Source: an uncultured Planctomycetia bacterium
GTDB lineage: Bacteria > Omnitrophota > Gorgyraeia > Pluralincolimonadales > Pluralincolimonadaceae
Direction of reading: 5' to 3'
NCBI GenBank assembly: GCA_964650515.1
Contig: CAZYUB010000007.1
Location: 20,837 to 84,836 of the forward strand
Length of the DNA stretch: 64,000 nucleotides
Positions within the stretch are counted from its first letter, which is position 1, and each line of letters starts with the position of its first letter. Under the pieces are notes generated by a model. The model worked only from the letters and a program-made list of their open reading frames with translations, was not told where the DNA came from and ran no database searches. This document shows, piece by piece, positions 1 through 64,000 of this stretch. The position numbers and the translations under genes are program-made.

Positions 1-2
1 CT

Positions 3-524
3 AAGGCAAAACAAAAAAAGAAAAATGGCATTGTTATTACGCGAGAATATATAACAGGCTTAGGAAAGACGCTTTATATCAAACTATCCGAAGTAGTTCA
101 AAATGAATTAGAGTCCATAACGGAAGAAGAATGTATCGATTATGCATACAATTTAGTTCTCAATAGAACATATGAAGGATACAAGACGGAAATCGAAACC
201 ATTTATGGGCAATTAGAGTCTGCGGTCAGGAAAAAGATTGAGGCAGCGCCAGATAAGTGGGATAGAACATATAACGTGGATTTCTTTATAAAAGTCGGTG
301 ATAAATTTATAGGCATCCAGATTAAGCCGATTGAATCAGGCCAGGCGTTAAATCAGTATCAATGGGTTGAGATGCATAAGAAGAATCATGAAAAATTTGA
401 AAAAGATTTTGGAGGAAAGGCATTCTTCGTCTACTCAATAAAAAGTTCTGGGAAGAAGAAAAAAATATATAATACTGAGGTAATTGAAGAAATTATTGGC
501 GAGATAAAAAGGTTGTCAAAGTAG
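3..524 (+). CDS. 5'-truncated ORF open to window start (no stop in frame from nt 3); AT-rich hypothetical protein, possible PD-(D/E)xK-like fold (NVDFF...GIQIKP)
   Basis: Frame of ATG 276 stays open back to nt 3, about 174 aa. GC about 32% versus about 58% for the rest. D-x(n)-QxK motif. The track lists only from M276. Confidence 0.4.
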   Translation, partial: KAKQKKKNGIVITREYITGLGKTLYIKLSEVVQNELESITEEECIDYAYNLVLNRTYEGYKTEIETIYGQLESAVRKKIEAAPDKWDRTYNVDFFIKVGDKFIGIQIKPIESGQALNQYQWVEMHKKNHEKFEKDFGGKAFFVYSIKSSGKKKKIYNTEVIEEIIGEIKRLSK

Positions 525-656
525 TGTTTTTTGCGGAATCTGACCCAAGATAGACAAAGCCGCGTCGACCATTGCGGATAGTCATTTTCACAAGTAGTTG
601 TATTTCTTGGAGTTGCAGGGTTCGCCTAGCGTCCACGACTACCCGCCAGTTAAAAT

Positions 657-683
657 GAGGGTGTCCCCTTAGAGGATGGCTCC
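657..683 (+). repeat. REP-like element copy (GAGGGTGTCCCCttaGAGGATGGCTCC); supplies the ATG of the downstream radical SAM gene
   Basis: 24/27 identity to GAGGGTGTCCCCCCGGAGGATGGCTCC at 53296-53323 and to the inverted pair at 41579-41639. An in-frame TAG at 670-672 is followed by ATG 676 inside the repeat. Confidence 0.6.
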
Positions 684-2169
684 TAAAAACTTCGCGTTTT
701 GCAATGAATGCAGACAGATAGTCCCCGCGACGCATGTCGAGCGAGACAACAAGGTATATCTCTCCAAGGAATGCCCGAAATGCGGGAAGACGGAATATCT
801 CGTATCCTCGGACGCGTCGCTTTATAACAAGAAGCGCGCTTTTATGCAGGAAGCGGTGGTATCGTCGGGCTGCGGGCTCTTATGCCCGAACTGCGCCTCC
901 CACAAGAAGCCCGACATAATCTTCATAGACGTCACTAACCGCTGCAATATGAACTGCCTCATCTGCCTGAACAACCTCGCCACGATGGGCTACAAGTTCG
1001 AGCCCCGCATGGAATACTTCGACAAGATATTCAAGCATTATTCGACGTACGAGACGAAGCCATACGTGCAGCTCTTCGGCGGCGAGCCGACGATGCGCGC
1101 GGACCTCTTCGACATAATAAAGCTCGGTAAGTCATACGGCCTTTCCATGCGCGTCATAACGAACGGCCTGAAGCTTGCGGATAAGAAATACTGTGACGAC
1201 CTCATGGAACTCGGCGTGATGATACACATAGCGTTCGACGGGCTCAACAAGGCGATGTACGAGAAACTCCGCGGCCGCGCCGACGCGCTCGATTTGAAAC
1301 TCAAGGCGCTCGAGAACCTCGCGGCGCGCAAGAGGGGCAAGGTCATACTGATGACCGTCGTCGACAAGGAGCAGAACGCTTCGGACATGGCCGAATTTTT
1401 CAGGTTCAGCCAGCAGAACCTGCATGTCGTGCGCGGGATATACTTTATGCCCTTGATACATACCTGGGACAAGAAGGTCCTTGATTATAACCCCGAGCGA
1501 ACCACGCTCGAGGACGTCGAGTATATGGTCAACGCGACGATAGAGGGAGGCAACGTCGAGTTCGTCCCGCTCGGCTCGTTATCCCTGAAGAACCTCTACA
1601 GGGCGCTCGGAATAAGGAACATGCCTTTCGTCGGCGTCCACCCGAACTGCGAGAGCATAACATACCTCGTCTCCGACGGCGCGAAGTTCGTCTCGGCGTC
1701 GAAATTCCTGAAGACGACACTCTACCGCTTTATAGGTGACCTGCGCGGGCTCGAGATAAAGATATCGAAAAAATACGCGGCCGGGAAAAAACCCGGGTTC
1801 ATCGGCAAAGCCTGCATATGCATGGGAGTCCTAGGTATAGCGGCGAAACACGTCAACTTCGGCGCGCTTGTCGGGGCCAAGGGTATTGACGCATACGGGA
1901 AGTGGCTCGGGATATTCGGGAAGATAATTATTGGCAGGAAGGCGAAGGATGTTTTGCGCGATGATACGCTTATAAAAGGCGCCCTTCAAATACTTATCCT
2001 GCCGCTCGAGGACCTCAAGACCGCCGAGGCCGAACGGCTCGTGATGTGCTCGTCATGCTTCGCCTATGTCGATCCGGACACCGACGAGATAAAGACACTT
2101 CCTACCTGCACGTGGGACAACTACAAGAAACCCATAATGAAGAAAGTCGCGGAGAAGTTCAATGTTTGA
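676..2169 (+). CDS. Radical SAM enzyme with N-terminal CxxC...CxxC zinc-ribbon/rubredoxin-like domain (possible Tes/GDGT-MAS-like tetraether synthase family)
   Basis: CNECRQ..CPKCGK N-terminus; CNMNCLIC = Cx3Cx2C; GGEPT SAM-binding motif; C-terminal Cys cluster. Family assignment beyond radical SAM is inference. Confidence 0.8.
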   Translation: MAPKNFAFCNECRQIVPATHVERDNKVYLSKECPKCGKTEYLVSSDASLYNKKRAFMQEAVVSSGCGLLCPNCASHKKPDIIFIDVTNRCNMNCLICLNNLATMGYKFEPRMEYFDKIFKHYSTYETKPYVQLFGGEPTMRADLFDIIKLGKSYGLSMRVITNGLKLADKKYCDDLMELGVMIHIAFDGLNKAMYEKLRGRADALDLKLKALENLAARKRGKVILMTVVDKEQNASDMAEFFRFSQQNLHVVRGIYFMPLIHTWDKKVLDYNPERTTLEDVEYMVNATIEGGNVEFVPLGSLSLKNLYRALGIRNMPFVGVHPNCESITYLVSDGAKFVSASKFLKTTLYRFIGDLRGLEIKISKKYAAGKKPGFIGKACICMGVLGIAAKHVNFGALVGAKGIDAYGKWLGIFGKIIIGRKAKDVLRDDTLIKGALQILILPLEDLKTAEAERLVMCSSCFAYVDPDTDEIKTLPTCTWDNYKKPIMKKVAEKFNV

Positions 2170-3628
2170 TAGGCAGGTCAAGACGATATGCCCCGCATGC
2201 AACAGGGACCTCGATGGCCGCTACTACGAGGAAGGCGGCAAGATCCTGCTCGAGAAGAAATGCAGCGAGCATGGCAAGGTAGTCGACCTCGTATCGTCCG
2301 ACGCGGAGCTTTTCAAGGAACGCCTCAGCTTATTCGACCATATCAAGGACTACGGCTGCGATATCCCGAAGTGCCGCGAAGGCATCTTCAAGTGCGCTGT
2401 CCACCACATGCGCAAATCCCCGATAACCTTTATAGAGATAACGACGCGCTGCAACATGAAGTGCCCGGTCTGCTACGCGGACGCGGACGCGACCGGAAAA
2501 GACGTCCCCTTCGAGGATGTCTGCCGTATGCTCGAGGCGATAGCGAAGGAGGATAAGGAGACGCATCTCGTGCTGACCGGCGGCGAGCCGACGATACACC
2601 CGGACTTTTTCAGGATAGTCAAGAAGGCCGAGGAGCTCGGCCTGCTGCGCAGGACGTTCATTGCGACGAACTGCATAACGATCGCCGACAGGGATTTCTG
2701 CAAGAAGGTATTCGACGCGGGCATCAGGAAATTCTATTTCGGTTTCGACGGCACCGACCCCGAGGCGTGCCGCAAGCTTCGTGGGAGCCTGGCCGCGTAT
2801 GAATCGGTGCGCAAGGCGCTCAAGAACATCCGCGAGCTCGGCAAGGCGTGGATAATCCTCTCGTTCACCGCGTCGAAACAGCTGAACCTCGATAATATCC
2901 CGGAAGCGATAAAGTTCGCGATGGATAACCAGGATATCGTCAAGCGGCTCATGATAACGACAGAGTGCTTCTCCGGCAGGATAACCGACGTAAACGACCT
3001 CGTCAACAAGCGCCTGACCGGCGACTGCGTCGAGGACTTCATCTGTAAGAAGATAGGCGCGCGGACGGTCACATTCCCGCTCGCGGCGTTCTATATATTA
3101 TTGAAACCCCTGAAATTCGCGAAGCTGATAGATGCCGACAAATGGGTGACATCTACTTTCAGCCCGATGTGCGGCCAGATGGGGATGGTGATCTCACAGG
3201 ACGGCGAATTGAAGTCGATGATAGACCTCGTTGTCAGGGACCCGCGCAAAAATATCTACAAATGCGGCCGCGAGATAGACATGCTCGCCAACAAAATGGA
3301 AAAAGCGCCGTGGATCGTGAATCATTTGTTCTATCTTCCGCTGTATTTCATAAAGTTGCTCTCTTACGTCAACGGAAGTTTCCTCCGGAAGGCGCTCGCG
3401 GTATCCATAAAGAGCGGATTCAACTCGAAGAGGATAAAGAAGGCGCTGCTCGGAGAAAAAAGAGTGGAGCTATACTATCTTTTGGGTTCCGACAAATATA
3501 ATTTCATCTGGGACAGGATGCCGCACTGTGCGACCCACCATTACCGCATTCACCCGACGACAAAACAGGTCATAAAGGTCCCCGGTTGCCTCGTCTTCGC
3601 GTTCAGGGAAGAGCTGAAAAATTATTGA
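2162..3628 (+). CDS. Radical SAM enzyme, tandem paralog of the upstream gene (zinc ribbon + Cx3Cx2C)
   Basis: CPACNRD..CSEHGK ribbon; TTRCNMKCPVC; LTGGEPT. Start overlaps the stop of the previous gene by 8 nt. Confidence 0.8.
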   Translation: MFDRQVKTICPACNRDLDGRYYEEGGKILLEKKCSEHGKVVDLVSSDAELFKERLSLFDHIKDYGCDIPKCREGIFKCAVHHMRKSPITFIEITTRCNMKCPVCYADADATGKDVPFEDVCRMLEAIAKEDKETHLVLTGGEPTIHPDFFRIVKKAEELGLLRRTFIATNCITIADRDFCKKVFDAGIRKFYFGFDGTDPEACRKLRGSLAAYESVRKALKNIRELGKAWIILSFTASKQLNLDNIPEAIKFAMDNQDIVKRLMITTECFSGRITDVNDLVNKRLTGDCVEDFICKKIGARTVTFPLAAFYILLKPLKFAKLIDADKWVTSTFSPMCGQMGMVISQDGELKSMIDLVVRDPRKNIYKCGREIDMLANKMEKAPWIVNHLFYLPLYFIKLLSYVNGSFLRKALAVSIKSGFNSKRIKKALLGEKRVELYYLLGSDKYNFIWDRMPHCATHHYRIHPTTKQVIKVPGCLVFAFREELKNY

Positions 3629-3692
3629 TTGACTTAATCTTTATTTAGGCATAGAATCGTTCCGTTGAACTCATAAAAGGATATAATACGTA

Positions 3693-5360
3693 ATGTCTTA
3701 TATAGTCTTCGCACGCAAATGGCGGCCGAAAGACTTCGACAGCGTCCTTGGTCAAGAGCACGTCACGACCACCCTCAGGAACGCGATCGCGAATAACAGA
3801 GTCGCCCATGCGTACATTTTTTCCGGCCCGCGCGGTGTAGGCAAGACCACTACAGCACGCATCTTCGCAATGGCCCTCAACTGCAAAGAAAACAGCGGAA
3901 AGGGCCCGAGCGGGTTGCGCCACCCCTGTGGCGCGTGTGACTCGTGCAAAGAGATCTCCGCGGGCACCAACCTCGATGTCATCGAGATAGACGGCGCCTC
4001 GAACCGCGGCATCGACGAGGTCCGCTCCCTCCGTGAGAACATAAAGTTCGCCCCCACCCGCGGGAAATACAAGGTATATATAATAGACGAAGTCCATATG
4101 CTCACCGAGGAGGCGTTCAACGCGCTGCTCAAGACCCTCGAGGAGCCGCCGGCCCACGCGATATTCATATTCGCCACGACGAGGCCGTATAAAGTGCCGT
4201 CAACGATAATCTCGCGCTGCCAGCGCTTCGATTTCAAGCGGCTGACCGTCAACGAGATAGCCGGGAAGCTGCGCGATATAGCCAAGAGCGAAAAACTCGA
4301 TATAGAGGAAGAGGCGCTTTATACCATAGCCCGCGCGGCCGAGGGCGCTATGCGCGACGCGGAGTCGATGCTAGACCAGCTCGTCTCTTTCTGCGGCAAG
4401 AAGATAGATGTTGAGAGCGCGGCGTCGGTATCGGGTACGGTCGGGCAGGAAGTCCTCTTCGGGTTCACCGAAAAAGTGATAAGCAAAGACACCCCGGGCA
4501 TATTAAAGCTCGTAGACGGCATGATAAGCGGCGGCAAGGACATACCCCAGTTCATAAATTCGCTCGTTACGCATTTCAGGAACCTGCTGATAACGAGGAC
4601 CGCCGAAGCCGGCGACCTCACGGGGCTCATAGACCTTCCGAAAGAGATGATATCCAGGTTATCCGAGCAGGCGAAGCCGTTCACGAACGAGACGCTCCTC
4701 TATATATTGACGGTGCTGATGAACGCGCAGGACGAAGTCCGCCGCGCGATATCGCAGAGGATACCGCTCGAGCTGGCCGCGATACGGCTCACGCGCCGCG
4801 ACGACATAATGTCGCTGACGACGATACTCGGCCGCATAGAAAAACTCGAGAAGAAACTTAGCGGCGCAGATGCTCCCGAGAAACATGAATCAAAACCCGC
4901 CAAAGCCGAGGTAAAAGAAAACAATATAGAGGTCGATATAGAAATCGTGCCGGCGGCCGCCGTAAGCAAAGCCCTTTCGTTCGAATTGATATGCGAGACA
5001 TGGCCGGACCTGCTGCGCGGCATATTATCGAAGAAGATGTCGGTGGCGCTATTCCTCCAGCCGGCCCAGCCGCTCAGGCTCGACGACAGGATACTCACGA
5101 TAGCTTTCGCGAAAGAGCACAAGTTCAACAAGGAAGCGCTCGAGAGCAACGGCAACAGGAAGATAATAGAGAACGCGCTGAATGATATATTGAAGCACGA
5201 GATAAAAGTGGACATGAAAGTGGTCGAGGCCCTAGAGAAGAAGGTATCGGTAGAGGACCTGCTGCAGGAAGAGCATGAAGAAGAAGCCCACGAAGTGGTA
5301 AGATCCGCCCTCGAGATATTCGGCGGCAATCTCAAGAAGACCGACAACGCATCCTACTAG
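3693..5360 (+). CDS. dnaX: DNA polymerase III subunit gamma/tau
   Basis: N-terminal RKWRPKDFDSVLGQEHV, Walker A GPRGVGKTT, zinc module CGACDSC, and typical domains III-V. Confidence 0.95.
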   Translation: MSYIVFARKWRPKDFDSVLGQEHVTTTLRNAIANNRVAHAYIFSGPRGVGKTTTARIFAMALNCKENSGKGPSGLRHPCGACDSCKEISAGTNLDVIEIDGASNRGIDEVRSLRENIKFAPTRGKYKVYIIDEVHMLTEEAFNALLKTLEEPPAHAIFIFATTRPYKVPSTIISRCQRFDFKRLTVNEIAGKLRDIAKSEKLDIEEEALYTIARAAEGAMRDAESMLDQLVSFCGKKIDVESAASVSGTVGQEVLFGFTEKVISKDTPGILKLVDGMISGGKDIPQFINSLVTHFRNLLITRTAEAGDLTGLIDLPKEMISRLSEQAKPFTNETLLYILTVLMNAQDEVRRAISQRIPLELAAIRLTRRDDIMSLTTILGRIEKLEKKLSGADAPEKHESKPAKAEVKENNIEVDIEIVPAAAVSKALSFELICETWPDLLRGILSKKMSVALFLQPAQPLRLDDRILTIAFAKEHKFNKEALESNGNRKIIENALNDILKHEIKVDMKVVEALEKKVSVEDLLQEEHEEEAHEVVRSALEIFGGNLKKTDNASY

Positions 5361-5372
5361 AAGGTAATACGC

Positions 5373-5975
5373 ATGCCCGGCTACACAAGGACAATGGAGA
5401 AGCTCATAGCGGAGTTCACGAAGCTTCCCGGCATCGGGCCGAAATCAGCCGAGCGCATAGTGATGCATATCCTGAAATCCCCGCGCGAACACGCCGCGTC
5501 ACTTTCCGAATCGATAATCAAGCTCAAGGACACGATAGGTTTCTGCAAAAACTGCTTCAACCTCAGCGAAGGCGAGGTCTGCCACATCTGCTCCGACCCG
5601 CAGAGGGACAAGACGACGGTCCTCGTGGTCGAAAGCCCGAAGGATATACTCGCAATAGAGAAGACGGGCTCCTACAGGGGGCTCTACCACGTCCTGCTGG
5701 GCTCGATATCGCCCCTGGACGGCGTAGGGCCGGACGAGCTCAAGATAAAGGAGCTCCTGCGCAGGATCAAGGCCGACAAGATAAAGGAAGTGATACTGGC
5801 CACCGACGCGGATACCGAAGGCGAGACGACAGCCCTGTATTTATCGCAACTCCTTAAAAGCCAAAGCGTTAAGACAAGCCGCATAGCTTACGGCCTGCCC
5901 GTCGGCTCCCACCTCGAATACGCCGACCAGGCGACCCTTTCGAGGGCCCTCGAAGGCCGGAATCAAATTTCTTGA
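5373..5975 (+). CDS. recR: Recombination protein RecR
   Basis: HhH motif LPGIGPKSAERI, C4 zinc finger CKNCFNLSEGEVCHIC, Toprim region. No ybaB lies between dnaX and recR. Confidence 0.95.
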   Translation: MPGYTRTMEKLIAEFTKLPGIGPKSAERIVMHILKSPREHAASLSESIIKLKDTIGFCKNCFNLSEGEVCHICSDPQRDKTTVLVVESPKDILAIEKTGSYRGLYHVLLGSISPLDGVGPDELKIKELLRRIKADKIKEVILATDADTEGETTALYLSQLLKSQSVKTSRIAYGLPVGSHLEYADQATLSRALEGRNQIS

Positions 5976-6000
5976 CACAACGGCCCTCCTCTGGTAAAAT
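5972..6000 (+). promoter_or_regulatory. Consensus sigma70-like promoter TTGACA-17-TAAAAT
   Basis: Perfect -35 hexamer overlapping the recR stop, a 17-nt spacer, and TAAAAT at 5995-6000. Lies upstream of the TTG-start membrane gene at 6042. Confidence 0.55.
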
Positions 6001-6041
6001 TTAACCCAATACCTACCGTTTTTATCCTGTAAGGAGGCCTT

Positions 6042-6842
6042 TTGAAGGTCACAAGGGCGGTCGGCCAGGGTTTTTCCGCTACCCATAAGGGATGGCCAAT
6101 TATAGCGGTAATTTTTGTCTTTTACGCGGTCATAAGGTTCTTTTCCGCCCCGAACGAAGAGATACCTCCTTACCTTAAGAGTTTGGGCGACTGGGGCATT
6201 GCCGCGCTGATATTCCTGGCCATGTGCTTGGGCATCAATTATATCATCGCGGGCGTCCAGGCATACGCAAGGGACGGGATAAAAGACGGGCGGTACGGTT
6301 TCAAAGGGTTCTTTCGCAACTGCAACAGGTATTTTTTCGTACAGCTTGGCATCAGTTTCCTGCTCAGCATCCCCATGTGGACTATCGCGTTTCTCGCGGT
6401 ATTCCTGCTCGGGGGCGCTATGTCGGTCGCGGATAAGTACCTGTTCACCGCGGCCGTGCTCGGGGTATCGGCGGCGGTCCTGTCGATGGTCCTCGCGGTG
6501 ATCTTCGCGCTCGCTTCGGAATCATGGTCAATAGCGGCCGCTGACAGCAGGGGGATAGTCAGGTCGATAGGCAGGAGCTTCGCGTTCTGCGGACAGAGGT
6601 TCTTCAGCGTCATCGGGCTGCTCATGCTGATATGCGTGTCATGGCTGCTGATATCGCTGGTTGTATGGATAGCTTACGCGTTCATTTTACAGGGCTTCAG
6701 GTACCTGGGCCTTGAAGGTTACGGGTTTATTTTACGTGAGGTCACGGGATGCGCGCTTTACGCGTATTTCATCCTTTTCACGGCCTCGTCGTTGATGGCG
6801 TATTATTTAAACAACAGGAAGGAAGATGAAAGGCATAACTGA
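6042..6842 (+). CDS. Polytopic membrane protein, hypothetical (TTG start after GGAGG)
   Basis: About 6 predicted TM helices; no recognisable motif. Confidence 0.5.
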   Translation: MKVTRAVGQGFSATHKGWPIIAVIFVFYAVIRFFSAPNEEIPPYLKSLGDWGIAALIFLAMCLGINYIIAGVQAYARDGIKDGRYGFKGFFRNCNRYFFVQLGISFLLSIPMWTIAFLAVFLLGGAMSVADKYLFTAAVLGVSAAVLSMVLAVIFALASESWSIAAADSRGIVRSIGRSFAFCGQRFFSVIGLLMLICVSWLLISLVVWIAYAFILQGFRYLGLEGYGFILREVTGCALYAYFILFTASSLMAYYLNNRKEDERHN

Positions 6843-7398
6843 AGTAGTATGGCACGGAAGGGGCGGGCAGGGCGCGGTAACCGCGGCAAAGTTGCTCGGC
6901 GAAGCGGCCCTCCGCGAAGGCAAGAATCTCCAGGCATTCCCGGAGTTCGGAGCTGAGCGTACGGGCGCGCCTGTAAGGAGCTTCACGAGGTTAAGCGACA
7001 AGCCCATCACGATCCACTGCTCGATAACGGCGGCGGATTGCATCGTGGTGCTCGACCCGACGCTCATTGACGTCGTCGACATCACCGAGGGCATGAAGGA
7101 CGACACCTCGATAGTCATCAACACGGTCTTCTCGCCGAAAGAGATACGCGAGAAGCTCGGCATCAAAGGCGGCAAGATATTCACGGTCGACGCGACGTCG
7201 ATATCCGTGGCGAAGGTCGGGCGCAACATCCCGAACATGCCCATGGTCGGCGCGCTGCTCAAGGCGACGGGCCTGATAAAGCTCGAGAGCCTGACCGATA
7301 CGTTCAAGGAGAGTTTCGCGGCAAAGTTCACGCCTGAGGTCATCAAGGGCAACCTTGAGGCGATAGAGCAGGCGTATAAAGAGGTAAAGGCGGAATAA
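6826..7398 (+). CDS. porG: 2-oxoacid:ferredoxin oxidoreductase gamma subunit (pyruvate/ketoisovalerate type)
   Basis: VWHGRGGQGAVTAAKLL motif; first gene of a four-subunit gamma-delta-alpha-beta arrangement. Confidence 0.8.
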   Translation: MKGITEVVWHGRGGQGAVTAAKLLGEAALREGKNLQAFPEFGAERTGAPVRSFTRLSDKPITIHCSITAADCIVVLDPTLIDVVDITEGMKDDTSIVINTVFSPKEIREKLGIKGGKIFTVDATSISVAKVGRNIPNMPMVGALLKATGLIKLESLTDTFKESFAAKFTPEVIKGNLEAIEQAYKEVKAE

Positions 7399-7399
7399 A

Positions 7400-7705
7400 A
7401 TGGCAAAAACGGAAAAGGTAAAATTACCGAGCTGGAAAGAAGTGGTGATAGGCGGAATAAATCCGGATGCCGGCAGCGCGATGAAGTATAACAGCGGCAC
7501 ATGGCGCACGTTCAAGCCGGTCTGGTCGAACGAAAAATGCATCCAGTGCAACGCGTGCTGGATACACTGCCCGGATTCCTCGATAATGATAAAGGACGGC
7601 AAGGTTTGCGGCATCGATTACGAGCACTGCAAGGGCTGCGGCATCTGCGCCGCGATGTGCCCGCCCAAGGCAGGCGCAGTTAAAATGGTCAAGGAAGAGA
7701 AATGA
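7400..7705 (+). CDS. porD: 2-oxoacid:ferredoxin oxidoreductase delta subunit (2x[4Fe-4S] ferredoxin)
   Basis: CIQCNACWIHCP and CKGCGICAAMCP. Confidence 0.8.
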   Translation: MAKTEKVKLPSWKEVVIGGINPDAGSAMKYNSGTWRTFKPVWSNEKCIQCNACWIHCPDSSIMIKDGKVCGIDYEHCKGCGICAAMCPPKAGAVKMVKEEK

Positions 7706-8883
7706 GCAAGAAACTATTAGCGTTAACTGGTAACGACGCGGCGGCTTACGCGATGAAACAGATCGATCCCGACGTAGTGGCGGCATATCCCATCACGCCG
7801 CAGACGTCGCTGATGGAGAAGTTCGCGCAGTTCGTCGCCGACGGCGAATCGAATACTGAGATCGTATTGGTAGAGTCCGAGCATTCCGCGATGTCGGCAT
7901 GCGTCGGCGCTTCATGCGCGGGAGCGCGCGTGATGACGGCTACATCGTCGCAGGGCCTGGCTCTCATGTGGGAGATAGTTTATATCGCCTCGAGCTACCG
8001 CCTGCCGATAGTGATGCCGCTGGTAAACAGGGCGCTCTCCGGGCCCATCAACATACATTGCGACCACGGCGACGCGATGGGCATACGCGACTCGGGCTGG
8101 ATACAGCTCTGGGCCGAGAACGCGCAGGAGGTCTACGACAACCTTTTGATGGCGATAAGGATAGCCGAGAACTCCGACGTGCTGCTGCCAGTCATCGTAA
8201 ATTACGACGGTTTCATCATCAGCCATGCCATCGAGAACATGTACCTCTACGATAGCGGGGAAGTGAAGAAGTTCGTCGGCGAATACAAGCCGAAATACAC
8301 GCTGCTCGACCCGAAGAAACCGACGACGTTCGGAAGCTTCGACCTGCCGGATTATTACTTCGAGCACAGGCGCCAGATGGCCGCGGCGATGACGGGTTCC
8401 TTCAAGGTCATAGCCGATGTCGCCAAGGAGTTCTCGAAGATATGCGGGCGCGAATACAAGAACCTCGAGGGATACAAGCTCGAGGACGCCGAGATAGCGA
8501 TCGTGGCACTCGGCTCGACGGTAGGCACCGCGCGCGCCGTAGTCGACGAGCTCCGCGAGAAGGGCATAAAGGCGGGTATCCTCAAGATACGCACCTTCAG
8601 GCCGTTCCCGGAGGATGAGATAGCCGACGCGCTCAAGCACCTCAAGGCGGTGGCTGTCCTCGACCGCGCGGACGCGCTTAACGCGGTAGGCGGGCCCCTC
8701 TTCGATGAGGTCAGGGCCGCGCTTTACAAGAAGTCGGTCATACCGGCTGTAAATTACGTATACGGCCTCGGCGGACGCGATATGGGCTTCCCCGAGATAA
8801 ATAAGGTATACGCCGATCTCGCAGAAATTGCGAGATCGGGCAGGGCCGCAAACCTTGTGACATACCTGGGGGTGAGGGACTAA
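7702..8883 (+). CDS. porA: 2-oxoacid:ferredoxin oxidoreductase alpha subunit
   Basis: N-terminal LTGNDAAAYAMKQIDPDVVAAYPITPQT; the ATGA overlap with porD implies translational coupling. Confidence 0.88.
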   Translation: MSKKLLALTGNDAAAYAMKQIDPDVVAAYPITPQTSLMEKFAQFVADGESNTEIVLVESEHSAMSACVGASCAGARVMTATSSQGLALMWEIVYIASSYRLPIVMPLVNRALSGPINIHCDHGDAMGIRDSGWIQLWAENAQEVYDNLLMAIRIAENSDVLLPVIVNYDGFIISHAIENMYLYDSGEVKKFVGEYKPKYTLLDPKKPTTFGSFDLPDYYFEHRRQMAAAMTGSFKVIADVAKEFSKICGREYKNLEGYKLEDAEIAIVALGSTVGTARAVVDELREKGIKAGILKIRTFRPFPEDEIADALKHLKAVAVLDRADALNAVGGPLFDEVRAALYKKSVIPAVNYVYGLGGRDMGFPEINKVYADLAEIARSGRAANLVTYLGVRD

Positions 8884-9812
8884 TGGCAAACTTAAAAGAA
8901 CTCAATAAGAGAAAAGAACTCCTCTCCGGCGGCCACAGGATGTGCGCGGGTTGCGCGTCGCCTATAATCATAAGGCAGATGGGCCTGTCGCAGGAGATAC
9001 CGCTGGTGGTAGGAAGTGCCACGGGCTGCCTCGAGGTCTCAACGACGCCGAATCCTTTCACGGCGTGGAACTCGAGCTTCGTCCATTGCGCTTTCGAGAA
9101 CTCCGCAGCCACCGTATCGGGTGCCGAAGCGGCATACAGGTCGCTGAAGCGCCGCGGCAAGGTGAAGGAAGAGCTCAGGTTCGTCGCGTTGGGCGGCGAC
9201 GGTGGCACGTACGATATAGGGTTACAGTCGCTTTCGGGCATGCTCGAGCGCGGCCAGAGGATCCTGTATCTCTGCTACAATAACGAAGCTTATATGAATA
9301 CTGGCGTCCAGCGCTCGGGCGCGACACCTATGGGCACACAGACGACAACGGCGCCCGTAGGCAAGGAATCCATAGGGAAGAAGCAGTTCCCGAAGGACTT
9401 GACAGCCATTGCGGTAGCGCATAGAATACCGTTTGTGGCGCAGGCGTCACCGAGCCACTGGAACGACCTTATAACGAAGTCGCAGAAGGCGCTCTCCGTC
9501 GAAGGCCCGGCGTTCATGAACGTCATTTCGCCGTGCCCTCTCGGGTGGGGATACTCCTCCGAGAAGACGATAGAGATAGCGAAGCTCGCGGTTGATACCT
9601 GTTTCTGGCCTCTCTTCGAGGTCGAGAACGGATTGACCTGGAAGCTCAGCTACAAGCCCGCGGCAAAGAAGCCGATAACCGACTACCTCAAGGCGCAGGT
9701 GCGTTTCCGCCATCTTTTAAGGCCGGAGAACGCCGCCGTGGTAGAAGCGATACAGAAGAGGGTAGACGACGATTGGGCCGCGCTTAAGAAACGCTGCGGC
9801 GTAGAAGAGTAG
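8883..9812 (+). CDS. porB: 2-oxoacid:ferredoxin oxidoreductase beta subunit (thiamine-pyrophosphate-binding)
   Basis: CAGC motif, GGDGG thiamine-pyrophosphate motif, TAATG overlap with porA. Confidence 0.88.
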   Translation: MANLKELNKRKELLSGGHRMCAGCASPIIIRQMGLSQEIPLVVGSATGCLEVSTTPNPFTAWNSSFVHCAFENSAATVSGAEAAYRSLKRRGKVKEELRFVALGGDGGTYDIGLQSLSGMLERGQRILYLCYNNEAYMNTGVQRSGATPMGTQTTTAPVGKESIGKKQFPKDLTAIAVAHRIPFVAQASPSHWNDLITKSQKALSVEGPAFMNVISPCPLGWGYSSEKTIEIAKLAVDTCFWPLFEVENGLTWKLSYKPAAKKPITDYLKAQVRFRHLLRPENAAVVEAIQKRVDDDWAALKKRCGVEE

Positions 9813-9838
9813 CATCGTTCTTTAGATAGAGTTTCCGC

Positions 9839-9914
9839 TCCCCTGTAGCTCAGTCGGTAGAGCAGTGGACTGTTAATCCACGTGTCCCTGGTTCGAGCCC
9901 AGGCGGGGGAGCCA
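9839..9914 (+). tRNA. tRNA-Asn (anticodon GTT), 76 nt, CCA encoded
   Basis: Hand-folded cloverleaf: acceptor TCCCCTG/CGGGGGA, D arm GCTC-AGTCGGTA-GAGC, anticodon stem GTGGA/TCCAC with loop CTGTTAA, T arm CCTGG-TTCGAGC-CCAGG. Confidence 0.9.
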
Positions 9915-9948
9915 GATTTTTCCTTTATTAGTAGCAGGAAAAATCTGG
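9912..9948 (+). repeat. Perfect 13-bp inverted repeat (CCAGATTTTTCCT ... AGGAAAAATCTGG) that includes the tRNA CCA end
   Basis: 13/13 complementary arms with an 11-nt loop; no U-run follows. Candidate processing or attachment structure at the tRNA 3' end. Confidence 0.5.
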
Positions 9949-10054
9949 CGTGTCCCCTGCGTATTGATTTACGAAGCAAATCAGCAGCGGGATAGCCAAA
10001 TAATGAGTATTGAATTCCGTGTTATTTATGGCATATTTATAGCAGAAAAAGGTA

Positions 10055-10084
10055 TTGACAAGAGATTGTGTGTGTGTTTAAATA
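10055..10084 (+). promoter_or_regulatory. Promoter-like TTGACA-17/18-TTAAAT/TAAATA upstream of a short leader
   Basis: Perfect -35 hexamer in the AT-rich island; the predicted transcript runs into the intrinsic terminator at 10120-10151. Confidence 0.4.
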
Positions 10085-10119
10085 AGCTATCATCCCAGTG
10101 AGATTAAAGTCTCATTGGC

Positions 10120-10151
10120 CCCGAACTCCTCGTGGGTTCGGGTTTTTCTTT
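10120..10151 (+). terminator. Intrinsic terminator (CCCGAAC-loop-GTTCGGG followed by TTTTTCTTT) in the leader just before the NYN gene ribosome-binding site
   Basis: 7-bp GC-rich stem and a 9-nt loop then a U-run; the ribosome-binding site AAGGAG starts 3 nt downstream. Possible attenuator or small RNA of about 60 nt (10090-10151). Confidence 0.55.
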
Positions 10152-10163
10152 ATAAGGAGCTAA

Positions 10164-10775
10164 ATGAAGCGAGTTGCTGTTTTTGTCGACGGTTTTAATC
10201 TCTACCATGCTTTGAACGAAAACGCCGCCTATCGAAAATACAAATGGTTAAATCTTGAAAAATTCTCAAAGTGTTTCGTCACCAAAAATGAAACAATAGT
10301 TGATATTTTATATTTTACATCTTATGTAACATGGGATGCCCAAAAGCTTGCAAGACACCAGATTTATGTGAAGGCGTTACAATTGGTTAACGTGAAGCCA
10401 GTATTCGGTGCTTTTAGAATGAAGGATGCAACTTGTCGCGTATGCCACGAAACATATAAGATACCGGAAGAAAAACAAACAGATGTTAATATTGCAATAA
10501 AACTATTCGAAACAGCAGTTAAGGATATATGGGATACGGCTTTAATCATATCAGGTGATAGCGACTTGATTCCTGCAATAGAGGCCATTAAAAAATTATT
10601 TCCCATCAAAAGAATAGGTGTTGCAATACCTATAGGAAGAAGCGCCGAAGAGTTAAAAAAAGTAGCAGATTTCCGGATAAAAATAAAACCAATACATCTT
10701 CAAACATGTCAATTTGACGACGTTATCATTATCGATAAGGATACTCAGTTAAAACGACCCGATACATGGATATGA
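10164..10775 (+). CDS. NYN-domain (LabA-like, PIN-fold) protein
   Basis: VAVFVDGFNLYHAL N-terminus and a GDSDLIPAI acidic cluster. About 35% GC, immediately downstream of tRNA-Asn. Confidence 0.75.
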   Translation: MKRVAVFVDGFNLYHALNENAAYRKYKWLNLEKFSKCFVTKNETIVDILYFTSYVTWDAQKLARHQIYVKALQLVNVKPVFGAFRMKDATCRVCHETYKIPEEKQTDVNIAIKLFETAVKDIWDTALIISGDSDLIPAIEAIKKLFPIKRIGVAIPIGRSAEELKKVADFRIKIKPIHLQTCQFDDVIIIDKDTQLKRPDTWI

Positions 10776-10799
10776 AATAAAACATTAGTTGCGTTCCGA

Positions 10800-10836
10800 C
10801 CCTTCGCAATAAATATTGCGGAGGGTTTTATTTTGG
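10800..10836 (+). terminator. Intrinsic terminator after the NYN gene
   Basis: CCCTTCGCA...TGCGGAGGG stem then TTTTATTTT. Confidence 0.6.
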
Positions 10837-10876
10837 AGTACAATTGGAAATTAAATAACCCACCAAGGAGGCCAGC

Positions 10877-11290
10877 ATGAAAATAGGAAAGCTACTCATT
10901 GCCGCAATAGCACTTTCAATCTTCGGTTTAATCATCGGCGCAGTCACCTGCGGAGGCGTGTTCAATTGGGTATACAAGCTCGAGCCGACAAACGTCTGGA
11001 AGCCGATGGACGGCCCGCCGGGTATGGTGTATCACGTAGTCGGATTCATACTCAACGTAATACTTGCGGCTGTTTACGCGTTATTCCGTAAAGGCCTTCC
11101 CTGCAAGAACAGGCTGGTCAAGGGCCTTATATTCGGGTTATGCGTCTGGGCCGTCGGCATGCTGCCGGGGATGTTCGCAACTTATTATTTCATGACGGTG
11201 GCTACCGAAGTCGTGATCTACTGGACCATCCTGGGCCTGGTTGAATACCCCATAATGGGGCTGATAATCGCCGCTATATACGGAGAATAG
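10877..11290 (+). CDS. Small polytopic membrane protein, hypothetical
   Basis: 4 predicted TM segments; strong ribosome-binding site AAGGAGG. Confidence 0.5.
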   Translation: MKIGKLLIAAIALSIFGLIIGAVTCGGVFNWVYKLEPTNVWKPMDGPPGMVYHVVGFILNVILAAVYALFRKGLPCKNRLVKGLIFGLCVWAVGMLPGMFATYYFMTVATEVVIYWTILGLVEYPIMGLIIAAIYGE

Positions 11291-11303
11291 GACGCGGGGG
11301 GTA

Positions 11304-11331
11304 TTGACATTCCCCCGCAATCTGCTAAAAT
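11304..11331 (+). promoter_or_regulatory. Consensus promoter TTGACA-16-TAAAAT with a GCGGGGG/CCCCCGC palindrome bracketing the -35
   Basis: Perfect hexamers; the inverted repeat 11293-11318 flanks the TTGACA (possible operator). Confidence 0.5.
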
Positions 11332-11358
11332 ATATACACAATTAGGGAGAAATAAAAA

Positions 11359-11390
11359 GCCAAAGACATAGCTCTTTGGTTTTTTATTTA
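11359..11390 (+). terminator. Intrinsic terminator-like hairpin (CCAAAGA-loop-TCTTTGG + TTTTTTATTT) between the promoter and the trkH start
   Basis: Could terminate the upstream membrane gene or form a short leader/attenuator. It overlaps the track's TTG start at 11376, so the true start is ATG 11397. Confidence 0.5.
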
Positions 11391-11396
11391 TGGCAA

Positions 11397-12728
11397 ATGA
11401 GAGACGTAATCTACTCGATACTCTACAGGTTCCGCAATTCCAACCCGATAAGGCTGGTGGCGCTGGGCTACCTTACCTATGTGATCGTGGGCTGGGCGCT
11501 CCTTTGCGCCCCGTTCTTCCAGAAGGTACCCGTTCCCGCGCTCGACAACCTGTTCATAGCCAGCTCAGCCGTATCGACCACGGGGCTGGCGACTATCACG
11601 GTCTCGGATTCCTATAACTTCCTCGGCCAGGTTGTCATATTGGTGCTCATCCAGCTCGGAGGCATAGGGTATATGACGTTCGGTTCCTTTGTCATCCTTT
11701 CGACGAAGAGGAATCTCGAGGAAAACCATAAGAACATAATGCGGACGGTATTCAGCATACCGAAGGATTTCAAGATAGAGAAGTTCATAAAGAGCGTCAT
11801 AGGGTTCACGCTCTTCTTCGAGCTGCTGGGGGCGGTGGCCCTTTTGCCGGTATTCCTGAAGGCGGGCACCGAAAACCCGTTATGGCAGGCGGTATTCCAC
11901 AGCATTTCCGCCTTCTGCACGGCGGGTTTCAGCCTCCTGCCGAACAGTTTCGAGAATTTCAAGGATAACGTATGGCTTAACGTCGTCATATCGGTATTGA
12001 GCATAGTAGGCGCGATGGGTTTCATCCTATGCGTAGACGCCTGGCGTGTCATCACCGGGAAGACGGGGAAGGTGACCTTCACGACAAAGATAATCGTCGT
12101 CGCCACGTTCTGGCTGCTTGTCATAGGCACGGTATTGTGCTTCCTTAACGAGCCCTTCGGTCCCGGGACGATGCCCGACCAAAAATGGCTTTATTCGTTC
12201 TTCCAGGTGATGACGTCCCTGACCACCGTGGGTTTCAACACCGTGCCGATAGGCGCGCTTTCCGAATCCGCGATACTCCTGCTCACGTTCATGATGATAA
12301 TAGGCGCGTCGCCTTCGGGAACAGGCGGCGGCCTCAAGACGACGACTTTTTCGGCCATTATAGGCCTCGTGCGCAGCACATGCCGCGGGGATACGGAGGT
12401 AAAATTCTGGGGCAAGACCATTCCCGAAGACAGGGTAAAGACATCCGTAGCTACGTTCGTATTTTATATGGGCGCGCTTGCCGCCGGAACTTACCTGCTT
12501 ACGCTGACTGAGAAATTCCAGTTCTCGCAGATACTCTTTGAAAGCGCATCGGCGCTGGGCACCGTGGGCCTCAGCCTGGGTATCACTTCGTCGCTGACGC
12601 ATATGGGCAAGCTTATAATAATCCTCATGATGTTCGTGGGCCGCGTGAGCCCGTTGAGCCTGGGGGTTGCGCTCTTCGTGAAGTCAGAGCTTATATTTGA
12701 TGACGAGAAGACCGATATTGCGGTATAA
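11397..12728 (+). CDS. trkH: Trk/Ktr-type potassium transporter membrane subunit (TrkH/KtrB family)
   Basis: Four pore-loop motifs (TTGLATI, GGIGYMT, CTAGFS, TTVGFNT, GGGLKTT). Start moved from the track's TTG 11376 to the in-frame ATG 11397. Confidence 0.88.
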   Translation: MRDVIYSILYRFRNSNPIRLVALGYLTYVIVGWALLCAPFFQKVPVPALDNLFIASSAVSTTGLATITVSDSYNFLGQVVILVLIQLGGIGYMTFGSFVILSTKRNLEENHKNIMRTVFSIPKDFKIEKFIKSVIGFTLFFELLGAVALLPVFLKAGTENPLWQAVFHSISAFCTAGFSLLPNSFENFKDNVWLNVVISVLSIVGAMGFILCVDAWRVITGKTGKVTFTTKIIVVATFWLLVIGTVLCFLNEPFGPGTMPDQKWLYSFFQVMTSLTTVGFNTVPIGALSESAILLLTFMMIIGASPSGTGGGLKTTTFSAIIGLVRSTCRGDTEVKFWGKTIPEDRVKTSVATFVFYMGALAAGTYLLTLTEKFQFSQILFESASALGTVGLSLGITSSLTHMGKLIIILMMFVGRVSPLSLGVALFVKSELIFDDEKTDIAV

Positions 12729-12749
12729 TCTTTTCAAACAGGAGGATTA

Positions 12750-13319
12750 ATGCGTAAAACAGCCCTATTGGCGATTTTTTTGGTAATGTCATTTGTTCCC
12801 GCTTCGGCCCGCGCCGAAGAAAAACCCTTCCAGCTCGCGGTGGTAAATCCTCTCCAGCTCGTGCCGGAGGACCAGTCGATTAAAGGCGTCGGTATTAACC
12901 TGCTCTACGGCTCCAATGAGAACTTCAGCGGCATAGACATCGGTCTCATAAACCACGTCAAGAGCCGCGCTATCGGCCTGCAGTGGGGCGCCGCGAACGT
13001 GACGGAAGGCGATCTCAGCGGCATCCAGCTCGGTTTCGTGAACTGGACGACGGGTTACATGCACGGCGTGCAGTTGGGCGGCCTGAACTTCTCGCAGGGC
13101 GACTCGCGCGGCATAGAGTGGGGCATAATGAACTACAGCAAGGACTCTTTCGGAGGCTTCCAGGGAGGTTTCTTCAACTACGCGGGCGAGATGCACGGCC
13201 TGCAGTTCGGCGTGATCAACGCGACGAAGAACCTCGACGGCCTTCAGATAGGCCTCGCGAACTACAACGGCAACAAGAAGCCGATGGAGTTCATGGTATT
13301 GGTCAACTGGTCGTTCTGA
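12750..13319 (+). CDS. Secreted protein built of about 9 tandem 15-residue repeats G-[ILVF]-x-[ILWF]-G-x-x-N-x7
   Basis: Signal peptide MRKTALLAIFLVMSFVPASARA; the repeats are visible by eye. The family is unassigned. Confidence 0.6.
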   Translation: MRKTALLAIFLVMSFVPASARAEEKPFQLAVVNPLQLVPEDQSIKGVGINLLYGSNENFSGIDIGLINHVKSRAIGLQWGAANVTEGDLSGIQLGFVNWTTGYMHGVQLGGLNFSQGDSRGIEWGIMNYSKDSFGGFQGGFFNYAGEMHGLQFGVINATKNLDGLQIGLANYNGNKKPMEFMVLVNWSF

Positions 13320-13320
13320 T

Positions 13321-13674
13321 ATGAAGCTGACGCACAACTCGCTCAAGGACCTCGTCTTAATAGCGGTTATTTTAGTCACAGTAAGCGTCCTTTCGTATTT
13401 TTTTAATTTATTCGCGTTCTTAGTGGAGCTGTTCGAGAAGAACCCGAAGGCGCTGACGTTCATAGACGAGATAATTACCGGTCTCGTGACGCTGAGCGTG
13501 TGTTTCGCCGTATTTTCGTGGCGCAGGTGGGTGGAATTGAAGAAAGAGACCGCCGAACGCATAAAACTCGAAGAGGAACTCATCGAGATAGCCACTACAA
13601 ACGTGGAAGTGGAGAGGATAATCAGCAAGCAGCTCCGCTGTGAGGTCGAACTGCGCAGGAAGACGCGCCTTTGA
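13321..13674 (+). CDS. Small membrane/coiled-coil protein, hypothetical
   Basis: TGATATG overlap with the upstream gene; 2 TM segments and a charged C-terminal helix. Confidence 0.45.
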   Translation: MKLTHNSLKDLVLIAVILVTVSVLSYFFNLFAFLVELFEKNPKALTFIDEIITGLVTLSVCFAVFSWRRWVELKKETAERIKLEEELIEIATTNVEVERIISKQLRCEVELRRKTRL

Positions 13675-13766
13675 GCAAAATAATAGTTATTGCAGTAGCC
13701 CCTAATTTGAGGTAAAATCTTTCCAATAGGGCGGCCGATCGTCGGCGCCTTAAAAAAGGAGGAAAC

Positions 13767-13937
13767 ATGGGGTACCAGGGTGGTGGCGGTGGTGGCGGAT
13801 TCGGTGGGCCGAGGGAAATGCACAAGGCGACATGCGCGGACTGCAAAAAAGAATGCGAAGTCCCGTTCAAGCCTAGGGATGACCGTCCCGTGTATTGCAA
13901 GGACTGCTTCTCGAAGCGCAAGAACGAAGGACGTTAA
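13767..13937 (+). CDS. 56-aa Gly-rich CxxC-x17-CxxC zinc-ribbon protein (not in the ORF track)
   Basis: AAGGAGG ribosome-binding site 7 nt upstream of the ATG. Product MGYQGGGGGGGFGGPREMHKATCADCKKECEVPFKPRDDRPVYCKDCFSKRKNEGR; an intrinsic terminator follows. Confidence 0.65.
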   Translation: MGYQGGGGGGGFGGPREMHKATCADCKKECEVPFKPRDDRPVYCKDCFSKRKNEGR

Positions 13938-13968
13938 CGATACGCTGTTAATCAGCGAATAATAGGAT

Positions 13969-14005
13969 CCCCCTGCAATTAAAAGTTGCAGGGGGATTTT
14001 GTTTG
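13969..14005 (+). terminator. Intrinsic terminator (CCCCCTGCAA-loop-TTGCAGGGGG + ATTTTGTTT)
   Basis: 10-bp perfect stem. It overlaps the track's TTG start at 13986, so the permease most likely starts at ATG 14022. Confidence 0.7.
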
Positions 14006-14021
14006 CGGTAAAATCAATACA

Positions 14022-15245
14022 ATGGAAAAAGGCAACGGTGTATCCCTTATCGACCGTATAACGGTCTCCCTGCTCGTGGTCGGAGGCATAATCGGCGCCG
14101 GGATACTCGCACTTCCCGTCAATACCGGCCTCGCGGGCTTCATCCCGTCACTGCTGAACCTGCTGCTCTTCGGTGCGGGCATGTTCTTTACCGCGAACGT
14201 GCTGGCGAGGGAAGCCGTGCTCGAGAAGACGGATAACTTCAACTACCCGAGCATGTACCGCAAATACCTCGGCGTGACCGGCAAGTGGGTGGCGACCGGC
14301 GCGAACCTCTTTTTGCTCTACGGACTGCTCGTCGCCTATATCACCGGCGGCTCCACGATAATATCGAACCTCTTCAATATCCCCGCGGAATACTACAGGC
14401 CGGTGACGATAGGATTCTTCTTCATCCTCGTGGGAATAATAGCGATGGGTTTGGGCGTTATCGTAAAGATAAACGCCGTATTCACGGTGCTGATGTTCAC
14501 GACGTTCATCGCGATAGTCGCGATGGGCATCCCGCACGTGAAGGCGCAGAACCTGACATACAAGGACCTGCAGTTCCTGCCGTGCACGGTGCCGATAATC
14601 GTGACCGCGTTCAATTTCCACAACGTGATACCTACCGTCTGCAAGTCGCTGAAATGGGACATCCTGCTTATCCTGAAGACGATACTCATCGGGATGGCCA
14701 TCGGCTGCGCCATGTACGCGCTGTGGATGTTCGTCGGGATAGGCGCGTTGCCGGTGGAGGGAGGGGACGCGAGCCTTATCTTTGCCTTCGATAACAACCT
14801 GCCCGCTACAATACCGCTGTCAAGGATGGTGGATAACGGGGCATTCCTCGTTATCGCGATGGTGTTTTCGCTGGTCGCGCTGAGCGCCTCGTGCATAGCC
14901 AACAGCACGGGCCTGCTGGCGTTCGTGGAAGACCTTATGTCGAATACGTTCGGCGTGCATAACAGGATGCTTTGCGTGGTCATCGCCTTTATCCCGCCGC
15001 TCATCATATCGCTGATATTCCACGGCATCTTCCTTAAGGCGCTCAATATCGTCGGCGGCTTCGGCATAATCCTGCTGTTCGGCATACTGCCGAGCGTCAT
15101 CGCGATATCGAAGACGAAGGGCTGGCGGCGGGAGGTCGCGTTCCTGATAATGCTGGTCTTCCTTGCGTCATTCGTCTTCGAGATATTCCAGGAGACGGGG
15201 CTCTTGAGGATCAGGCCCGAGGTGGAGTACTACAAGGGCAACTGA
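14022..15245 (+). CDS. Amino acid permease, aromatic/hydroxy amino acid (HAAAP, TnaB/Mtr/TyrP-like) family
   Basis: GIIGAGILALPV N-terminal motif; 11 predicted TM segments. Confidence 0.7.
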   Translation: MEKGNGVSLIDRITVSLLVVGGIIGAGILALPVNTGLAGFIPSLLNLLLFGAGMFFTANVLAREAVLEKTDNFNYPSMYRKYLGVTGKWVATGANLFLLYGLLVAYITGGSTIISNLFNIPAEYYRPVTIGFFFILVGIIAMGLGVIVKINAVFTVLMFTTFIAIVAMGIPHVKAQNLTYKDLQFLPCTVPIIVTAFNFHNVIPTVCKSLKWDILLILKTILIGMAIGCAMYALWMFVGIGALPVEGGDASLIFAFDNNLPATIPLSRMVDNGAFLVIAMVFSLVALSASCIANSTGLLAFVEDLMSNTFGVHNRMLCVVIAFIPPLIISLIFHGIFLKALNIVGGFGIILLFGILPSVIAISKTKGWRREVAFLIMLVFLASFVFEIFQETGLLRIRPEVEYYKGN

Positions 15246-15256
15246 GCGGCGAAGGC

Positions 15257-16558
15257 CTATGCGCGGCCGCTGCGCGAGGATTTTTCCTGCAGTATTTTTA
15301 CTACCATCGGGTCTACCCCGAACATCCCTTTAAGCGAGACCATGCTGAGGTTCGTTATCGTCTCTTCCGGCGACTTGCCTAATACGCCGTCCTCGACGGA
15401 TATCCCGTAACCCGCCAGCGCCATGAACGCAGAGCGCATCGCCGTCTCGGCGCCGGTGACTATCTTCATCGAGCAGCCGGGCTTCGCGCCGTCGCAGATC
15501 ATTCCGGTTAGGTCGCTGGCGACGTTATCCATCGCGAACGATATCTTCTTCATATCTATGCCGGCTTTCTGGTAGACGAGGGCTATCGCCGTCGAGATGC
15601 TGGCGGCTATCGCGCAGCCGCATATTACCGAGAGCTCGCCGAGGAAGCACTTTATATAGGAGTTTACCGCGTGGCTTATCGCGATGCTCTCCTCGATGCG
15701 CGCCGGGTCGATCTTTTGGTCCGTCCCGACGAGGTAGGGGACTAATATCGTTAGCGCGCCTTGGTTGCCCGAACCGCCGGAAGTCATTACCGGCTCAGGC
15801 ATGCCGCCCATCCGCGCGTCTACGGCGGAAGCGACGCGGATCTTGACCCTGTTGAAGAGGTCGTCGCCAAGCAGGCCGCCCTTGACCATCTGCTCTATCT
15901 GGTAGCCGGTCTTCTTCATGCCGATGCCCTTCGCGGATATCGCCATGTTCATCTCGATGCCGCGGCGGATATGCGCGCGCGTGCCCTCATCGAGCTTGAC
16001 CGCCTCGCGCAGGACTTCCTCGAGCTTCATCTTCCTCAGGATATCGTGGTGGTCCTTGGCCTTCTTGCCGGCGTGCGGGTGCGCGGCCAGTATCGACTTG
16101 CCGTCCTTCTCGAGGCAGGTGATGTTTGTGTGCCCCTCTGAGACGACGCAATGGACGCGGGAGCCGCCGCCTTCCGCGTAGACCTCGACGTGGAAGCTCT
16201 TCTCATCTTCCTTGCATGAGTATTTTATGGCGCCTTTGCTTATGAGCTCGCGCGCCTTTTTAAGCGTATCGTGCGGGACTTCCTTGAGTATCTCGAGCCG
16301 CAGCGAGGATTTCGCGATCACGGCGCCGAGTGCTGCCGCTATCACATTGCCTTTCTCGCCGCCGCTGTTCGGTATAGTGACCGCCGCGCCGTTCTTGAAC
16401 GTGCCGGCGTCGACAATGAGCTCGAGTTTTTCTACGGGAGCTTTCAGCTGTTCGACGGCCGCGGCCGCCGCGTAAGCGCAGGAGATCGGCTCGGTGCATC
16501 CGATGGCGGGGAATACCTCGTTCGCGAATATCTCTTTCAGCAGGCGTGCTTTGTCCAT
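15257..16558 (-). CDS. UPF0597/YhaM (CyuA)-family L-cysteine desulfidase-like protein (serine dehydratase-like fold)
   Basis: IGCTEPISCAYAAA motif and the overall YhaM-like pattern. Confidence 0.6.
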   Translation of the reverse strand: MDKARLLKEIFANEVFPAIGCTEPISCAYAAAAAVEQLKAPVEKLELIVDAGTFKNGAAVTIPNSGGEKGNVIAAALGAVIAKSSLRLEILKEVPHDTLKKARELISKGAIKYSCKEDEKSFHVEVYAEGGGSRVHCVVSEGHTNITCLEKDGKSILAAHPHAGKKAKDHHDILRKMKLEEVLREAVKLDEGTRAHIRRGIEMNMAISAKGIGMKKTGYQIEQMVKGGLLGDDLFNRVKIRVASAVDARMGGMPEPVMTSGGSGNQGALTILVPYLVGTDQKIDPARIEESIAISHAVNSYIKCFLGELSVICGCAIAASISTAIALVYQKAGIDMKKISFAMDNVASDLTGMICDGAKPGCSMKIVTGAETAMRSAFMALAGYGISVEDGVLGKSPEETITNLSMVSLKGMFGVDPMVVKILQEKSSRSGRA

Positions 16559-16605
16559 GGTTAAACTTTATCATGAGGAAAAAATTACGTCAAGAAAAAG
16601 AAAAA

Positions 16606-16614
16606 TGGTATAAT
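16606..16614 (+). promoter_or_regulatory. Extended -10 element TGGTATAAT, 12 nt before ATG 16626 (short or absent leader)
   Basis: The same extended -10 sequence recurs upstream of bioY (51956-51964). Confidence 0.4.
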
Positions 16615-16625
16615 TAAAAACTACG

Positions 16626-17198
16626 ATGGCAAAGAAAATACTCATCCTCAACGGAAGCCCGAAGAGGGGTGGCAATACCGAAATACTCTCCGGATGGTTC
16701 GCCGAAGGCGCGCGCAAGGCTGGCGCTGGGGTCGAGGCCGTCCGCGCCGCGCCGCTGAAGTATAAAGTATGCGGATGCACGTCCTGCAGGAAGTGCCAGA
16801 AGATAAAAGAATATGTATGCGTGATAAAAGACGGCGCGCACCCCATACTAAGAAAAATGGCCAAGGCGGATGTGATAGTGTTCGCGACGCCGCTTTATTT
16901 CTACGGGCCGAGCGCCCAGTTGAAAGTGCTGATAGACCGCATGTTCTCGCTGTACAAATGGGACAACACGACCGACACTTACGAATCCCCGCTGAGGGGC
17001 AAGACGATGGTCCTGCTGTTGAGCGCCTACGAGGATGTCGGCCTGAAGAACGTGGGAAAGATGTTCAGGATAATAGCGGACTACAGCGAGATGAAGTTCT
17101 ATTCCCTCCTCGTGCCGGATGCCCGCGAATCCGGGGATATCCTGAAGCTGAAAGGCGTCCGCGAAAAGGCCGTAGCCCTCGGGAAGAGGATCGTTTAG
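16626..17198 (+). CDS. NAD(P)H-dependent FMN reductase / iron-sulfur flavoprotein-like (flavodoxin fold)
   Basis: ILILNGSPKRGGNTE motif; cysteine cluster CGCTSCRKCQ. Confidence 0.7.
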   Translation: MAKKILILNGSPKRGGNTEILSGWFAEGARKAGAGVEAVRAAPLKYKVCGCTSCRKCQKIKEYVCVIKDGAHPILRKMAKADVIVFATPLYFYGPSAQLKVLIDRMFSLYKWDNTTDTYESPLRGKTMVLLLSAYEDVGLKNVGKMFRIIADYSEMKFYSLLVPDARESGDILKLKGVREKAVALGKRIV

Positions 17199-17210
17199 AC
17201 AGCTTACCGG

Positions 17211-18635
17211 ATGAAAAATAAAATAATAACCGCACATGAAAAGGGCAGTATAGGCGAGATGGTCGCCATCGCGCTGCCGATGGTCATTTCCGCGTCATGC
17301 GACACGATAATGATATTTACCGACCGCCTGTTCCTTGCGCGCCTGGGGCCGGAGCTCATGAACGCGGCGATGGGCGGCGGGCTTACCTCTTTCATGCTGA
17401 TGACGTTCTTCCTCGGCCTTACCGGGTATTCGACGGCGCTCACCGCGCAATATCTCGGCGCGGGAAGGAAGAAGGCCTGCGCCGTCGTCATATCCCAGGC
17501 GGCGATAATATCGCTGGCTGCCTACCCGATAGTGCTCGCATGCCGCCCGCTTGGCCATATGCTGTTCAGGTCATCGGGAATAACGCCCGCGCAGATCGGC
17601 CCGCAGATGCTGTATTTCGATATCCTGCTGTGGGCGTCAATATTCGGCCTGATCAGGAACTGCTTTACTTCGTTCTTCTCCGGGACGGGAAGGACCGCCG
17701 TCGTGATGGCGGCGTCGATGACGTCGATGATAGTCAATATCTGCCTGAATTACGTGCTGATATACGGCAAGTTCGGAGTGCCCGCGATGGGTATCCGCGG
17801 AGCGGCGTACGGGACCGTGATAGGGAGCGTCAGTGGGCTGGCCTTGCTTGCGATAGTATATTTCAGCAAAGAGAATATGGAAAAATTCCATATACCGGAC
17901 GCGCTGCGCTTCGACAGGATAGTGATGGGCAAGCTTTTGCGTTTCGGGTCGTCGGTGGGGGCGGAGCTCTTCCTTAATATCCTCGCTTTCAACCTTATGG
18001 TCTTCATCTTTTATTCGCGCGGCCCGGTGACCGCGACTGCCGCGACGATAATGTTCAACTGGGACCTGGTCTCGTTCGTGCCTCTAATAGGCGTCGAGAT
18101 AGGCGTGACAAGTTTAGTCGGGCGGTATATGGGCGCCGGCAATCCCGAAACCGCGCATCGTTGTGTCCAGTCGGGGCTTAAGCTGGGCTTGATGTATTCC
18201 GCGTTCATACTGGTCCTGTTCGCGGGATTCCCTTCGGCGCTCGTGAAGGTCTTCCGCCCGGAAGTCGCGGACAGCATATTCGCGTCGGCGTCGCCGACGG
18301 CCGTCTTCATGGTGCGTCTCGCGTCGCTGTATGTCCTCGTGGAGGCGCTTCTCGTCGTCTATATAGGCGCGCTCCGCGGCGCGGGAGATACTTTGTGGGC
18401 GATGGGGATATCCGTTACGCTGCACTGGCTTTCGGCCGGCATGCTCGCGCTGTTGCTGTTCGGGATGGGGGTCTCGGCGGAGACCGGATGGGCCGTGATG
18501 GTCGCGTTGTTCATATCGTTCTCGGTGGTGGTCCTGCTGAGGTACAACAGCGGCAAATGGAAGTCGATAAAGGTCGTGCATCCGGAGCCGGCAATGATGC
18601 CGAGCGACAGTTTTCACGAGACTACCGAGATATAA
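17211..18635 (+). CDS. MATE family efflux transporter
   Basis: 12 TM segments; MATE-like N-terminus (EMVAIALPMVISASCDTIMIFTDRLFLARLG). Confidence 0.85.
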   Translation: MKNKIITAHEKGSIGEMVAIALPMVISASCDTIMIFTDRLFLARLGPELMNAAMGGGLTSFMLMTFFLGLTGYSTALTAQYLGAGRKKACAVVISQAAIISLAAYPIVLACRPLGHMLFRSSGITPAQIGPQMLYFDILLWASIFGLIRNCFTSFFSGTGRTAVVMAASMTSMIVNICLNYVLIYGKFGVPAMGIRGAAYGTVIGSVSGLALLAIVYFSKENMEKFHIPDALRFDRIVMGKLLRFGSSVGAELFLNILAFNLMVFIFYSRGPVTATAATIMFNWDLVSFVPLIGVEIGVTSLVGRYMGAGNPETAHRCVQSGLKLGLMYSAFILVLFAGFPSALVKVFRPEVADSIFASASPTAVFMVRLASLYVLVEALLVVYIGALRGAGDTLWAMGISVTLHWLSAGMLALLLFGMGVSAETGWAVMVALFISFSVVVLLRYNSGKWKSIKVVHPEPAMMPSDSFHETTEI

Positions 18636-18670
18636 TGGTGTAAAATACAAAAAAAGGAGCGCTGCATAAG

Positions 18671-19219
18671 ATGAAAAGGTCACTGGCTGCGGCCGCGGTA
18701 ATGGCGGTTTTTTCATTGGTCAACTTCAACGGAGGGGTATTCGCGATGGAAGGAAAGACGGTTGTCCTCGAAACTACGCAGGGGAATATCGAGATAGAGC
18801 TTATGCCCGGGGTCGCGCCGAAGACGTGCGAAAACTTCACGAAACTGGTCGAGAAGGGCTATTATAACGGCATAACATTCCACAGGGTAATAAAGGGCTT
18901 CATGATACAGGGCGGAGACCCGACCGGCACGGGAAGGGGCGGCGAGTCGTGCTGGGGCAAGCCGTTCGAGGACGAGGTGAGCAAGGACGTCGTCTTCGAC
19001 AAGCCCGGGATACTCGCGATGGCGAACGCAGGGCCGTGCACGAACGGCAGCCAGTTCTTCATTACGACGATACCGACGCCGTGGCTCAACGGCAAGCACA
19101 CGATATTCGGGAAGGTGACGGCCGGATACGACGTCGTGCAGAAGATAGAGAATACGCCCACCGGAAAGTTCGACAAGCCGAAAACGGAGCAGAAGATAAT
19201 AAAGGCGTATATTAAATGA
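18671..19219 (+). CDS. ppiB: Cyclophilin-type peptidyl-prolyl cis-trans isomerase, secreted
   Basis: [15 protein letters not shown] and NGSQFFIT motifs; signal peptide. Confidence 0.9.
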
Positions 19220-20106
19220 ATCCCGACGAGAGCAGCCAGTCGTACGCGGCGGGCGTATCGTTCTGGGGCTCTATAACCCTTTTCGCCGTCTCGGCGGCGG
19301 CGGGCCTAGCGGTCGATTCCGTGACGCTCCTGCTGGATGCCTCGACAAGTTTGGTCATACTGGTCGTCGCGTTCATGATGAACTCGACGATAAAAAAGAT
19401 ACACAGCCCGCCGGATGAGATATTCAACTTCGGTTACGAGAAATACGAGCCATTTACGGTGGTCCTGCAGGGCGGCCTGATAATCGCCACATGCCTGGTA
19501 AGCATCAAGTTCGCGGTGCAGGACATCATCCACTTCGACGACATAAAGAATTACCAGATACCCCTGATCGCGTCCGGCATATCGGTGGTGGTGGGGACGT
19601 TCATAGCCGTATTCATAGGGATCACCGCGAAAAGGACCCGCTCCTCGATGATGCATGCCGCGAGCATGCACTGGTTCATAAACACCGGGATGTCGGTAGG
19701 CATGTTAGGCGGTTTCTACCTGGGCTCTATCCTTAAGCGGAGGGGTTATACCGAAATAACCCCGTTCATCGACCCCGCGATGGCGATAATGCTGGCGCTG
19801 GTCTTTATACTGCCGCCTTTGAAGGCCATGAGGAAGAACCTGTTTGAGCTCCTCGACGCGGTCCCGTCCAGGGAGATAAGGGACAGGGTAAGGAAGGTGG
19901 TCGACGAATACAAGCCGAAGATGTTCGGCGTCCACAGGGTCAGGACGAGGAAGGCGGGGGAGAAGGTGTTCGTGGAAGTGTGCTTCATAGTGAAGGAGAA
20001 CATGACCCTGAAGGAAGCCGAGGCGATCGCCGCGGACTTCGAAAGGGACTTAAAGACCCACCTGCACCACATCGACGTGGTAGTCTACTTCAAACCTACA
20101 AAATAG
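19216..20106 (+). CDS. Cation diffusion facilitator family transporter
   Basis: 6 TM segments plus a C-terminal cytoplasmic domain; CzcD/FieF-like. Confidence 0.75.
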
Positions 20107-20119
20107 CAAAAATTCACCC

Positions 20120-20177
20120 TTGACGGGGCATGCCTTAGGTGGTATACAATAGGTATGCATTGGTGTATACAGGTATA
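20120..20177 (+). promoter_or_regulatory. TTGACG-17-TATACA promoter followed by four 11-bp-phased GGTATA repeats (site A)
   Basis: GGTATA-like cores at 20141, 20152, 20162/5 and 20172. Same architecture as 23440 and 24332. Confidence 0.55.
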
Positions 20178-22620
20178 TAACAGGAACAGGCGCGGCGCAG
20201 CCCTGATCATGACGGTGGGGGTGCTCAGCATGCTCGTGCTCATAGGCGTCTCGTTCGCCGCTACTACGCAGGCCATATACAGGGAGGCAAGGAATTACTC
20301 CAATTCCGTGAAGGCGAGATACCTCGCCGAAGCGGGGATAGCGAGGGCGATAGCCGAACTCCGCTGCGGCGCGGAAGGCGCGGTATCGGACGCGGTAGAT
20401 ACGCAGGCGGAGGGCTGGTATGCCGGATATTCCGCCGTTCTCGGCGGCGGCAGGTACCAGGTGAGCGGCACGGATTGCGCGGCCAGGATATATATAAACG
20501 ATACCAACCCGAACCTCAGCGCCATGCTTGAAAACCTCACGGCGGCACTCATATCCATGGACGAGCCGCTTTCAGCCGGGGACGGCGCCGCGATAGTATC
20601 GAACCGGCCGGCCGAAGGTTATATGAGCGAGCAGGAGGTGGAAGAGCCGTTCAGGCCTTACGTTACCGTAAGGGCGTTCCGGGATACGGCCGTCTATTCG
20701 AACGCTTCGCCTTTTCCGGCAGTCCCGAGGGCGCCCGTAAACGTCAATACCGCTTCCAAGCCGGTACTTAAAGCCGTCCTGTCCGGAATAGAAGCGCTGC
20801 ATATGTGCCCGAGGTGCGGAGGCGACGGGACGATATTCGCCGCAAGCGCGTGCCCGGATTGCGGGGGGACCGGCGGCCTAAGGATCACCTCTGCGGAGGC
20901 GGATGGGCTCGCGGACTACATAATTGCGAACCGCCCGTATTCGACATGGGGCCAATTCTATAACTCGATAAAATCCTGCGCAAGTATAGGAGCGCAGGAC
21001 GCGGACCTCGTGATGGCGAACGCGAACCCGAACGCGGGATTCGCGCCCGGGGCGCGCAATTACGGCTGGGCAAGCGGCGCGGGGCGTATCGGCAAAGATA
21101 TCGACCCGGCGGACAGCGGACGCGGCCTTACAACTCACACGACGGAATTCTGTTTCAATTCGGGGGGATATTACGATATCGTCTCGACCGGGACGGTAGA
21201 GGCAGGCGCGGGGACGGTCGTGGCTTCAAGGAGCATAAGGTCTGTCGTGAAGATATTCGATATCTGGAGGCAGACAACGCAGTCGGAATTCCAGGCGGGC
21301 GCCATGAGCGGCCTGCAGAGCTATCCGGAGCCGATAGGCGCGGGCATAGCGCCGGCGGCGTTCGACGGGCAGCTGATGCTCGCGACGAACGAGGACCCGT
21401 CCACCGCCAATACGCTGCTGAGGGCAAGCTTCAACGACGGGCTCGACCTCGATTCGGCGGCGAACGCGAATATCGTCAGGGATCCGGCGAGCACCTGCTC
21501 CGTGGGGAGCGTGGCCGACGCGTCGGACCCGGGCAGCTTACTGCCGGACGGCGTCTTCGTCAACAAAAAGTCCAACGATTACATATCGTTCATGGAGAAC
21601 TGGAGCGGCACCTATAACATGGCGAAGGCGGACATGGGGACGCTTTCGCTCTGGGTCAAAGCCGTATCCGGCGGAGAGGTGTATTCGGGGATGAGCTTCT
21701 CCGGTTACGAGATAGACACGTACGGCAACGGGCATACTGACGGCGGCCCGCCGTGGGATTTTTCGCTCTTCGAGATACACCCGAGCGGCTTCATTCCCGG
21801 CTCTCCGTTCGGCGACTGGAACTGGTGGAGGCCGGGTTACGCGAACAGGACGGAGGTATGGTTCTACGAACAGTGGGACGCCGCCCTGCCCGAGAGGCCT
21901 ATCGGATTTATCGGGTTCCAGGAGGTCGGAAGCGGCATCGGCGGTGGCAACGTCTCGCAGATAATGAGCACAGGCCGCGCGAGGAAGAACTGGGCGCCGG
22001 GCACATGGCACCATGTCGTCTTCACGTATGAATTGAGCAATCCCGCCGACCCGAACTGCATGACGGGGACTAAGAAGATATACATAGACGGCGCCGAGCC
22101 CCCGCATTACGCCTATGACACGATATACCACCGGCTTAACGGCGATGTCCGCGACATTACCCTCGGCACGTCGGACATCAATAACAGCCATTCAGACGGC
22201 ACCTATATAATAGACGAGTTCAGGTCGGAGCACGCCTGCGCGACGGCCGCGCAGGTCATGGCGGAATTCGCGTCCGGCAGATATTACGATAACAGCGACG
22301 CGGAATTCACGTCGTCAGCGTTCGACGCTGGAGAAGCGCGCATCGGCACGGTATCGTGGACTGAACACATGCCCGCGAGTGTCGCCGGAGGCGATATACG
22401 ATTCGATATAGACAACGGCTCGGGATGGCTCGGCGGGTATGCCGCGCGCAACGACCCAGCGGGATCCCCCGTGGACGCGATGACCACCGGGACGAACCTT
22501 ATAAGGTATAAGGCGTATTTCGTGAATTCGGGTACGGGGCTTACCGATACGCCGGTCCTCGATGACGTGACCGTCACTTATTTGAGAAGGGCGGAAATAC
22601 TTTACTCAAGGGAGGAATGA
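20155..22620 (+). CDS. PilX/GspK-like N-terminus (RRGAALIMTVGVLSMLVLIGVSFA) fused to a large secreted domain with a Cys4 knot and a C-terminal LamG/ConA-like lectin domain
   Basis: Minor-pseudopilin-like N-terminus; CPRCGGDG..CPDCGG; WHHVVFTY..KKIYIDG LamG signature; C-terminal RYKAYF..TPVLDDVTVTY module shared with the giant ORF at 59871. Start uncertain (ATG 20155 lies inside the repeats; alternative ATG 20209). Confidence 0.6.
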   Translation: MHWCIQVYNRNRRGAALIMTVGVLSMLVLIGVSFAATTQAIYREARNYSNSVKARYLAEAGIARAIAELRCGAEGAVSDAVDTQAEGWYAGYSAVLGGGRYQVSGTDCAARIYINDTNPNLSAMLENLTAALISMDEPLSAGDGAAIVSNRPAEGYMSEQEVEEPFRPYVTVRAFRDTAVYSNASPFPAVPRAPVNVNTASKPVLKAVLSGIEALHMCPRCGGDGTIFAASACPDCGGTGGLRITSAEADGLADYIIANRPYSTWGQFYNSIKSCASIGAQDADLVMANANPNAGFAPGARNYGWASGAGRIGKDIDPADSGRGLTTHTTEFCFNSGGYYDIVSTGTVEAGAGTVVASRSIRSVVKIFDIWRQTTQSEFQAGAMSGLQSYPEPIGAGIAPAAFDGQLMLATNEDPSTANTLLRASFNDGLDLDSAANANIVRDPASTCSVGSVADASDPGSLLPDGVFVNKKSNDYISFMENWSGTYNMAKADMGTLSLWVKAVSGGEVYSGMSFSGYEIDTYGNGHTDGGPPWDFSLFEIHPSGFIPGSPFGDWNWWRPGYANRTEVWFYEQWDAALPERPIGFIGFQEVGSGIGGGNVSQIMSTGRARKNWAPGTWHHVVFTYELSNPADPNCMTGTKKIYIDGAEPPHYAYDTIYHRLNGDVRDITLGTSDINNSHSDGTYIIDEFRSEHACATAAQVMAEFASGRYYDNSDAEFTSSAFDAGEARIGTVSWTEHMPASVAGGDIRFDIDNGSGWLGGYAARNDPAGSPVDAMTTGTNLIRYKAYFVNSGTGLTDTPVLDDVTVTYLRRAEILYSREE

Positions 22621-22623
22621 CAG

Positions 22624-23469
22624 ATGAGATACTGGATGATATCGATTGCGCTGGCGCTCATGATCGTGAATACGGTATCGGCGGAGACGGGATCGGCCGT
22701 CGAGGGCTATAGCCCCGCGGTTCCGCTGCCTTCAAAAATGCCCGCGGAAGCCGGGATAAAGATATCGAAAGCCGCGATAGATTTTTCCGGCGGTGAATAC
22801 CGCGTAAAAGTCAGCGGCAGCACCGGCCTTCCCGACAAGGCGAGGATATACGTCTTCCTGAAGAAGGGGGAGTTTCCGCTGGACTGCAAGATCGCGCGCG
22901 CGGAAGGAGGCAGGTTCTCGGTAGAGCTCGGGCCGTTCCGGGTAAAACTGCCGATAGGCATATATAATGTGGAGGCGTCGCTGACGGCGGCGAGAGCATC
23001 CGGCGCGAAAGACATATACCGTCTCGTGGCCGGTAACCCCGAAGACGCGGTAAAAGAGGAAGAGTCCAGCAGGGCCGCGGTCTCGGCAAGCCTGGCTTCT
23101 GTCAGCGCGCTGTATGATGAGCTAGAGCAGAAGCGCGCGCAATACAAGGACAGTTTCGACCCGGCTGAATGGAGGAGATGGTCGGAAGGGTGGACTGCCC
23201 GCCTCAGGAACGAACAGCAGGCGGTCGATAACAACATAAAACCGCTGTTGGCCGGCGATTATTCGGGCCCCGGCCAGGCGCTTTCGCAGCTGATAAGGGA
23301 CCTTGACCAGCTCGGAAGGGTGTATTCGTCCGAACTGGACGGTGGCGGTATCAAGGATGCCTACCCTTATGCCTTCAGGGACCCCGCGCAGCTCAGGGCG
23401 GTCATCAACGAAGGCCTTAAAAATAGCAAAAAAGTCGTATTGACAAACTGTGGCCTAAATGGTATATGA
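22624..23469 (+). CDS. Secreted hypothetical protein
   Basis: Signal peptide; no recognisable motifs; 3 nt after the PilX-like gene. Confidence 0.5.
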   Translation: MRYWMISIALALMIVNTVSAETGSAVEGYSPAVPLPSKMPAEAGIKISKAAIDFSGGEYRVKVSGSTGLPDKARIYVFLKKGEFPLDCKIARAEGGRFSVELGPFRVKLPIGIYNVEASLTAARASGAKDIYRLVAGNPEDAVKEEESSRAAVSASLASVSALYDELEQKRAQYKDSFDPAEWRRWSEGWTARLRNEQQAVDNNIKPLLAGDYSGPGQALSQLIRDLDQLGRVYSSELDGGGIKDAYPYAFRDPAQLRAVINEGLKNSKKVVLTNCGLNGI

Positions 23470-23505
23470 ATGGTATACTAATGGTATTAATTGGTATAGT
23501 ATAAT
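23440..23505 (+). promoter_or_regulatory. TTGACA-17-TATATG promoter with four GGTATA repeats at 11/11/10-bp spacing plus TATAAT (site B)
   Basis: GGTATA at 23461, 23472, 23483 and 23493; TATAAT at 23500-23505. Confidence 0.55.
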
Positions 23506-23520
23506 CCCACACGAAAGGAG

Positions 23521-24276
23521 GTGAAAAGATTGAAATATCTGATCGCATTGTTGGCATGCATGTTCATATTCGCGGCTTCTCCCGAGGCCCACGCAGTCCT
23601 GAATTGGGCGGGAGAGGACACCGACGCGCCTTCAAACGCGTTGAACTGGAGCTACGGGTTCTCGCAGGGAGGCGACACGGTAGAGCTGGTCACGACGCTG
23701 GACGGCAACTGCGCGCCTTCGGTAACCACCGAAGCGCATTCGGGCGCCGAATCGGTCAAGTTCCACTGGACCCACACGAAGGACACGGTCAACTGGGGAA
23801 CAAGGACAGCCTTGCAGGTTGGAAGCGACGGCAACGGCGGAGACAGCCTAGGCACCTCGATGATGTTCCACGATATCTCAACGGCGAACAACCTGACCTT
23901 CTGGGTCAAGGGCGCGGTTGGCGGGGAACAGTTCAGGGTCGCCCTGAACAGCGGCTGGGAAGGATCGGCGTATCCGACCGACCAGACGAACCAGCTGCTC
24001 GTGAGCGGAGTAACAAGCTCATGGCAGCAGGTAGTGATGCCCCTGTCGGGATTCACGTATGATTTCCAGTATTCGGAGAATCCCGGCCCGATCGACCTGG
24101 CCCATTTGACGGGCGTCAGGTTTGTCATAGAGTCGGGCGAGCCGACCGGCGAAGGGACGGTGTATATCGATGACATCTCGTTCGATACGCAGACGGTCCC
24201 GGAACCCGCGAGCCTTCTTTTACTCGGCTCCGGCTTGAGCGGCATGTTGGTCTTTGTAAGGAAGCGTAAAGCATAA
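23521..24276 (+). CDS. PEP-CTERM-anchored secreted protein with a carbohydrate-binding-module-like beta-sandwich domain
   Basis: C-terminal VPEPASLLLLGSGLSGMLVFVRKRKA (PEP motif, TM segment and basic tail). FWVKGAVGGEQFRVAL motif shared with 5 other proteins in the window. Start may be TTG 23530. Confidence 0.75.
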   Translation: MKRLKYLIALLACMFIFAASPEAHAVLNWAGEDTDAPSNALNWSYGFSQGGDTVELVTTLDGNCAPSVTTEAHSGAESVKFHWTHTKDTVNWGTRTALQVGSDGNGGDSLGTSMMFHDISTANNLTFWVKGAVGGEQFRVALNSGWEGSAYPTDQTNQLLVSGVTSSWQQVVMPLSGFTYDFQYSENPGPIDLAHLTGVRFVIESGEPTGEGTVYIDDISFDTQTVPEPASLLLLGSGLSGMLVFVRKRKA

Positions 24277-24331
24277 GCTCTCGTCCCCCAACGAGAAGGA
24301 TCCGTCCGTCTCCCGAATCCTTTACGGCAGC

Positions 24332-24377
24332 TTGACAAATTCCCGCTATGTGGTATACATAAGGTATGGGTGGTATA
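24332..24377 (+). promoter_or_regulatory. TTGACA-16-TATACA promoter with three GGTATA repeats (site C)
   Basis: GGTATA at 24352, 24363 and 24372, upstream of the regulator gene. Confidence 0.5.
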
Positions 24378-24419
24378 TACCAATCCTAACCGAATATTGT
24401 ATCTAAGAGGAGGCGGGAG

Positions 24420-25529
24420 ATGGACGGTAAGTTTGACAAGAAGAGGCCGATGCTCTTTTACCAGCAGTTCGCGGATATGATCAGGGACCAGATCAACAGG
24501 AACCGGTATAAACCGGGCGAATACATCCCTTCCGAAAGGCAACTGAGCAAGGATTTCAAGCTCAACAGGATGACAGTGAGGAAGGGCATCGCGATGCTGG
24601 TGGAGGAAGGCCTGCTGCAGCCGTTCAGGGGGCGCGGGACTTTCGTTACGGGTTATCCCCAGCCCGGGAAGAAGACCCGGTCCAGGGATATCGGCTACGT
24701 CTTCATAAAGGATTTCAATTTTCCGCTTTCGAAGAATCCTTATTACACGGAGATCCTTGAAGGGGCGGAAGCCGAAGCTTCAAAACTGGATTATAAGTTC
24801 TTTCTAATGTCAGTAGATTACGATGAGAGCAAGCTAAGGGAGCTCGCGTCGCGCATAATCAGCGATAAGATAGGCGGGGCGGTCTTCGTAGGAAGGCTCG
24901 ACGAGAAGGTCGAGGAGATAATAACCTCCCTCGCGAAACGCAAGATACCCGTCGTCGTCATAGACAGGTACGTGCCCTATAACGGCGTCAGCGCGGTGCT
25001 GACCGACAATGCGAAGGGCGCGTATGACGCCGTGCAATACCTGGCTTCGCTCGGCCACCGGGACATAGGGTTCATTACGGGGCCGAAGTCGAACCAGGCG
25101 GTGCAGGAGAGGATCGGCGGATTCGAGAAGGCCGCCGGGGAACTCAAGCTCAAGGTGAAGGCGGAGCACACGGCCGAGAGCGACCTGCATATACACGGCG
25201 GATACCTCGCGATGAAGAAGATACTCGGGGCGCGCAAGTTCCCCACGGCGGTCTTCGCGATAAACGACGAGGCGGCGATAGGCGCGATGCGCGCGATACA
25301 CGAGAAGGGGTTGAAAATCCCGAAGGACATATCGCTCGTAGGGTTCGACGACATCGAATGGGCTTCGCACACGATGCCCGGGCTTACTACCATCAAGATC
25401 TACAAAAAAGAGATCGGCGCCGCTGCCGTGAAGAAACTCACGGAGCAGATCGAGGATAAGGCCGCTCTACCGGTCAAGAACGTGATGCCGGTAAAGCTTG
25501 TCCTCAGGGAGAGCGCCTCTCATGCCTAA
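24420..25529 (+). CDS. AraR-like transcriptional regulator (GntR-type winged HTH + LacI/GalR-type sugar-binding domain)
   Basis: PSERQLSKDFKLNRMTVRKGIAMLVEEGLL HTH, then a periplasmic-binding-protein-like fold. Confidence 0.8.
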   Translation: MDGKFDKKRPMLFYQQFADMIRDQINRNRYKPGEYIPSERQLSKDFKLNRMTVRKGIAMLVEEGLLQPFRGRGTFVTGYPQPGKKTRSRDIGYVFIKDFNFPLSKNPYYTEILEGAEAEASKLDYKFFLMSVDYDESKLRELASRIISDKIGGAVFVGRLDEKVEEIITSLAKRKIPVVVIDRYVPYNGVSAVLTDNAKGAYDAVQYLASLGHRDIGFITGPKSNQAVQERIGGFEKAAGELKLKVKAEHTAESDLHIHGGYLAMKKILGARKFPTAVFAINDEAAIGAMRAIHEKGLKIPKDISLVGFDDIEWASHTMPGLTTIKIYKKEIGAAAVKKLTEQIEDKAALPVKNVMPVKLVLRESASHA

Positions 25530-25547
25530 CATCTTGAGGAGATATAA

Positions 25548-27905
25548 ATGGGTAGTAAGCTGGATAAGTACGGTTATTTCGATAACGATAAGAAAGAATT
25601 CGTCATCGCGAGGCCCGACACGCCTCTTCCGTGGATCAATTACCTCGGCTGCGAGCAGTATTGCGGCCTCATGTCGAACACCGCGGGCGGCTACAGCTTC
25701 TGGATAGACCCGCTCGAGAACAGGATACTGCGTTACAGGTATAATAATATCCCTTCCGACAGGGGCGGCAGGTACATCTACCTGAGGGACAACAAGTCCC
25801 GCGATTTCTGGTCCGCCTCGTGGCAGCCCGTCCTTAAAAGCCCCGATAAATACAAATACGAGTGCCGCCACGGCCTCGGGTATACCGTCATATCATCGGA
25901 ATATTCCGGCATAAAGACGAAGACATCATATTTCGTCCCTCTCGGGGAGAACCTCGAGATATGGATGATGGAGGTCGAGAACGCCTCGAAGAAAGACAGA
26001 GACCTTGACGTCATTTCTTTCGTGGAGTTCTGCCTGCCGAACGCGCTCGAGGACATGACGAACTTCCAGGCGAACCTTAACACCGGCGAGACCGACTACG
26101 AGGACGGCACCGTCTACAACATCAGCAAACACCGCGTTACTAAGGCGCATTTCTCGTTCTTTACCGTCGCCAACCGGAAGGTCAATAGCTTCGACAGCAA
26201 GCGCGACGACTTCCTCGGGCCTTACGCCGACCTCAGCGCGCCGCGCGCCGTCGTGGAGGGCAAGGGCAAGAACGGCATCAGCTGCGGCTGGTCGCCGGTC
26301 GGGTCGCACAATATAGGCATGAAACTGAAGAAGGGCGAGTCGAAGACGGTGATATTCATCCTCGGCATCGCGCATTCGAGGAAAGAGGTCGACGGCTACA
26401 GGAAAAAATATTCCAACAGGGCCAAGGTCCTCGACGCATTGAAAAACCTCAACGGGCACTGGGAGGAGAACCTCGACAAATTCAAGGTCGAGACTCCGGA
26501 CGGCGACCTTGACCTGATGGCTAACATCTGGAACCAGTACCAGTGCCGCTCGACGTTCAACTGGTCGCGCTCGGCCTCATACTATGAATCCGGCATCGGC
26601 CGCGGCATGGGTTTCCGCGACTCGAACCAGGACACGCTCGGTTTCGTGCATATGGTCCCGGAGAAGGTGAAGCAGAGGATAATCGACCTCGCCTCCACGC
26701 AGTTCGAGGAGGGCGACGCGCACCACCAGTATTCCCCGCTCACGAAGAAGGGAAGGGAGCGCGGATATTCCGACGACCACCTCTGGCTCATATATTCCGT
26801 CGCGGAATATATCAAGGAGACGGGCGATACGAATTTCCTCTTAGAGAAGATCCCTTACAACAACGAAAAGACAGGCACACTGCTCGAGCATCTCGAAAGG
26901 GCGATAGATTATTCGGTCAAGAACACCGGGCCGCACGGCCTGCCGCTCTCCGGGTTCGCCGATTGGAACGACTGCCTTAACCTGCGCGGGCCTAACAACA
27001 AGGGCGAGTCGGTCTTAGTCGCGCAGATGCTCGTGCTGGCCGCGAAGGAGATGGCCGGCCTGCTGAGGTTCGTGAAGGAGCCGAACAAGGCGGCGCGTTT
27101 CGACGAGATAGCGGAGCGCATGACGGAGAGGATAAACGAGGTCGCCTGGGACGGCGCGTGGTATGTCAGGGCTTATGACGACAACTCGAACGTGGTCGGC
27201 TCAAAAAAGAACAAGGAAGGCAGGATATTCCTTGAGTCGCAGGGATGGGCGGTCATGTCGGGCGTGGCGCCGAAAGACAGGGCGATAAAGACGCTCGATT
27301 CGGTCGAAGAGCACCTCGCCACCGAGCACGGCGTCATCCTCCAGCAGCCGGCTTACAACGATTACCACAAGAGCCTGGGCGATGTCTCGTCATACCCGCC
27401 GGGGCTCAAGGAGAACGCCGGCATATTCTGCCATCCGAACCCGTGGGTCATGATAGCTGAATGCATAGCCGGGCGCGGCGACAGGGCGCTTTGGTATTAC
27501 AAGGCGATACTGCCGCCGTCGAAGGACCCGGATGTCCGCAGGGTCGAGCCGTATATCTATTGCCAGATGGTCGCCGGAAGGGACCATCCCGATTTCGGCG
27601 AGGGCAAGAACTCGTGGCTTACCGGGACTTCGGCGTGGAATTTCGTCGCGGTCTCGAAGTATATAATCGGGATAAGGCCGGATTACGACGGGCTTGTCGT
27701 CGACCCCTGCATACCGGAAAAATGGGCGGGGTTCAGGGCGGCGAGGAAGTTCCGCAACGCCGTCTACGACATCTCGGTGGATAATCCCGGGCATGTCAGC
27801 AAGGGCGTATCTTCGGTAAAGGTGGACGGGAAGTTCATAGAGGGGAACAAACTGCCCGTATTCAACGACGGCAAGAAACATTCCGTCGAGATAACTATGG
27901 GCTAA
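25548..27905 (+). CDS. GH94 cellobiose/cellodextrin phosphorylase
   Basis: Length (785 aa) and GH94-like motifs throughout; no signal peptide, so cytoplasmic. Confidence 0.85.
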   Translation: MGSKLDKYGYFDNDKKEFVIARPDTPLPWINYLGCEQYCGLMSNTAGGYSFWIDPLENRILRYRYNNIPSDRGGRYIYLRDNKSRDFWSASWQPVLKSPDKYKYECRHGLGYTVISSEYSGIKTKTSYFVPLGENLEIWMMEVENASKKDRDLDVISFVEFCLPNALEDMTNFQANLNTGETDYEDGTVYNISKHRVTKAHFSFFTVANRKVNSFDSKRDDFLGPYADLSAPRAVVEGKGKNGISCGWSPVGSHNIGMKLKKGESKTVIFILGIAHSRKEVDGYRKKYSNRAKVLDALKNLNGHWEENLDKFKVETPDGDLDLMANIWNQYQCRSTFNWSRSASYYESGIGRGMGFRDSNQDTLGFVHMVPEKVKQRIIDLASTQFEEGDAHHQYSPLTKKGRERGYSDDHLWLIYSVAEYIKETGDTNFLLEKIPYNNEKTGTLLEHLERAIDYSVKNTGPHGLPLSGFADWNDCLNLRGPNNKGESVLVAQMLVLAAKEMAGLLRFVKEPNKAARFDEIAERMTERINEVAWDGAWYVRAYDDNSNVVGSKKNKEGRIFLESQGWAVMSGVAPKDRAIKTLDSVEEHLATEHGVILQQPAYNDYHKSLGDVSSYPPGLKENAGIFCHPNPWVMIAECIAGRGDRALWYYKAILPPSKDPDVRRVEPYIYCQMVAGRDHPDFGEGKNSWLTGTSAWNFVAVSKYIIGIRPDYDGLVVDPCIPEKWAGFRAARKFRNAVYDISVDNPGHVSKGVSSVKVDGKFIEGNKLPVFNDGKKHSVEITMG

Positions 27906-27908
27906 CGC

Positions 27909-29033
27909 ATGAAGGAGACACAGATGAAGAAAGCGATGATCCTGGCAATGATGCTGGCGGTGCCGCAGTTGTGCATGGCCGCCGAATACGGGACCGTGTT
28001 CAAGGAGAATATGGGCAAGTACACATACGCATACCCGTCCACGAGCACGATCGAGATAGCCGAGCAGGGCGCGAAGGCCGGAAGGTCCTGCCTCCTGTTT
28101 GTCCTCGACCATAAGGAATACTCGGGCGGCGCGTTCGCGTTCAGCGATCCGATTGACGTTTCCCCGATAAAGGATACCGGCTCGCTCGAGTTCTGGATAA
28201 AGGGCGGCAACGGCGGGGAGAGGCTTGAGGTCGCGCTCGTGAACGAGCAGGCCGACGGTAAAAAAGCCGAAAGCTTTTTAAGCTTAAATTCCGTAAGCAG
28301 CGTCGACAACCGGTGGAAGAAGGTAGAGATACCGCTGAAGCTCTTCCCAAAGAACGGCATCTACTGGGACGCGGATAAGGGCAAGGAGCTCCCGCTCGCG
28401 TTCGACTGGAAGAACGTGACGGAATTCAAGGTCCGGACGAGGCCTACGCAGGGCCAGGATGACATAAAACTCTATTTCGACGATATCGTCTTCACGAAAG
28501 ACGCGGCTCCGGGCGTCAACGCGCTTGTCGTGTTCGACGGGGCGTTCCCGTCCTATACGTACGCGTATCCGGAGAGCGGAAGCAGGATAACCGTATCGGC
28601 CGGTGACGTGTTCGAGGGCAAGCCCTCGGCGAAGATATCGCTTAACGCGAAGGACTATTCGGGCGCCGCGTTCGCTTTCGGGCCCGTTGACCTCAGCGGA
28701 ATGCGCGAAGCGGGAGTCCTCGAGTTCATGATGAAGAGCGGCGCGGGCGGCGAGAAGGTGGAGATATGCCTCGTGCAGGCGGCAGAGCCGAAAGTAGAGA
28801 CCGGCGTGAGCCTGAGCGGCATAAAACCCCTGACTGCCGAATGGCAGAAATACGAGATACCGCTTAGCATGTTCCAGGACAGGGGCAAGTACTGGGACGA
28901 GGTCTCCAAGAAAGAGGTCGGCGCTGACGTGAAGAACTGGGACAAGATCGGCGAGCTCAAGTTCAAGATAAGGAAGGACGAGAACAAAGAATGCTCCCTA
29001 TACATAACGGACGTAAAGTTCAGATTGCAGTAA
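27909..29033 (+). CDS. Secreted protein with two tandem carbohydrate-binding-module-like beta-sandwich domains
   Basis: Signal peptide; internal duplication (EFWIKGGNGGERLEVALV and EFMMKSGAGGEKVEICLV). Confidence 0.6.
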   Translation: MKETQMKKAMILAMMLAVPQLCMAAEYGTVFKENMGKYTYAYPSTSTIEIAEQGAKAGRSCLLFVLDHKEYSGGAFAFSDPIDVSPIKDTGSLEFWIKGGNGGERLEVALVNEQADGKKAESFLSLNSVSSVDNRWKKVEIPLKLFPKNGIYWDADKGKELPLAFDWKNVTEFKVRTRPTQGQDDIKLYFDDIVFTKDAAPGVNALVVFDGAFPSYTYAYPESGSRITVSAGDVFEGKPSAKISLNAKDYSGAAFAFGPVDLSGMREAGVLEFMMKSGAGGEKVEICLVQAAEPKVETGVSLSGIKPLTAEWQKYEIPLSMFQDRGKYWDEVSKKEVGADVKNWDKIGELKFKIRKDENKECSLYITDVKFRLQ

Positions 29034-31288
29034 TTGCGGCGGCGGTATTGCTCTGTTCATGCGCGAAGAAACCCGAAGTCGAATTCAAATTGCGGGTTTT
29101 CGACGGTGATATGGCCGGCTGCAGGGAATATTGGGGCGACTCCTGGATAGGAAGCGGAAGCGGAAGCCGCGTCGACCGGGCCGACGACAAGATAAAACTG
29201 GCCGACCTTGGAAAAGAAGGGCCTGTCCCTGAGGGGCTTGCGCTCGATTTTTCCGGGGAGAACGTTAAGGGCGGCTGGTGGTCCGCTTGTCTGGCCCGGC
29301 CAATGTGGCAGGTGATGTCGCTCGATAATTACAGGGACAAGGGATGCCTCGAGATGTGCGTAAAGGGCGCCTCCGGAGGGGAGGAGTTCATCATAGGGCT
29401 TGCAGACAAGAGCAAGCTTAAGAGGGAGGCAATGCTGCCTTCCTCAAGGTTCTTCGCGGTCACTACGCAATGGCAGCGCGTAAGGATACCCCTGTCGGAA
29501 TTTGCCGCTGTAAAGCAAAGCCTCGATTTCGACAGGATATCGCACATCATAATCAGGAACGGGAACAAGCCGGGGAAATTCGCCTTTTATATAAAGGACG
29601 CGGCTTTCCGTTCGGAGCTCGTCGAGAAGTCCTATCCGCTCATCAAGGTGGACCAGGCGGGATACGCGCCTGCGGAAAAGAAGGTAGCCAAGGTATCCGG
29701 TATCGGGATAAAGGGCTACGGCGGCAGCGAATTCCATTTGATCGACGAGGATACAGGCAAGGAGGCCTTCTCCGGCAGGTTGAAGTACGTCTCGGGGCGC
29801 GATAGAGCGACGGGCGACGCGGTGTTCGACGCGGATTTTACCGCGTTCGACAGGCCCGGAAGGTACAGGGTGCGTATAGTGAGAATAGAGCACGATAGCC
29901 CCGTTTTTTGCGTCTCGGATTCCGCTTATGATACCGTGCTGCGCGATTCATTGAGGATGTATTTTTACCAGAGGTGCGGGACGGCCCTCGAGGCCGGATG
30001 CGCCGGCAAATGGACGCACGCTTCATGCCATAACGATGATGCGTACCTGTTCTCCGACGAGTCGAAAAAGATCGAGGCGACGGGCGGCTGGCATGACGCA
30101 GGTGATTACGGGAAATATGTGGTCAACGGCGGCATCGCCGCGGGAACGTTGCTGGCGATATACGAGCTCCGTCCGGGGAACTTTTCAGACGGCCAGCTCG
30201 GTATACCCGAGAGCGGGAACTCCGTCCCCGATATTCTCGACGAGGCGAGGCGGGAGGTCGAGTGGTTCCTGAAGATGCAGAGGGAAGACGGCGCGGCCTG
30301 CCATAAGCTGGCCGGGGAATATGCCCCCGTCGACAGGTCTCCGGACCGGGACCAGGTAAAAAGGTTCATAATGGACATATCGACCCCTGCAACCGCGAAC
30401 CTGGCCGCTGTCGCCGCGATAGCCTCGCGGACCTACGGCAAGCATGACCCGGTTTTCTCGAAGAGATGCCTGGATGCGGCGGAAAGGGCGTGGGCGTACC
30501 TGGAGTCCCACCCTTCGAATTATCCGCCGAGGGGCTACTCCGATCCTGTTTTGGATAAGGGCGAAATTGACGGAGGCGATTACGGCGACGACCCGCAGGG
30601 AAAATGGACTCAGGGCGACAGGGACGAAAGGTTCTGGGCCGCCTGCGAACTTTTCCGCGCTACGGGAAAAGGCGTATACCATGATTACATAAAAGCGAAT
30701 TACGGGATATTCAAGGCCGGCCACGCGATGAACTGGCAACAGGTGCAGAACCTGGGCCTCTATTCATATTGCATGTCCGCGCCAGCCGATACTTCGCTGA
30801 AGAAGGAGATAATGGAGTCCCTCGGCAAGTACGGCAAGGGAATATTGAAGGCCTCCCGCGCCAACGCTTATAGCAACGCAAACCGCGAATATGAATATTA
30901 CTGGGGCTCGAACACAGTCGCGCTGAATTACGGCGTCGACCTGATATACCTGTACGAGATGACCGGAGACCGCAGGTACAGGGACGCCGCGCTCGACCAG
31001 CTGCACTATATACTCGGCAGGAACGTCTTCGGGCTGTCGATGGTAAGCGGCATCGGAGAGAAAAGTATAGAAAAATATTATCACACATGGTTTAATAATA
31101 GCGATTACGACACATTGCCCCCGGGATTCATGGTCGGGGGGCCGAATGCCGATAATTTCAGGGTATCGCGGTATCCGGGGCGCTGCTACAAGAACGTCGG
31201 CTCCGACTTCACCGTCGACGAGATAGCGGTAAATTACAATGCGCCGCTGGTCTTCGTATCGGGTTATTTCAAGGAGGATAAGAGATGA
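28991..31288 (+). CDS. GH9 endoglucanase lipoprotein (carbohydrate-binding-module-like domain, CelD-type Ig-like domain, GH9 catalytic domain)
   Basis: ATGGWHDAGDYGKYVVNG and DEIAVNYNAPLVFV GH9 signatures; VDQAGYAPAEKKVAKV Ig-like N-terminal domain; LLCSC lipobox-like sequence. Confidence 0.85.
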   Translation: MLPIHNGRKVQIAVIAAAVLLCSCAKKPEVEFKLRVFDGDMAGCREYWGDSWIGSGSGSRVDRADDKIKLADLGKEGPVPEGLALDFSGENVKGGWWSACLARPMWQVMSLDNYRDKGCLEMCVKGASGGEEFIIGLADKSKLKREAMLPSSRFFAVTTQWQRVRIPLSEFAAVKQSLDFDRISHIIIRNGNKPGKFAFYIKDAAFRSELVEKSYPLIKVDQAGYAPAEKKVAKVSGIGIKGYGGSEFHLIDEDTGKEAFSGRLKYVSGRDRATGDAVFDADFTAFDRPGRYRVRIVRIEHDSPVFCVSDSAYDTVLRDSLRMYFYQRCGTALEAGCAGKWTHASCHNDDAYLFSDESKKIEATGGWHDAGDYGKYVVNGGIAAGTLLAIYELRPGNFSDGQLGIPESGNSVPDILDEARREVEWFLKMQREDGAACHKLAGEYAPVDRSPDRDQVKRFIMDISTPATANLAAVAAIASRTYGKHDPVFSKRCLDAAERAWAYLESHPSNYPPRGYSDPVLDKGEIDGGDYGDDPQGKWTQGDRDERFWAACELFRATGKGVYHDYIKANYGIFKAGHAMNWQQVQNLGLYSYCMSAPADTSLKKEIMESLGKYGKGILKASRANAYSNANREYEYYWGSNTVALNYGVDLIYLYEMTGDRRYRDAALDQLHYILGRNVFGLSMVSGIGEKSIEKYYHTWFNNSDYDTLPPGFMVGGPNADNFRVSRYPGRCYKNVGSDFTVDEIAVNYNAPLVFVSGYFKEDKR

Positions 31289-31881
31289 AAAAGGTTTTTT
31301 TGGCAGCCCTGATGATGCTGCAGGCAGCGGCCCTGTGCGCGGCGGTAGTTTACGGGATCTTCTCCGAGGAGATAGAGAAGGAAGGTACCTACCACTATTC
31401 CTACCCGACGGACGGTACGAGCGAGATAAGGACCACGAACATAGAGAAACATTCGGGGAATTATTCGATGAAGGTCACGCTTAACCCTTCCGGGTTTTCG
31501 GGCGCGGCTATAGGCAATTACCCGCCGATGGACCTGTCGAAATGCCGTGAGACTGGCGCGCTGGAATTCTGGATAAAAGGTGAGAACGGCGGCGAGAAGT
31601 GCGAGATACTCCTTCTCGACGACTCGAATAACGACGGCAACAAGACGGAAGTCGGGGTGGCAATAACGCCGAAATATGTGGCGATAACAAAGGACTGGCA
31701 GAAGGTCAGCGTCCCGCTGAAGGCGTTCCCGAACGACGGGCAGTACTGGGACGGCGAGAAGAACGTCAAGAATGCCGTCAATTGGAGCGAGATCGTGGAG
31801 TTCAAGGTCGCGAGCCGCCCCTATGACAAGAACGCCGGGTTCACGGTCTATATAGACGACGTGAACATAGTGATGCCATGA
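31285..31881 (+). CDS. Secreted single carbohydrate-binding-module-like domain protein
   Basis: Signal peptide; EFWIKGENGGEKCEILLL motif. Confidence 0.6.
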   Translation: MKKVFLAALMMLQAAALCAAVVYGIFSEEIEKEGTYHYSYPTDGTSEIRTTNIEKHSGNYSMKVTLNPSGFSGAAIGNYPPMDLSKCRETGALEFWIKGENGGEKCEILLLDDSNNDGNKTEVGVAITPKYVAITKDWQKVSVPLKAFPNDGQYWDGEKNVKNAVNWSEIVEFKVASRPYDKNAGFTVYIDDVNIVMP

Positions 31882-34760
31882 TAAAAAACATAAGATCGTT
31901 CCTCGCGATGGCCGTATGCGGCGCCTTCATTCTGCCGAACTCCGGGAGCTGGTATACGAAGGACGATTCGCCGGATAAGGGCGCCTCCGTGATAAGCTTT
32001 AGGGTCGACGAGAAAGCGGACGCAACAGGCGGCGACGGCTCGATATCGTTCGAATATTCCCTGGGTAAAGGTTTCCAGTGGCCGTATGTCCAGTTATTGT
32101 GCCCGCTTTCGCAGGATGGTGCCGCGGGCACCAAGGACCTCAGCGCGTATTCCGGCGTGTCGCTCTGGATCAAGACCGAAGGAAAGACGCAGGTGAGGAT
32201 CGTCATATTCACCTGCGAAGACGGCGTTACCGACATAAATAACAGCGGCACCTACAGGCACAACGAAGTATCGATAAAGACATCCGACAGGTTCGTCCAT
32301 TACAAGATACCTTTCGAGCAGTTCAAGACGCCGCAGTGGTGGTTGAGCCAGCATACCGGTGCCAAGAAACAGCCCGACTGGAGCAAGTCGATAGAATTCG
32401 CGGTAATGGAAGACGACAGCCTCTCTGCCGGCGCGGGTGAGAAGGGGTGGATAGACGGGATAACTTTTTACAGGGGCCCGCTCGAGATAAAGGCCGCGTC
32501 GCCCGCGGACAGGGAATCCGGGGTGAAAGCGGACGCGCCGGTAAAGATATCGTTCAGTTTTCCCGTGACGACCGAAGAACTCCAAAAAAATTTCCGGCTC
32601 ATAAAGACGGACCAGGGCGGAAAACCCGTCGAATGCGCCGTAACCGTGTCCGCTGACGGGCGGGAAGCGGTGTTTACTCCCTCGAAACCGCTCGATGCCA
32701 AGAGCCGTTATCTTTATAAGATATACAAGAGACTCGTGAACTTCACGACGGAATACGGTATCGGGAATATCTACGGTCGCGTGACCGGCGAGGATGGAAA
32801 GCCCGTCGCCGACGCGTCGGTAAGGACATATCCCGACGATAAGAGGACGAGGACCGACAAGGACGGCAGGTACTATTTCGAGGGAGTGAACCTCGACAGG
32901 ATATACCTCTACTGCGTGAAAGACGGCTATTATACGGGATTCGGAGTGTTGCCGCTCGTGCCGAAGGAGGATTTCTATGTCGATTTCAGGCTTTCGGAAA
33001 CCCCGAGACGGGACGGGAAAGTCCAGCCGTTCCTGTTCGGCGTGAATTTCAACGACTGGGAGACCGAAGGGTACCTTCTACCGGTAAAGGACAAGGTCAA
33101 GGCCGCGGGTTTCACGATAATGAGGTGGGGCGGCATCGGCAAGGACCTTATCGAGGTCGACGAGGCGAAGATAGACGAGTTCATCTCATACGCGAAAGCG
33201 GTAAGGGCTGAACCCGTCGTGCAGGTCAGGCTCATTAAAGGCAGTATCGAAGAGGCGGTCAAGGCGGTCAAATACTGCAATATCGCCAAGCGCTACAAGG
33301 TGAAATACTGGATAATCGGCAACGAGCCCGACTGGTATAACGAGAAGCAGTGGGGGCCTTACGGCGCGGAGGATTACTGCAGGGATTACCGCGCGTATTA
33401 CAACGCTATGAAGGCGGTGGACCCCTCGATAAAGATAATGGGCCCCGAGCTGACCGCGAAATACTATCTCGCCGCGCCGGACAACTGGATAGAGCCGTTC
33501 CTCAGGGAATGCGGCGATATAATAGATATCATATCGATACACCTCTACCCGTACAGCGGCAAGCAGCCGCCCCAGCAGACGCTTATGGGCCTCGGCAATT
33601 ACAGGCGCGTGATAGACAGCATCAGGCAGAAGGCGCGGGAGATCTCCGGGCGCGAGATACCCATTGCGGTCACCGAGTATAACCTGACATGGGACTGGCT
33701 CGCCGAGGGCGACGGCGCGAACAATTCGTTTTACGCGGGCCTCTACCTCGCCGACTTCCTCGGCGCAATGGCGGAGAAACAGGTGTTCATCGCGAACTTC
33801 TGGGACATCATGGAGAAGGGCACGATCGGGTTCCTCGAGCATGAGACGTTCAAGCCGTACCCGACCTATTACACGTTCATGATGTACAAGAATTTCCGCG
33901 GCGAGCTCATAGATACCGTGACGGACAAAAAAGAGCTGAAGGTCTACGGCGCGAAGGACAAAAGCGGCAATGTGGTATTGATGGTCATCAACAAGAGCGG
34001 CAGCAGGCAGGTCGAGGCGGAACTCGCCCCGGGGGCCCTGAAGAAAATACAGGACAGGTATTATTCCTTCCCGCCGTATTCGCTTACTTGCCTGAAGATC
34101 GGCTCCGGCGGCAGGTGCTCCGACGCGTGGCAGTATTCGAAGGAGCTATACGATAAAGGCGAAGGCATGCTGTCGGGCAGGGAGCTTGTAAAGAAGACCG
34201 TGCTGAAAGAGCTTGCCCCTGCGGCCGCGCAGGCCGGGCCCGGGGCAGGCAAAGGCCTGATGGATGATTTCGAAAGCAGGGACTTCGTATCACCGATGGG
34301 CGGCGCATGGATACCGGAAGACGACTCGGTAAACGGCGGCGATTCGACGGCGAAGATATCGCTTGCCGAAGGCAACGGCAGCGCCTCGGGCCTGAAGTTC
34401 GAATATACGCTTGGCGGGAAATTCAACAACAGGTATTCCATATGCGCGGCGGTATTCGACGGCCCCGTTGACCTTTCGAAGCACAGGAAAATGGTATTCT
34501 GGGCCAAAGGGTCGGCAAAGCCCTTCAAGATAAAGGTCTGCTCCGCCTCCGTAGGCGATTATGACTACCATGGCACCGCAATAACTCCCTCCGAAGATTG
34601 GAAAGAATATTCCGTTGACCTGCCCTCCCTCAAGCAGGAGGGTTGGGGCAGGAAAACAGATATTGACCTCACGCAGGTAAACAAGATACAATTTGAATCA
34701 GGCACGAAGACCGCCGGTGACGAAGGTTTCATTGTCGTTGACGATATCCGTTTCGAATAA
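31878..34760 (+). CDS. Multidomain secreted glycoside hydrolase: CBM-like domain, Ig-like domain, CarboxypepD_reg-like domain, clan GH-A TIM-barrel catalytic domain, C-terminal CBM-like domain
   Basis: GRVTGEDGKPVADASV..DKDGRYYF; YWIIGNEPDW (acid/base) and IAVTEYNL (nucleophile). Family not resolvable by eye (GH5/30/44-like). Confidence 0.65.
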   Translation: MIKNIRSFLAMAVCGAFILPNSGSWYTKDDSPDKGASVISFRVDEKADATGGDGSISFEYSLGKGFQWPYVQLLCPLSQDGAAGTKDLSAYSGVSLWIKTEGKTQVRIVIFTCEDGVTDINNSGTYRHNEVSIKTSDRFVHYKIPFEQFKTPQWWLSQHTGAKKQPDWSKSIEFAVMEDDSLSAGAGEKGWIDGITFYRGPLEIKAASPADRESGVKADAPVKISFSFPVTTEELQKNFRLIKTDQGGKPVECAVTVSADGREAVFTPSKPLDAKSRYLYKIYKRLVNFTTEYGIGNIYGRVTGEDGKPVADASVRTYPDDKRTRTDKDGRYYFEGVNLDRIYLYCVKDGYYTGFGVLPLVPKEDFYVDFRLSETPRRDGKVQPFLFGVNFNDWETEGYLLPVKDKVKAAGFTIMRWGGIGKDLIEVDEAKIDEFISYAKAVRAEPVVQVRLIKGSIEEAVKAVKYCNIAKRYKVKYWIIGNEPDWYNEKQWGPYGAEDYCRDYRAYYNAMKAVDPSIKIMGPELTAKYYLAAPDNWIEPFLRECGDIIDIISIHLYPYSGKQPPQQTLMGLGNYRRVIDSIRQKAREISGREIPIAVTEYNLTWDWLAEGDGANNSFYAGLYLADFLGAMAEKQVFIANFWDIMEKGTIGFLEHETFKPYPTYYTFMMYKNFRGELIDTVTDKKELKVYGAKDKSGNVVLMVINKSGSRQVEAELAPGALKKIQDRYYSFPPYSLTCLKIGSGGRCSDAWQYSKELYDKGEGMLSGRELVKKTVLKELAPAAAQAGPGAGKGLMDDFESRDFVSPMGGAWIPEDDSVNGGDSTAKISLAEGNGSASGLKFEYTLGGKFNNRYSICAAVFDGPVDLSKHRKMVFWAKGSAKPFKIKVCSASVGDYDYHGTAITPSEDWKEYSVDLPSLKQEGWGRKTDIDLTQVNKIQFESGTKTAGDEGFIVVDDIRFE

Positions 34761-34789
34761 CGGAACTTTCCAGGTCGAAAACTGTCTAA

Positions 34790-35332
34790 ATGGGTGAAGA
34801 GAGCATAAATTTCGATGAACTGGTCCTTGAGCATAAGGACAAGGTCTTCAATTTGTGCTACCGTTTCCTCGGCAATTACGAGGAAGCCGACGATTGCGCG
34901 CAGGAGACCTTCGTAAAGGTATACCGCTCTTTGAAGGGCTTCAGGCGGGAGTCGTCCGTCTCGACGTGGATCTACAGGATAGCGGTAAACACCTGCAAGA
35001 ACAGGATCGCTTCGGCGCAATACCGCCGCAGCAGGATAATGGTCCGGCTCGATGAGCCGAAGGAGACCGACGACGGCGCACGGCCCATTGAGATAGGCGA
35101 CGGGAAACTTTCCCCGGCGGCGGAAGCCGGCAGGAGGCAGATGGGCGAGTTGATACAGGAAGCGATAGATTCCCTGCCGCGCGACCAGAAGTCGGTGGTG
35201 ATATTGCGCGATGTGGAGGGGCTTTCATACGAAGATGTCGCCGCGGCCACGGGCCTGAATATCGGGACGGTGAAATCGAAGCTCGCGAGGGCCAGGCAGG
35301 AGTTGAGGGAAAAATTGAAGGGGCTGGTGTAA
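34790..35332 (+). CDS. ECF (sigma-24 type) RNA polymerase sigma factor
   Basis: Region 2 (FNLCYRFLGNYEEADDCAQETFVKVYR) and region 4 HTH (DQKSVVILRDVEGLSYEDVAAATGL). Confidence 0.9.
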   Translation: MGEESINFDELVLEHKDKVFNLCYRFLGNYEEADDCAQETFVKVYRSLKGFRRESSVSTWIYRIAVNTCKNRIASAQYRRSRIMVRLDEPKETDDGARPIEIGDGKLSPAAEAGRRQMGELIQEAIDSLPRDQKSVVILRDVEGLSYEDVAAATGLNIGTVKSKLARARQELREKLKGLV

Positions 35333-36115
35333 ATGGATAACAAAGACAAGAGGGAGATGCTGCCGGAGGACGAATACCTGAAGCAGATGAGTTCCCTGCC
35401 GAAGGTGAAGGCCCCGGATGATTTCCTGCAGAAGGTGCGCGCGCGCATAGAGAGGCGCCCGCTCCGCGAAAGGATAATCGACGCCCTTTTCGTCCCGTTC
35501 AGGATAAAGATACCGCTCGAGGTCGCGGCCGTAACAGCGACGCTCTTGCTCGTTATGTCCAGCCTCGACGTTGTCAAGCCGTCGAAGCAGCTCGCGTCCG
35601 TGCCGAAGTCCGACGTCGAGGAAGCGGTCGTCGGCAAGGCGGAAGCCGGGGGAGCCTCCCAGGATGAAAAAGATGCTTTCAAATACCAGGTATATGTAAA
35701 TAAGCCGAAAGAGGAAGAAAAAGCTGTTACTGAAACGCCCGTGACGACAGAGGGCCTCAAAATGAAGAAGGCGGAATATAAAGAGAGCCGGCTGTGCGAG
35801 AAAGAGGTCGATGCAGTATGCGCGGATGCGGCTGCGCCCGCACTCAGGTCATCAAAAGGATTTTTACGGGCGGATACGCTTCCGGCGATAAAAGGATATA
35901 TAGAATCGTCGCAGGGCGTCATAACCCACATCGAGACCGACAAGAATACCGGAAAGGCGCTGTATATTGACGCCGAGATACCCGCCGCGAACTATGAATC
36001 GTTCAAGAAGAAGCTGGAAGATCCCGCCATATCCCGCAATATAAAGATTGAGCCCATCCTGAAGGATTCCCCGCAGGGAAGCAATATAATCCAAATCCGC
36101 ATTTTTATGATATAA
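35333..36115 (+). CDS. Putative anti-sigma factor (single-pass membrane protein)
   Basis: Immediately downstream of the ECF sigma with a TAAATG overlap; one TM segment (VAAVTATLLLVMSSL). Confidence 0.55.
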   Translation: MDNKDKREMLPEDEYLKQMSSLPKVKAPDDFLQKVRARIERRPLRERIIDALFVPFRIKIPLEVAAVTATLLLVMSSLDVVKPSKQLASVPKSDVEEAVVGKAEAGGASQDEKDAFKYQVYVNKPKEEEKAVTETPVTTEGLKMKKAEYKESRLCEKEVDAVCADAAAPALRSSKGFLRADTLPAIKGYIESSQGVITHIETDKNTGKALYIDAEIPAANYESFKKKLEDPAISRNIKIEPILKDSPQGSNIIQIRIFMI

Positions 36116-36135
36116 TCTAGAAAACGGAGGTCTGC

Positions 36136-36717
36136 ATGAAAAAGCTGGCATTCGCGCTTTTAGCGCTGGCGGTCTGTTCTTATGCGTCGGACTTGTTTTC
36201 GCAGGAGTTCGAGGCGGACATGGTAAATACCACAAGGGGCGGAGTTTATAACGCCCATATCAACGTGGGTAAAGACAAGATGAGGATGCAGACCGACGAT
36301 AATATCGTCATATCGAGGATGGATAAGGGCGTGGCTTGGATGCTCGTCCCGGCGCAGAAGATATATATGGAAGAGACGATAGACCCGAAGAAGATGCAGG
36401 TCACTTCCGAGAAGGTCGACGGCGAAACCAACAGGGAGCGCCTCGGATCGGAGACGATCAACGGGATAAAAGCCGATAAATATAAGGTAACATATGACGT
36501 AAACGGCATGGAAGGCACGATGTACCAATGGATTGCTCCGTCGCTGAACATGCCGTTAAGAAGCGAGGCAGGGGACGGCAGCTGGACGGTCGAGTACACC
36601 AACATCAAAGCGGGCCCGCAGGACGCGTCGCTCTTCGAGATCCCCGCGGGTTACAATAAAATGGATGCGTATAACATAGGTGACCTAATGAAAGGGATGA
36701 CAAATGAAGAAGAATAG
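36136..36717 (+). CDS. Secreted hypothetical protein (DUF4412/LolA-like candidate)
   Basis: Signal peptide; no clear motifs. Confidence 0.4.
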   Translation: MKKLAFALLALAVCSYASDLFSQEFEADMVNTTRGGVYNAHINVGKDKMRMQTDDNIVISRMDKGVAWMLVPAQKIYMEETIDPKKMQVTSEKVDGETNRERLGSETINGIKADKYKVTYDVNGMEGTMYQWIAPSLNMPLRSEAGDGSWTVEYTNIKAGPQDASLFEIPAGYNKMDAYNIGDLMKGMTNEEE

Positions 36718-39226
36718 CCCGCTCGTTTATTTTCTCGCTTTTGTGTTAGCCGCATCTCCCGTCGCATGCAGCGCTGCCCCCGCGGGTAGTGTCAATGCCG
36801 CGACCGAAAAGAAGATAGACGATCTTATCGGCAAGATGACGATACAGGAGAAGGTAAAGCTTATCGCCGGCAACGAGATGGAGACCTACGCTATAAGCAG
36901 GGTAGGGATACCGCAGCTGAAGATGTGCGACGGCCCGCTCGGCGTCCGCCATGGGCAGGCGACCGCGTTCCCGTCATCCGTATCGCTCGCCGCGTCATGG
37001 AACCCCGAGACGGCCTACGAGGTATCCTCGGCGCTGGCCGACGAGGCGAAAGCCAAGGGCAGGAACATGTCGCTCGCTCCGTGCATAAACATACACAGGG
37101 TGCCGATGGGCGGAAGGAATTTCGAGAGTTTCGGGGAAGACCCTTACCTTACCTCGCGGATGGCGGTCGCGTACATAAAAGGCGTGCAGGACAAGGGAGT
37201 CGTCGCGACGGTCAAGCATTACGCGTGCAATAACCAGGAATGGGAGCGCGGCACGATAGACACGATAGTCGACGAGAGGGCGCTGCGCGAGATATACCTG
37301 CCCGGGTTCGAGGCCGCTATCAAAGAAGGCGGTTCGTGGTCGATAATGGCCGCCTATAACAAGGTGAACGGCTGGCACTGCACCGAGAACGATTACCTCA
37401 TCAACCAGATACTGAAGAAAGAGTGGGGTTTCAAGGGCTTCCTCGTCTCGGACTGGAACGCCACGCACAGCACGGTAAACTGCGCGAATAACGGCATGGA
37501 CCTCGAGATGCCGAAAGGGGATTTCTTTAACGATAAGCTCGTTGATGCAGTGAAGAAGGGCGAGGTCAAGGAATCCGTCATAGACGATAAAGTGCACAGG
37601 CTCCTGAGGGTCATGTACTGGCTCGGGCTCTTCGATACCGGCCGGCCGGAAGATAAAGGGTCCATAGACACGCCCCAGCACAGGCAGATAGTCCGCGAAG
37701 CCGGGCGCGAAGGCATAGTGCTGCTGAAGAACGAAGGCGGGATACTCCCAATCGACATCACCAAGGTCAAGTCGATCGCCGTGATAGGGCCGAATGCGGC
37801 CGTCTGCAGGTTCGGCGGCGGCGGAAGCTCGGAGATGAGCCCGTTCTATTCGGTGAGCCCCATCGACGGGCTTAAGAAGAAGACCGAAGGTAAGGTCACG
37901 ATAAATTACGCGCTGGGATGCAAGTTCGACGGCGAGATGTCGCCGATCGACCCGAAATACGTCTACACGATGTATGACGGGAAGAAACAGAACGGTTTCC
38001 TCGGGGAATATTACAATAACAGGGACCTGAACGGGACCCCCGTGGTCAGGAGGATCGACAAGCAGATAAACTTCACCTGGGGCGGGAACGCGCCGGACGG
38101 CAAGCTACCCGCGGATAATTTCTCCGTAAGGTGGACGGCGAAGATCGTCCCGCCGAAGACCGCCAGATACGACATAAGTTTGATGAGCGACGACGGCTCG
38201 CGGCTATTCCTCGACGGGAAAGAGATCATCAGCAACTGGCGCGACCACGGCGAAGAGACGAAGACCGCATCGGTCATGTTCGAGGCGGGTAAGGAATACG
38301 ACCTGAGGGTGGAATTTTACGAGAACGGCGGGATGGCTTCCGCAAGGATAGGGTGGGATACGCAGGAAGAGCTGATGAACGAGGCCGTGGAAGCCGCGAA
38401 GAAGTCCGATATAACGATAATATTCGCGGGGCTGTCGAAGCATTACGAGGGCGAAGGATGGGACAGGCCTTCGATGCAGCTTCCTGCGGGCCAGGATGAG
38501 ATGATAAGCAAGATAGCCGATGCCAACAAGAATACGATAGTGGTACTGAACTCGGGCGCCGCGGTCCTTGTCAGCGTCTGGATAGACAAGGTCCCCGCGC
38601 TGGTCGAGGCGTGGTATCCCGGCCAGGAGGGCGGCAATTCCATCGCGGACGTGCTTACCGGCGATTATAACCCGTCCGGCAAGCTGCCTACGTCGTTCCC
38701 GAAACGCTGGGAGGACTGTTCCGCGTACCCGACGTATCCCGGGAAGAACGGCAAGACGTTCTACTCGGACGGAATATTCGTCGGATACAGGCATTTCGAG
38801 AAGGAAGGCAAAGAGGTCGAGTTCCCGTTCGGCCACGGCCTTTCGTATACGACGTTTGAATATTCGAATTTGAAGGTGACGCCGGAGAGGATATCCGACG
38901 GGAATATCAGCGCGGAGGTCAGCTTTGACCTGAAGAACACCGGCCCGCGCGCGGGAGCGGAAGTGGCGCAGATGTATATTAAGGACGTGGACGCGAGTGT
39001 CGAGAGGCCCGTCAAGGAGCTGAAGGGTTTCAGGAGGGTATTCCTCGAGCCCGGCGAGACCGTGCGCGTCACGTTCAAGATAGACAAGAGGTCGCTCGCT
39101 TTTTATGACGTGAAGGGCAAGGACTGGCTCGCCGAACCGGGCGAATTCGAAGTTATGATAGGCAGCTCGTCGCGCGACATAAAGCTCAAGAAATCCCTTA
39201 CGCTCCAGAAGGGCAAGCTCATCTGA
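36704..39226 (+). CDS. bglX: GH3 beta-glucosidase with PA14 insertion
   Basis: GH3 N-terminal domain (CDGPLGVR, KHYACNNQEWER, nucleophile region LVSDWNA) and PA14 domain (GEYYNNRDLNGTPV). Confidence 0.9.
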   Translation: MKKNSPLVYFLAFVLAASPVACSAAPAGSVNAATEKKIDDLIGKMTIQEKVKLIAGNEMETYAISRVGIPQLKMCDGPLGVRHGQATAFPSSVSLAASWNPETAYEVSSALADEAKAKGRNMSLAPCINIHRVPMGGRNFESFGEDPYLTSRMAVAYIKGVQDKGVVATVKHYACNNQEWERGTIDTIVDERALREIYLPGFEAAIKEGGSWSIMAAYNKVNGWHCTENDYLINQILKKEWGFKGFLVSDWNATHSTVNCANNGMDLEMPKGDFFNDKLVDAVKKGEVKESVIDDKVHRLLRVMYWLGLFDTGRPEDKGSIDTPQHRQIVREAGREGIVLLKNEGGILPIDITKVKSIAVIGPNAAVCRFGGGGSSEMSPFYSVSPIDGLKKKTEGKVTINYALGCKFDGEMSPIDPKYVYTMYDGKKQNGFLGEYYNNRDLNGTPVVRRIDKQINFTWGGNAPDGKLPADNFSVRWTAKIVPPKTARYDISLMSDDGSRLFLDGKEIISNWRDHGEETKTASVMFEAGKEYDLRVEFYENGGMASARIGWDTQEELMNEAVEAAKKSDITIIFAGLSKHYEGEGWDRPSMQLPAGQDEMISKIADANKNTIVVLNSGAAVLVSVWIDKVPALVEAWYPGQEGGNSIADVLTGDYNPSGKLPTSFPKRWEDCSAYPTYPGKNGKTFYSDGIFVGYRHFEKEGKEVEFPFGHGLSYTTFEYSNLKVTPERISDGNISAEVSFDLKNTGPRAGAEVAQMYIKDVDASVERPVKELKGFRRVFLEPGETVRVTFKIDKRSLAFYDVKGKDWLAEPGEFEVMIGSSSRDIKLKKSLTLQKGKLI

Positions 39227-40176
39227 TGCTGATACGCGAATACGTATCGCTGACGCTCTTCCTTTGCGTAGTGCTCGCCGTATATATCAAGGAAGCGTCA
39301 CTTATACTGAAACTCGTATTCCATAAGATGGGCAGGCGGCAGGGGCCTTCCGGTTTCCTGTCCAAGCCGGCCGTCGCGGTGCACATCGTCTCCTTTATCG
39401 GCATATTATGCATCCTGTATGCCATCTTCATAGAGCCGCAATGGATAGAGGTCAAGAGAGTGGAACTGACGACGCCCAAACTGTCCAAAACGAGTATCAG
39501 GATAGTCCAGATATCCGACACGCATTGCGACCCCGGGGATAGCAGGGAGATGAAGGCCGTCGCTATAATCAATTCCCTCAAGCCCGACGTGGTCGTCTTT
39601 ACGGGCGATGCGCTGAATACCGAGAAAGCGATGCCGGTATTCAAGGCCGCGATGAAAGCGATAGATGCCCCGTGGAAATTCGCCGTCACGGGAAATTTCG
39701 ATTACTGGTTCATGCGCGGCAAGGACCTCTTTGGCGGCACTGGTTTCAGGGCACTGGACAGGGAGACCGTGAAGCTGGTAAAGGACGGCGAATCGGTATA
39801 TATTTCCGGGCTTGATTTCGGTGAATGGAGGAGATGGCCGGAGGCCCTTAGCAAGGTCCCGCGCGGCGGATACAGCGTGTTCTTGTACCACAAGCCAGAC
39901 CTCGTCGAGGATATAAAGGGAAAAGTGAACGTCGACCTCTATCTTTGCGGGCATACCCACGGCGGGCAGATAGCGCTGCCGGTCTACGGCGCGATAATAA
40001 CGTTCGCGAAATACGGGAAGAGGTATGAGGCGGGGGAGTATAAGGTAGGCGATACGGTCCTCTACGTTAACAGGGGGCTCGGGCTCGAAGGCAAGGCGCT
40101 GATCAAGGCGAGGTTCTTCGCCCGCCCGGAGATAACAGTGTTCGATATAAAGCCGCAAGTCGGCCGGAGGCCGTGA
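39226..40176 (+). CDS. Membrane-anchored metallophosphoesterase (calcineurin-like)
   Basis: QISDTHCD, GDAL and CGHTHGGQ motifs. Confidence 0.8.
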   Translation: MLIREYVSLTLFLCVVLAVYIKEASLILKLVFHKMGRRQGPSGFLSKPAVAVHIVSFIGILCILYAIFIEPQWIEVKRVELTTPKLSKTSIRIVQISDTHCDPGDSREMKAVAIINSLKPDVVVFTGDALNTEKAMPVFKAAMKAIDAPWKFAVTGNFDYWFMRGKDLFGGTGFRALDRETVKLVKDGESVYISGLDFGEWRRWPEALSKVPRGGYSVFLYHKPDLVEDIKGKVNVDLYLCGHTHGGQIALPVYGAIITFAKYGKRYEAGEYKVGDTVLYVNRGLGLEGKALIKARFFARPEITVFDIKPQVGRRP

Positions 40177-40177
40177 A

Positions 40178-40957
40178 ATGAAAGGCATCAAATTCATGCT
40201 GAGGACCGCGCTGATCTTCGGCATTATTTTGTTCGCGGCCTCATATATCCTGAAAGACGAACTGCCCCCGAAGGAGAGGATATTGAAAGAGCTCCTGAGG
40301 AAGCCGGTCCAGTCCGAGACGGACGCCGGGATGTTCGACAAGAAGATGGGGGATTATACCTATACGATAAAGCCGAAATACGGTTACGAGCTTTACGGCC
40401 TCGTCGTATCGTACCATCACAGCTCGGTCTTCTGGGACATGGAGCATAAAGAGTGGCAGGATTACCTTAATAACAAGGACATCGGCGTCATATGGGGCGA
40501 TAACATAAACACCGGCGTCTACCGCGACATGAAATTCACGAGCGGAAGCTGGACGCTGTATTGGGACGTGAAGCTCACGACGATGCCGTCTAAGCGGCAG
40601 GATGTGTATAATAACTTTAACGCGTCAAGCATATCGAACAACCATCTCCTCGCAGCGAACGACAGGATAGCGGCCCTGATAATGAGCGCCGGGAAAGGCG
40701 ACCAGGTATGGATGAAGGGCTACCTTGTCGATTACACGACGCCGAGCTGGCAGGGCTTCTGGCGCGAATCGAGCGTCACGAGGGACGATACCGGCTCGCA
40801 CGCGTGCGAGGTCGTATACGTTACGGATTTCAAGATACTCAGGAAAGCTGACCAGGGTTGGGACACGGCATACGGGATGTCGAAATTGTTGATGCTATCA
40901 TCGCTGGTTTTGTATATAATAGCGTTCAGCATAGAAGCGTTCATGACGGGCAGGTAA
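40178..40957 (+). CDS. Hypothetical protein with N- and C-terminal TM helices
   Basis: ORF with hydrophobic termini; no motif. Confidence 0.45.
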   Translation: MKGIKFMLRTALIFGIILFAASYILKDELPPKERILKELLRKPVQSETDAGMFDKKMGDYTYTIKPKYGYELYGLVVSYHHSSVFWDMEHKEWQDYLNNKDIGVIWGDNINTGVYRDMKFTSGSWTLYWDVKLTTMPSKRQDVYNNFNASSISNNHLLAANDRIAALIMSAGKGDQVWMKGYLVDYTTPSWQGFWRESSVTRDDTGSHACEVVYVTDFKILRKADQGWDTAYGMSKLLMLSSLVLYIIAFSIEAFMTGR

Positions 40958-40975
40958 ACCAAAAGGAGAAATAAG

Positions 40976-41554
40976 ATGGGAAAATCACTGAAGGGCACGC
41001 AGACGGAGAAGAATTTGTTGGCCGCATTCGCGGGAGAATCACAGGCGCGGAACAGGTATACATATTTCGCGAGCGCCGCCAAGAAGGAAGGGTTCGAGCA
41101 GATATCCGCGTTATTCCTCGAGACCGCCGAGAACGAGAAAGAGCACGCTAAGGTATTCTTCAAGTACCTCGAGGGAGGCGATGTCGAGATAACGGCGTCA
41201 TACCCGGCCGGCATTATCAGGGACACGAAAGCGAACCTTGAGCACGCCGCTGCCGGCGAGAACCTTGAATGGACGACGCTCTACGCCGATTTCGGCAAGA
41301 CGGCCGCCAATGAAGGGTTCCCCGAGGTCGCGCGCTCCTTTGAGCAGATAGCCAAAGTCGAGAAATTCCATGAGGCGAGATACAGGAAGCTCGCCGGCAA
41401 TATAGCCAACGGCGAGGTCTTCAAGAAGAAGGCGCCGGTCAAATGGCACTGCAGGAATTGCGGTTACGTATTCGAAGGGCCCGAAGCCCCGAAGGAATGC
41501 CCGGCCTGCAAGCACCCGCAGCCGTATTACGAAGTCCTGGCCGAAAACCTCTAA
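40976..41554 (+). CDS. rbr: Rubrerythrin
   Basis: Diiron EXXH motifs and C-terminal rubredoxin-like CRNCGY..CPACKHP. Confidence 0.92.
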
Positions 41555-41560
41555 AAATTC

Positions 41561-41668
41561 AGGAGCCATAAAAATTCAGGAGCCATCCTCCGGGGGGACA
41601 CCCATCTCAATGCAGCATGTCCCCCCGGAGGATGGCTCCTAGCTTTTTTTGGCTCCTAGCTTTTTTGA
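41561..41668. repeat. REP doublet (REPIN): inverted pair of the unit AAAAA-N3-AGGAGCCATCCTCCGGGGGGACAC with flanking partial direct duplications, between convergent genes
   Basis: Arms 41579-41601 and 41618-41639 are 22/22 complementary. aaaattcaggagccat x2 on the left and ggctcctagctttttt x2 on the right. Confidence 0.75.
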
Positions 41669-42652
41669 GAGGGAGCCGGCTGCGCAGGGGTCGAACATGA
41701 GCTCGTCATTGCGGAGTATCTCGGGGATGCCGCCTTTATTGCTCGCGAGGCAAGGGATCCCGAGCGCGAGCGCCTCGAGGAGGGCGAGCGGGCAATCGTC
41801 ATGTAGGGAAGGCAGGACGAAGAGGCCTGCCGACTTAACGATATCAAGCCGGTCTTCCCTCGCGCCGGCGAATATTACGCTGCCGCTTATCCCGAGCGAT
41901 ACCGCGAGTTCCTTGAGGCGGGCCATCTCACTGCCGTCTCCCACCAGTATGAGGTACCCTCCGGGAACGGAAGCCGCGCAAAACTCCCTCAATAAGAAAT
42001 CCACATTCTTCCTCGGTATCAAAGAACCGCAATACGTGATGACAAAGCTTCCTTTCGGGATTCCGAATTCCTTCCAAAGGTCGATTATCTTTGCGTTGTC
42101 GATATCATCCTGAGCCGGGCGGTTCGGGGATATGCCGATATCCTTTTTAAATCCGTAGTATTTGCGCGCCCTTTGCGCGAGGTCTTTTGATACGGCGAGT
42201 ACGCTCACCGCGCAGCGTATGCCGACAAAACCGTATAACCTTAGGGCCAGCGCGACAGGAGGAGAGAGGCGCCTGCTCCTGATAAGATGTTCCATGCTTC
42301 CTTCCATCAAAAGGGTGGTCTTCGCTCCGCAGAGGATGGCAGCGGGAGCGCAGAGCGCGGCGAATTCCTCGTTGTATACGACGAAGTGTTTTATCCCGTG
42401 TCTCACCGCTATGAAAAATATAAATAAAGGGCTCAGCGCGTAAAATACAGCGTAGAATAAAAGCTCGTTCCCGCAATAGAAGGGGAATTTGTGGAAGGTG
42501 ATCCCGCGGCGCTCTTCGCCGAAGAATGGCTTTGACGAAAGATAATGCGCCTCGACGCCTTTATCGGCAGCCGCTTTTACGGCAAGGGAGAGCTGGCGGA
42601 AGCATCCGCCCTGTTTCGGGTAAGGGTATAGTGTGAATATCGCTGGTTTCAT
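41639..42652 (-). CDS. Glycosyltransferase family 1/4
   Basis: GT-B C-terminal motifs (E-x7-E-like region, GIPCLASNKGGIPEIL). The last 6 codons are read through the REP flank. Confidence 0.7.
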   Translation of the reverse strand: MKPAIFTLYPYPKQGGCFRQLSLAVKAAADKGVEAHYLSSKPFFGEERRGITFHKFPFYCGNELLFYAVFYALSPLFIFFIAVRHGIKHFVVYNEEFAALCAPAAILCGAKTTLLMEGSMEHLIRSRRLSPPVALALRLYGFVGIRCAVSVLAVSKDLAQRARKYYGFKKDIGISPNRPAQDDIDNAKIIDLWKEFGIPKGSFVITYCGSLIPRKNVDFLLREFCAASVPGGYLILVGDGSEMARLKELAVSLGISGSVIFAGAREDRLDIVKSAGLFVLPSLHDDCPLALLEALALGIPCLASNKGGIPEILRNDELMFDPCAAGSLSKKLGAKKS

Positions 42653-43869
42653 CCGTTCCTTTTTGCGATCCGGTGCGCGAAATGCCTCAATTTTACCCTC
42701 GGCAACACCCTGAAAGCCGTTTTCATCGCGACGCCGGTGATCTCGTTATCCGGGAGGTAGTTTAAACTCCACCCTCCGGGCATATCGTACATATCCCCGT
42801 GCGCCCACGGCCCGGCGGCGGCTTCCGAACATTTATCCACGAGCCCCGTAAACGCGGAGACATTCCTGTTGATATCGAACCGGCTTTCTGCGGCCCTGCG
42901 CGCGGCGTCCCCGATGCCCGAGGCGCGCGCCTTATCCATCTTCGCGATATTCTCGAGTATCCGCGCCACTGCCCCGGTATCCCCGGTTTCCGCGGTAAAT
43001 CCGTTAACGCCGTCCTCGATGACACGCCATCCGCCGCCGGAGGACCGCGTTACGCAGGGGATAAGCCGCGCGGCCATTGCCTCGAGCATGCTTACCGACT
43101 GCCCCTCATATTTTGACACTTGCAGGAATACATCGTATCCGCTTAACCTTCCGAGGAGTTCCGCGCGCGGGATCTGCCCGAAGAAATTCACCTTTCCGCA
43201 TGATAGGCGCATCTTACGGGCGGCGCAAGCAAGCGCCCGTTTATCGGGGCCCGAACCTATGATATCGAGGGTGAACGAAGTCCCGCGCTTATCGAGCAGC
43301 TCAGCGGCCTTCAGCAGGCCGGAGGCATCTTTTTGTTTTTCGTCTATCCTGCCGAAATATACTATCTTCAACGGCCTGAGGGAATATACTTTATCTTCCC
43401 GCGCGGGAATCGTTATGCCGTAGGTTATGAGTTCGATATCATCTTTCCTGTGCGGGATATATCCTGCCAACGCCTGCGCGCAGCCGCCGCTAACAGCCAT
43501 GAATCCCGATATCGCGGACTCATACCAGGCGAGCGGTTTGTAATATTCATCCGAGCTGTCGGCATGGCACGCGCCTATGCACCTTAAACGAGCTCCTTCT
43601 TCGTTAAGCTTCGCGCAGATCCCGAATACCTTATGCCGCCAGTTCGGCATCACGACGGCGGGGGAGAGGCGCCTGAGCGTTTTTCCGAGCTGGTCCCATG
43701 AATGGATATAAATGTCCACCTTCTCGTCGCCCGCAAATGTGTAGCCGTCGCTTATCGTGATGAGGTTGTAACGGCTTCCGTCTAACCGGTGCCTGAGTTC
43801 CCTGATCCAGGCGTCGACACCGCCGATAAGGGTGTTGCCTGTCCAGATTATAAGGTTTATCTTTTCCAT
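42649..43869 (-). CDS. GT4-type glycosyltransferase (paralog 1)
   Basis: Shares N-terminal IIWTGNTLIGGVD..ITISDGYTFAGDEKVDIY with the adjacent gene; GT-B C-terminus. Confidence 0.7.
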   Translation of the reverse strand: MEKINLIIWTGNTLIGGVDAWIRELRHRLDGSRYNLITISDGYTFAGDEKVDIYIHSWDQLGKTLRRLSPAVVMPNWRHKVFGICAKLNEEGARLRCIGACHADSSDEYYKPLAWYESAISGFMAVSGGCAQALAGYIPHRKDDIELITYGITIPAREDKVYSLRPLKIVYFGRIDEKQKDASGLLKAAELLDKRGTSFTLDIIGSGPDKRALACAARKMRLSCGKVNFFGQIPRAELLGRLSGYDVFLQVSKYEGQSVSMLEAMAARLIPCVTRSSGGGWRVIEDGVNGFTAETGDTGAVARILENIAKMDKARASGIGDAARRAAESRFDINRNVSAFTGLVDKCSEAAAGPWAHGDMYDMPGGWSLNYLPDNEITGVAMKTAFRVLPRVKLRHFAHRIAKRNG

Positions 43870-45002
43870 GATCTTTTAAGTATGCTGAGGACCCCGCCTT
43901 TATTGAAATAGTCGGAGCTCCATCCTCCGGGCATTATATAGGTGCTGCGGGGCCATTCCCGCGCCGGGCTTTCCATGCAGGCGTCGAGCGCTTCCATGAA
44001 TTCGGCGCCCGTTTTCCTGATATCGCAGTTGTCCGCGGCGGTCTTGTACGCGCGGCCGCCCATTACGGAGGCCTCGTCCGGGCCCATGCGCGAGATGCGC
44101 TCAAGCGCCGAGGAGATGCTTTCTATATCGCCTATTCCGGCAGTAAACCCGTTAACGCCGCCGTCGATCAGGTACGACGCGCCGCCGCTTGCCCTCGTTA
44201 CGCAGGGTATGACCTTCCTTGCCATGGCCTCCATCATGCTGAGGCCGAAGCCCTCGTACTTCGAGACCTGCAGGAAGACGTCGTATTCGGGAAGCTTCGC
44301 GAGCATTTCGGAATGCGGCACCTGCTCAGAATACCTTATTTTTCCGGACTCCGGCAGCGCCTTTTTGAGCGCATCTTTGTCGGGCCCGGAACCGATGAGG
44401 TCCAGCGTATAATCGACGCCTTTACCGTCGAGTATCCGCGCGAGAGCTGCGAAACCGAGGACGCCCTTTTGTTTCTGCTCCATCCGCCCGAAATACGCGA
44501 GTTTTAACGGGCGCAGCGAATATCCTTTCGCGGGCGCTGCCGGTATTGTTATGCCGTAAGGGATGCGTGTTATGTCGGATACGCGCTCCGGCGGGATGCG
44601 CGCGGCGAGTTTATCCCTGCAATAAGGGCTTCCCGCGACGAACTTCGAGATGCCCGGCTCGTACCAGGCGAGGGGGGCGTAATATTCTTCGTCGCTGTCG
44701 GAATGCGGCATGCCGAGGCACCTTAAATGAGCGCCGTCCTTATTCAGTTTCGCGCAGATGCCGGTTATCGGGTGGGCCCAGTTCGGCATCACGACGGCGG
44801 GTGAAAAACGCTGAAGCGTTTTCCTAAGTTGTTTCCAGGAACTGACGTATATATCTACTTTCTCATCGCCCGCGAATGTGTAGCCGTCGCTTATCGTGAT
44901 GAGGTCATAGCGGCTGCCCTTAAAGAACGTTTTCAGTTCTTTAACCCAGGTATCCACGCCGCCTATGAGCGTATTGCCGGTCCAGATTATAAGGTTGGCC
45001 AT
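43857..45002 (-). CDS. GT4-type glycosyltransferase (paralog 2)
   Basis: Tandem duplicate of the previous gene. Confidence 0.7.
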   Translation of the reverse strand: MANLIIWTGNTLIGGVDTWVKELKTFFKGSRYDLITISDGYTFAGDEKVDIYVSSWKQLRKTLQRFSPAVVMPNWAHPITGICAKLNKDGAHLRCLGMPHSDSDEEYYAPLAWYEPGISKFVAGSPYCRDKLAARIPPERVSDITRIPYGITIPAAPAKGYSLRPLKLAYFGRMEQKQKGVLGFAALARILDGKGVDYTLDLIGSGPDKDALKKALPESGKIRYSEQVPHSEMLAKLPEYDVFLQVSKYEGFGLSMMEAMARKVIPCVTRASGGASYLIDGGVNGFTAGIGDIESISSALERISRMGPDEASVMGGRAYKTAADNCDIRKTGAEFMEALDACMESPAREWPRSTYIMPGGWSSDYFNKGGVLSILKRSWKR

Positions 45003-45005
45003 TTT

Positions 45006-46358
45006 TTAGAAGAAATAACTTTTCGCGGCATCGCCCGCGCAGGACTTGCCGCACTTTATGCCGTCTTCGGCGATGTTATTGAGCCACGCCATCCTGCACT
45101 TGTCTTCCGAACAGAATTCCCTGAGCTTGTTGAAGAAGAGGAAGGGGAGAAGGTTTATCTTTATAAGCTCTTCCGTCGAGGGGTCCTTGAAGTTCCCGAG
45201 GAGGTACTCGGGGTCGGAAACCCTGACAAAGCAAGGGTATACCTCGCCGGTCGGGCGGAATATCTTGAAGGACATGCAGTAGTAACATTTGTCAAAAGGT
45301 TTACCCGCGCGGAAATCGTTGCCTTCGGAGACCTTCTCCCAGTTGGTGTTGTTCAGGATGAATTTCGAGAGGCCGGTGTCGCCGCAAAGGTATTTTTCGA
45401 AGATCCTTACGGAATTTTCCACCTGTTCCTTTGTGCATATCATCTCCCGCGAAACATGGTTCTTGCGGACCTTTTCCGGGACATCCACGCCGGGCCGCAT
45501 AGGTCGGAATTGTATGTTTATCTTGCCTATTAACGAGGGGCATTTATCGGAAGCGATATCATATACCAGTTTCACAAGTTCATGTGTCTCGTGGATATTC
45601 CTGCTCCAAACGAGATATCCCAGCCCAACGTGGGGGATAGGGCCCCGAAGGTAATCAAAATAATTATCAAGCACCCTATGGAAAACGTCCCTCTTCTTTG
45701 ACATAAAGAACGTCTCCGGAGTCGCGGAATCTATAGATAACCTTATCCAGTCGATGTGGCGCTGCCAGTCGCCTTTGGGTATGTGCGTCCCTTTCGTGAC
45801 GACGCCTATTTGTATTCCCTCGTCGTATTCTTTTATCTTCGAGACGATATCGGCGAAGCCCTTGCCTTTATATTTATAGAGCGTAGGTTCGCCTCCGCCG
45901 ACGAGGACGACCGACTTCGGCCTGTATGTATTGAGTATCCTCCGGAAATATTCGAACGGCATGACGTCATTTCCGCGGTCCTTGTAGTAGCATCCCACGC
46001 ATTCGTGGTCGCAGAAATCGGTCGGGTGGAATTCGATATGCCCCGCTCCGACAAGCATTCCCAGGTAAGCGTCGAATCTCGCGCGGGAGAGCCTGACTTT
46101 GCTGGACTTATTGAGGGCGTAGATGCCGTCGACCGCCTGCGCGAAGCCGGACTTCCCGGATTGCAGTTCCGCGAGGATCGAATTAACTTTCCTGACGGCC
46201 TCGGAGGGATAGAACCTGCTTTCGACGGCTCCGATAAGGCGGCCTATCGCGATCTTCCTGCCTATCAGCGCGCTATGGTTGAGTATCCTGGAGTGGTTGC
46301 GGGCGACCAGGCTCAGGTAATTCAGGACGGGTTTTACCGATACGGTTGCGTTTATCAT
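45006..46358 (-). CDS. Radical SAM enzyme with C-terminal Cys-rich SPASM/twitch-like domain, embedded in a glycan locus
   Basis: CDHECVGC = Cx3Cx2C; VLVGGGEPTLY; the C-terminus holds about 8 Cys. Confidence 0.75.
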   Translation of the reverse strand: MINATVSVKPVLNYLSLVARNHSRILNHSALIGRKIAIGRLIGAVESRFYPSEAVRKVNSILAELQSGKSGFAQAVDGIYALNKSSKVRLSRARFDAYLGMLVGAGHIEFHPTDFCDHECVGCYYKDRGNDVMPFEYFRRILNTYRPKSVVLVGGGEPTLYKYKGKGFADIVSKIKEYDEGIQIGVVTKGTHIPKGDWQRHIDWIRLSIDSATPETFFMSKKRDVFHRVLDNYFDYLRGPIPHVGLGYLVWSRNIHETHELVKLVYDIASDKCPSLIGKINIQFRPMRPGVDVPEKVRKNHVSREMICTKEQVENSVRIFEKYLCGDTGLSKFILNNTNWEKVSEGNDFRAGKPFDKCYYCMSFKIFRPTGEVYPCFVRVSDPEYLLGNFKDPSTEELIKINLLPFLFFNKLREFCSEDKCRMAWLNNIAEDGIKCGKSCAGDAAKSYFF

Positions 46359-48457
46359 CTTATCCGTATCCTGTTATAGTATCTGTTCAGCGGGCTGTCA
46401 ATGTATTTCGTATTGTTCCAGACCATGTCCGCGTGGACGAGCGAATACGCCCCGGCTTCGATCCCCGACACGAACCTCGACGGGTCCCAGATCCCGAGCA
46501 TCCATAACCGGTCCATTATGTACGGTTCGAAGACCGGGCCCTTGCCGGCGATTATGGCTACGGAGGCGTCTTCGGCCATTACGTATTTATCGGTGCCTTC
46601 GGCGGCCCGCATTGCTTTATCTTTCGTCGTTTTTTCCGCCGCGAAATAATCTCCCGGGAACGCCGGGATATCCTTCCAGAAGAACGGGTTAGACCCGGGC
46701 ACCGGCAGGTTCATTAACGCGAAGATGCACAGGAGCGCGCCCACGGCCGCTTTCCTGCCTTTTGTGAGGCCGGCAACGGAAATGAGCGAACCGGACAGCA
46801 GAAGCAGCCATATATACGCCTCGATGAAATAATTCGTGTCGGAGCCGACCCTGGAACCCGCGACGAGGATATAGGCCATCGAGGCCGCGAGGCCGGCCGA
46901 CAGGAAGGCGGCCCTTATCCTTTCCGCCGGCGGCATGCCGCGTAAGCGAAAACATATCATTACGGCTATTAATAAGGGCCATGTTTCCGAAATGAAACGC
47001 TTCAGTAGCGCGATCCCGAGGCCCGGATCCAACTCGGTAAATTTCAGCATAATCCCGAAGGCCTGGGACGCGAATTGCCCCGCGGTCGCGGCCTGCCATA
47101 CGGAGAACATCGCCGCGGTCAATGCCGCGAACAAAAGGGCCGCCTTCAGCGCGGGCCGCCCGGTGTAAGCCCAATACGCGAACAGTACCGCGGCCGGTAC
47201 GGCTATCATCGATTTCGTGAAGAACGCCAGGCAAAGCAGGGCGGAGGACGCGGCCATTTTAGGCGCGCCGGCCCCGTTTTCGAGCCCTATATAAAGGGCG
47301 AGGCAGATGAAGAACGTCTCAAGCATATCCACGCGGTAGAGGTTCCCCCAGTAGGCGACCGCGTTTATAGAAAGGAATAAGAGGAAGAATACCGCCGCCC
47401 AGGGCCGCCCGCCGCACCGTTTCGAGGCATTCATCCCCAACAATACGGCGATGCCGCATGCCGAGAGCAGGCTTATGATGCGGCCGGCTTCCAGGCCGAG
47501 GCCGGATAACTTATGCACCCATCCCGCGGCGATATAGAAGACCGGCGCGTACGCCGTCGGCCAGTACGGCCATTGGTTATGATCGGGATAGTACCCGAGC
47601 GACTGCGACCAGAAGTTGGACGCCCACATCGCGCCCTCGACGATATTTATCGAATACGGGTAGCGCGAGGCCGCCAGGGAATAGTAAATGAAATACGCGA
47701 GGTTCAGCAGGAGCAGAAGGATGAGCGCCGTATGCCCGGGAGGAAGGGCCCTTCCCGCGATGCCGATAAGCCCCGCGAGGTTCCTGATATCCGACCTAAT
47801 TAGCGACGCCTTCGAGCCGGGAGTATACGACCATTCGATCGGGACTTCCTTAATATCCATTCCCGCGCGCCGCGCCTCATACAGGATCTCCGCGTCTATA
47901 AGGGAGCCGCTTGACCCGCACAACGGCATTATTTCCCTGAGCCGCGCTGTCCTGAAAACCTTGAGGCCGCAGAACGGGTCCGTTACGGGAAGGCCGGTGA
48001 AAGATCTCACTGCGCCCGCCGCGAGCGCGCTGTTTATCCTTCTCGATAAAGGGGCGGGGGATGTTATCTTCGAGCCCGGCATCCTCCTCGAGCCGGCGAC
48101 GATATCATGGCCTTGCGCGAGCTTCAGGAGCTTCTCCGTTTCCTCCGGGCAGACTGAGCCGTCGATATCCGCGAAAGCCATAAGCGGGGCCGTTACGCTC
48201 TTCAGGGCTTCGGCGAGCGCGCGGCCTTTGCCCTTCTGCGGTATTTCTATGTACCTGATGTTCGCTGAATCCCGCGCAATGCCCTCCAGGACGTCCGCGG
48301 TCCCGTCGGTGCTGCCGTTTACGACGACGAGTATCGAATATTCCCCGCGCCCGTAGCGTTCCGCGAAATACCTGTCGTATCTCTCGACCGTGCGGTATTC
48401 CGGGAGACGTTTCGCCTCGTTGTAAGCCGGGAAGACGATCTCGAATTTAGGCGCCAT
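46355..48457 (-). CDS. Fusion of a GT2 polyprenyl-phosphate sugar synthase-like domain with a 12-TM GT-C-like membrane domain
   Basis: N-terminal GT-A motifs (NEA, DGT, ADIDGS), then about 450 aa polytopic. Confidence 0.65.
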   Translation of the reverse strand: MAPKFEIVFPAYNEAKRLPEYRTVERYDRYFAERYGRGEYSILVVVNGSTDGTADVLEGIARDSANIRYIEIPQKGKGRALAEALKSVTAPLMAFADIDGSVCPEETEKLLKLAQGHDIVAGSRRMPGSKITSPAPLSRRINSALAAGAVRSFTGLPVTDPFCGLKVFRTARLREIMPLCGSSGSLIDAEILYEARRAGMDIKEVPIEWSYTPGSKASLIRSDIRNLAGLIGIAGRALPPGHTALILLLLLNLAYFIYYSLAASRYPYSINIVEGAMWASNFWSQSLGYYPDHNQWPYWPTAYAPVFYIAAGWVHKLSGLGLEAGRIISLLSACGIAVLLGMNASKRCGGRPWAAVFFLLFLSINAVAYWGNLYRVDMLETFFICLALYIGLENGAGAPKMAASSALLCLAFFTKSMIAVPAAVLFAYWAYTGRPALKAALLFAALTAAMFSVWQAATAGQFASQAFGIMLKFTELDPGLGIALLKRFISETWPLLIAVMICFRLRGMPPAERIRAAFLSAGLAASMAYILVAGSRVGSDTNYFIEAYIWLLLLSGSLISVAGLTKGRKAAVGALLCIFALMNLPVPGSNPFFWKDIPAFPGDYFAAEKTTKDKAMRAAEGTDKYVMAEDASVAIIAGKGPVFEPYIMDRLWMLGIWDPSRFVSGIEAGAYSLVHADMVWNNTKYIDSPLNRYYNRIRIR

Positions 48458-49097
48458 CGCTCGTTATCCTTCCGCCCTCCATCACGATAGTGCGGCCGCA
48501 TATCTTTTTTATGCTCCCGGTGTCGTTTGACACGAAGAATATCGTCTTGCCGGCCCTTTTCAGTTCGGAGAGTTTCTTGAAACACTGTTCCTGGAAACCG
48601 GTATCGCCGACAGCGAGGACCTCGTCTATAAGCAAAATACCGCCGTCAATATGGACAGCGACGGAGAAGGATACCCTGGATATCATGCCATGGGAGAGCT
48701 TGAGCACCTGCGCGTCGACCATCTCGCGTACGCCGGCGAAATCCACGATATCATCGAAGATCTTCTTCGCGTTCTTCCTCTTAATGCCGAATACGGCGGA
48801 AAGAAGGTATATGTTCTCCTTGACGCTCAGGTTGAAATTCAACGCGCCCTCGACCCTTATGAGCGGCACGACCCTGCCGTTTACCGCGGCCTTTCCGGAC
48901 GTCGGTTCCGTGATTCCGGCGATGAGCCGCATAAGCGTCGTCTTGCCGGAGCCGTTGGGCCCGGTGACGCCCACCGATTCGCCGCGGTCCACGGAAAAGG
49001 AGACGTCTTTCAGCGCCCAGAGGTAGTCATTCCTGCTGAAGTAATATTCGCCCTTATGGAACCTCTTGCTGACATTCCTGAATTCTACGGTTTTCAT
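48447..49097 (-). CDS. ABC transporter ATP-binding protein (Wzt/TagH-like polysaccharide export)
   Basis: Walker A GPNGSGKTT, signature LSHGM, Walker B LIDE. Confidence 0.85.
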   Translation of the reverse strand: MKTVEFRNVSKRFHKGEYYFSRNDYLWALKDVSFSVDRGESVGVTGPNGSGKTTLMRLIAGITEPTSGKAAVNGRVVPLIRVEGALNFNLSVKENIYLLSAVFGIKRKNAKKIFDDIVDFAGVREMVDAQVLKLSHGMISRVSFSVAVHIDGGILLIDEVLAVGDTGFQEQCFKKLSELKRAGKTIFFVSNDTGSIKKICGRTIVMEGGRITSDGA

Positions 49098-49933
49098 GGC
49101 GCTAGTATGTCCGCTATGTTCTTTTCGCTTGCTTTGAATATATAGTACCCGGCAACGAAGACCGTTATTGATATCACCGAAGCTATCGTGATGGAAAGCA
49201 GGTCCGGCGCGCAGTTATGCAACAGCGCCTTCCTGTAGCCGTCGAGGATCCCGGCCATCGGGTTAAGGAAATAATACGGCAGCAGCGCCTTGTCGACCAT
49301 GCCGACCGGGTATCCGACGGGCGAGGCGAGCATCCAGACCTGGAGCAGTATGGGCATCGCGCTTTGTATGTCGCGGAAATAGACGTTCAACACCGAGACG
49401 ATAAGGCACACGCCTATCGTGAACATCAAATGCACCGCAAATACCGGGACCACGTACAGGGCGTTTATCCCCACCGGATAGCCGTAAAGCGCGAATACCG
49501 CCGCAAGCAGCGCGGAAGATACCATGAAGTCCGCGAGCGTCGCGAGCACGGAGCCGAGCGGCACGGTTATCTTGGGGAAGTTGATCCTCGTTATCAGGTT
49601 GAAATTGGAGTTGAGGCAGTTGACCGCGAAACCCACCGAGGACGAGAAGAATATCCACGGGACTATCGCGGTGAAAGCGAAGACCGGATACGGCGCGCCT
49701 TCCGACTGCACGCCAGCGACCTTCGAGAATACGACGGTGAACACCGCCATCGTCATCAGCGGGTTGATTACGGCCCACGCGGCCCTGAGGTACCTTTGCT
49801 TGTACCTTTGCTTGAGGTTGACGAGGCCGAAGGCGATTATGAGCTCGTGCCAGTTCCTGATGCTTGATAAGAGAGAAAATGGGTTAGGCATTTTGATGTA
49901 ATTCATTATATTACAAATATATGCGGGGTTCAA
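49094..49933 (-). CDS. ABC-2 type transporter permease (Wzm/TagG-like)
   Basis: 6 TM segments; ABC-2 family pattern. Confidence 0.8.
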   Translation of the reverse strand: MNPAYICNIMNYIKMPNPFSLLSSIRNWHELIIAFGLVNLKQRYKQRYLRAAWAVINPLMTMAVFTVVFSKVAGVQSEGAPYPVFAFTAIVPWIFFSSSVGFAVNCLNSNFNLITRINFPKITVPLGSVLATLADFMVSSALLAAVFALYGYPVGINALYVVPVFAVHLMFTIGVCLIVSVLNVYFRDIQSAMPILLQVWMLASPVGYPVGMVDKALLPYYFLNPMAGILDGYRKALLHNCAPDLLSITIASVISITVFVAGYYIFKASEKNIADILAP

Positions 49934-49965
49934 TAGGGCTTGAAACGGCCGGCCTCAGGCAGGAG

Positions 49966-50748
49966 TCAGAACTTATAGCAGCTCTTTAACTGGAAGTACT
50001 GCCCCTTAGGCGCGTTCTCGGTATGGGTGTCGTAGAGGTACGTGAAAGAGAAGCTCATCCCCCTTATCCGCGTGTAGATATCCCCCCCGACGGAAAACGT
50101 CCTGCGCCCGCTGTTCTTTATCTTGACGCCGTCGCGCCTCTGCTCGCTGCTCATCATCCAGTTTACGGAAGGGCCCATCTTGAGGTTTTTTGCGACGTTA
50201 TACCCGAGGAGATACTGGAGATGGAGCTCATCGCCCGGCGCGATATCCTTGTCGTTCTCGAGCCGGAAATAGTATTTTGCCGCGGCGTCCATGCTGAAAT
50301 CATTTATCGTCTTACTGAAGAATACGACGGGCCTTATGTCGACCTGGTGCGTGCCGTAATTCGTGCTCTTGTCCGAGGCGTATTCGCCGGTAGGCATCTT
50401 TACAAACAGCATAGGCAGGACATCGACTTCCTTGATTGGCAGGAAGTAGCCCGCGCCGGCTGTAGCGTCGCCGAGGCCCCATGAACTCTTGTCCGTAGGA
50501 CGGACCCGTACGCCGCCCGCGGGAAGCAGGGCCGTCACGACGAAGTCCGGGGAATAATAACAGAATCGCAGCAGCTCCTCCGCTTTCAGGAGCTTGTCGG
50601 CCGCATAGACGGAGGAGTAGGTCAGGAAATAGAGGCCTTTCGGCGCACGGGCACCGTCATAGAAGTTTACGGCATGGGAGATATCTGGTATTATAATCAT
50701 CAGGGCGGCGGCGATTGCCGAAGCATAAGACAGGGCTTTAATGCGCAT
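49966..50748 (-). CDS. Outer membrane beta-barrel protein (MetA-pathway/transporter-like OMP family candidate)
   Basis: True start at ATG 50748 (MRIKALSYASAIAAALMII) with an AGGAGG ribosome-binding site. The track ORF is over-extended to 51189, across hemW. C-terminal aromatic residue F. Confidence 0.6.
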   Translation of the reverse strand: MRIKALSYASAIAAALMIIIPDISHAVNFYDGARAPKGLYFLTYSSVYAADKLLKAEELLRFCYYSPDFVVTALLPAGGVRVRPTDKSSWGLGDATAGAGYFLPIKEVDVLPMLFVKMPTGEYASDKSTNYGTHQVDIRPVVFFSKTINDFSMDAAAKYYFRLENDKDIAPGDELHLQYLLGYNVAKNLKMGPSVNWMMSSEQRRDGVKIKNSGRRTFSVGGDIYTRIRGMSFSFTYLYDTHTENAPKGQYFQLKSCYKF

Positions 50749-50802
50749 TGTAAACCTCCTGTATATTAAGTGGTTTACAATTATATAACAACCGGGTGAA
50801 AT

Positions 50803-51930
50803 ATGCAAAAGATATCGCTGTATATACACATCCCATTCTGCGCGAGGAAGTGCGCTTATTGCGATTTCTACAGCGTCGTGTATGATAAGTCCACCGCGGA
50901 TGCCTATATAGATGTCCTCTGCGCGCAAATAGGGAAGATAGACAGGCCGGTCTCGACGGTATTCATCGGCGGGGGGACGCCGACGGTGCTTGAGGTGCCG
51001 ATGATTAGGAAACTGCTGCGCTGCCTCGGGAAGCTTCCCGTGAGGGGCGCGGAGTTCACCGTTGAGGCGAACCCGGAGAGTTTGACCGCGGACAAGATAA
51101 ACCTGTTCCTCGACGAAGGCGTCAACCGGATCAGCATCGGCGTGCAGTCGTTCCGGGACGGCAAGCTCAGGAAGCTTGGCCGCATACATGATTCGAAGAA
51201 GGCAAGGAACGCTGTCCTCTCGGCGGCGAAGAAGGGATTCAGGAACATAAATGCGGACCTGATCTTTGGGGCCCCCGGCGAGGCATTCGAGGAATGCGCC
51301 GCGGAATTCGACGAGGCGGCGGGCCTGCCGTTAACGCACATATCGTGCTATTGCCTGTCGTATGAGAAGGGCACGCCGTTATACGAGGCGAAAAAGAAGG
51401 GCGATGTGGCACCGGTCGAAGATGAATACGCGGCGCAGATGTATTCCTACGCGATGGATTTTCTGCCTAAGAAAGGTTTCAGGCATTACGAGGTCTCGAA
51501 TTTCGCCAAGAAGGGGTATGCCTGCAGGCACAACATCAACTACTGGGAGAACAACGAATATATCGGCCTCGGAGCGTCGGCGGTCACCTATACCGGCGGC
51601 GACAGGATGAGGTACATCCCGGACGTAAAGGAGTATATGGAGAAGGCCTCTTCGGGCGGACGTGCGTTCGTTTCATCGGAGCACCTTATCGGCGAGCGCA
51701 AGGCGAGGGAGACCGCTGCAGTCAAGATCAGGACCGCGGAAGGGATAGATTTCCGCCGGTTCAGGGAGAAGACCGGTTGCGACCTTATGAAACTGGAATC
51801 CGCCGCCATACGCAAGCTCTGCGACGCGGGCCTTGTAAAATTCAGGATGTCCAAATGCAGGAAGGCGGGCATTGCGCTGACGAAGAAAGGGTTTCTTTTC
51901 TGCGACACGGTATCAAGCGAACTGTTGTAG
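50803..51930 (+). CDS. hemW: Radical SAM heme chaperone HemW (HemN-like oxygen-independent coproporphyrinogen oxidase family)
   Basis: LYIHIPFCARKCAYCDF motif. Confidence 0.9.
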   Translation: MQKISLYIHIPFCARKCAYCDFYSVVYDKSTADAYIDVLCAQIGKIDRPVSTVFIGGGTPTVLEVPMIRKLLRCLGKLPVRGAEFTVEANPESLTADKINLFLDEGVNRISIGVQSFRDGKLRKLGRIHDSKKARNAVLSAAKKGFRNINADLIFGAPGEAFEECAAEFDEAAGLPLTHISCYCLSYEKGTPLYEAKKKGDVAPVEDEYAAQMYSYAMDFLPKKGFRHYEVSNFAKKGYACRHNINYWENNEYIGLGASAVTYTGGDRMRYIPDVKEYMEKASSGGRAFVSSEHLIGERKARETAAVKIRTAEGIDFRRFREKTGCDLMKLESAAIRKLCDAGLVKFRMSKCRKAGIALTKKGFLFCDTVSSELL

Positions 51931-51935
51931 GGGCA

Positions 51936-51964
51936 TTGAATCTGCCCGGTTCCCATGGTATAAT
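51936..51964 (+). promoter_or_regulatory. Promoter TTGAAT-17-(TGG)TATAAT upstream of bioY
   Basis: Extended -10 TGGTATAAT at 51956-51964. Confidence 0.5.
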
Positions 51965-51994
51965 TGTAAACAATAAAAATAATGGAGGTAGACA

Positions 51995-52576
51995 ATGAAC
52001 ACGATAGCAATAAGCAGGAGCCGTTTCGCTGCGGAGAGGCTCGTACTGTCGTTCGTGATGGCGGGGATCGTTGCGCTTCTCGCGCAGATCAGGATACCGC
52101 TTCCGTGGACGCCCGTCCCGATAACCGGGTCTACGCTCGGCGCGATCTTCGCCGGTGTACTTCTCGGCGACGTCTGGGGCGGCGTCAGCATGTTGCTGTA
52201 CCTTACGCTCGGCGCGGCCGGGCTTCCGGTGTTTACGGGTTTTAAGGGCGGGCCGGAGGTATTCTACGGGCCGACCGCCGGATACCTGCTTGGTTATGTC
52301 GTGACAGCTTTTGCTATCGGGCATATAACGGACAATTACCCAAAGGCAAGGGGATTCCTGCCGCTGCTCGGAATAATGACGGCTTTCAGCGCGCTGATAT
52401 TACTGCTCGGGTCGGCATACCTGGGTGTCTGGCTTCGCGCCGTGACGGGCCGTGAAGCCGGGTTCACCGAACTGTTTACGATGGGTTTCCTGCCGTTCAT
52501 CCCGGGCGATATAATAAAATCGTTCGCAGCCGCCGCTATCGCGGGATTGATAACCCCCAAGGAGTCGTATAAGTAG
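51995..52576 (+). CDS. bioY: BioY family biotin transporter (ECF S-component)
   Basis: RIPLPWTPVPITGSTLGAIFAGVLLG motif. Confidence 0.9.
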   Translation: MNTIAISRSRFAAERLVLSFVMAGIVALLAQIRIPLPWTPVPITGSTLGAIFAGVLLGDVWGGVSMLLYLTLGAAGLPVFTGFKGGPEVFYGPTAGYLLGYVVTAFAIGHITDNYPKARGFLPLLGIMTAFSALILLLGSAYLGVWLRAVTGREAGFTELFTMGFLPFIPGDIIKSFAAAAIAGLITPKESYK

Positions 52577-52640
52577 CAAGCAAGGAGCCATCCTCCAGGG
52601 GGCTGCGAAGCGTCCCTCGCGCAAAATAATTTGAAAGAAA

Positions 52641-52686
52641 ATCACCTCCTTTTTCATCTATTAGGCATAGAGAAAAAGGAGGTTTT
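52641..52686 (+). promoter_or_regulatory. Stem-loop sequestering the ribosome-binding site of the transposase gene (CCTCCTTTTTC ... GAAAAAGGAGG)
   Basis: The right arm contains the GGAGG ribosome-binding site 6 nt before ATG 52689. IS200 is known to use an analogous structure. Confidence 0.5.
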
Positions 52687-52688
52687 TC

Positions 52689-53273
52689 ATGCCAAGAAAA
52701 CCCAGACATTTGGTTGATAACGGTTTTTATCATATCATGAGCAGGGGCCACAACAAGTGTGAGCTGTTTTATTCGCGAAAGGATTACGAGAAGTATAAGA
52801 ACTTAATCGTTGAATATAAACAAAAGTTTCCTTGCGATATCTACCACTATTGTTTTATGCCGAATCACGTCCATATTGTATTAAAAATAATACGCGGAGA
52901 TGATCTACCGGAACTCATGCAGCGGATTAATCAGGGTTATGCTCGGTATAACAAGAGACTGCGCGGAACAGTCGGAAATCTATTTCAGGGGAGATATAAG
53001 GGCCTTATCATCGAAACGGAGGGGTATTTACTGGAGTGCGGCAGATATATAGAAAGAAATCCATTAAAATCAGGATTAGAGAGCAACCTGCTGCGGTATC
53101 CTTTTTCCAGCTTCAGTTTCTATGTGAAAGGGGATAGAGATGAAATATTGACTCCAAACCCGCTGTATTTAGAGTTGTCCCGCTCCGAAGAGGAGAGGAG
53201 GAGGATTTATGCAGAGTATGTACTCAAGGAAAGGATGGAAGAGCATGTTAAGAGCATTAACTCAGGATCATAG
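52689..53273 (+). CDS. tnpA: IS200-like / REP-associated tyrosine transposase (HUH Y1)
   Basis: HUH motif PNHVHIV with upstream YHIMSRGH and catalytic Tyr region (RYIERNPLK). Confidence 0.85.
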   Translation: MPRKPRHLVDNGFYHIMSRGHNKCELFYSRKDYEKYKNLIVEYKQKFPCDIYHYCFMPNHVHIVLKIIRGDDLPELMQRINQGYARYNKRLRGTVGNLFQGRYKGLIIETEGYLLECGRYIERNPLKSGLESNLLRYPFSSFSFYVKGDRDEILTPNPLYLELSRSEEERRRIYAEYVLKERMEEHVKSINSGS

Positions 53274-53443
53274 CGCACCATTTAGGGGCAAGAGCTGAGG
53301 GTGTCCCCCCGGAGGATGGCTCCTTCGTATTTTTTTGTTGACAAGTTATTGTGATTATGATAACTATAATACAAAATATATAAATCATAAGAATGGCAGT
53401 TATGGTAATTACAATAACTCTGTGAGGGAAGAAGCTCTATAAT

Positions 53444-53713
53444 ATGGGCCTAAAGCAGAAGCTTATATCCGCGCAGGAGATCATCAAGAAGTACGGCATA
53501 ACCTACCAGACCGTCAACCACTACACGAATTTCGGGCTTATCAACGTAATCACCAAGAAATCGAACGTCCGGCTTTACGACGAGGAAGAGGTGGACCGCC
53601 GCCTCACGAAGATAATCCAGCTCGCCGGAGCGGGATTCCCGCTGCGCCTTATCAGGAAGACGCTCAACGACGAGCTCGCGGTGAAGGTCAACACAGGGAC
53701 GGGTGGCGCATGA
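53444..53713 (+). CDS. MerR-type HTH domain-only protein
   Basis: ISAQEIIKKYGITYQTVNHYTNFGLI; ATGA overlap with the downstream ATPase gene. Confidence 0.55.
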   Translation: MGLKQKLISAQEIIKKYGITYQTVNHYTNFGLINVITKKSNVRLYDEEEVDRRLTKIIQLAGAGFPLRLIRKTLNDELAVKVNTGTGGA

Positions 53714-54579
53714 GCTACTTCAAGATACTCGGATTGGAGAAAGAGCCGTTCTCGACAAGCCCCGACCCTGAGTTCTTCTACCAGTCGCCGGAGCATAAGT
53801 CGGCGCTTTACCGGCTGCGCATAGCCATAGAGCTCAGGAGAGGGCTGAGCTTAGTTCTCGGAGATGTCGGGACCGGCAAGACGACGTTGAGCAGGAAACT
53901 CTCGCAGCTTTTGGCCGAAGACCCGGGCCTCGTGATGGCGATGGTCCTTAATCCCGTATATGAATCTGAAAAACAATTTTTAGCGGACCTTTCGGAGCGC
54001 TTCCATATTGTGGTGGATTCGGGGAATGGGAGCGCTCCAACGTTATTGGACTACATGAAGTCGTTCGAGAAGTTCCTGTTCGAGAAGGGAGTGCAGGAGG
54101 ACAAGACGATAGTCCTGCTCATCGATGAATCCCAGAAGCTCAGCGACCCGTGCATGGAGATCCTGCGCGCGCTGCTGAACTACGAGACGAACGAGTACAA
54201 GATCCTGCAACTCGTGCTTATGGGCCAGATGGAGCTCCTGCCGCGGATAAGCAGGATAAACAACCTCTGGGACAGGATTGCGGTCAAGTATTTCATAAAC
54301 CCGCTCGAGGAAGACGAGGTCCGGGAGCTTATAAATTTCCGCCTGCATAAGGCGGGGTATGTCTCGAGAGAGCCGCTCTTCGATGATGCGGCCGTAAGGG
54401 CGGTCTTTAACCATACGCAGGGATATCCGCGCAAGATCGCGATGCTCTGCCACGACGCGCTCGAATATACCGTGATGTACAACAAGCACTGCGTCGACAG
54501 GCAGGTCATACATGACCTTATCCAACGCGAGATGAAAGCGGCGCAGGCATTCCGCTATGTCTCGCAGGCGGCGGGCTGA
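53710..54579 (+). CDS. ExeA/GspA-like AAA ATPase (AAA_22; resembles PEP-CTERM-locus secretion ATPase subfamily)
   Basis: Walker A GDVGTGKTT, Walker B LLIDESQ. About 290 aa, no peptidoglycan-binding tail. Confidence 0.6.
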   Translation: MSYFKILGLEKEPFSTSPDPEFFYQSPEHKSALYRLRIAIELRRGLSLVLGDVGTGKTTLSRKLSQLLAEDPGLVMAMVLNPVYESEKQFLADLSERFHIVVDSGNGSAPTLLDYMKSFEKFLFEKGVQEDKTIVLLIDESQKLSDPCMEILRALLNYETNEYKILQLVLMGQMELLPRISRINNLWDRIAVKYFINPLEEDEVRELINFRLHKAGYVSREPLFDDAAVRAVFNHTQGYPRKIAMLCHDALEYTVMYNKHCVDRQVIHDLIQREMKAAQAFRYVSQAAG

Positions 54580-55255
54580 TATGGCTGACACCGTATCTCC
54601 CGAAGAGAAGCTCTTTAATATGATCAAGGAAGGGAAGGATTCCGGCTCCGGCGGTGGAGTTTCAAAACCGAAGAATTCCTCGGCAGCACTCGGGGGGATA
54701 AAGAAATTCTTCGGATCTTTGAAACTTCACCCCGGCGCTAATAAGCAGGATGCCGCCTCCGCATCCGCGGCGCCCCGGATAGAGATAGACCCGGGGTCGG
54801 TGAACAGGGTGCTGTCGGTAGTCCTGCTGGCGGTCGCGAGCTTCTTCGTATATTACCTTTTCAGCACGCGGCCGGACGCGGAGAAGATAATAAAATCCGT
54901 CCCGAAAACGGATACGTCCCTGAAGGCCGAGGTCGAGAGGTTCGCGCCGCTCGAATCGTACCTCGCGGAGACGCGGAGGAGGAATATCTTCAAGCCGGCG
55001 CCGAAAGACGAGGCAAAAGGAGCGCCGACATCAAGAGAGGCGATGGAAAAACTGAAAGAAGCCGCCCGTGACCTGAAGGTTGTGGGGATCTCCTGGGGAG
55101 AGACCCCGAAGGCGCTGATCCGAAGCGAAAGGGACAAGACGACATATTTCCTGAAGCAGGGCCAGCAGGTCGGCACGACGGACGTGGATATAAGGTCTAT
55201 AACAAAGCAGAAGGTCACTATAGGATACAAGACGGAAGAATTTGAACTGCCTTAA
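54557..55255 (+). CDS. Single-pass membrane protein with C-terminal PilP/GspC homology-region-like beta domain
   Basis: TM segment VLSVVLLAVASFFVYYLF; C-terminal YFLKQGQQVGTTDVDIRSITKQKVTIGYKTEEFEL. Confidence 0.4.
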   Translation: MSRRRRADMADTVSPEEKLFNMIKEGKDSGSGGGVSKPKNSSAALGGIKKFFGSLKLHPGANKQDAASASAAPRIEIDPGSVNRVLSVVLLAVASFFVYYLFSTRPDAEKIIKSVPKTDTSLKAEVERFAPLESYLAETRRRNIFKPAPKDEAKGAPTSREAMEKLKEAARDLKVVGISWGETPKALIRSERDKTTYFLKQGQQVGTTDVDIRSITKQKVTIGYKTEEFELP

Positions 55256-56873
55256 AGGAGAAGCAAATATGAGAAGATACGCAGGGTACGCGCTAATGGC
55301 CGCAACGGTGCTGGTCGCCGCCGCGGCGATATGCCAGTGGCCGCTGCCGCTTTCGGCGCAGGACGTGTCGGGAGAGCCGCGGAAGACGCTTTCGCAGTAT
55401 GATTTCGAGGGGCTGTCGAAGAAGGTCTCGCTCGACCTGCGCGCGATGGATATAGTCGACGTCCTGAAATTCCTCGCGATAGAGGGCAACCTGAATATCG
55501 TCGCAGGCAAGGAGGTCGCCGGGCCGGTCAGCCTGCTCATAAACGACGTCGCCATAGGCGACGCGCTCGAGATGATACTGGCACTTAACAACTTCGCGTA
55601 TGAGGTGCAGGGCGGCATAATCAAGATCCTGCCGGCGAAGGACTACAAGGCGCTCTACGGCGTCGACTTCTACGACCAGAAGAAGACCGTAATACGCCGG
55701 CTGAAATATGCTTCGGCAAAGAACGTAGCCACGATGATGGGAAGCGTCAAGAGCGACATCGGCAAGATAATCTACGACGACTCGACCGGGACGATAGTTA
55801 TGATAGATACCCCCGCGAAGATAGCGGAGATGGAGGAGATAATAAACGCGTCCGAGATGCCGACCGTCACGAGGGTCCTGCCGACCGAGACGAGGGTCTT
55901 CGAGCTCAAGTACGCGCTCGCAGACAATATTAAGGAAGAGGTCAGCAAGTCCCTGACCACGGATATCGGCACGATGCGCCTCGATAAGCGGACGAACACA
56001 ATAGTCGTTACCGACCTGCCGCACCAGATGCAGAAGATAGAGACGGTCATAAAAGCGTTCGACAGGAAGACGCGCGAGGTCTTCATCGAGGCGAAGATCG
56101 TCGAGGTCACGCTCTCCGACATGTTCCAGTGGGGCATCGACTGGAGCTATATATCGCAGTATACGCGCAAAATAAACGGCGAGAACAGGAGTTACCGCAT
56201 AACTCCCGAGGCGAACCTGCCCATCGGGCTTACCGGCACATACGGCCAGCTGACGCTCGCCTCGATAAACACGGCGAACCTCGCGATGACCCTGCAGGCG
56301 CTCGACACTGTCGGCGAGACGAAGATACTTTCGAACCCGCACTTGACCGTCGAAGAGAACAGGGAAGCGACGATCAAGGTCATCGAGAAGCAGCCCTACC
56401 AGCTCGAGACGACGACCACCGCCTCCGGAGGCACCACGACGACATCGAAGAACTACGAGTTCGTCGACGTCGGTGTCACGCTAAACGTGAAGCCGCTCAT
56501 CAACGAGGACGGCTTCATCAGCATGGTCATAAAGCCGGAGGTCAGCTCGATCTCGACATGGTATGGCGGCGCGGCGCAGGCGGCGGGCTCGGTGCCGGTA
56601 GTCAAGTCGGCGAACGCCGAGACGACGGTCACGATAAAGGACGGCGTCAGCATAATCATCGCCGGCCTTATCAAGGATAATAAGACGAAGACGGTCAACA
56701 AGCTGCCGGTCCTCGGCGACCTGCCGCTCGTCGGCCTTCTCTTCAAGAATATAAGCGACGATATACGCAGGACGGAGACGGTCGTATTCCTCACGCCGAG
56801 GATAGTGCACGGCGACCAGCCGTTCCTGATGGAGAGAGACACCGCGAAACCGACAAGGGGCATAAGAGAATAA
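55242..56873 (+). CDS. Secretin (GspD/PilQ family)
   Basis: C-terminal secretin motif LPVLGDLPLVGLLFKN...TETVVFLTPRIV; N0/N1-like domains. Probable start at ATG 55269. Confidence 0.85.
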   Translation: MNCLKGEANMRRYAGYALMAATVLVAAAAICQWPLPLSAQDVSGEPRKTLSQYDFEGLSKKVSLDLRAMDIVDVLKFLAIEGNLNIVAGKEVAGPVSLLINDVAIGDALEMILALNNFAYEVQGGIIKILPAKDYKALYGVDFYDQKKTVIRRLKYASAKNVATMMGSVKSDIGKIIYDDSTGTIVMIDTPAKIAEMEEIINASEMPTVTRVLPTETRVFELKYALADNIKEEVSKSLTTDIGTMRLDKRTNTIVVTDLPHQMQKIETVIKAFDRKTREVFIEAKIVEVTLSDMFQWGIDWSYISQYTRKINGENRSYRITPEANLPIGLTGTYGQLTLASINTANLAMTLQALDTVGETKILSNPHLTVEENREATIKVIEKQPYQLETTTTASGGTTTTSKNYEFVDVGVTLNVKPLINEDGFISMVIKPEVSSISTWYGGAAQAAGSVPVVKSANAETTVTIKDGVSIIIAGLIKDNKTKTVNKLPVLGDLPLVGLLFKNISDDIRRTETVVFLTPRIVHGDQPFLMERDTAKPTRGIRE

Positions 56874-56874
56874 G

Positions 56875-57927
56875 GTGAAGGAGGTGTTGAAAATGAGGAA
56901 GTATTTCGCGCTTTTGCTGCTGTGTTTCATGACGGCAGCGCATGCCGCGGGGGCCGATGACATCGATGACGTCATAAACAGGAACCTAACAATGCGGCAG
57001 CAGGTGGACGCGCTCGAGACGAAATGTTCGTCGCTCGAGAACGAGAGGGATGTGCTTATCTCGAGGGTAAAGGAGCTGCAGAGGAAGAACGACCTGCTCG
57101 CGAGAGGCGAGGCCGCCAAGGGCATAACCGTGACCCCGGCGGAGCTCAACGAGCTCAAGAAGAAGCTCGACGACGCATCTAAGAGACTCTCTTCCGTCAT
57201 GAAGGAAAGGGAAGCGATGCAGAAAGACCTCGATAAGGCGAATAAGCAACTCTCAGACGTGGATAAGAAGATCGCCTCCGAGGTCCAGAAGAGGATGAAG
57301 GACATAAAGGCCGCGCCGGCGGTCTCCGACAGGTCCGAGGCGATCAGGGCTCTTCAAAAAGAGAATGCGGCCCTGCAGGACGAGATCAAAGGCCTGAAGG
57401 ACGCGTTGAAAAAACAGGGACAGCCGGAAGCCTCCGGGCAGAGGAGCGACGCGAAGCCGGTAAAGATAAGAGAGGCCCAGGGAGGGCCGGAGGATATCTT
57501 GCAGGCCGAGGTCCTGAGGGTCCAGCTTGACAAGCTCGAATCCGACCTGAAGAACGCGCAGAAGAACGCGGAAGACGCGAAGAAGGAGAAGCAGGCCGCG
57601 GCGGCGCAGGCGAAGAAGATGAAGATCAAGACAGATAAGGAGAGGCTCGACATGCATTTCAACCTCGCGGTCGTATATGAGAAGAACGGCATGTATGCCG
57701 ACGCGGAACGGGAGTATTACAAGTGCCTCCAGCTGGACCCGAACGACGCGGAAGTCCATTATAACCTCGCCATCCTCTATGACGACAGGATGAACAAGAC
57801 GAGCGCCGCGCTCGTGCATTACAAGAGGTACCTCGAGCTGAGGCCGAAAGGCGAGAGCTCGGAAGAAGTCAGGCAGTGGATATTCAACGCCGAACAGGAG
57901 GCAAGATTGGGAGTGGAAGCGAGATAG
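56875..57927 (+). CDS. Secreted coiled-coil + TPR protein (pilotin/PilF-like candidate)
   Basis: Signal peptide, long Ala/Lys/Glu coiled coil, C-terminal TPR repeats. Confidence 0.5.
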   Translation: MKEVLKMRKYFALLLLCFMTAAHAAGADDIDDVINRNLTMRQQVDALETKCSSLENERDVLISRVKELQRKNDLLARGEAAKGITVTPAELNELKKKLDDASKRLSSVMKEREAMQKDLDKANKQLSDVDKKIASEVQKRMKDIKAAPAVSDRSEAIRALQKENAALQDEIKGLKDALKKQGQPEASGQRSDAKPVKIREAQGGPEDILQAEVLRVQLDKLESDLKNAQKNAEDAKKEKQAAAAQAKKMKIKTDKERLDMHFNLAVVYEKNGMYADAEREYYKCLQLDPNDAEVHYNLAILYDDRMNKTSAALVHYKRYLELRPKGESSEEVRQWIFNAEQEARLGVEAR

Positions 57928-59115
57928 ATGAGGATAAGCTTCGCGGTATTATACGCGTTGGCCATAATAGTCCCGACGGCGCTCTTGGCGTATTTCGGCC
58001 TGCTGGCGGTGCGCAGCGAGAAGTCGATCGTCGAGAGGAACATGATGCAGAAATACGAGGCGATGGCAGGCCTCGTGGAAGGCGAGTTTAATAAGGCGCT
58101 CTCGGAGTCGCAGAAGGACCTGCTCGATAACCCGAAATACGTCGAGCATATGATAATAGAGCAGTCGGCTATATTCAAGGAGGACGTCGCGATACTCGAC
58201 CTGAACGGCAAGTCGCTCAGCGACGAAAAGGGATCGAAACCGGTCTTCGTAAAGCAGGTAAATGGATTTCCGTACCAGATCGCGGTATACGAGCGTTACC
58301 CGGTGGTCCTAAGCAAGATAAACGAAAGGCGGCAGAACCTATCCTTATATATCGGCATCATATACATATCAGCGTTCATGATATTAAGCGGGGCGTTCGT
58401 CACGCTCTGGGCGCTGTCGAGGCAATGGAACCTAGCGCACTTGAAGAACGAGTTCGTCTCGCACCTCGCGCATGACCTGCGCAGGCCGCTGACCTCGATA
58501 CGCATGTTCTCCGAGATGCTCAAGACCGGCCGTGTCGCGGACGACGGGAAGAGGGTGGAATATTACGGCATAATATCGAACGAGAGCGAGAAGCTCACGC
58601 TGCTCGCTAACAATATACTCGATTTCTCGCGCATAGAGATGGGGCGCAAGAATTACAGGATAAAGAAGGAAGACATCGCGCGCATAGTCAACGAGACGGT
58701 GGACAGGTTCAGGTCGTATATGGTCGACGTCCCCCGCCAGGTCTCGGTGGATATCGAGGAAGGCCTGCCGCCGGTCAACGCCGACGAGAGCGCTATATCG
58801 CAGGTCGTGATGAACCTGCTTACGAACGCGGCAAAATATTCCTCGCAGGACAGCATCATCAGCGTGAAAGTCGCGCGGACGGACAGGAACGTCGCGGTCA
58901 GCGTCGTCGACCACGGCATAGGCGTCCCGAAGAACGAGTTAAAGAGGATATTCAGGAAGTATTATCGCGTCGAGCAGGACAAGGTCTCAGCTACAGAAGG
59001 CAGCGGACTCGGGCTGACGCTTGTCAAATATATCGCGGAAGCCCACGGCGGGCAGATCCGCGCGGAGAGCGAGGAAGGGAAAGGCAGCAGGTTCACGCTG
59101 ATATTGCCTATATAA
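57928..59115 (+). CDS. Sensor histidine kinase (2 TM segments, periplasmic sensor, HisKA + HATPase_c)
   Basis: H-box LAHDLRRPLT; N, G1 and G2 boxes (NAAKYS, DHGIGV, GSGLGL). Confidence 0.88.
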   Translation: MRISFAVLYALAIIVPTALLAYFGLLAVRSEKSIVERNMMQKYEAMAGLVEGEFNKALSESQKDLLDNPKYVEHMIIEQSAIFKEDVAILDLNGKSLSDEKGSKPVFVKQVNGFPYQIAVYERYPVVLSKINERRQNLSLYIGIIYISAFMILSGAFVTLWALSRQWNLAHLKNEFVSHLAHDLRRPLTSIRMFSEMLKTGRVADDGKRVEYYGIISNESEKLTLLANNILDFSRIEMGRKNYRIKKEDIARIVNETVDRFRSYMVDVPRQVSVDIEEGLPPVNADESAISQVVMNLLTNAAKYSSQDSIISVKVARTDRNVAVSVVDHGIGVPKNELKRIFRKYYRVEQDKVSATEGSGLGLTLVKYIAEAHGGQIRAESEEGKGSRFTLILPI

Positions 59116-59116
59116 T

Positions 59117-59797
59117 ATGCATAAGATACTTGTAGTCGAAGATGACAAGAACATCCTGAAGGGGCTAGTCGACAACCTCGAGATGGAGGGCTATAAGGTC
59201 GTGACGGCTTCGGACGGCGAGGCCGCGCTCAGGAAAGCGAAGGAGGCCGCGCCGGACCTCGTCATACTGGATATCATGATGCCGAAGATGAACGGTTTCG
59301 ACGTATGCAGGCAGCTCAAGGCGAAGGGCAGCACGACGCCGATCATCATACTGAGCGCGAAGGCGCAGGAGGCCGACAAGGTGCTTGGCCTTGAGCTCGG
59401 CGCCGACGACTATGTGACCAAGCCCTTCAGCCCCAGGGAGCTGCTGGTGCGCGTTAAGGCGGTGTTGAGGAGGGCGGGCACGGCGGCGAAGGTCAAGGAC
59501 GTATATGACCTCGGCGGCATCAGGATAGATTTTAACAAATACCTTATATATAGAGGAAGCAAAGAAGAGAAGCTCACCGCGGCGGAATACAAGATATTGA
59601 AACTACTTATTGCCAACGAAGGTGAGCCGGTCAGCAGGCACACGATACTGGCGGAGATCTGGGGCGAGGATGTGACATCCCGCACGGTCGATACCCATAT
59701 CTGGAGCTTGCGAGAGAAGTTGGAAGAGGATCCGGGGAAGCCGAAGCATATCGTTACGGTGCACAGGATAGGGTATAAATTCTTGACAAGTTCTTGA
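59117..59797 (+). CDS. OmpR/PhoB-family response regulator
   Basis: Receiver domain (DD, D54 in LDIMMP, K) plus winged-helix domain (Trans_reg_C). Confidence 0.9.
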   Translation: MHKILVVEDDKNILKGLVDNLEMEGYKVVTASDGEAALRKAKEAAPDLVILDIMMPKMNGFDVCRQLKAKGSTTPIIILSAKAQEADKVLGLELGADDYVTKPFSPRELLVRVKAVLRRAGTAAKVKDVYDLGGIRIDFNKYLIYRGSKEEKLTAAEYKILKLLIANEGEPVSRHTILAEIWGEDVTSRTVDTHIWSLREKLEEDPGKPKHIVTVHRIGYKFLTSS

Positions 59798-59799
59798 CA
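59780..59799 (+). promoter_or_regulatory. Perfect direct repeat TTCTTGACA x2 with 11-bp periodicity (OmpR-family-type box candidate)
   Basis: 59780-59788 and 59791-59799, overlapping the response regulator stop codon and 72 nt upstream of the giant ORF. Confidence 0.45.
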
Positions 59800-59870
59800 G
59801 TATATTGAGATGGGGATGACAACAAAATACGAAGGATATGGCATGCTTGTAGCAGACAAAGGAGCTTACA

Positions 59871-62800
59871 ATGAATAAATCCGGTTACCGGTTTACTACG
59901 GTTGTATTGAGCTCGATACTTCTGCTTCTGAGCAGTGCCTATCTTTACATGGTATGGGCGGTGGAGACGAAGGCGTGGGATTTCGCGACGGCCTCGGATT
60001 ATACCGTCTATAAGGGCGACGGCACCGAAGATACCTCAAATACGGATATTATAATCGAGGGCGGGGTAGCCAAACTTGTATCGAGGACGACACAGATAAG
60101 CGACGATACCCAGGCCGAATATGATACCGGCGCGTATTCCTCGACATCTCCGCAGGGGCAGGACGTTTCGCTCATGCTTACGAAAAGCGGCTCGACCTAC
60201 AGCACCTCGGGTACATTCACATCCCGTGTTTTTAACGGCGCCGCAGGAAATACGTGGCAAAGGCTCTCCGCCTCACTGCAAAGCCGCGTTAATATGACAG
60301 GGCTTAACTGGACAAAGGTGGCAGGAAATCCGACCTATGCTAATGCGGTAATCTATTGGGTATATACGGGATGGTCGGACGATGGGCCAGGTATGCCTTG
60401 TGTAATCAAGGACGGCGCAGGCTATAAGGCCTACTGGACCGATTCCATCTATCGTGTTAACACCAGGTTAGGAGGTCCGGCAACATCAGATGACGGTATA
60501 ACCTTCACAAAAGTCCAGGATGTCTGCCTTGGGTTGGGCGCGGCGGGCAAATTTGACAATACCTATATCCAGTCACCCTGCGTCATTAAGGATGATACCG
60601 AGAGCGACCCGGCAAAAAGATATAAGATGTGGTATGGCGGATACGCGACCATAGGTGTCGCAGCCTGGAGGATAGGTTATGCCACTTCTGCCGACGGGAT
60701 AACATGGACGAGACAGACCGGCCCCAATACAGGCGGATCCGTGATCGACATAGGGGTAGCGGGAGACGCGGACAGCACGGGCGTTTATTTCCCGTGGGTC
60801 ATCAAGGACGGCTCGACCTACAAGATGTGGTATATGGGCACGAATGGTATAGGGTATCACCTGATGTATACCTGGTCGACAGACGGGGTAAACTGGTGCG
60901 ACGAATACGGCGCGTCCAATAAAAGAATAGCCATGTATAGCGGAGAAAACCGGTTCGACCTTTACCAGCATTATTATCCATGCGTGATCAAAGATGGTTC
61001 GCTTTATAAGATGTGGTATACAGGATACGCCGCCGGCGCATCCAGCAACGCGACCCTTGCCAGTTTCTACCAACGCATCGGTTATGCCATATCTTACGAC
61101 GGGATAAACTGGACGACGATAAACGGGGCACTGACTTCAGGATGCGTTATTGACCGCAGTACCGGATCTTGGTTTGACAGCAACTGGGCCGCGATGCCAT
61201 GCGTCATAAAGGAGGAAGACGGTTCTTATAAAATGTGGTATGCGGGTTATTATGGTTCCAATCGTCGGATAGGCCTTGCCACAAGCGCGGTAGATACCGC
61301 TGCCTCTACCGCGGTACGTTTCCAGGTCCGTTCAGGCGCCTCGGCCAGCTTGACCGGAGATTTCGTAGGCCCGGACGGCACAACATCGTCATATTATATT
61401 ATAGACAATGCTTTGCCTCCTCCCCATGGCCAAGGTTACAACACCTTGTATTGGAATACGGACAGCGTGTATTTCCCTAAGAGCGCGGCGCTTATCAACG
61501 TTCCCGGAAAGTTTAGCGTAACCGACCAGTATGTCCAGTACAGGGCATATTTTGACGGTGCCGCCGACGGCTCGCTCACTCCTACGGTAGATTGGGTCGC
61601 TTTTGAAGGAACAGGCGCCACAGGGTTTGATAACACGCTGGGAGATTTTAATAAAGGAACGCTTGCGGACGTAACCACGACTTATTCCGCGGACGGACAG
61701 GAGCCCTATATCGGCCTCGCGAAACAGCCGAACGGGCTGTATCATCCGTCCGGCACTTACACAAGCGCGGTATTCGACGGCGGCGCGGACGCCGATTGGG
61801 ATTCTGTATCATGGTCGGGCGGGAGCCAGGCGATAAGCCCGCCGGAACCCGGCCTGGTAGGACTGTACCATCTTGACGGGAATGCCGACGATTCATCCGG
61901 CAGGGGAAACCACGGGACAGCCAGCGGGACCGTTTCCTATGATACGACGGTAAAGAAATCGGGTTCGGCATGTTTTATAGGCAACGGGAACGGCTATATA
62001 ACCCTCCCGGCAACGCTCTATGAGTTTAAGGCGATGACGGTCTCGGCGTGGGTATTTTTTAACAGCACCGACACAAGCCCCGGGGGGCTTGTTGTATCAA
62101 GCTACCAGACGCCCACTTATGACAGCTTTTATTTATCTGCTTATCCGTATTACGTTTCCGCCGTAATAAAAGACCTAGGAAATGCGAGCCAAAGAAGTAA
62201 TACTATCTACTCCACACCGACGCCTTTTGGCGAATGGCATCATGTGGCGTTCACATGGGACGGCACGCCAAATGTCAATTCCCTTAAGATATATATGGAC
62301 GGCAGGGAGCAGATAAGCAAAAGCTATGACTCGCCCAGCATTGTTTTCAGGTGTATACGCAATTTTACTTCGATACCGATACATATAGGGCATTACTATT
62401 ATAGCGCTGCGCCGGCAACGCATTATTATTTTAAAGGCAAGATAGACGAAGTGGCTATCTACGACAGGGCGCTTTCGTCCGATGAGATAGACCTGCAGTA
62501 CAAGCGCGCCGCCGACATAAAATTCCAGTGCCGCTCAGGAGATGCGAATCCGCCCACAGGGAATTTCGTCGGCCCGGACGGGACGATATCAAGTTATTAT
62601 GCGACTTCAGGCGGCTCGACTTTCGGGAGCGAGATACCAACCGGCCGCTATTTCCAATACAGGGCATATTTTGAAGGGGCCGGCGCTAATACCCCCGCCC
62701 TGAAGGATGTGACGGTATCATACAATTCGGCCTCTTTCACGGATGACACAAGGACGGAATTCGACCTGGGCAGCTATGACAATTCTACCACCAGATGGTA

Positions 62801-64000
62801 TGGGGACCAGATAAGCCTTACATGTAAACCGCAACCGTTCCCCCTGGCAATAGATAGTGCGGAGACCGGCCTGCTCGCGCTCCTGCATATGGACGGAAAC
62901 TGGAACGACTCGTCAGGCAATGGAAACCACGCGACAGCACCAACCAACGTTCCGTACTTTACAACGTTTGCGAAAGTAGGGACTCAAGCCGGAGCGTTCT
63001 TTGGTGCCCACTACGCAACATTGCCTAATCTGGACCTTCCGGGATCGTCCACTATAGAATTCTGGGCCAATGACTCATACACCTTTAACTCCCATAATTC
63101 GTGTGAGCTTTACAGCGATTATAATAGCGTAACGGCAAAGGCCCAGCATCGCATATATACAACATCCTCCAACCAGCAGATAAGATTTAGCCAATACCAT
63201 ACGGACGGGTCTGCTTTGACCCTGGCTACTGTTCCAAGAAATCGCGGATTCGACACCGTATGGCACCATATAGCGGTCGTAAGGGATGACGCCGCGAAGA
63301 CGGTCGTCCTGTATGTAGACGGCAAACCCGAAAAGGCGGACAGTTATGCCGGTAAAGAAGTCGTCTCGGGCGCAACGGCCGGTAATGAAACCATAGGCAG
63401 GCTAGGAGACGTCGCGCAGAACTATGCGTACATGATCATGGACGAACTCGCCGTATATGACCGCGCGCTGACGCCTGAAGAGATCGCCCGGCACGCGGGT
63501 ATCGGCTACCCGCTACACGGCACTAATACCTTTACATCACGGACAATGGATGCCGGCCTGAGCGTAACATGGAATGATATACTTTGGAAAGAGAAAGTCC
63601 CGGGGTACGGTAACGAATTATCGGCTGAATCGACGCAGAGGGAGCTCACGTCCGAAGCGCCGGGCATAAAGGGTCTCTGGCATATGAACAACGTATGGGA
63701 TGATTCCTCGGGAAGCGGCCGCAACGGCCTTGCCCAGGGAGACGCTACTTTCGATGCCGCAGGAAAGAAGATAGGCAGCGCGTGCGGGATCTTTGACGGG
63801 ACAGGCGACTATGTCCAGGCGAGCTTAATAAACCTCGGTGACATAAAGACGGTGGAGTTCTGGGTAAATGTCACGACGAACACCCGTCCGATAATAGAGA
63901 TCCTTAACGATATGGTATATATATCGTCAGATTCCAGCAATAGGATAATAACGACAGGGTTCACGAGTCCGGTCGTATACATAAACGGAAACCAATATTC
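59871..64000 (+). CDS. Giant secreted/surface protein, 3'-partial (at least 1376 aa): N-terminal signal anchor, five PCVIKDG..YKMWY blade-like repeats (beta-propeller, GH-like fold), three LamG/ConA-like lectin domains, two FVGPDGT..YRAYF..TP.L.DVTV.Y modules
   Basis: Verified codon by codon that the frame has no stop from 59871 to the window end. The track omits it because it has no stop codon. AAAGGAG ribosome-binding site 7 nt upstream. Confidence 0.85.
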   Translation, partial: MNKSGYRFTTVVLSSILLLLSSAYLYMVWAVETKAWDFATASDYTVYKGDGTEDTSNTDIIIEGGVAKLVSRTTQISDDTQAEYDTGAYSSTSPQGQDVSLMLTKSGSTYSTSGTFTSRVFNGAAGNTWQRLSASLQSRVNMTGLNWTKVAGNPTYANAVIYWVYTGWSDDGPGMPCVIKDGAGYKAYWTDSIYRVNTRLGGPATSDDGITFTKVQDVCLGLGAAGKFDNTYIQSPCVIKDDTESDPAKRYKMWYGGYATIGVAAWRIGYATSADGITWTRQTGPNTGGSVIDIGVAGDADSTGVYFPWVIKDGSTYKMWYMGTNGIGYHLMYTWSTDGVNWCDEYGASNKRIAMYSGENRFDLYQHYYPCVIKDGSLYKMWYTGYAAGASSNATLASFYQRIGYAISYDGINWTTINGALTSGCVIDRSTGSWFDSNWAAMPCVIKEEDGSYKMWYAGYYGSNRRIGLATSAVDTAASTAVRFQVRSGASASLTGDFVGPDGTTSSYYIIDNALPPPHGQGYNTLYWNTDSVYFPKSAALINVPGKFSVTDQYVQYRAYFDGAADGSLTPTVDWVAFEGTGATGFDNTLGDFNKGTLADVTTTYSADGQEPYIGLAKQPNGLYHPSGTYTSAVFDGGADADWDSVSWSGGSQAISPPEPGLVGLYHLDGNADDSSGRGNHGTASGTVSYDTTVKKSGSACFIGNGNGYITLPATLYEFKAMTVSAWVFFNSTDTSPGGLVVSSYQTPTYDSFYLSAYPYYVSAVIKDLGNASQRSNTIYSTPTPFGEWHHVAFTWDGTPNVNSLKIYMDGREQISKSYDSPSIVFRCIRNFTSIPIHIGHYYYSAAPATHYYFKGKIDEVAIYDRALSSDEIDLQYKRAADIKFQCRSGDANPPTGNFVGPDGTISSYYATSGGSTFGSEIPTGRYFQYRAYFEGAGANTPALKDVTVSYNSASFTDDTRTEFDLGSYDNSTTRWYGDQISLTCKPQPFPLAIDSAETGLLALLHMDGNWNDSSGNGNHATAPTNVPYFTTFAKVGTQAGAFFGAHYATLPNLDLPGSSTIEFWANDSYTFNSHNSCELYSDYNSVTAKAQHRIYTTSSNQQIRFSQYHTDGSALTLATVPRNRGFDTVWHHIAVVRDDAAKTVVLYVDGKPEKADSYAGKEVVSGATAGNETIGRLGDVAQNYAYMIMDELAVYDRALTPEEIARHAGIGYPLHGTNTFTSRTMDAGLSVTWNDILWKEKVPGYGNELSAESTQRELTSEAPGIKGLWHMNNVWDDSSGSGRNGLAQGDATFDAAGKKIGSACGIFDGTGDYVQASLINLGDIKTVEFWVNVTTNTRPIIEILNDMVYISSDSSNRIITTGFTSPVVYINGNQY

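What the first reader, a model, noticed from the sequence alone, without database searches (positions are those of the whole stretch)
20155..22620. PilX/GspK-like pseudopilin N-terminus fused to an 800-aa LamG lectin body
The N-terminus (NRRGAALIMTVGVLSMLVLIGVSFAATTQAIYREARNYSNSVKARYLAEAGIARAIAEL) matches the PilX_N/GspK pattern, a Gly followed by a long hydrophobic helix then an amphipathic helix. The rest is a large extracellular domain with a Cys4 knot, a LamG signature (WHHVVFTY) and the module shared with the giant ORF. No cognate pilus machinery is nearby, which suggests a tip adhesin or substrate for an unusual secretin-based system. The start codon is ambiguous because ATG 20155 lies inside the GGTATA repeat array.
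Basis: partly seen in the sequence, partly recalled or inferred. Interest (0 to 1): 0.6.

Follow-up and report, generated by a model that had tools for sequence, protein, structure and literature searches.

The report
Lectin-tipped GspK pseudopilin heading a cellulose locus
This gene encodes a complete GspK-type "tip" subunit of a type II secretion/type IV pilus filament with a sugar-binding lectin module grafted on; in uncultured Omnitrophota it is the first, apparently co-regulated gene of a cellulose-degradation locus, which suggests that these bacteria give one filament machine a different, locus-specific tip for each polysaccharide.

Summary

Residues ~401-710 are a LamG-type carbohydrate-binding jelly roll, and 711-821 a conserved beta-sandwich. 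A DnaJ-type 2x CxxCxGxG zinc finger is inserted in the helix-hairpin-helix domain.

ATG 20155 is the start. In one relative the ATG-20209 equivalent is CTG, and the family conserves (K/R)G(V/I)ALI.

The "GGTATA array" is four direct repeats with a 10-11 bp period. It recurs at only two other sites in the 64 kb, upstream of the PEP-CTERM CBM gene and of the GntR/PBP regulator gene. All three sites are conserved in relatives.

The order K-like, partner, PEP-CTERM CBM, regulator, GH94, CBM30, GH9 is conserved down to 43% identity. Paralogues in the same MAGs sit in mannan loci or directly after gspH-I-J.

Best reading: a locus-specific alternative tip pseudopilin whose LamG module binds the target glycan. 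Glycan binding and assembly into a filament are inferred, not shown.

The parts
20120..20180 (+). Putative promoter plus operator. TTGACG (20120-20125), 17 nt, TATACA (20143-20148), overlapped by four direct repeats GGTATAC / GGTATGC / GGTGTAT / GGTATAT at 20141, 20152, 20162 and 20172. The start codon lies in repeat 2.
   Evidence: The same layout is conserved in L009, L010, L013, L001 and L003. The consensus promoter scan did not call it, so its promoter function is an inference.
20155..22620 (+). CDS of the GspK-like modular pseudopilin (821 aa)
20155..20196 (+). Predicted class III leader peptide MHWCIQVYNRNRRG, ending in the conserved Gly14. Its coding sequence doubles as repeats 2-4 of the operator array.
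   Evidence: Gly14 is >90% conserved.
20197..20367 (+). Pilin alpha-1 helix (aa 15-71): a hydrophobic N-half followed by an amphipathic half. Position +5 is Met, not Glu.
   Evidence: AF2 helix 13-71. NCBIfam GspK model matches aa 13-91 with E 2.5e-7. No representative with the N-terminal motif has Glu at +5.
20368..21354 (+). GspK globular module (aa 72-400): pilin beta-sheet with an inserted alpha/HhH domain. The invariant PVNVNTA is aa 194-200 (nt 20734-20754) and the conserved TTEFCFNSGGYY is aa 329-340.
20806..20874 (+). Inserted DnaJ-type zinc finger, CPRCGGDG...CPDCGGTG (aa 218-240). Within the family it is a clean presence/absence indel.
21355..22284 (+). LamG / concanavalin-A-like jelly roll (aa ~401-710, WHHVVFTY at 618-625). 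This is the locus-specific variable module.
22285..22620 (+). C-terminal beta-sandwich (aa 711-821, ...TPVLDDVTVTY), conserved across the family and shared with the giant ORF.
22624..23469 (+). Partner gene (281 aa): Sec signal, beta-sandwich and helical bundle. It starts 3 nt after the K-like stop codon, with a GGGAGG Shine-Dalgarno inside the end of the K-like gene.
   Evidence: It is found immediately downstream of K-like genes in most loci examined.
23440..23505 (+). Second copy of the cis-element: TTGACA followed by four TGGTATA repeats at 23461, 23472, 23483 and 23493.
23521..24276 (+). PEP-CTERM-anchored CBM11/CBM30-like protein (start more likely TTG 23530)
24332..24381 (+). Third copy of the cis-element: TTGACA, 16 nt, TATACA, with repeats at 24352, 24363 and 24372.
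24420..25529 (+). Regulator with a GntR-type HTH and a LacI-type sugar-binding domain. It is the candidate binder of the repeats.
25548..34760 (+). Rest of the conserved locus: GH94 cellobiose/cellodextrin phosphorylase, CBM30 protein, GH9 cellulase with CBM30, CBM30/11 protein, and a GH39-like/CIA30 protein.
   Evidence: Synteny.
53710..57927 (+). The only filament-machinery genes in the window: ExeA/MshM-like ATPase, a 232-aa ORF, a GspD/PilQ-type secretin and a TPR protein. Whether this secretin serves the K-like protein is unknown.

Best explanation
The gene encodes a modular minor pseudopilin of the GspK (tip-capping) class.

Shown here:
- It has a class III-type leader ending in Gly and no Glu at +5.
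- It has a full GspK fold.
- A LamG carbohydrate-binding-type module and a conserved beta-sandwich are grafted on C-terminally.
- It is the first gene of a conserved cellulose/cellodextrin locus.
- It shares a direct-repeat cis-element with the two other promoter regions of that locus.
- It always travels with a secreted partner gene.
- The same genomes carry paralogous K-like+partner cassettes in mannan loci and directly behind gspH-I-J.

Inferred:
- When the locus is induced, presumably through release of the GntR/PBP regulator from the GGTATA repeats, the protein is processed by the prepilin peptidase.
- It joins GspI/GspJ, which are encoded elsewhere, as an alternative cap of the cell's single type IV filament (T2SS-like) machine.
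- That presents its LamG module at the filament tip.
- The module binds the beta-glucan targeted by the locus, tethering the cell or its secretion port to insoluble substrate, alongside the PEP-CTERM-anchored CBM protein and the secreted GH9/CBM30 enzymes.
- Each polysaccharide locus therefore supplies its own interchangeable tip.
For: Identity:
- Pfam T2SSK scores 28.6 bits, above its cut-off of 24.2. The NCBIfam GspK model matches aa 13-91 with E 2.5e-7.
- The AF2 model has pLDDT 84 and pTM 0.84.
- The family consensus is (K/R)G(V/I)ALI, Gly14 is >90% conserved, and 0 of 137 representatives have Glu at +5.

Family position:
- Distant members sit as the K gene in clusters ordered T2SSE-T2SSE-T2SSF-T2SSG-H-I-J-K-PilM...Secretin.
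- Closer members follow GspH (..G|FTLIE), GspI and GspJ.

Lectin module:
- Other family members carry CBM_4_9 or PA14.
- LamG is the paralogue-specific part. It is ~25% identical to the mannan-locus copy, while the K module is 43% and the C-terminal sandwich 54% identical. It is 43-88% identical among cellulose-locus orthologues.

Locus link:
- Synteny is conserved down to 43% identity.
- 16 of 36 genome loci are CAZyme loci.
- The three repeat arrays are the only such clusters in 64 kb and are conserved in relatives.

Precedent: K caps the HIJK tip, and S. sanguinis PilC is a tip-located modular pilin with a ConA-like lectin module that binds glycans (PMC9934059).
Against: - There is no experimental or expression data. 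Processing, incorporation into a filament and glycan binding are all inferred.
- This copy has no adjacent gspH/I/J, ATPase or platform gene.
- The NCBIfam GspK equivalog cut-off (130 bits) is far from met.
- The LamG HMM is just below Pfam's cut-off for this sequence (23.7 vs 27.6).
- LamG folds can also bind proteins.
- An 85-kDa cap must pass the secretin.
- The orthologue P0004 seems to have Ala rather than Gly at -1.
- The partner's function is unresolved.
- The promoter is not called by a consensus scan, and regulator binding to the repeats is a guess.
Confidence: 0.55

Rival explanations
1. Cargo-selective T2SS tip. The K-like protein caps a short periplasmic pseudopilus. Its LamG module, with the partner, recognises the locus's own secreted proteins (GH9, CBM30 proteins, GH39-like, GH3) and pushes them through the secretin. 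Each polysaccharide locus would then bring its own secretion adaptor rather than an adhesin.
For: - The family's core cluster has a T2SS-type major pseudopilin (T2SSG), two GspE-like ATPases and no PilT-like retraction ATPase.
- Most proteins of the locus carry Sec or lipoprotein signals and must cross the outer membrane to reach cellulose.
- A T2SS is required for cellulose utilisation in Cytophaga hutchinsonii (PMC5553014).
- T2SS tip complexes are thought to contact substrates (established knowledge, from memory).
Against: - The variable modules in the family (LamG, CBM_4_9, PA14) are typical glycan binders.
- No cargo-recognition role of a GspK extension is known.
- The cargo sets of the cellulose and mannan loci are heterogeneous.
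Confidence: 0.22
2. Adhesin for other cells. The lectin tip binds surface glycans of a host or prey cell, in line with the proposed predatory or episymbiotic lifestyle of Omnitrophota, and the linked enzymes digest that cell's envelope polysaccharides rather than plant cellulose.
For: - T4aP and giant adhesin-like ORFs with Laminin_G_3 domains are linked to a symbiotic or predatory lifestyle in Omnitrophota (PMC10066038; 10.1101/2023.11.21.568195).
- The window also holds a giant LamG ORF behind a secretin cluster.
- That ORF shares a module with this protein.
Against: - The linked genes are classic beta-1,4-glucan and cellodextrin catabolism: GH9, CBM30, GH94, GH3.
- Paralogues sit in beta-mannan loci with ABC sugar importers.
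- That fits free polysaccharide foraging better.
Confidence: 0.1
3. Not a filament subunit. The hydrophobic N-terminus acts as an uncleaved signal anchor, or as a Sec signal cleaved after VSFA. The GspK-like domain has been exapted as a scaffold for a periplasmic or membrane-bound oligosaccharide-binding or sensing protein.
For: - This copy is an orphan, away from gspH-I-J and the assembly genes.
- A possible AxA-like site (S-F-A) follows the hydrophobic stretch (sequence).
- P0004 may lack Gly at -1.
- The mannan-locus copies sit next to ABC importer genes.
Against: - The Gly at the boundary between the charged leader and the hydrophobic stretch is conserved, and Glu+5 is absent across the family. 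These are pilin-specific features with no role in a Sec signal.
- The continuous alpha-1 helix and intact GspK fold are retained.
- The same genomes keep H-I-J-K arrays with near-identical K modules.
Confidence: 0.1

Closest known systems
GspK / XcpX, the tip minor pseudopilin of type II secretion systems (PDB 3CI0, 5VTM; Pfam PF03934)
   Same: - Class III-type leader ending in Gly, and no Glu+5.
- Pilin fold with an inserted helical HhH domain carrying the NxNTA motif.
- Family members occupy the K slot after gspH-I-J.
   Different: - About 2.5-3 times larger, with an added LamG module and a C-terminal beta-sandwich.
- A DnaJ-type zinc finger is inserted in the HhH domain.
- This copy is encoded away from the T2SS genes, inside a CAZyme locus.
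- There are several paralogues per genome, each with a partner gene.
- It scores far below the NCBIfam equivalog cut-off.
Modular type IV pilins, e.g. Streptococcus sanguinis PilC (ConA-like lectin module) and PilB (vWA module) (PMC9934059)
   Same: - A pilin module carries a grafted lectin module of the concanavalin-A/LamG superfamily.
- It is proposed (for PilC, shown) to sit at the filament tip and bind glycans.
   Different: - PilC has a short, atypical pilin moiety and is encoded in the pil operon of a monoderm pathogen.
- Here the pilin moiety is a full GspK fold in a diderm.
- The gene is embedded in and apparently co-regulated with a polysaccharide-degradation locus.
- It is diversified into locus-specific paralogues.
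Type IV pili and pilins implicated in cellulose adhesion (Ruminococcus, Fibrobacter) and the T2SS required for cellulose use in Cytophaga hutchinsonii (PMC3672088, PMC4668043, PMC5553014)
   Same: A type IV filament system is functionally tied to cellulose attachment or utilisation.
   Different: - In those systems the link is through major pilins or the whole machine.
- In what I read, no lectin-bearing K-type tip subunit encoded inside the degradation locus is described there.
Verru_Chthon cassette protein A (TIGR02600) of Verrucomicrobia (function unknown; description recalled from memory)
   Same: - A large (~1300 aa) protein with a GspK-like N-terminus.
- It occurs in multi-copy cassettes with pseudopilin-like genes in the PVC superphylum.
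- The N-terminal 63 residues match (22.9 bits).
   Different: - Only the N-terminus matches, and the score is far below the cut-off (332 bits).
- The cassette composition differs.
- No CAZyme-locus link is known to me.
Surface glycan-binding proteins (SGBPs) of Bacteroidota polysaccharide utilisation loci
   Same: A locus-encoded, presumably locus-co-regulated, non-catalytic glycan-binding protein specific for the locus's substrate (functional analogy only).
   Different: - SGBPs are outer-membrane lipoproteins working with SusC/SusD.
- No SusC/D or TonB-dependent transporter is present here.
- Presentation would be on a filament tip.

Membership tests
GspK-type minor pseudopilin (T2SS protein K; PF03934 / NF037980) | Class III signal: short basic leader ending in Gly(-1), followed by ~20 hydrophobic residues | tested here: met
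   The sequence is MHWCIQVYNRNRRG|AALIMTVGVLSMLVLIGVSFAA. Gly14 is >90% conserved in 61 homologues. 137 of 189 representatives carry the motif.
GspK-type minor pseudopilin (T2SS protein K; PF03934 / NF037980) | No Glu at position +5 of the mature protein (specific to the capping subunit) | tested here: met
   Position +5 is Met here. Across the family it is L/I/V/M/F and never E (0/137). GspH/I/J of the sister MAG have E5.
GspK-type minor pseudopilin (T2SS protein K; PF03934 / NF037980) | Match to the family HMM above the curated threshold | tested here: inconclusive
   Pfam T2SSK passes, at 28.6 bits against a cut-off of 24.2. The NCBIfam GspK equivalog scores 30.6 bits (E 2.5e-7) against a cut-off of 130. 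It is therefore a family member but not an equivalog of canonical GspK.
GspK-type minor pseudopilin (T2SS protein K; PF03934 / NF037980) | Pilin fold with a large helical (HhH) domain inserted in the beta-sheet | tested here: met
GspK-type minor pseudopilin (T2SS protein K; PF03934 / NF037980) | Gene located after gspH-gspI-gspJ in a T2SS/T4F gene cluster | tested here: not met
   There is no other class III-signal ORF in the window, and the gene follows a cation-efflux gene. The feature is met by paralogues and family members (L008, L021, L023-25, L031-32, L034-37, L039-40, L043-44).
GspK-type minor pseudopilin (T2SS protein K; PF03934 / NF037980) | Cleavage by prepilin peptidase and assembly with GspI/GspJ at the pseudopilus tip | not testable with these tools
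   This needs biochemistry.
PilX_N (PF14341) | HMM match above the gathering threshold | tested here: not met
   13.0 bits, E 0.1, against a cut-off of 25.5. A few homologues do carry precomputed PF14341 hits.
LamG / concanavalin-A-like lectin (PF13385 Laminin_G_3) | HMM match above the gathering threshold | tested here: not met
   23.7 bits, E 5.9e-5, against a cut-off of 27.6 for this sequence. Many homologues pass. The family profile hits the AbnA domain and the NanA CBM at E ~2e-5.
LamG / concanavalin-A-like lectin (PF13385 Laminin_G_3) | Jelly-roll beta-sandwich fold of the superfamily | tested here: met
LamG / concanavalin-A-like lectin (PF13385 Laminin_G_3) | Carbohydrate binding | not testable with these tools
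   Support is indirect only: the CAZyme-locus context, and CBM_4_9 or PA14 in sister proteins.
Modular type IV pilins (pilin module plus grafted functional module) | N-terminal pilin module with a class III signal followed by an independent functional domain | tested here: met
   Domain parsing.
DnaJ-type zinc finger (PF00684, CXXCXGXG) | Paired CxxCxGxG motifs; HMM above threshold; metal binding | tested here: inconclusive
   Two exact CxxCxGxG motifs are present (aa 218-225 and 233-240). The HMM scores 18.7 bits against a cut-off of 32.7. Metal binding versus disulfides is not testable.
Verru_Chthon cassette protein A (TIGR02600) | HMM above the cut-off over the full length | tested here: not met
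   22.9 bits against 332.3, and only model positions 1-63 match.
Bacteroidota-type PUL | SusC-like TonB-dependent transporter plus SusD-like gene pair | tested here: not met
   No such domains appear in any scanned ORF of the locus or window.

The most novel reading that the evidence does not exclude
Omnitrophota run a 'pilus-tip PUL' system. A single type IV filament (T2SS-like) machine with shared GspH/I/J is re-tooled by interchangeable K-type tip subunits. Each tip carries a different carbohydrate-binding module, has its own partner protein, and is encoded inside and co-regulated with the polysaccharide locus it serves (cellulose, mannan and others). This would be a glycan-capture strategy in diderm bacteria that is mechanistically unrelated to SusC/D, and it would imply that many Omnitrophota forage polysaccharides rather than living only as predators or parasites.
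Probability: 0.35. Interest if true: 0.8.

Novelty: new variant of a known kind. Interest (0 to 1): 0.6.

Why it matters
1. It gives a function-bearing annotation to a large unannotated family. There are about 1,000 clusters at 50% identity with E <= 1e-30, mostly labelled 'hypothetical' or 'LamG-like'.
2. It links type IV filament tips to polysaccharide-degradation loci through conserved synteny and a shared cis-element. That yields a directly testable hypothesis about how a diderm lineage without SusC/D finds and holds insoluble glycans.
3. It bears on the debated lifestyle of Omnitrophota. Secretion and pilus genes and giant LamG proteins have so far been read mainly as predation or symbiosis traits.
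4. Paralogous tips with swapped binding modules on a conserved K scaffold are a natural system for studying tip-complex assembly and for engineering displayed binders.

Tried and rejected
- **Alternative start ATG 20209: rejected.** The codon is CTG in L009. The ATG-20155 equivalent and its flanks are invariant in L009 and L010. No other in-frame start exists upstream, and the RRG|AALI segment matches the family consensus.
- **PilX_N membership:** below threshold.
- **Toxin or phage tail-fibre reading, suggested by the BoNT/TeNT Hc and tailspike hits: rejected.** Identity is ~10%, the hits cover only the jelly roll, and there are no catalytic or translocation domains.
- **DnaJ-like chaperone: rejected.** Only the zinc-finger motif matches.
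- **Consensus sigma-70 scan:** it did not call the proposed promoter, because TATACA lacks the T at position 6. The promoter and the leaderless-mRNA idea (predicted transcription start ~20155) therefore rest on conserved geometry only.
- **Other pilin genes in the window:** none found. The single regex hit lies inside a glycosyltransferase.
- **Literature:** searches found no description of PUL-embedded GspK-like genes. The library lacks most subscription-journal papers, so this absence is weak evidence.
Full report
**1. The observation**

- The four cysteines are C218, C221, C233 and C236, forming two CxxCxGxG motifs.
- WHHVVFTY is aa 618-625, inside a Laminin_G_3 match.
- The module shared with the giant ORF is real but weak. 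That ORF starts at 59871 and runs off the window end. The shared stretch is 24% identical over 196 aa, E 2e-4, and covers the end of LamG plus a C-terminal beta-sandwich ending ...TP.L.DVTV.Y.

**2. What the protein is**

HMM evidence:
- Pfam T2SSK scores 28.6 bits against a gathering cut-off of 24.2.
- The NCBIfam GspK model aligns aa 13-91 (E 2.5e-7) but stays far below its equivalog cut-off.

Structural evidence:
- An AlphaFold2 model built on 61 homologues is confident (pLDDT 84, pTM 0.84).
- It shows a 59-residue alpha-1 helix, a pilin beta-sheet interrupted by a helical domain (aa ~120-310), then two beta-rich domains.

So about 400 residues, not only the N-terminus, are GspK. LamG spans about aa 401-710, and aa 711-821 form a separate conserved sandwich.

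The zinc-finger-like Cys4 element is inserted right after the invariant PVNVNTA helix-hairpin-helix motif. It is a clean 25-residue presence/absence indel within the family.

**3. The start codon**
- The family N-terminus is conserved as a basic leader, Gly, then (V/I/A)ALI and a hydrophobic stretch. Gly14 is >90% conserved.
- Of 189 full-length representatives, 137 show this motif and none has Glu at +5. Lack of Glu+5 is the hallmark of the capping K subunit (PMC9934059).
- ATG 20155 is the only in-frame start upstream of that segment.
- In the 77%-identical relative L009 the ATG-20209 equivalent is CTG, while the ATG-20155 equivalent and its flanks are invariant.

**4. The GGTATA array**
- It consists of four direct repeats at 20141, 20152, 20162 and 20172, with a 10-11 bp period, just downstream of TTGACG-N17-TATACA.
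- Clusters of three or more such repeats occur only three times in the 64 kb. The other two are at 23461-23493, upstream of the PEP-CTERM CBM gene, and at 24352-24372, upstream of the GntR-HTH/sugar-binding regulator gene. Shuffles give a mean of 0.025 clusters.
- All three arrays are kept in relatives, including L001 and L003, whose K-like proteins are only 43-47% identical.

I read this as a promoter plus an operator for the locus regulator. Regulator binding is an inference, and a consensus scan does not call the promoter. The geometry would place the transcription start near 20155, suggesting a leaderless mRNA. That is speculative.

**5. Genomic context**

Homologues are almost all from Candidatus Omnitrophota MAGs. 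A 96%-identical copy lies in MAG SO_2017_LW4_113 (L011).

The gene order K-like, partner (~280-320 aa), PEP-CTERM CBM, GntR/PBP regulator, GH94, CBM30, GH9, CBM, GH39-like is conserved in L001-L004 and L009-L014.

I called ORFs in 36 genome loci and labelled them with BLAST against a panel of proteins whose Pfam annotation was already known. Three contexts emerged:
- **(A) Complete filament clusters.** Pfam verified one on L037 as T2SSE, T2SSE, T2SSF, T2SSG, H, I, J, K-like, PilM..., TPR-STN, Secretin.
- **(B) GspH-I-J followed by tandem K-like+partner cassettes** (L021, L023-25, L035; also L007 and L008). H, I and J there carry canonical G|FTLIE signals, and K has no Glu5.
- **(C) Orphan K-like+partner cassettes inside CAZyme loci.** These are the cellulose locus and a recurrent mannan locus ordered GH113, mannan-binding domains, GH130, ROK, DUF5060, PEP-CTERM, K-like, partner, ABC importer, LacI, GH2. 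They account for 16 of the 36 loci.

Single MAGs carry B and C types together. SO_2017_LW4_113, for example, has L011 (cellulose), L028 (mannan) and L035 (H-I-J-K array).

**6. Which part varies**

| Compared with | alpha-1 | K module | LamG region | C-terminal sandwich |
|---|---|---|---|---|
| Mannan-locus paralogue P0008 | 54% | 43% | ~25%, over only 98 aa | 54% |
| Cellulose-locus orthologue P0003 | 69% | 66% | 88% | 81% |
| Cellulose-locus orthologue P0004 | 35% | 46% | 46% | 58% |

The LamG region is thus the locus-specific module on a conserved scaffold. Other family members carry CBM_4_9 or PA14.

**7. The partner**

The 281-aa product of 22624-23469 starts 3 nt after the K-like stop codon, behind a GGGAGG. 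It is homologous to the genes that follow K-like genes elsewhere (E 1e-9 to 1e-22). It has a Sec signal, a small beta-sandwich and a helical bundle. The model is weak and fold hits are generic, so its role is open.

**8. Mechanism**

Shown: identity as a modular GspK-type pseudopilin, membership of a conserved cellulose locus with a shared cis-element, and paralogue-specific lectin modules.

Inferred: induction together with the locus; prepilin-peptidase processing; capping of the cell's type IV filament with GspI/J encoded elsewhere; and presentation of the LamG module at the tip, where it binds the locus's glycan.

Rivals:
- a cargo-selective T2SS tip for the locus's secreted enzymes, all of which carry signal peptides;
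- an adhesin for host or prey cells;
- a non-filament membrane-anchored binding protein.

**9. Comparison with what is known**

It works like the tip-located modular lectin pilin PilC of S. sanguinis (PMC9934059). By fold and signature it belongs to the GspK family, though it is not an equivalog of canonical GspK.

The Omnitrophota papers I read note T4aP, T2SS-like loci next to giant genes, and carbohydrate importers. They do not describe K-type pseudopilins embedded in polysaccharide loci. The library is incomplete, so prior description elsewhere cannot be excluded.

The family is large: 1,047 clusters at 50% identity with E <= 1e-30.

**10. Verdict**

I classify it as a new variant of a known kind. 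The main added value is the locus-specific, apparently co-regulated, interchangeable-tip arrangement. Interest 0.6.

Noticed in passing
window 53710-64000: The region holds an ExeA/MshM-like ATPase, a 232-aa ORF, a GspD/PilQ-type secretin, a TPR protein and a histidine kinase/response regulator pair. After these comes a giant ORF starting at 59871 that runs off the window end (>=1376 aa; Laminin_G_3 at 128 bits, and a weak GH130-like hint). The layout matches the 'T2SS-like locus upstream of giant genes' reported for Omnitrophota (10.1101/2023.11.21.568195).
   Followed up: partly
window 23440-23505 and 24332-24381: Two further copies of the TTGACA plus GGTATA direct-repeat element lie upstream of the PEP-CTERM CBM gene and the GntR/PBP regulator gene. 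Together with the array at 20141-20178 they are the only three such clusters in the window, and they are conserved in relatives.
   Followed up: yes
window 23514-23532: The PEP-CTERM CBM gene probably starts at TTG 23530, behind the AAGGAGG at 23514-23520, rather than at the GTG 23521 given by the mechanical ORF list.
   Followed up: no
L001 9959-10001: The database gene call for P0004 looks N-terminally truncated. An in-frame ATG 42 nt upstream gives MRSNRCYKSKRAAA|MIIII, with Ala instead of Gly before the hydrophobic stretch. This raises the question of whether that orthologue is processed by a prepilin peptidase.
   Followed up: partly
window 20806-20874; alignment A1: The 2x CxxCxGxG zinc-finger insert is a clean presence/absence polymorphism in the family (37 of 189 representatives), and all four cysteines are conserved wherever it is present. 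Its role in an exported protein (zinc site or two disulfides) is unknown.
   Followed up: partly
L005 12431-13510, L007 3792-4784, L008 7717-8733 and others: Many partner proteins carry an extra N-terminal ~45-aa domain (D.I.LKNGR..EG.I.E....L.I....G...I....I) that the window's partner lacks. Class B arrays also contain a second partner-like ~400-aa gene.
   Followed up: no
window 25548-39226: An Omnitrophota genome carries a complete-looking cellulose/cellodextrin catabolic locus: GH94, GH9+CBM30, CBM30/11 proteins, GH39-like, GH3+PA14. An ECF sigma / anti-sigma / DUF4412 set (34790-36717) is embedded in it. This is notable for a phylum mostly discussed as predatory or host-dependent.
   Followed up: partly
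window 41639-51189 (- strand): A cell-surface polysaccharide synthesis cluster lies on the minus strand. It holds three GT4 and one GT2 glycosyltransferases, a radical SAM enzyme, an ABC-2 transporter pair and a MetA-pathway-like outer-membrane protein.
   Followed up: no
window 52689-53273 and 676-3628: An IS200-like (Y1 transposase) gene lies between the BioY gene and the secretin cluster. Separately, there are two tandem radical-SAM genes with HMPTM-type N-terminal zinc ribbons.
   Followed up: no

Follow-up and report, generated by a model that had tools for sequence, protein, structure and literature searches.

Five neighbouring ORFs of the window (the whole stretch of 64,000 nucleotides that was analysed) encode proteins, here called A–E, that share seven homologous beta-sandwich modules, all on the + strand (Table 1). 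We think it probable that these genes belong to a conserved utilisation operon for beta-1,4-glucan (cellulose, mixed-linkage glucan or xyloglucan), in which an ancestral beta-sandwich fold was duplicated and shuffled into five exported proteins that would act as set out below. The repeat is real, yet the overall finding is largely ordinary; the joining of CBM30 to a PEP-CTERM tag is mildly novel. The initial annotation had ascribed the module to six secreted proteins. All five ORFs were present at the coordinates it gave and the reuse was borne out, but when all ORFs of the window were searched with HMMs, no copy turned up beyond the seven in five proteins.

Table 1. Genes and domains of the locus; positions are nucleotides of the window unless given as residues.
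Feature	Position	Strand	Content or evidence
Protein A, 251 aa	23521..24276	+	Signal peptide, CBM30/CBM11-like module, PEP-CTERM tag
A, Sec signal peptide	about residues 1-25		AHA/V
A, divergent CBM30/CBM11-like beta-sandwich	23593-24192 (residues ~25-224)	+
A, PEP-CTERM tag	24193-24273 (residues 225-251)	+	VPEP, hydrophobic helix, RKRKA
GntR-HTH/LacI-type sugar-binding transcription regulator	24420..25529	+	PF00392 and Peripla_BP_1/3/4
GH94 cellobiose phosphorylase	25548..27905	+	PF17167 530 bits, PF06165 270 bits
Protein B, 374 aa	27909..29033	+	Signal peptide, two tandem CBM30, no catalytic domain
B, CBM30 modules	27978-28508, 28509-29030	+	PF21582 77 bits, E 2e-21 in two stretches
Protein C, 765 aa	28991..31288	+	Signal peptide, CBM30, CelD_N Ig-like, GH9
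C, CBM30	29078-29626	+	PF21582 69.8 bits, E 3.6e-19
C, CelD_N Ig-like domain	29633-29878	+	PF02927 55.3 bits
C, GH9 catalytic domain	29927-31258	+	PF00759 285 bits
Protein D, 198 aa	31285..31881	+	Signal peptide, single CBM30 (PF21582 61.5 bits, E 1.2e-16), no catalytic domain
Protein E, 960 aa	31878..34760	+	Signal peptide, CIA30-like, Big_5, CarboxypepD_reg, clan GH-A, CIA30
E, N-terminal CIA30-like beta-sandwich	31941-32477	+
E, Big_5	32478-32726	+	40.7 bits
E, CarboxypepD_reg	32769-32993	+	36.9 bits
E, clan GH-A TIM barrel with beta-domain	about 33045-34157	+	GH39 28.7 bits (cut-off 26)
E, C-terminal CIA30-family module	34245-34757 (match at residues 811-948)	+	CIA30 40.3 bits (cut-off 24)
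ECF sigma factor	34790-35332	+	Sigma70_r2/r4_2 (1e-19, 6e-19)
Putative anti-sigma membrane protein	35333-36115	+	DUF2275, weak
DUF4412 secreted protein	36136-36717	+	DUF4412 2.6e-11
GH3 beta-glucosidase with PA14 insertion and signal peptide	36704..39226	+	PF00933, PF01915, PF14310, PF07691

Homology and family of the modules

Across the ORFs of all six frames of the window, the strict motif [EF][FM][WCM][IV]K[GS]xxGGExxx[IV]xL had three matches, one each in the first module of B (EFWIKGGNGGE), C and D, where 3.4e-8 would be expected by chance. The block Y-x-Y-[AS]-Y-P also matched three times (twice in B as YTYAYP, once in D) versus 0.04 expected, and the motif was found solely within the five module ORFs. 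The motif block had been listed for all of these ORFs; the second module of B (EFMMKSGAGGE) and A (TFWVKGAVGGE) proved to be near-matches, and neither end of E fits it (SLWIKTEGKTQ and VFWAKGSAKPF).

By local BLASTP, the two modules of B and that of D were 36–39% identical (E 1e-29 to 1e-35; 37% and 4e-32 between the two B modules), C and A matched this group at ~1e-8, the C-terminal module of E matched D at 2e-5, and the N-terminal module of E matched its C-terminal counterpart alone (3e-8). Profile–profile alignment with hhalign connected all seven: the B/D profile with C (98.3%), A (98.7%), the C-terminal (95.5%) and the N-terminal (54%) modules of E, A with the C-terminal module of E (96.7%), and the two E modules with each other (98.1%). 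Judged from this pattern, the description of the modules as one domain holds at the superfamily level, with three subgroups.

CBM30 (PF21582) was the best-scoring family for B, C and D. CBM11 was rejected in that role because its model, at 40, 16 and 32 bits for B, C and D, always scored below CBM30, even though B and D passed its 27-bit cut-off. The four modules of B, C and D matched the CtCBM30 structures 1WMX and 2C24 (E 1e-18 to 1e-20), and residues 52–232 of C gave 3e-20 with 1WMX and 9e-17 with 2C24. The module profile matched 2C24/1WMX at ~1.5e-18, versus 3e-8 for CtCBM11, and the blocks LEFxIKGxxGGE and WQxVxIPL are common to the profile and CtCBM30. By homology these four modules are CBM30, and both end modules of E are CIA30-like cousins of them. 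Thus, of the CBM11 and CIA30-like families initially put forward, CIA30 was upheld for the C-terminal module of E, and neither for B, C or D. The module of A was below threshold on its own (CBM_11 23.2 bits, CBM30 21.9 bits); its orthologues P0004–P0008 bear precomputed PF21582. An AF2 model of A of moderate confidence (pLDDT 59.9, pTM 0.60) had its best Foldseek matches in CtCBM11 (6R3M and 1V0A, E 2e-9 to 5e-9) and CtCBM30 (1WZX and 2C24, 2e-8 to 8e-8). This module is a divergent CBM30/CBM11-like copy.

CelJ/Cel9D-Cel44A of Clostridium (Acetivibrio) thermocellum (1WMX, 1WZX, 2C24) shares PF21582 and both conserved blocks with the present modules, and its N-terminal CBM30-Ig-GH9 order (PMC4687162) is that of protein C, in which the GWW...W tryptophans of CtCBM30 are likewise retained. 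In contrast to CelJ, the present locus has no dockerin and no cellulosome, and its modules also stand alone, singly or in tandem, and fused to a PEP-CTERM tag. The B and D modules lack the tryptophan cluster and carry a G-x-YWD insertion instead, and their ligand may therefore differ from that of CtCBM30.

The CBM30 homology supports the initial view that a beta-sandwich of the glycan-binding type has been reused in several proteins of a beta-glucan locus, and the modules would, from their family, be expected to bind glycans. A, B and D could instead be beta-sandwich proteins with a structural or chaperone-like role in assembling or scaffolding the enzymes, comparable to CIA30/NDUFAF1, as might be argued from the CIA30 match of E, from NDUFAF1 among the fold matches of A (7ZKQ), and from the CBM30-only proteins of Fibrobacter succinogenes, whose role is stated to be unclear (PMC3079729). 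We regard this as highly improbable: CBM30/CBM11 modules with experimentally shown ligand binding are matched far more strongly than CIA30, a GH9 enzyme has the same module at the N-terminal site that is canonical for a CBM, every one of the proteins has a signal peptide, and a Pfam scan found no dockerin or cohesin-type partner domains.

The operon and its substrate

From the regulator gene through E, the genes are 3–18 nt apart or overlap, with ATGA-type coupling at both ends of D, whose start overlaps the stop of C and whose stop overlaps the start of E. A gap of 143 nt separates A from the regulator gene, so that A may be transcribed separately. The order A – regulator – GH94 – tandem CBM30 – CBM30-GH9 – CBM30 – E-type enzyme recurs in three lineages (~50% amino-acid identity) and close relatives, and the regulator gene is directly downstream of the A orthologue in all related loci (L001–L007). 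The source organism was placed in Candidatus Omnitrophota: one Omnitrophota MAG contig (L008) is colinear with positions 19811–34145 of the window at 83% nucleotide identity, and E orthologues carry Omnitrophota names in NCBI. The sigma, anti-sigma and DUF4412 genes (34790..36717), which lie between E and the GH3 gene, may by their position be part of the system.

Protein C, whose signal peptide has a possible lipobox (LLCSC), is a predicted CBM30-Ig-GH9 endoglucanase, with PDB matches to a GH9 endoglucanase (3X17, 5e-94) and the xyloglucanase BoGH9A (6DHT, 7e-72). Protein E matched GH51 (4e-13), GH79 (3e-6) and GH39 (9e-6) sequences in the PDB; its AF2 model (pLDDT 68.4) matched GH79, GH51, GH39 and GH44 folds, and the catalytic residues NEP (E483) and TE (E600) are invariant in eight homologues. 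For both enzymes, beta-glucan is a putative substrate. The GH94 protein has no signal peptide and is therefore predicted to be cytoplasmic. It matched cellobiose phosphorylase 3QDE over its full length (E 7.7e-265) versus a partial match to cellodextrin phosphorylase 5NZ7 (8e-33), and the latter assignment was rejected; what had been called a cellodextrin locus is better described as a beta-glucan locus with a GH94 of the cellobiose phosphorylase type. The GH3 enzyme, which matched PDB beta-glucosidases (7MS2, 2e-173; 3ABZ, 1.6e-139), is probably periplasmic or exported, since it has a signal peptide. Neither the locus in the window nor the related loci contained a sugar transporter.

The substrate might be a non-cellulose beta-glucan (xyloglucan, mixed-linkage beta-1,3-1,4-glucan, or a microbial or host-surface glucan), toward which the stand-alone CBM30 proteins would have diverged; this differs from the preferred explanation in substrate, not in mechanism. 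BoGH9A is one of the best matches for GH9, E has a catalytic domain weakly like GH44 xyloglucanases and GH79/GH51 enzymes, and the top fold matches of A are CtCBM11 structures in complex with a mixed-linkage tetrasaccharide. CBM30 binds lichenan as well as PASC and HEC (PMC4687162), the B and D modules lack the CtCBM30 tryptophans, and Omnitrophota have often been proposed to attack the surface polysaccharides of other cells (PMC10066038). Nevertheless, such a substrate seems unlikely to us, as the best GH9 match is an endoglucanase, the closest matches of GH94 and GH3 point to cellobiose or glucose as the end product, and the locus has no side-chain-removing enzymes (xylosidase, galactosidase).

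In the operon as we prefer to read it, B, D, the CBM30 of C and both CIA30-like modules of E would attach to individual beta-glucan chains and gather the enzymes at the substrate, C and E would cut the polymer to cello-oligosaccharides, and the exported GH3 beta-glucosidase would trim the oligomers. Cellobiose would be taken up by a transporter encoded outside the locus and phosphorolysed by the cytoplasmic GH94 enzyme. Expression would be controlled by the GntR/LacI regulator and perhaps also by the ECF sigma pair.

In F. succinogenes, CBM30/CBM11 cellulases similarly occur together with a secreted protein made of CBM30 only and a single cellobiose phosphorylase (PMC3079729). Its non-cellulosomal system resembles the present one in being Gram-negative and cellulosome-free, with modules of the CBM30 and CBM11 types, a non-catalytic CBM30 protein that is secreted (Fisuc_1525), GH9 enzymes and an intracellular GH94 (PMC3079729). 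However, it belongs to another phylum and has basic terminal domains, fibro-slime proteins and pili instead of PEP-CTERM, whereas the present genes are all in one operon with a regulator.

The PEP-CTERM tag of protein A and its proposed sorting

The tag of A passed the cut-offs of both PF07589 (27.5 bits versus 20.7) and TIGR02595 (27.9 versus 16), and no second PEP-CTERM tail was found in the window, in agreement with the earlier claim that A alone is tagged. All 10 of the 10 A family members (35–95% identity) have VPEP, the helix and the basic tail without variation, while flanking residues vary. This invariance across orthologues disfavours a fortuitous tail, and by its sequence the tag is a genuine sorting tag. 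The fusion of CBM30 to PEP-CTERM is rare (nine homologues) and was not found in the literature searched. At E ≤ 1e-3, the family of D comprises 308 representatives of clusters at 50% identity; among the best 150 of these, 48 are ≤270 aa and none has a PEP-CTERM tail.

The window contains no recognisable exosortase, as initially noted: Pfam/NCBIfam scans gave no match in any ORF of ≥180 aa judged to be coding (frame-overlapped ORFs left out), in a 143-aa ORF with four TM helices or in the truncated terminal ORF, and tblastn of all six frames with two Omnitrophota exosortases as queries gave a best E of 0.13. This absence, which had been taken to imply an anomaly, is the expected case for a 64-kb window, because a single exosortase, encoded in an EPS locus, acts on substrates whose genes are scattered. 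PEP-CTERM genes are many per genome (median 8), and their phylogenetic profile pairs them with one exosortase of the EpsH family (PMC1569441). Among Omnitrophota MAGs, exosortases are frequent and lie beside PEP-CTERM genes. Two of them (L014 and L032; TIGR02602 185 and 181 bits, cut-off 105.55) adjoin tandem PEP-CTERM genes, and Omnitrophota exosortases scored 186 and 180 bits, just under the XrtA-specific cut-off of 208. Homologues numbered 1449 at E ≤ 1e-20; the best 120 were at least 56% identical, and nearly all the NCBI-named ones among them were from Omnitrophota. The typical locus order is GT2-exosortase-EpsI-Bac_transf-PEP-CTERM.

The C-terminus of A might be a plain membrane anchor or a chance look-alike that is no exosortase substrate. 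A would then remain in the inner membrane, exposed to the periplasm, where it might for instance bind cellodextrins. No exosortase was linked to the source genome or to any MAG bearing the locus, and A is the single PEP-CTERM protein in the window, where such proteins are usually multiple (PMC1569441). However, 64 kb is a small part of a genome, in which one copy tells little, and with the invariant VPEP, the two curated HMM cut-offs and the frequency of exosortases and tandem PEP-CTERM genes in Omnitrophota, we give this alternative little credence.

As an exosortase substrate, A would leave the cytoplasm through Sec and stay anchored in the inner membrane through its C-terminal helix until VPEP was recognised by an exosortase whose gene lies in another part of the genome; cleavage would release it to the cell surface or exopolysaccharide layer, where its CBM30-like module would fasten the cell to glucan in the manner of a surface glycan-binding protein. 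The SusE/F-like SGBPs of Bacteroidota are likewise non-catalytic, surface-tethered beta-sandwich binders with genes beside enzymes and a regulator for one glycan, and SGBP-B domains were found as weak Pfam and fold matches. The present locus differs from them in having no SusC/SusD pair and a PEP-CTERM rather than a lipid anchor, and the resemblance is one of functional analogy only. With its N-terminal signal peptide, PEP motif, TM helix and basic cluster, A resembles the substrates of EpsH and XrtA-like sorting, for which exosortase-EpsI-glycosyltransferase loci occur in Omnitrophota; it differs in its recognisable CBM passenger, since a match to any Pfam family is seen in fewer than 10% of PEP-CTERM proteins (PMC1569441).

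Repeated CBM30-like modules in five neighbouring proteins

The five plus-strand ORFs (A–E) in which the initial annotation had placed one carbohydrate-binding module (CBM)-like domain are all present in the window. That annotation counted six proteins; the reuse of the domain was borne out, with seven homologous modules, but the number of proteins came to five. Among all six-frame ORFs of the window, the strict form of the second motif block occurred three times (in the first module of B, in C and in D), against 3.4e-8 expected, and the Y-x-Y-[AS]-Y-P block also occurred three times (twice in B and once in D), against 0.04 expected. Near-matches to the second block were found in the second module of B and in A, and neither of the two end modules of E matched the motif.

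Features of the A–E locus and the genes associated with it (window positions)
Feature	Position	Strand	Description
Protein A	23521-24276	+	CBM30-type module with PEP-CTERM tail
Regulator	24420-25529		GntR-HTH/LacI-type
GH94 enzyme	25548-27905		Without signal peptide
Protein B	27909-29033	+	Tandem modules B1 and B2
Protein C	28991-31288	+	Module with GH9 domain
Protein D	31285-31881	+	Single module
Protein E	31878-34760	+	Five-domain protein with a module at each end
Catalytic part of E	33045-34157	+	TIM barrel
ECF sigma/anti-sigma pair and DUF4412 protein			Same gene block, listed between E and GH3
GH3 beta-glucosidase	36704-39226		With PA14 insert

Homology between the modules was tested independently of the motif, by local BLASTP and then by hhalign. 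In the BLASTP comparison, B1, B2 and D shared 36–39% identity (E 1e-29 to 1e-35), C and A matched these three at E ~1e-8, and the C-terminal module of E matched D at E 2e-5. The only match of the E N-terminal module was to the C-terminal module of the same protein (E 3e-8). The hhalign inputs were small profiles that included orthologues from related loci. Against a profile of the B and D modules, C scored 98.3%, A 98.7% and the E C-terminal module 95.5%; the latter scored 96.7% with A and 98.1% with the E N-terminal module, so that all seven modules were connected. HMMs of the modules revealed no additional copies in any ORF of the window, and the total is five proteins and seven modules.

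The Pfam CBM30 model (PF21582, cut-off 27) matched B at 77.1 bits in two stretches, C at 69.8 bits and D at 61.5 bits, with CBM_11 as a weaker second match. CBM11 and CIA30 had been the families initially put forward; CIA30 (PF08547) did pass on the E C-terminal module (40.3 bits against a gathering score of 24), the sole module for which this was the case, but CBM30 outscored the proposed families for B, C and D. C reached 14.5 bits on the CIA30 model, below the cut-off. The E N-terminal module had no Pfam match, and the sequence similarity by which a module would be called CBM30 was found for neither module of E. The N-terminal module of C matched the crystal sequences of the Clostridium thermocellum CBM30, CtCBM30 (1WMX, 3e-20; 2C24, 9e-17), and a profile of 13 modules retrieved 2C24 and 1WMX at ~1.5e-18 and CtCBM11 (1V0A) at 3e-8. 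The motif is a signature of the family, since the HMMER alignment with CtCBM30 carries it (YLEFDIKGKEGGEDFVIGF ... TTDWQHVKIPL). In the module alignment, C alone retains the GWW...W tryptophans present in CtCBM30; the B and D modules lack them and have instead a conserved G-x-YWD insertion and an N-terminal YxYSYP block.

A by itself fell below the Pfam thresholds (CBM_11, 23.2 bits; CBM30, 21.9 bits). It was placed in the CBM30 family because its orthologues have precomputed PF21582 matches, because its AF2 model (pLDDT 59.9, pTM 0.60) is a beta-sandwich flanked by N- and C-terminal helices, and because the top Foldseek matches of this model were CBM11 (6R3M, 1V0A) and CBM30 (1WZX, 2C24, 1WMX) structures, with TM(target) values of 0.59–0.73, followed by NDUFAF1/CIA30. 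Both end modules of E had all-beta secondary structure in the AF2 model; the models of A and E were the two on which the fold was judged. Five of the modules are best named CBM30, and the two of E CIA30-like; CBM11 and CIA30 are sister families of CBM30. CBM30-like proteins that stand alone also occur outside this locus, since the family of D has 308 representatives in 50%-identity clusters at E<=1e-3; among the best 150 of these, 48 are at most 270 aa long and many have two or three modules.

Enzymes, conservation and a proposed route of beta-glucan use

The genes from the regulator through E are tightly packed, with gaps of 3–18 nt or overlaps. A scan of 20000-39500 for promoter and terminator consensus sequences gave counts no higher than those in shuffled sequence. 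The locus had been described as a cellodextrin locus, which does not agree with its GH94 enzyme. Cellodextrin phosphorylases are ~980–1010 aa long and have an extra N-terminal domain; the enzyme found here has 785 aa, and its closest match was the cellobiose phosphorylase 3QDE (7.7e-265 over the whole length), compared to 8e-33 for cellodextrin phosphorylases, which aligned partially, over the C-terminal part only. C has the classical domain order CBM30–Ig (CelD_N)–GH9, and its closest structural relatives were GH9 endoglucanases and the xyloglucanase BoGH9A. Sec-type signal peptides were recognized by inspection in A, B, D, E and the GH3 enzyme, and C has a possible lipobox.

The match of E to Pfam GH39 was marginal (28.7 against 26 bits). 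Sequence matches in the PDB were to GH51 (4e-13), GH79 (3e-6) and GH39 (9e-6), and fold matches to GH79, GH51, GH39 and GH44. The clan GH-A glutamates, in NEP (E483) and TE (E600), were invariant in eight homologues of E, of which there were thirteen among 5.8 billion cluster representatives. The TIM barrel cannot be assigned to any one GH family and may represent an unclassified family of clan GH-A.

No Pfam match to dockerin or cohesin, by which a cellulosome would be recognized, was found in A–E at E<=0.1. TonB-dependent receptors and SusD were absent from the Pfam scans of the window ORFs judged coding, and no SusC/SusD, the mark of a Bacteroidota-type polysaccharide utilisation locus (PUL), was listed in the seven related loci L001-L007. 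The best-supported reading is that of a non-cellulosomal, non-PUL beta-glucan utilisation operon. In such an operon, the exported CBM30 and CIA30-like modules would bind single glucan chains, a ligand suggested by those known for CBM30, namely PASC, HEC and lichenan (PMC4687162). The glucan would be depolymerised by the GH9 enzyme C and the GH-A enzyme E, if their presumed specificities are correct, the resulting oligomers would be trimmed by GH3, and GH94 would phosphorolyse cellobiose in the cytoplasm. No sugar transporter (ABC, MFS, PTS or TonB-dependent) through which cellobiose could reach GH94 was found in or beside the operon, either in the window (24420-39226) or in L001-L007. Functionally, the nearest parallel is Fibrobacter succinogenes, where CBM30/CBM11 cellulases likewise occur together with a secreted protein that consists of CBM30 only, whose role is unknown, and with one cellobiose phosphorylase (PMC3079729).

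Nine homologues of A were found among 5.8 billion cluster representatives, and on each contig whose length allowed a judgement, the A orthologue is immediately followed by the same regulator and enzyme set. The synteny is kept in two close relatives, L007, which is colinear with the window at 88% nucleotide identity, and L008 ([quoted passage not shown]), which is colinear with 19811-34145 at 83%, and also, with small changes in gene order, in two further lineages at ~50% identity (L001-L003 and L004-L006). The E orthologues include proteins from three MAGs named Candidatus Omnitrophota in NCBI and a 48%-identical protein labelled Aureabacteria. One orthologue (P0012, MFA5316341.1), 86% identical to E, is labelled "Dehalococcoidales bacterium", probably because of a binning error that misplaced its contig.

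In the L001-L003 lineage, no D-type single CBM30 gene was listed, and a gene for a 214-aa secreted protein (L001:14421-15065, also in L002 and L003) lies between GH94 and the tandem-CBM30 gene. This protein had no Pfam match. We considered the possibility that it was a seventh kind of module; hhalign to the B/D profile gave only 30.7%, and the protein was left unassigned.

Directly upstream of A, 20155-23469 encodes an 821-aa GspK-like minor pseudopilin, with a CxxC zinc-ribbon, a LamG-like region and weak matches to T2SSK and "Verru_Chthon cassette protein A", followed by a 281-aa protein with no family match. In L001 and L007, large unannotated genes of an equivalent kind occur 5' of A, a position taken in L004 by a prepilin N_methyl/DUF1559 gene. 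The two genes of the window may be partners of the locus with a role related to secretion.

The PEP-CTERM tag of protein A

The last 26 residues of A, VPEPASLLLLGSGLSGMLVFVRKRKA, consist of a PEP motif, a hydrophobic helix and a basic cluster, and pass the cut-offs of both PF07589 (27.5 against 20.7 bits) and TIGR02595 (27.9 against 16 bits). This is the sole PEP-CTERM tail in the window. The VPEP sequence, hydrophobic helix and basic end were invariant in 10 of 10 family members, including those with 35% and ~50% identity, a pattern better explained by selection on the tag than by a chance resemblance. At the other end, inspection showed a signal peptide, MKRLKYLIALLACMFIFAASPEAHA followed by V. 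In the AF2 model of A, helices 2–18 and 231–250 enclose the beta domain, with no other TM segment between them.

The fusion of CBM30 and PEP-CTERM in A is a rare new combination of two well-known domains, since none of the best 150 relatives of D had such a tail and no mention of CBM30 together with PEP-CTERM was found in the searched literature. Nor did the titles and abstracts of the papers with both PEP-CTERM and "carbohydrate-binding module" point to a precedent for an A-type fusion. A recognisable CBM as passenger is unusual, because the share of PEP-CTERM proteins with a match to a Pfam family is below 10% (PMC1569441).

A would be exported through Sec, processed by an exosortase and delivered to the cell surface or EPS layer, where its CBM30-like module would tether the cell to its substrate; from the tag we infer both the exosortase dependence and the final location. 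More tentatively, and with considerable doubt, A and its nine relatives could constitute an undescribed class of exosortase substrates, a PEP-CTERM-sorted surface CBM30 glucan adhesin that serves as the tether of a compact beta-glucan system, one that lacks both SusCD and a cellulosome and occurs in a single Omnitrophota-related clade. If so, the poorly understood PEP-CTERM system would gain a cargo with a predictable ligand, and some Omnitrophota would subsist on beta-glucan polymers or attack them, possibly on other cells. Members of this phylum are mostly viewed as ultra-small and host-dependent.

The finding is real and by now well characterised, but mostly ordinary, as duplicated CBMs are expected in a CAZyme operon and so is an exosortase encoded at a distance. 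Its modest interest lies in the host phylum, in the PEP-CTERM–CBM30 fusion and in the GH-A enzyme E, which could not be classified. Omnitrophota is, to our knowledge, an uncultured phylum of the PVC group with a carbohydrate metabolism on which little has been published; the searched surveys of the phylum did not discuss cellulose use or exosortases, and in the searched literature Omnitrophota and exosortase were mentioned together in an unrelated context only. If the model holds, the locus would be a blueprint, compact and self-contained, for the use of beta-glucans in that phylum, and A would be a tractable cargo for studies of exosortase sorting, because its passenger is a CBM with a guessable ligand.

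The exosortase and other genes of the window

The initial annotation had noted that no exosortase is encoded in these 64 kb, and our searches agree. Pfam and NCBIfam scans of the window ORFs of at least 180 aa judged coding (together with a 143-aa ORF with four TM segments and the truncated terminal ORF, and with only the better-supported frame kept where ORFs overlapped) found no exosortase, EpsI or Bac_transf. In tblastn searches of all six frames with two Omnitrophota exosortases, the best E value was 0.13. The sole unassigned multi-TM protein, a 6-TM ORF at 6042-6842, was considered as a hidden exosortase and rejected, having neither a family match nor similarity to exosortases. An exosortase outside the 64-kb window is the normal situation, because genomes have a median of eight PEP-CTERM proteins, which are tied by phylogenetic profile to one EpsH-family protein (Haft et al., PMC1569441). 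In the same study, EPS production genes were present in every PEP-CTERM-bearing species.

Exosortases are well represented in the phylum. Those at L014:3858-4694 and L032:6301-7356, two Omnitrophota loci, scored 185 and 181 bits with TIGR02602, whose cut-off is 105.55. They fell just short of the cut-off specific to XrtA (186 and 180 bits, with 208 required), so that no subtype was assigned. They adjoin two to five tandem PEP-CTERM genes, compared to the single one in the window. At E<=1e-20, the L032 exosortase had 1449 homologues. The top 120 of them were at least 56% identical, and nearly all of those named in NCBI were Omnitrophota or Omnitrophica. The neighbourhoods of Omnitrophota exosortases were recurrent (L034-L040), with the order GT2, exosortase, EpsI, sugar transferase (Bac_transf) and PEP-CTERM.

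Among the exosortase matches compared with the locus proteins, none was tied to a MAG that carries the A–E locus. The NCBI accession blocks of the locus proteins (MFA5148337, MFA5316341, MFA6356065 and MFA5093727) are shared by no exosortase (MBP/MCA/MCB/HB/OG/MFT/MBI), and four NCBI-sourced exosortases come from GCA_964515035.1, GCA_964477075.1 and other assemblies, not from GCA_002440765.1, which carries the locus. The odds are nevertheless strongly in favour of an exosortase elsewhere in the genome of A.

At 53710-59797, genes for an AAA ATPase of the ExeA type and a protein resembling GspC are clustered with those for a secretin, a TPR protein, a histidine kinase and a response regulator of the OmpR type. 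Among NCBIfam models, the ATPase came closest to TIGR03015, the ATPase associated with the XrtA/PEP-CTERM system, with 170.6 bits where the cut-off is 324.5. The ATPase/secretin part (53710-57927) was considered as part of an exosortase system; the match is sub-threshold, and the genes were not counted as such because they have no counterpart beside the L014 and L032 exosortases.

On the minus strand, 41639-51189 is a surface-glycan or EPS-type gene block with three GT4 genes, a radical SAM gene, a GT2 fused to 8 TM segments, an ABC-2 transporter pair and a MetA-pathway-type outer-membrane barrel; genes for an exosortase, EpsI and Bac_transf are absent from it. After the secretin cluster, an ORF of at least 1376 aa (59871-63998) runs past the end of the window, with weak TafC fimbrial and GH130-like matches. 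Giant secreted proteins flanked by secretion genes have been described in Omnitrophota (bioRxiv 10.64898/2026.06.07.730766). The window also contains two tandem radical-SAM proteins with an HMPTM N-terminal zinc ribbon (676-3628) and an IS200-like Y1 transposase (52689-53273).

Follow-up and report, generated by a model that had tools for sequence, protein, structure and literature searches.

Within the 64-kb stretch of DNA analyzed here (the window), a Candidatus Omnitrophota genome encodes a radical SAM enzyme among genes for glycan assembly and export, raising the question of what such an enzyme does there and with which of its neighbors it works. The open reading frame coordinates and gene junctions define one seven-gene minus-strand operon, extending from 49933 to 41639 and encoding an ABC-2 permease, an ABC ATPase, a 700-aa fusion protein, a radical SAM enzyme of 450 aa and, at the distal end, three GT4 transferases. 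The initial annotation described a minus-strand glycan locus of the Wzm/Wzt type, and a glycan operon of the ABC-2 (Wzm/Wzt, TagGH, KpsMT-like) kind is borne out: all 8 open reading frames of the locus, including an outer membrane protein (OMP) gene, are present on the minus strand at the coordinates given in Table 1, with domain matches far above chance and tight junctions. Apart from the OMP/permease junction, consecutive genes overlap by 4–13 nt or are separated by a 3-nt gap; these gaps are too small for a precursor-peptide gene, and there is hence no room for such a peptide in the operon. No GtrA-, MATE- or ArnE/F-type flippase gene near the operon, no priming phosphoglycosyltransferase gene and no nucleotide-sugar synthesis gene were found in the window; these absences were counted against the sugar-tailoring explanation set out below.

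Table 1. Coordinates of the features of the locus within the window.
Feature	Coordinates	Strand	Supporting match or property
OMP, 260 aa, Phenol_MetA_deg family	49966..50748	-	PF13557, E 3e-19
ABC-2 permease, Wzm/KpsM/TagG-like	49094..49933	-	PF01061 ABC2_membrane, E 1.5e-16
ABC ATPase, 216 aa	48447..49097	-	PF00005 ABC_tran, E 7e-19
GT2::GT-C fusion, 700 aa	46355-48457	-	Glycos_transf_2 at residues 7-169, then multi-TM domain
GT2 domain of fusion, residues 1-235	47753..48457	-	PF00535, E 3e-17
GT-C-fold domain of fusion, residues 236-700	46355..47752	-	Foldseek and profile search
Radical SAM enzyme, 450 aa	45006..46358	-	Radical_SAM, 42 bits vs cut-off 29.5
GT4-type (GT-B) paralog 1, 381 aa	43857..45002	-	PF13692 and PF00534, E 1e-16
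GT4-type (GT-B) paralog 2, 406 aa	42649..43869	-	PF00534, E 8e-21
Third GT4-type transferase, 337 aa, C-terminally truncated	41639..42652	-	PF00534, E 9e-25
Palindromic REP doublet, REPIN-like hairpin	41549..41669	.	52-nt arms

The OMP, a small beta-barrel with a hydrophobic, signal-like N-terminus (MRIKAL...), had been placed at the head of the operon. Its gene indeed lies upstream on the same strand and is syntenic in relatives at 85% and 67% identity, but there an opposite-strand B12-radical SAM gene stands between the OMP and ABC genes. The OMP gene has its own promoter-like site (50809-50780), and we regard it as a neighbor whose membership in the operon is doubtful. Another promoter-like site, at 49933-49905, belongs to the permease gene, for which the ATG at 49906 or 49891 is the probable true start; the corresponding gene call in relatives is 270 aa. 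The permease displays six hydrophobic segments by hydropathy and matches the NCBIfam models of KpsM (45 bits) and galactan Wzm (37 bits), both under the cut-off. The ATPase, encoded by a gene overlapping that of the permease by 4 nt, consists of the nucleotide-binding domain only, without a C-terminal glycan-binding domain, and is closest to TagH (169 and 149 bits), followed by galactan Wzt/RfbE (128 bits); none of these scores reaches its NCBIfam cut-off. Judged from their sequences, the two proteins form an ABC-2 exporter like those of the Wzm/Wzt, TagGH and KpsMT systems.

The 700-aa protein, recognized as a GT2::GT-C fusion in the initial annotation, is an ArnC/DPMS-like GT2 fused to an ArnT/PMT_2-like GT-C. 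The GT2 domain carries a D97-x-D99 motif and resembles polyprenyl-phosphate glycosyltransferases, with ArnC (E 4e-8) and DPMS as the best PDB sequence matches, and Dol-P-hexose transferase, AglJ, ArnC and PpgS as NCBIfam matches, all under the cut-off. For the GT-C domain, there was no direct Pfam match and no PDB match by sequence search; its assignment follows from the top Foldseek matches (ArnT 5ezm/5f15, PimE, AftB, Pmt4, AglB, ALG3/9 and DPY19) and from a profile search, in which an ‘ArnT family glycosyltransferase’ was reached at E 4e-50 and PF13231 PMT_2 proteins at E 1e-22 and 4e-19. Invariant residues include E274, located in the first periplasmic loop, as well as R375-V-D377, T414-K415, N542 and W657, whereas D658 is nearly so. 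The figure of 12 TM segments given previously is only approximate, because hydropathy reveals 8–9 strongly hydrophobic segments, whereas the moderately confident AF2 model (mean pLDDT 61; 70–89 in the GT-C part) contains about 12–13 membrane helices. In relatives, the GT2 domain is homologous to separate TM-less GT2 genes of 246–249 aa (211 bits), and split GT-C proteins match the other half of the fusion at 254 bits; the occurrence of separate genes elsewhere and a fusion here is further evidence that GT2 and GT-C work together. The identity of the two halves makes periplasmic glycosylation the natural reading, as had been proposed. The membrane partner fused in Ppm1 of M. tuberculosis is Lnt-like rather than GT-C. 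Accordingly loose is the analogy drawn earlier with Ppm1, which shares with the fusion a polyprenyl-phosphate sugar synthase joined to a membrane domain (PMC3485146), but ArnC plus ArnT or GtrB plus GtrC are closer.

The radical SAM enzyme combines a core with the CxxxCxxC motif (C116/C120/C123), a conserved helical N-terminal extension of about residues 1–100 and, at the C-terminus, a twitch-like domain in which C358, C376, C416 and C421 are invariant. Of the earlier designation as a radical SAM/SPASM protein, the radical SAM core and the Cys-rich C-terminus stand, but a full SPASM domain does not: the tail holds only the first half-motif, neither PF13186 nor TIGR04085 matches the protein, and a search for a B12-binding domain found none. 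The four invariant cysteines suggest one auxiliary cluster of the “twitch” kind. BtrN, MoaA and SkfB are twitch enzymes with one auxiliary cluster, but the sequence likeness to them does not extend beyond the generic radical SAM core and their substrates differ; MoaA, for example, is matched by the family profile at 31 bits over residues 99–224 only. With 28 word-index matches among 5.8 billion proteins and only 83 cluster representatives at E <= 1e-30 among 1.84 billion, the enzyme belongs to a tiny uncharacterized family. By family searches and synteny, it is neither a housekeeping protein nor non-syntenic, and the initial reading stands in this respect.

Comparison of loci shows which of the neighboring genes accompany the enzyme. 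The two relatives within Omnitrophota, at 85% and 67% identity, retain the whole operon. GT2, GT-C and radical SAM genes are also kept together in a Margulisbacteria MAG, on a 1-Mb contig of an unclassified bacterium, in a MAG labelled Myxococcales and on two further contigs; in these loci outside Omnitrophota, GT2 and GT-C are separate genes, the order is rearranged in one case, and no ABC transporter or GT4 genes are present. The three genes, the only ones common to both locus types, are thus kept across at least two named phyla, including Omnitrophota and Margulisbacteria. Because relatives in other phyla retain the trio without ABC or GT4 genes, the radical SAM enzyme is tied to the GT2/GT-C pair and not, as first thought, to the Wzm/Wzt pathway. 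Within the close family (45% identity or more), 7 of 8 lineages have a radical SAM gene overlapping those for GT2 and GT-C. One close homolog, P0009 (55% identity, locus L170), stands alone in a mobile-element region, with neither GT2 nor GT-C. Relatives at ~30% identity have quite different partners: 47 of 78 loci pair the enzyme with a PNP_UDP_1 nucleosidase, and others show dikinase or phosphatase fusions or an adjacent STAND NTPase and Trypco2 protein; function is therefore not transferable from them.

At the distal end of the operon, the two tandem GT4 paralogs match one another at 443 bits, as expected from their earlier description, and the second overlaps its neighbors by 13 and 4 nt. 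The terminal transferase, previously taken for a GT1, matches the Pfam GT4-type models that also match the two paralogs (PF00534, PF13692) and is not a CAZy GT1; all three are cytoplasmic GT-B transferases. As noted initially, this last gene runs into a genuine REP doublet, with its last 8 codons (KKLGAKKS*) encoded by the repeat. Its C-terminus is about 31–36 residues shorter than those of relatives (373 and 368 aa), and the DNA alignment of this end displays a ~75-nt deletion and a 17-nt duplication; the deletion at the doublet has removed about 36 codons. The truncation of this gene in the present genome was counted against the sugar-tailoring explanation. The doublet lies between the convergent GT4 and rubrerythrin genes, its arms being 85% complementary and each containing a 17-nt tandem duplication; the core 24-mer occurs in 3 copies in the window versus 0 expected, and the same hairpin is found at the same site in L089 and L001. 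It probably acts as a bidirectional terminator. Copies of this repeat also flank a Y1 transposase gene (52689-53273).

We give roughly an even chance to the reading that the operon builds and decorates an envelope glycan, with the radical SAM enzyme tailoring the sugar supplied to the periplasm by GT2 and GT-C. The GT4 enzymes would assemble a lipid-linked glycan for export by the ABC transporter. On the cytoplasmic side, the GT2 domain would attach one monosaccharide to polyprenyl phosphate; once flipped, this sugar would be passed by the GT-C domain to the exported glycan or to a different acceptor in the envelope. The radical SAM enzyme, which would be cytoplasmic, would abstract a sugar C-H, yielding a tailored sugar for the GT2/GT-C branch. 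Its substrate could be the nucleotide sugar, ahead of the GT2 step, or the polyprenyl-phosphate sugar arising from that step, with epimerization, dehydrogenation or deoxygenation, and decarboxylation of a uronic acid as candidate reactions. Such a role would parallel those of ArnA/ArnD in the Arn pathway, DprE1/E2 in mycobacteria and the SDR epimerase ORF13 in Citrobacter youngae O2, with anaerobic radical chemistry.

Other explanations can be weighed against the same evidence. The Arn pathway for lipid A modification comprises ArnC, ArnD, ArnE/F and ArnT, with ArnD tailoring the undecaprenyl-phosphate sugar between the synthase and transferase steps, a position corresponding to the one suggested for the radical SAM enzyme. 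The fusion and the radical SAM enzyme might form an Arn-like module acting on lipid A, LPS core or another envelope lipid, with the ABC-2 transporter as the polyprenyl-phosphate-sugar flippase. The nearest solved relatives of the fusion halves are exactly ArnC and ArnT, one relative is annotated ‘ArnT family’, a dedicated small flippase gene is absent, and the ABC genes lie immediately ahead of the fusion gene and overlap it. We nevertheless consider this module fairly unlikely: all similarities to Arn proteins are far under family cut-offs, the three GT4 genes of the operon favor an oligo- or polysaccharide product, and the trio occurs outside Omnitrophota independently of any ABC transporter. 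The operon also differs from the Arn pathway in its remote sequence similarity (36 bits to ArnC, 13–14% identity to ArnT in the fold alignment), in the lack of ArnA, ArnB, ArnD and ArnE/F homologs, and in having three GT4 genes and an ABC-2 exporter.

Somewhat less probable still is that the enzyme is a SPASM/twitch maturase (SkfB, SuiB, CteB or anSME-like) modifying a secreted or envelope protein, for instance a pilin-like one, which GT-C then glycosylates. DesII is a TDP-4-amino-4,6-dideoxyglucose deaminase/dehydrogenase. Peptide-modifying SkfB, SuiB, anSME and CteB score nearly level with DesII and with the cytosylglucuronate decarboxylase BlsE (PMC3715490), but the best single structural matches are sugar-nucleoside enzymes; moreover, the N-terminal extension is predicted to be all-helical, without the beta-strands of the winged-helix peptide-recognition element, the Omnitrophota operon has neither a pilin-like or small precursor gene nor space for one, and the two locus types have only the trio in common. 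A viperin-like nucleotide-modifying enzyme of a conflict or defense system, loosely associated with glycan genes, is quite improbable. The best NCBIfam and PADLOC matches are prokaryotic viperin models (36 and 41 bits), and the nucleosidase, dikinase/phosphatase and STAND/Trypco2 partners of the ~30% identity relatives would suit such a system, but these scores are far under the 180-bit cut-off and cover only the generic cluster-binding half (residues 108–216), and the close family keeps its GT2/GT-C overlap without those partners. Finally, the solitary homolog at L170 would be expected of a passenger gene functionally unconnected with the operon, yet the 4-nt overlap upstream, the 3-nt gap downstream and the adjacency retained across at least two named phyla despite differing surroundings render this highly improbable.

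The sugar-tailoring reading can also be set beside known systems. Streptococcal rhamnose polysaccharides are built by cytoplasmic glycosyltransferases, exported by Wzm/Wzt-like ABC transporters and then decorated outside by a GT2 synthase and a GT-C, as in the group A carbohydrate, exported by GacD/E and supplied with its side chain by GacI/J/K/L. The pathway proposed here has the same three elements, but the streptococcal loci are Gram-positive, with separate genes and a dedicated flippase, and to our knowledge contain no radical SAM enzyme. In the DprE1/E2 system, a lipid-linked sugar is epimerized before GT-C use, in parallel to the proposed step, albeit by flavin-/NAD-dependent rather than radical SAM chemistry. 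BlsE and DesII share only 12–14% identity with the enzyme studied here, which differs from both in the four C-terminal cysteines implying an auxiliary cluster, the conserved 100-aa N-terminal extension and an envelope glycan rather than antibiotic context. Three-component extracytoplasmic glycosylation is represented by GtrB/GtrA/GtrC of Salmonella and Shigella and by ORF15/14/12 of C. youngae O1/O2, with the ORF13 epimerase (PMC11127046). Like the present operon, these systems place a polyprenyl-phosphate sugar synthase and an extracytoplasmic GT-C inside a glycan locus, and C. youngae O2 provides the precedent for an accessory cytoplasmic enzyme altering the lipid-linked sugar that is delivered (PMC11127046), as proposed for the radical SAM enzyme. 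By contrast, synthase and GT-C are here one polypeptide with no GtrA- or MATE-type flippase nearby, and compared to C. youngae, the accessory role would fall to a radical SAM protein instead of an SDR epimerase, and the synthase is a GT2 instead of a phosphoribosyl-type enzyme. Conserved as a set in at least two named phyla, the radical SAM enzyme, lipid-sugar synthase and periplasmic transferase suggest a novel route by which cell-envelope sugars are tailored.

The feature that sets this locus apart appears, from comparison with its relatives, to be a conserved module of a GT2 enzyme, a GT-C membrane protein and a radical SAM enzyme (rSAM), the last from a rare, uncharacterised twitch-type family. 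In the window, the module lies within a minus-strand glycan operon (49933 to 41639), with an outer membrane protein (OMP) gene just upstream. The gene run was established by an ORF listing together with Pfam and NCBIfam scans, which bore out the eight ORFs of the initial annotation. The last transferase, previously called GT1, was mislabelled: like the other two, it matches GT4-type Pfam models.

Genes of the glycan operon and the adjoining OMP gene, with positions in the window
Feature	Positions	Strand	Product and domain match
OMP	49966-50748	-	260 aa; PF13557, E 3e-19
ABC-2 permease	49094-49933	-	279 aa (ORF); PF01061
ABC ATPase	48447-49097	-	216 aa; PF00005
GT2 + membrane-domain fusion	46355-48457	-	700 aa
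Radical SAM protein	45006-46358	-	450 aa
GT4-type transferase (first of two paralogs)	43857-45002	-	381 aa
GT4-type transferase (second of two paralogs)	42649-43869	-	406 aa
GT4-type transferase (last gene)	41639-42652	-	337 aa

From the permease to the last transferase, the junctions are overlaps of 4-13 nt or a 3-nt gap, so that translation of these genes looks coupled within one operon. The OMP gene stands apart. A promoter-like site of its own precedes it and another lies directly before the permease (both being consensus matches only), and its membership in the operon was downgraded because an opposite-strand gene separates it from the ABC genes in relatives. The 2 middle transferases are clear paralogs (mutual match of 443 bits), and the best homologs of the rSAM and of the fusion protein, at 82-88% identity, are annotated as Candidatus Omnitrophota. 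A HemN-like radical SAM gene (50803-51930) is divergent from the OMP gene. Both components expected of a Wzm/Wzt-type exporter, an ABC-2 permease and a nucleotide-binding protein, are present. The ATPase consists of the nucleotide-binding domain only, with no C-terminal glycan-cap-binding domain, and scores below the curated cut-offs for TagH (169 versus 538) and Wzt/RfbE (128 versus 400); as far as the data go, "ABC-2 glycan exporter" would be the most specific label for the pair.

The 700-aa fusion protein combines 2 domains. Its residues 1-235 form a GT2 domain (PF00535, E 3e-17) with a DxD motif (D97-I-D99) present in the translation. The named models closest to it are those of Dol-P-hexose transferase, AglJ, ArnC and PpgS; among solved sequences, ArnC and Dol-P-Man synthase come closest. 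Every one of these enzymes loads a single sugar onto polyprenyl phosphate. The domain remains below equivalog level (best Dol-P-hexose transferase match of 49 bits versus a cut-off of 375; ArnC, 35 versus 529). Given these relatives and the fusion to a GT-C domain, we infer that its acceptor is probably a lipid phosphate. The AF2 model of this half was too poor for use (pLDDT below 50), and the transmembrane half alone was interpreted.

That half, residues 236-700, has no Pfam match at E <= 0.01, including PMT, PMT_2 and DUF2029, the direct HMM membership for which the initial annotation had proposed to look, and neither a family profile nor a PDB sequence search returned an informative solved relative. 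Its AF2 model is moderately confident (pLDDT 70-89), and in Foldseek searches 11 of the 12 top matches were GT-C enzymes (among them ArnT, PimE, AftB, Pmt4, AglB, ALG3/9 and DPY19), led by ArnT (E 4e-5; TM-score 0.48-0.52 on the target). Furthermore, a profile built from 11 orthologs and paralogs reaches "ArnT family glycosyltransferase" (E 4e-50) and PF13231 (PMT_2) proteins (E 1e-22 and 4e-19), which would link the window protein to the PMT_2/ArnT family, if only indirectly. Residue E274, in the loop following TM1, is invariant in the same 11 sequences down to 20% identity; GT-C enzymes have their catalytic acid in this first extracytoplasmic loop, and E274 is a candidate catalytic residue. 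Because the GT2 domain is cytoplasmic, this loop must face the periplasm. Collectively, the GT2 matches, the GT-C fold, the profile and the invariant E274 support the earlier proposal of a GT2-GT-C fusion acting in periplasmic glycosylation, with ArnC plus ArnT or GtrB plus GtrC offering a better analogy than the Ppm1 likeness then suggested.

The third member of the module is a radical SAM enzyme by its PF04055 match (42 bits versus a cut-off of 29.5), by the CxxxCxxC motif (C116-x3-C120-x2-C123), invariant in the 21 sequences of the family alignment, and by an equally invariant GGGEP SAM-binding motif. Four more cysteines are invariant, arranged as C358-x12-G371-x4-C376 and C416-x4-C421. A full SPASM domain would combine an HMM match with a seven-cysteine pattern, C-x9-15-G-x4-C ... 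C-x2-C-x5-C-x3-C ... C, for two auxiliary clusters. Of the SPASM-type, Cys-rich C-terminus of the initial annotation, the first half-motif (C358...C376) holds, whereas the full domain does not: the CxxCx5Cx3C block is absent and neither PF13186 nor TIGR04085 matches at E <= 0.01. We therefore read the C-terminal domain as SPASM-related but reduced and twitch-like, probably with one auxiliary cluster. PF13186 is present in a few relatives at approximately 30% identity. The B12-binding domain suggested as a further check gave no PF02310 match, the N-terminal 100 aa being predicted as all-helical. No curated family claims the protein, and a sequence search with the family profile returned no informative solved relative.

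The rSAM family is rare: a word-index search recovered 28 relatives among 5.8 billion proteins, and an exhaustive search of 1.84 billion returned 83 cluster representatives at E <= 1e-30, only one of which was full-length with more than 50% identity. We fetched 171 relatives' loci and scored the neighbouring genes. Close relatives (45% identity or more) occur in 2 types of loci. Type (a), from Omnitrophota and seen at 85% and 67% identity, has the order OMP, an opposite-strand B12-binding rSAM gene, ABC permease, ATPase, GT2::GT-C fusion, rSAM and 3 GT4 genes. Type (b) is represented by a MAG from Margulisbacteria, a 1-Mb contig from an unclassified bacterium, a MAG that is labelled Myxococcales, and further contigs. 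Here GT2 (246-249 aa, no TM helix) and GT-C (492-512 aa) are separate, and the rSAM is accompanied by an amidotransferase resembling AsnB, a pilin-like protein that bears a prepilin methylation motif, a multi-TM TPR protein and a second GT-C paralog; in one such locus, the order is rearranged and the GT2 gene lies downstream of AsnB. Only GT2, GT-C and rSAM are common to both types, the separate GT2 and GT-C proteins matching the respective halves of the fusion with 211 and 254 bits, and this trio is kept in 7 of the 8 informative lineages, the exception (L170) being a lone rSAM gene in a mobile region. The initial observation is confirmed and its interpretation partly borne out: what is unusual is less an rSAM in a Wzm/Wzt pathway as such than the conserved set of GT2, GT-C and rSAM. 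By this comparison, the rSAM appears to belong to the GT2/GT-C branch and not to the ABC-exported backbone. We found no description of the trio in the literature on rSAM with polyprenyl carriers or GT-C, undecaprenyl epimerases, O-antigen ABC loci or Omnitrophota.

Other features of these loci deserve mention. Outside Omnitrophota (L003:11339-17165, L005:11429-17368, L171 and L169), the trio is followed by the AsnB-like amidotransferase, the pilin-like protein, an approximately 700-aa protein that has TPR repeats at its C-terminus and roughly 10 TM segments, and the second GT-C; such loci may serve the glycosylation of a pseudopilin or of the envelope. In the Margulisbacteria locus L003, the trio region adjoins PilM/N and secretin genes, and in the window a secretion cluster of AAA_22 ATPase, secretin and TPR protein genes (53710-57927) likewise lies 3 kb past the locus. 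The B12-binding radical SAM gene of type (a) encodes 482-493 aa and occupies the interval between OMP and permease on the opposite strand (L001:4913-6361 and L090:968-2449, at 85% and 67% identity); the corresponding interval of the window (49934-49965) holds no trace of it, and its product is possibly another tailoring enzyme that has been lost from this lineage.

Relatives at approximately 30% identity are much more numerous and have different neighbours. A PNP_UDP_1 nucleosidase gene adjoins the rSAM gene in 47 of 78 such loci, most often directly upstream, a pairing reminiscent of HpnH/HpnG and MqnE/MqnB. Among these relatives there are also fusions to PPDK_N/PEP-utilizer dikinase or to DSPc phosphatase domains, and some form part of proteins of 4000-6400 aa (examples of the distant group are loci L087, L124 and L109 and proteins P0070, P0078, P0079, P0083, P0090, P0092 and P0094). 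They constitute an uncharacterised system, possibly nucleotide-related. Transfer of function from them to the close family was rejected, because their conserved neighbour is the nucleosidase rather than GT2/GT-C and because of the dikinase and phosphatase fusions. In another distant locus (L086:4489-9680), the rSAM gene has the gene of a STAND/NACHT-like NTPase of 1150 aa on one side and that of a Trypco2-domain protein on the other, surroundings typical of conflict systems.

We propose that the GT4 enzymes assemble a lipid-linked glycan to be exported by the ABC-2 transporter, that the GT2 domain would make a polyprenyl-phosphate monosaccharide whose sugar the GT-C domain would transfer in the periplasm, and that the cytoplasmic rSAM may tailor this sugar at the nucleotide-linked or lipid-linked stage. 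On the domain identities, the packing of the operon, the recurrence of the trio across phyla and the GT2 and GT-C fusion, all directly observed, we give this overall reading an even chance. The module would be a variation on the known synthase/GT-C glycosylation scheme, as judged by comparative inference. ArnD and DprE1/E2 are precedents for sugar-tailoring enzymes. Another is the accessory epimerase of a three-component system in Citrobacter (PMC11127046). The sharper claim, that the substrate of the rSAM is the lipid-linked sugar, is less likely than not. The same holds for the wider proposal that the trio is an undescribed pathway of anaerobic, mostly uncultured bacteria in which a sugar carried on polyprenyl phosphate would be the direct substrate of a twitch-type rSAM that epimerises, oxidises or decarboxylates it. 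A uronic acid is one concrete, if speculative, possibility for the substrate, given a resemblance to BlsE and the AsnB-like amidotransferase encoded beside the trio in type (b) loci.

The AF2 model of the rSAM is confident (pLDDT 92), and the top Foldseek match is DesII, a TDP-sugar enzyme (E 1e-11), followed closely by viperin, MoaA and the peptide maturases SkfB, SuiB, CteB and anSME, all at 12-19% identity. The last 4 would fit a protein or peptide maturase, a role that we consider unlikely next to a sugar enzyme as the leading match; the conserved 100-residue N-terminal extension carries a conserved motif (R20-N21...N27-H28...K35), of which N27-H28...K35 is invariant, and since the model shows it confidently as helices throughout, its reading as a RiPP recognition element was rejected. 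A viperin-like conflict enzyme is highly improbable: the prokaryotic viperin model NF038283 does match, with 36 bits versus a cut-off of 180 and over residues 108-216 only, and PADLOC reports pVip with 41 bits over the same stretch, a match so weak and partial that a defence-system reading was rejected for the close family. That the gene is a mere passenger, as the lone copy of L170 could be taken to indicate, is extremely improbable beside the retention of the trio in the other lineages.

An Arn-like lipid modification, in which the ABC transporter would serve as the flippase, differs from the proposed scheme mainly in the acceptor and is rather unlikely. On its side, no dedicated flippase of the GtrA, MATE or small multidrug-resistance type was found in the operon or its flanks, the sole MATE gene (17211-18635) lying 25 kb away, and the transporter may putatively substitute for the missing flippase of a three-component system; on the other side stand the 3 GT4 genes, which would supply a glycan for export.

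The 3' end of the operon runs into a repeat. A hairpin occupies 41549-41669; its arms are 52 nt long, both contain a tandem duplication of 17 nt, and it includes a doublet at 41577-41641. Its 24-nt core recurs at 53302-53325 (minus strand), with a diverged copy at 52587-52604 (plus strand) and a weaker one at 663-680. The first two of these, inverted copies of the repeat, flank a Y1_Tnp (IS200-like, RAYT-type) transposase gene (52689-53273), and this REP/RAYT arrangement, together with the hairpin doublet, makes the earlier term "REP doublet" apt. In relatives this hairpin is found at the corresponding site, and the last transferase reads through into it. Compared with L089:6040-6400 and L001:14600-14920, from 2 of these relatives, the 3' end of the last GT4 gene in the window (41639-41669) has lost approximately 75 nt and gained a 17-nt tandem duplication, which shifts the frame and costs roughly 31-36 C-terminal residues. 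The matching 17-nt duplication on the opposite arm suggests a hairpin-templated rearrangement or an assembly artefact. Elsewhere in the window, genes on the plus strand (24420-39226) form a cluster for the use of cellodextrin or beta-glucan, a notable set in an Omnitrophota genome: its products are a regulator of the GntR/LacI type, a GH94 phosphorylase, CBM30 proteins, a GH9 cellulase, a GH3/PA14 beta-glucosidase and a protein of 960 aa that includes a GH39-like region.

The diversity of O-antigens, antibiotic resistance based on lipid A and the cell wall of mycobacteria all rest on extracytoplasmic glycosylation by GT-C enzymes with polyprenyl-phosphate sugars. To our knowledge, the accessory enzymes by which the donated sugar is varied depend on NAD or flavin. 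If it does act on the lipid-linked sugar, the rSAM of the trio would be an oxygen-independent counterpart of DprE1/E2, ArnA or ArnD and, among known radical SAM enzymes, the first whose substrate is a lipid-linked glycosyl donor of extracytoplasmic glycosylation. With 3 genes, or 2 where GT2 and GT-C are fused, the candidate set is compact and testable by heterologous expression. For anaerobes, a radical SAM enzyme tied to a GT2/GT-C pair would open a further chemical route to unusual sugars of the envelope, and a rare protein family without a characterised member would gain its first functional handle.
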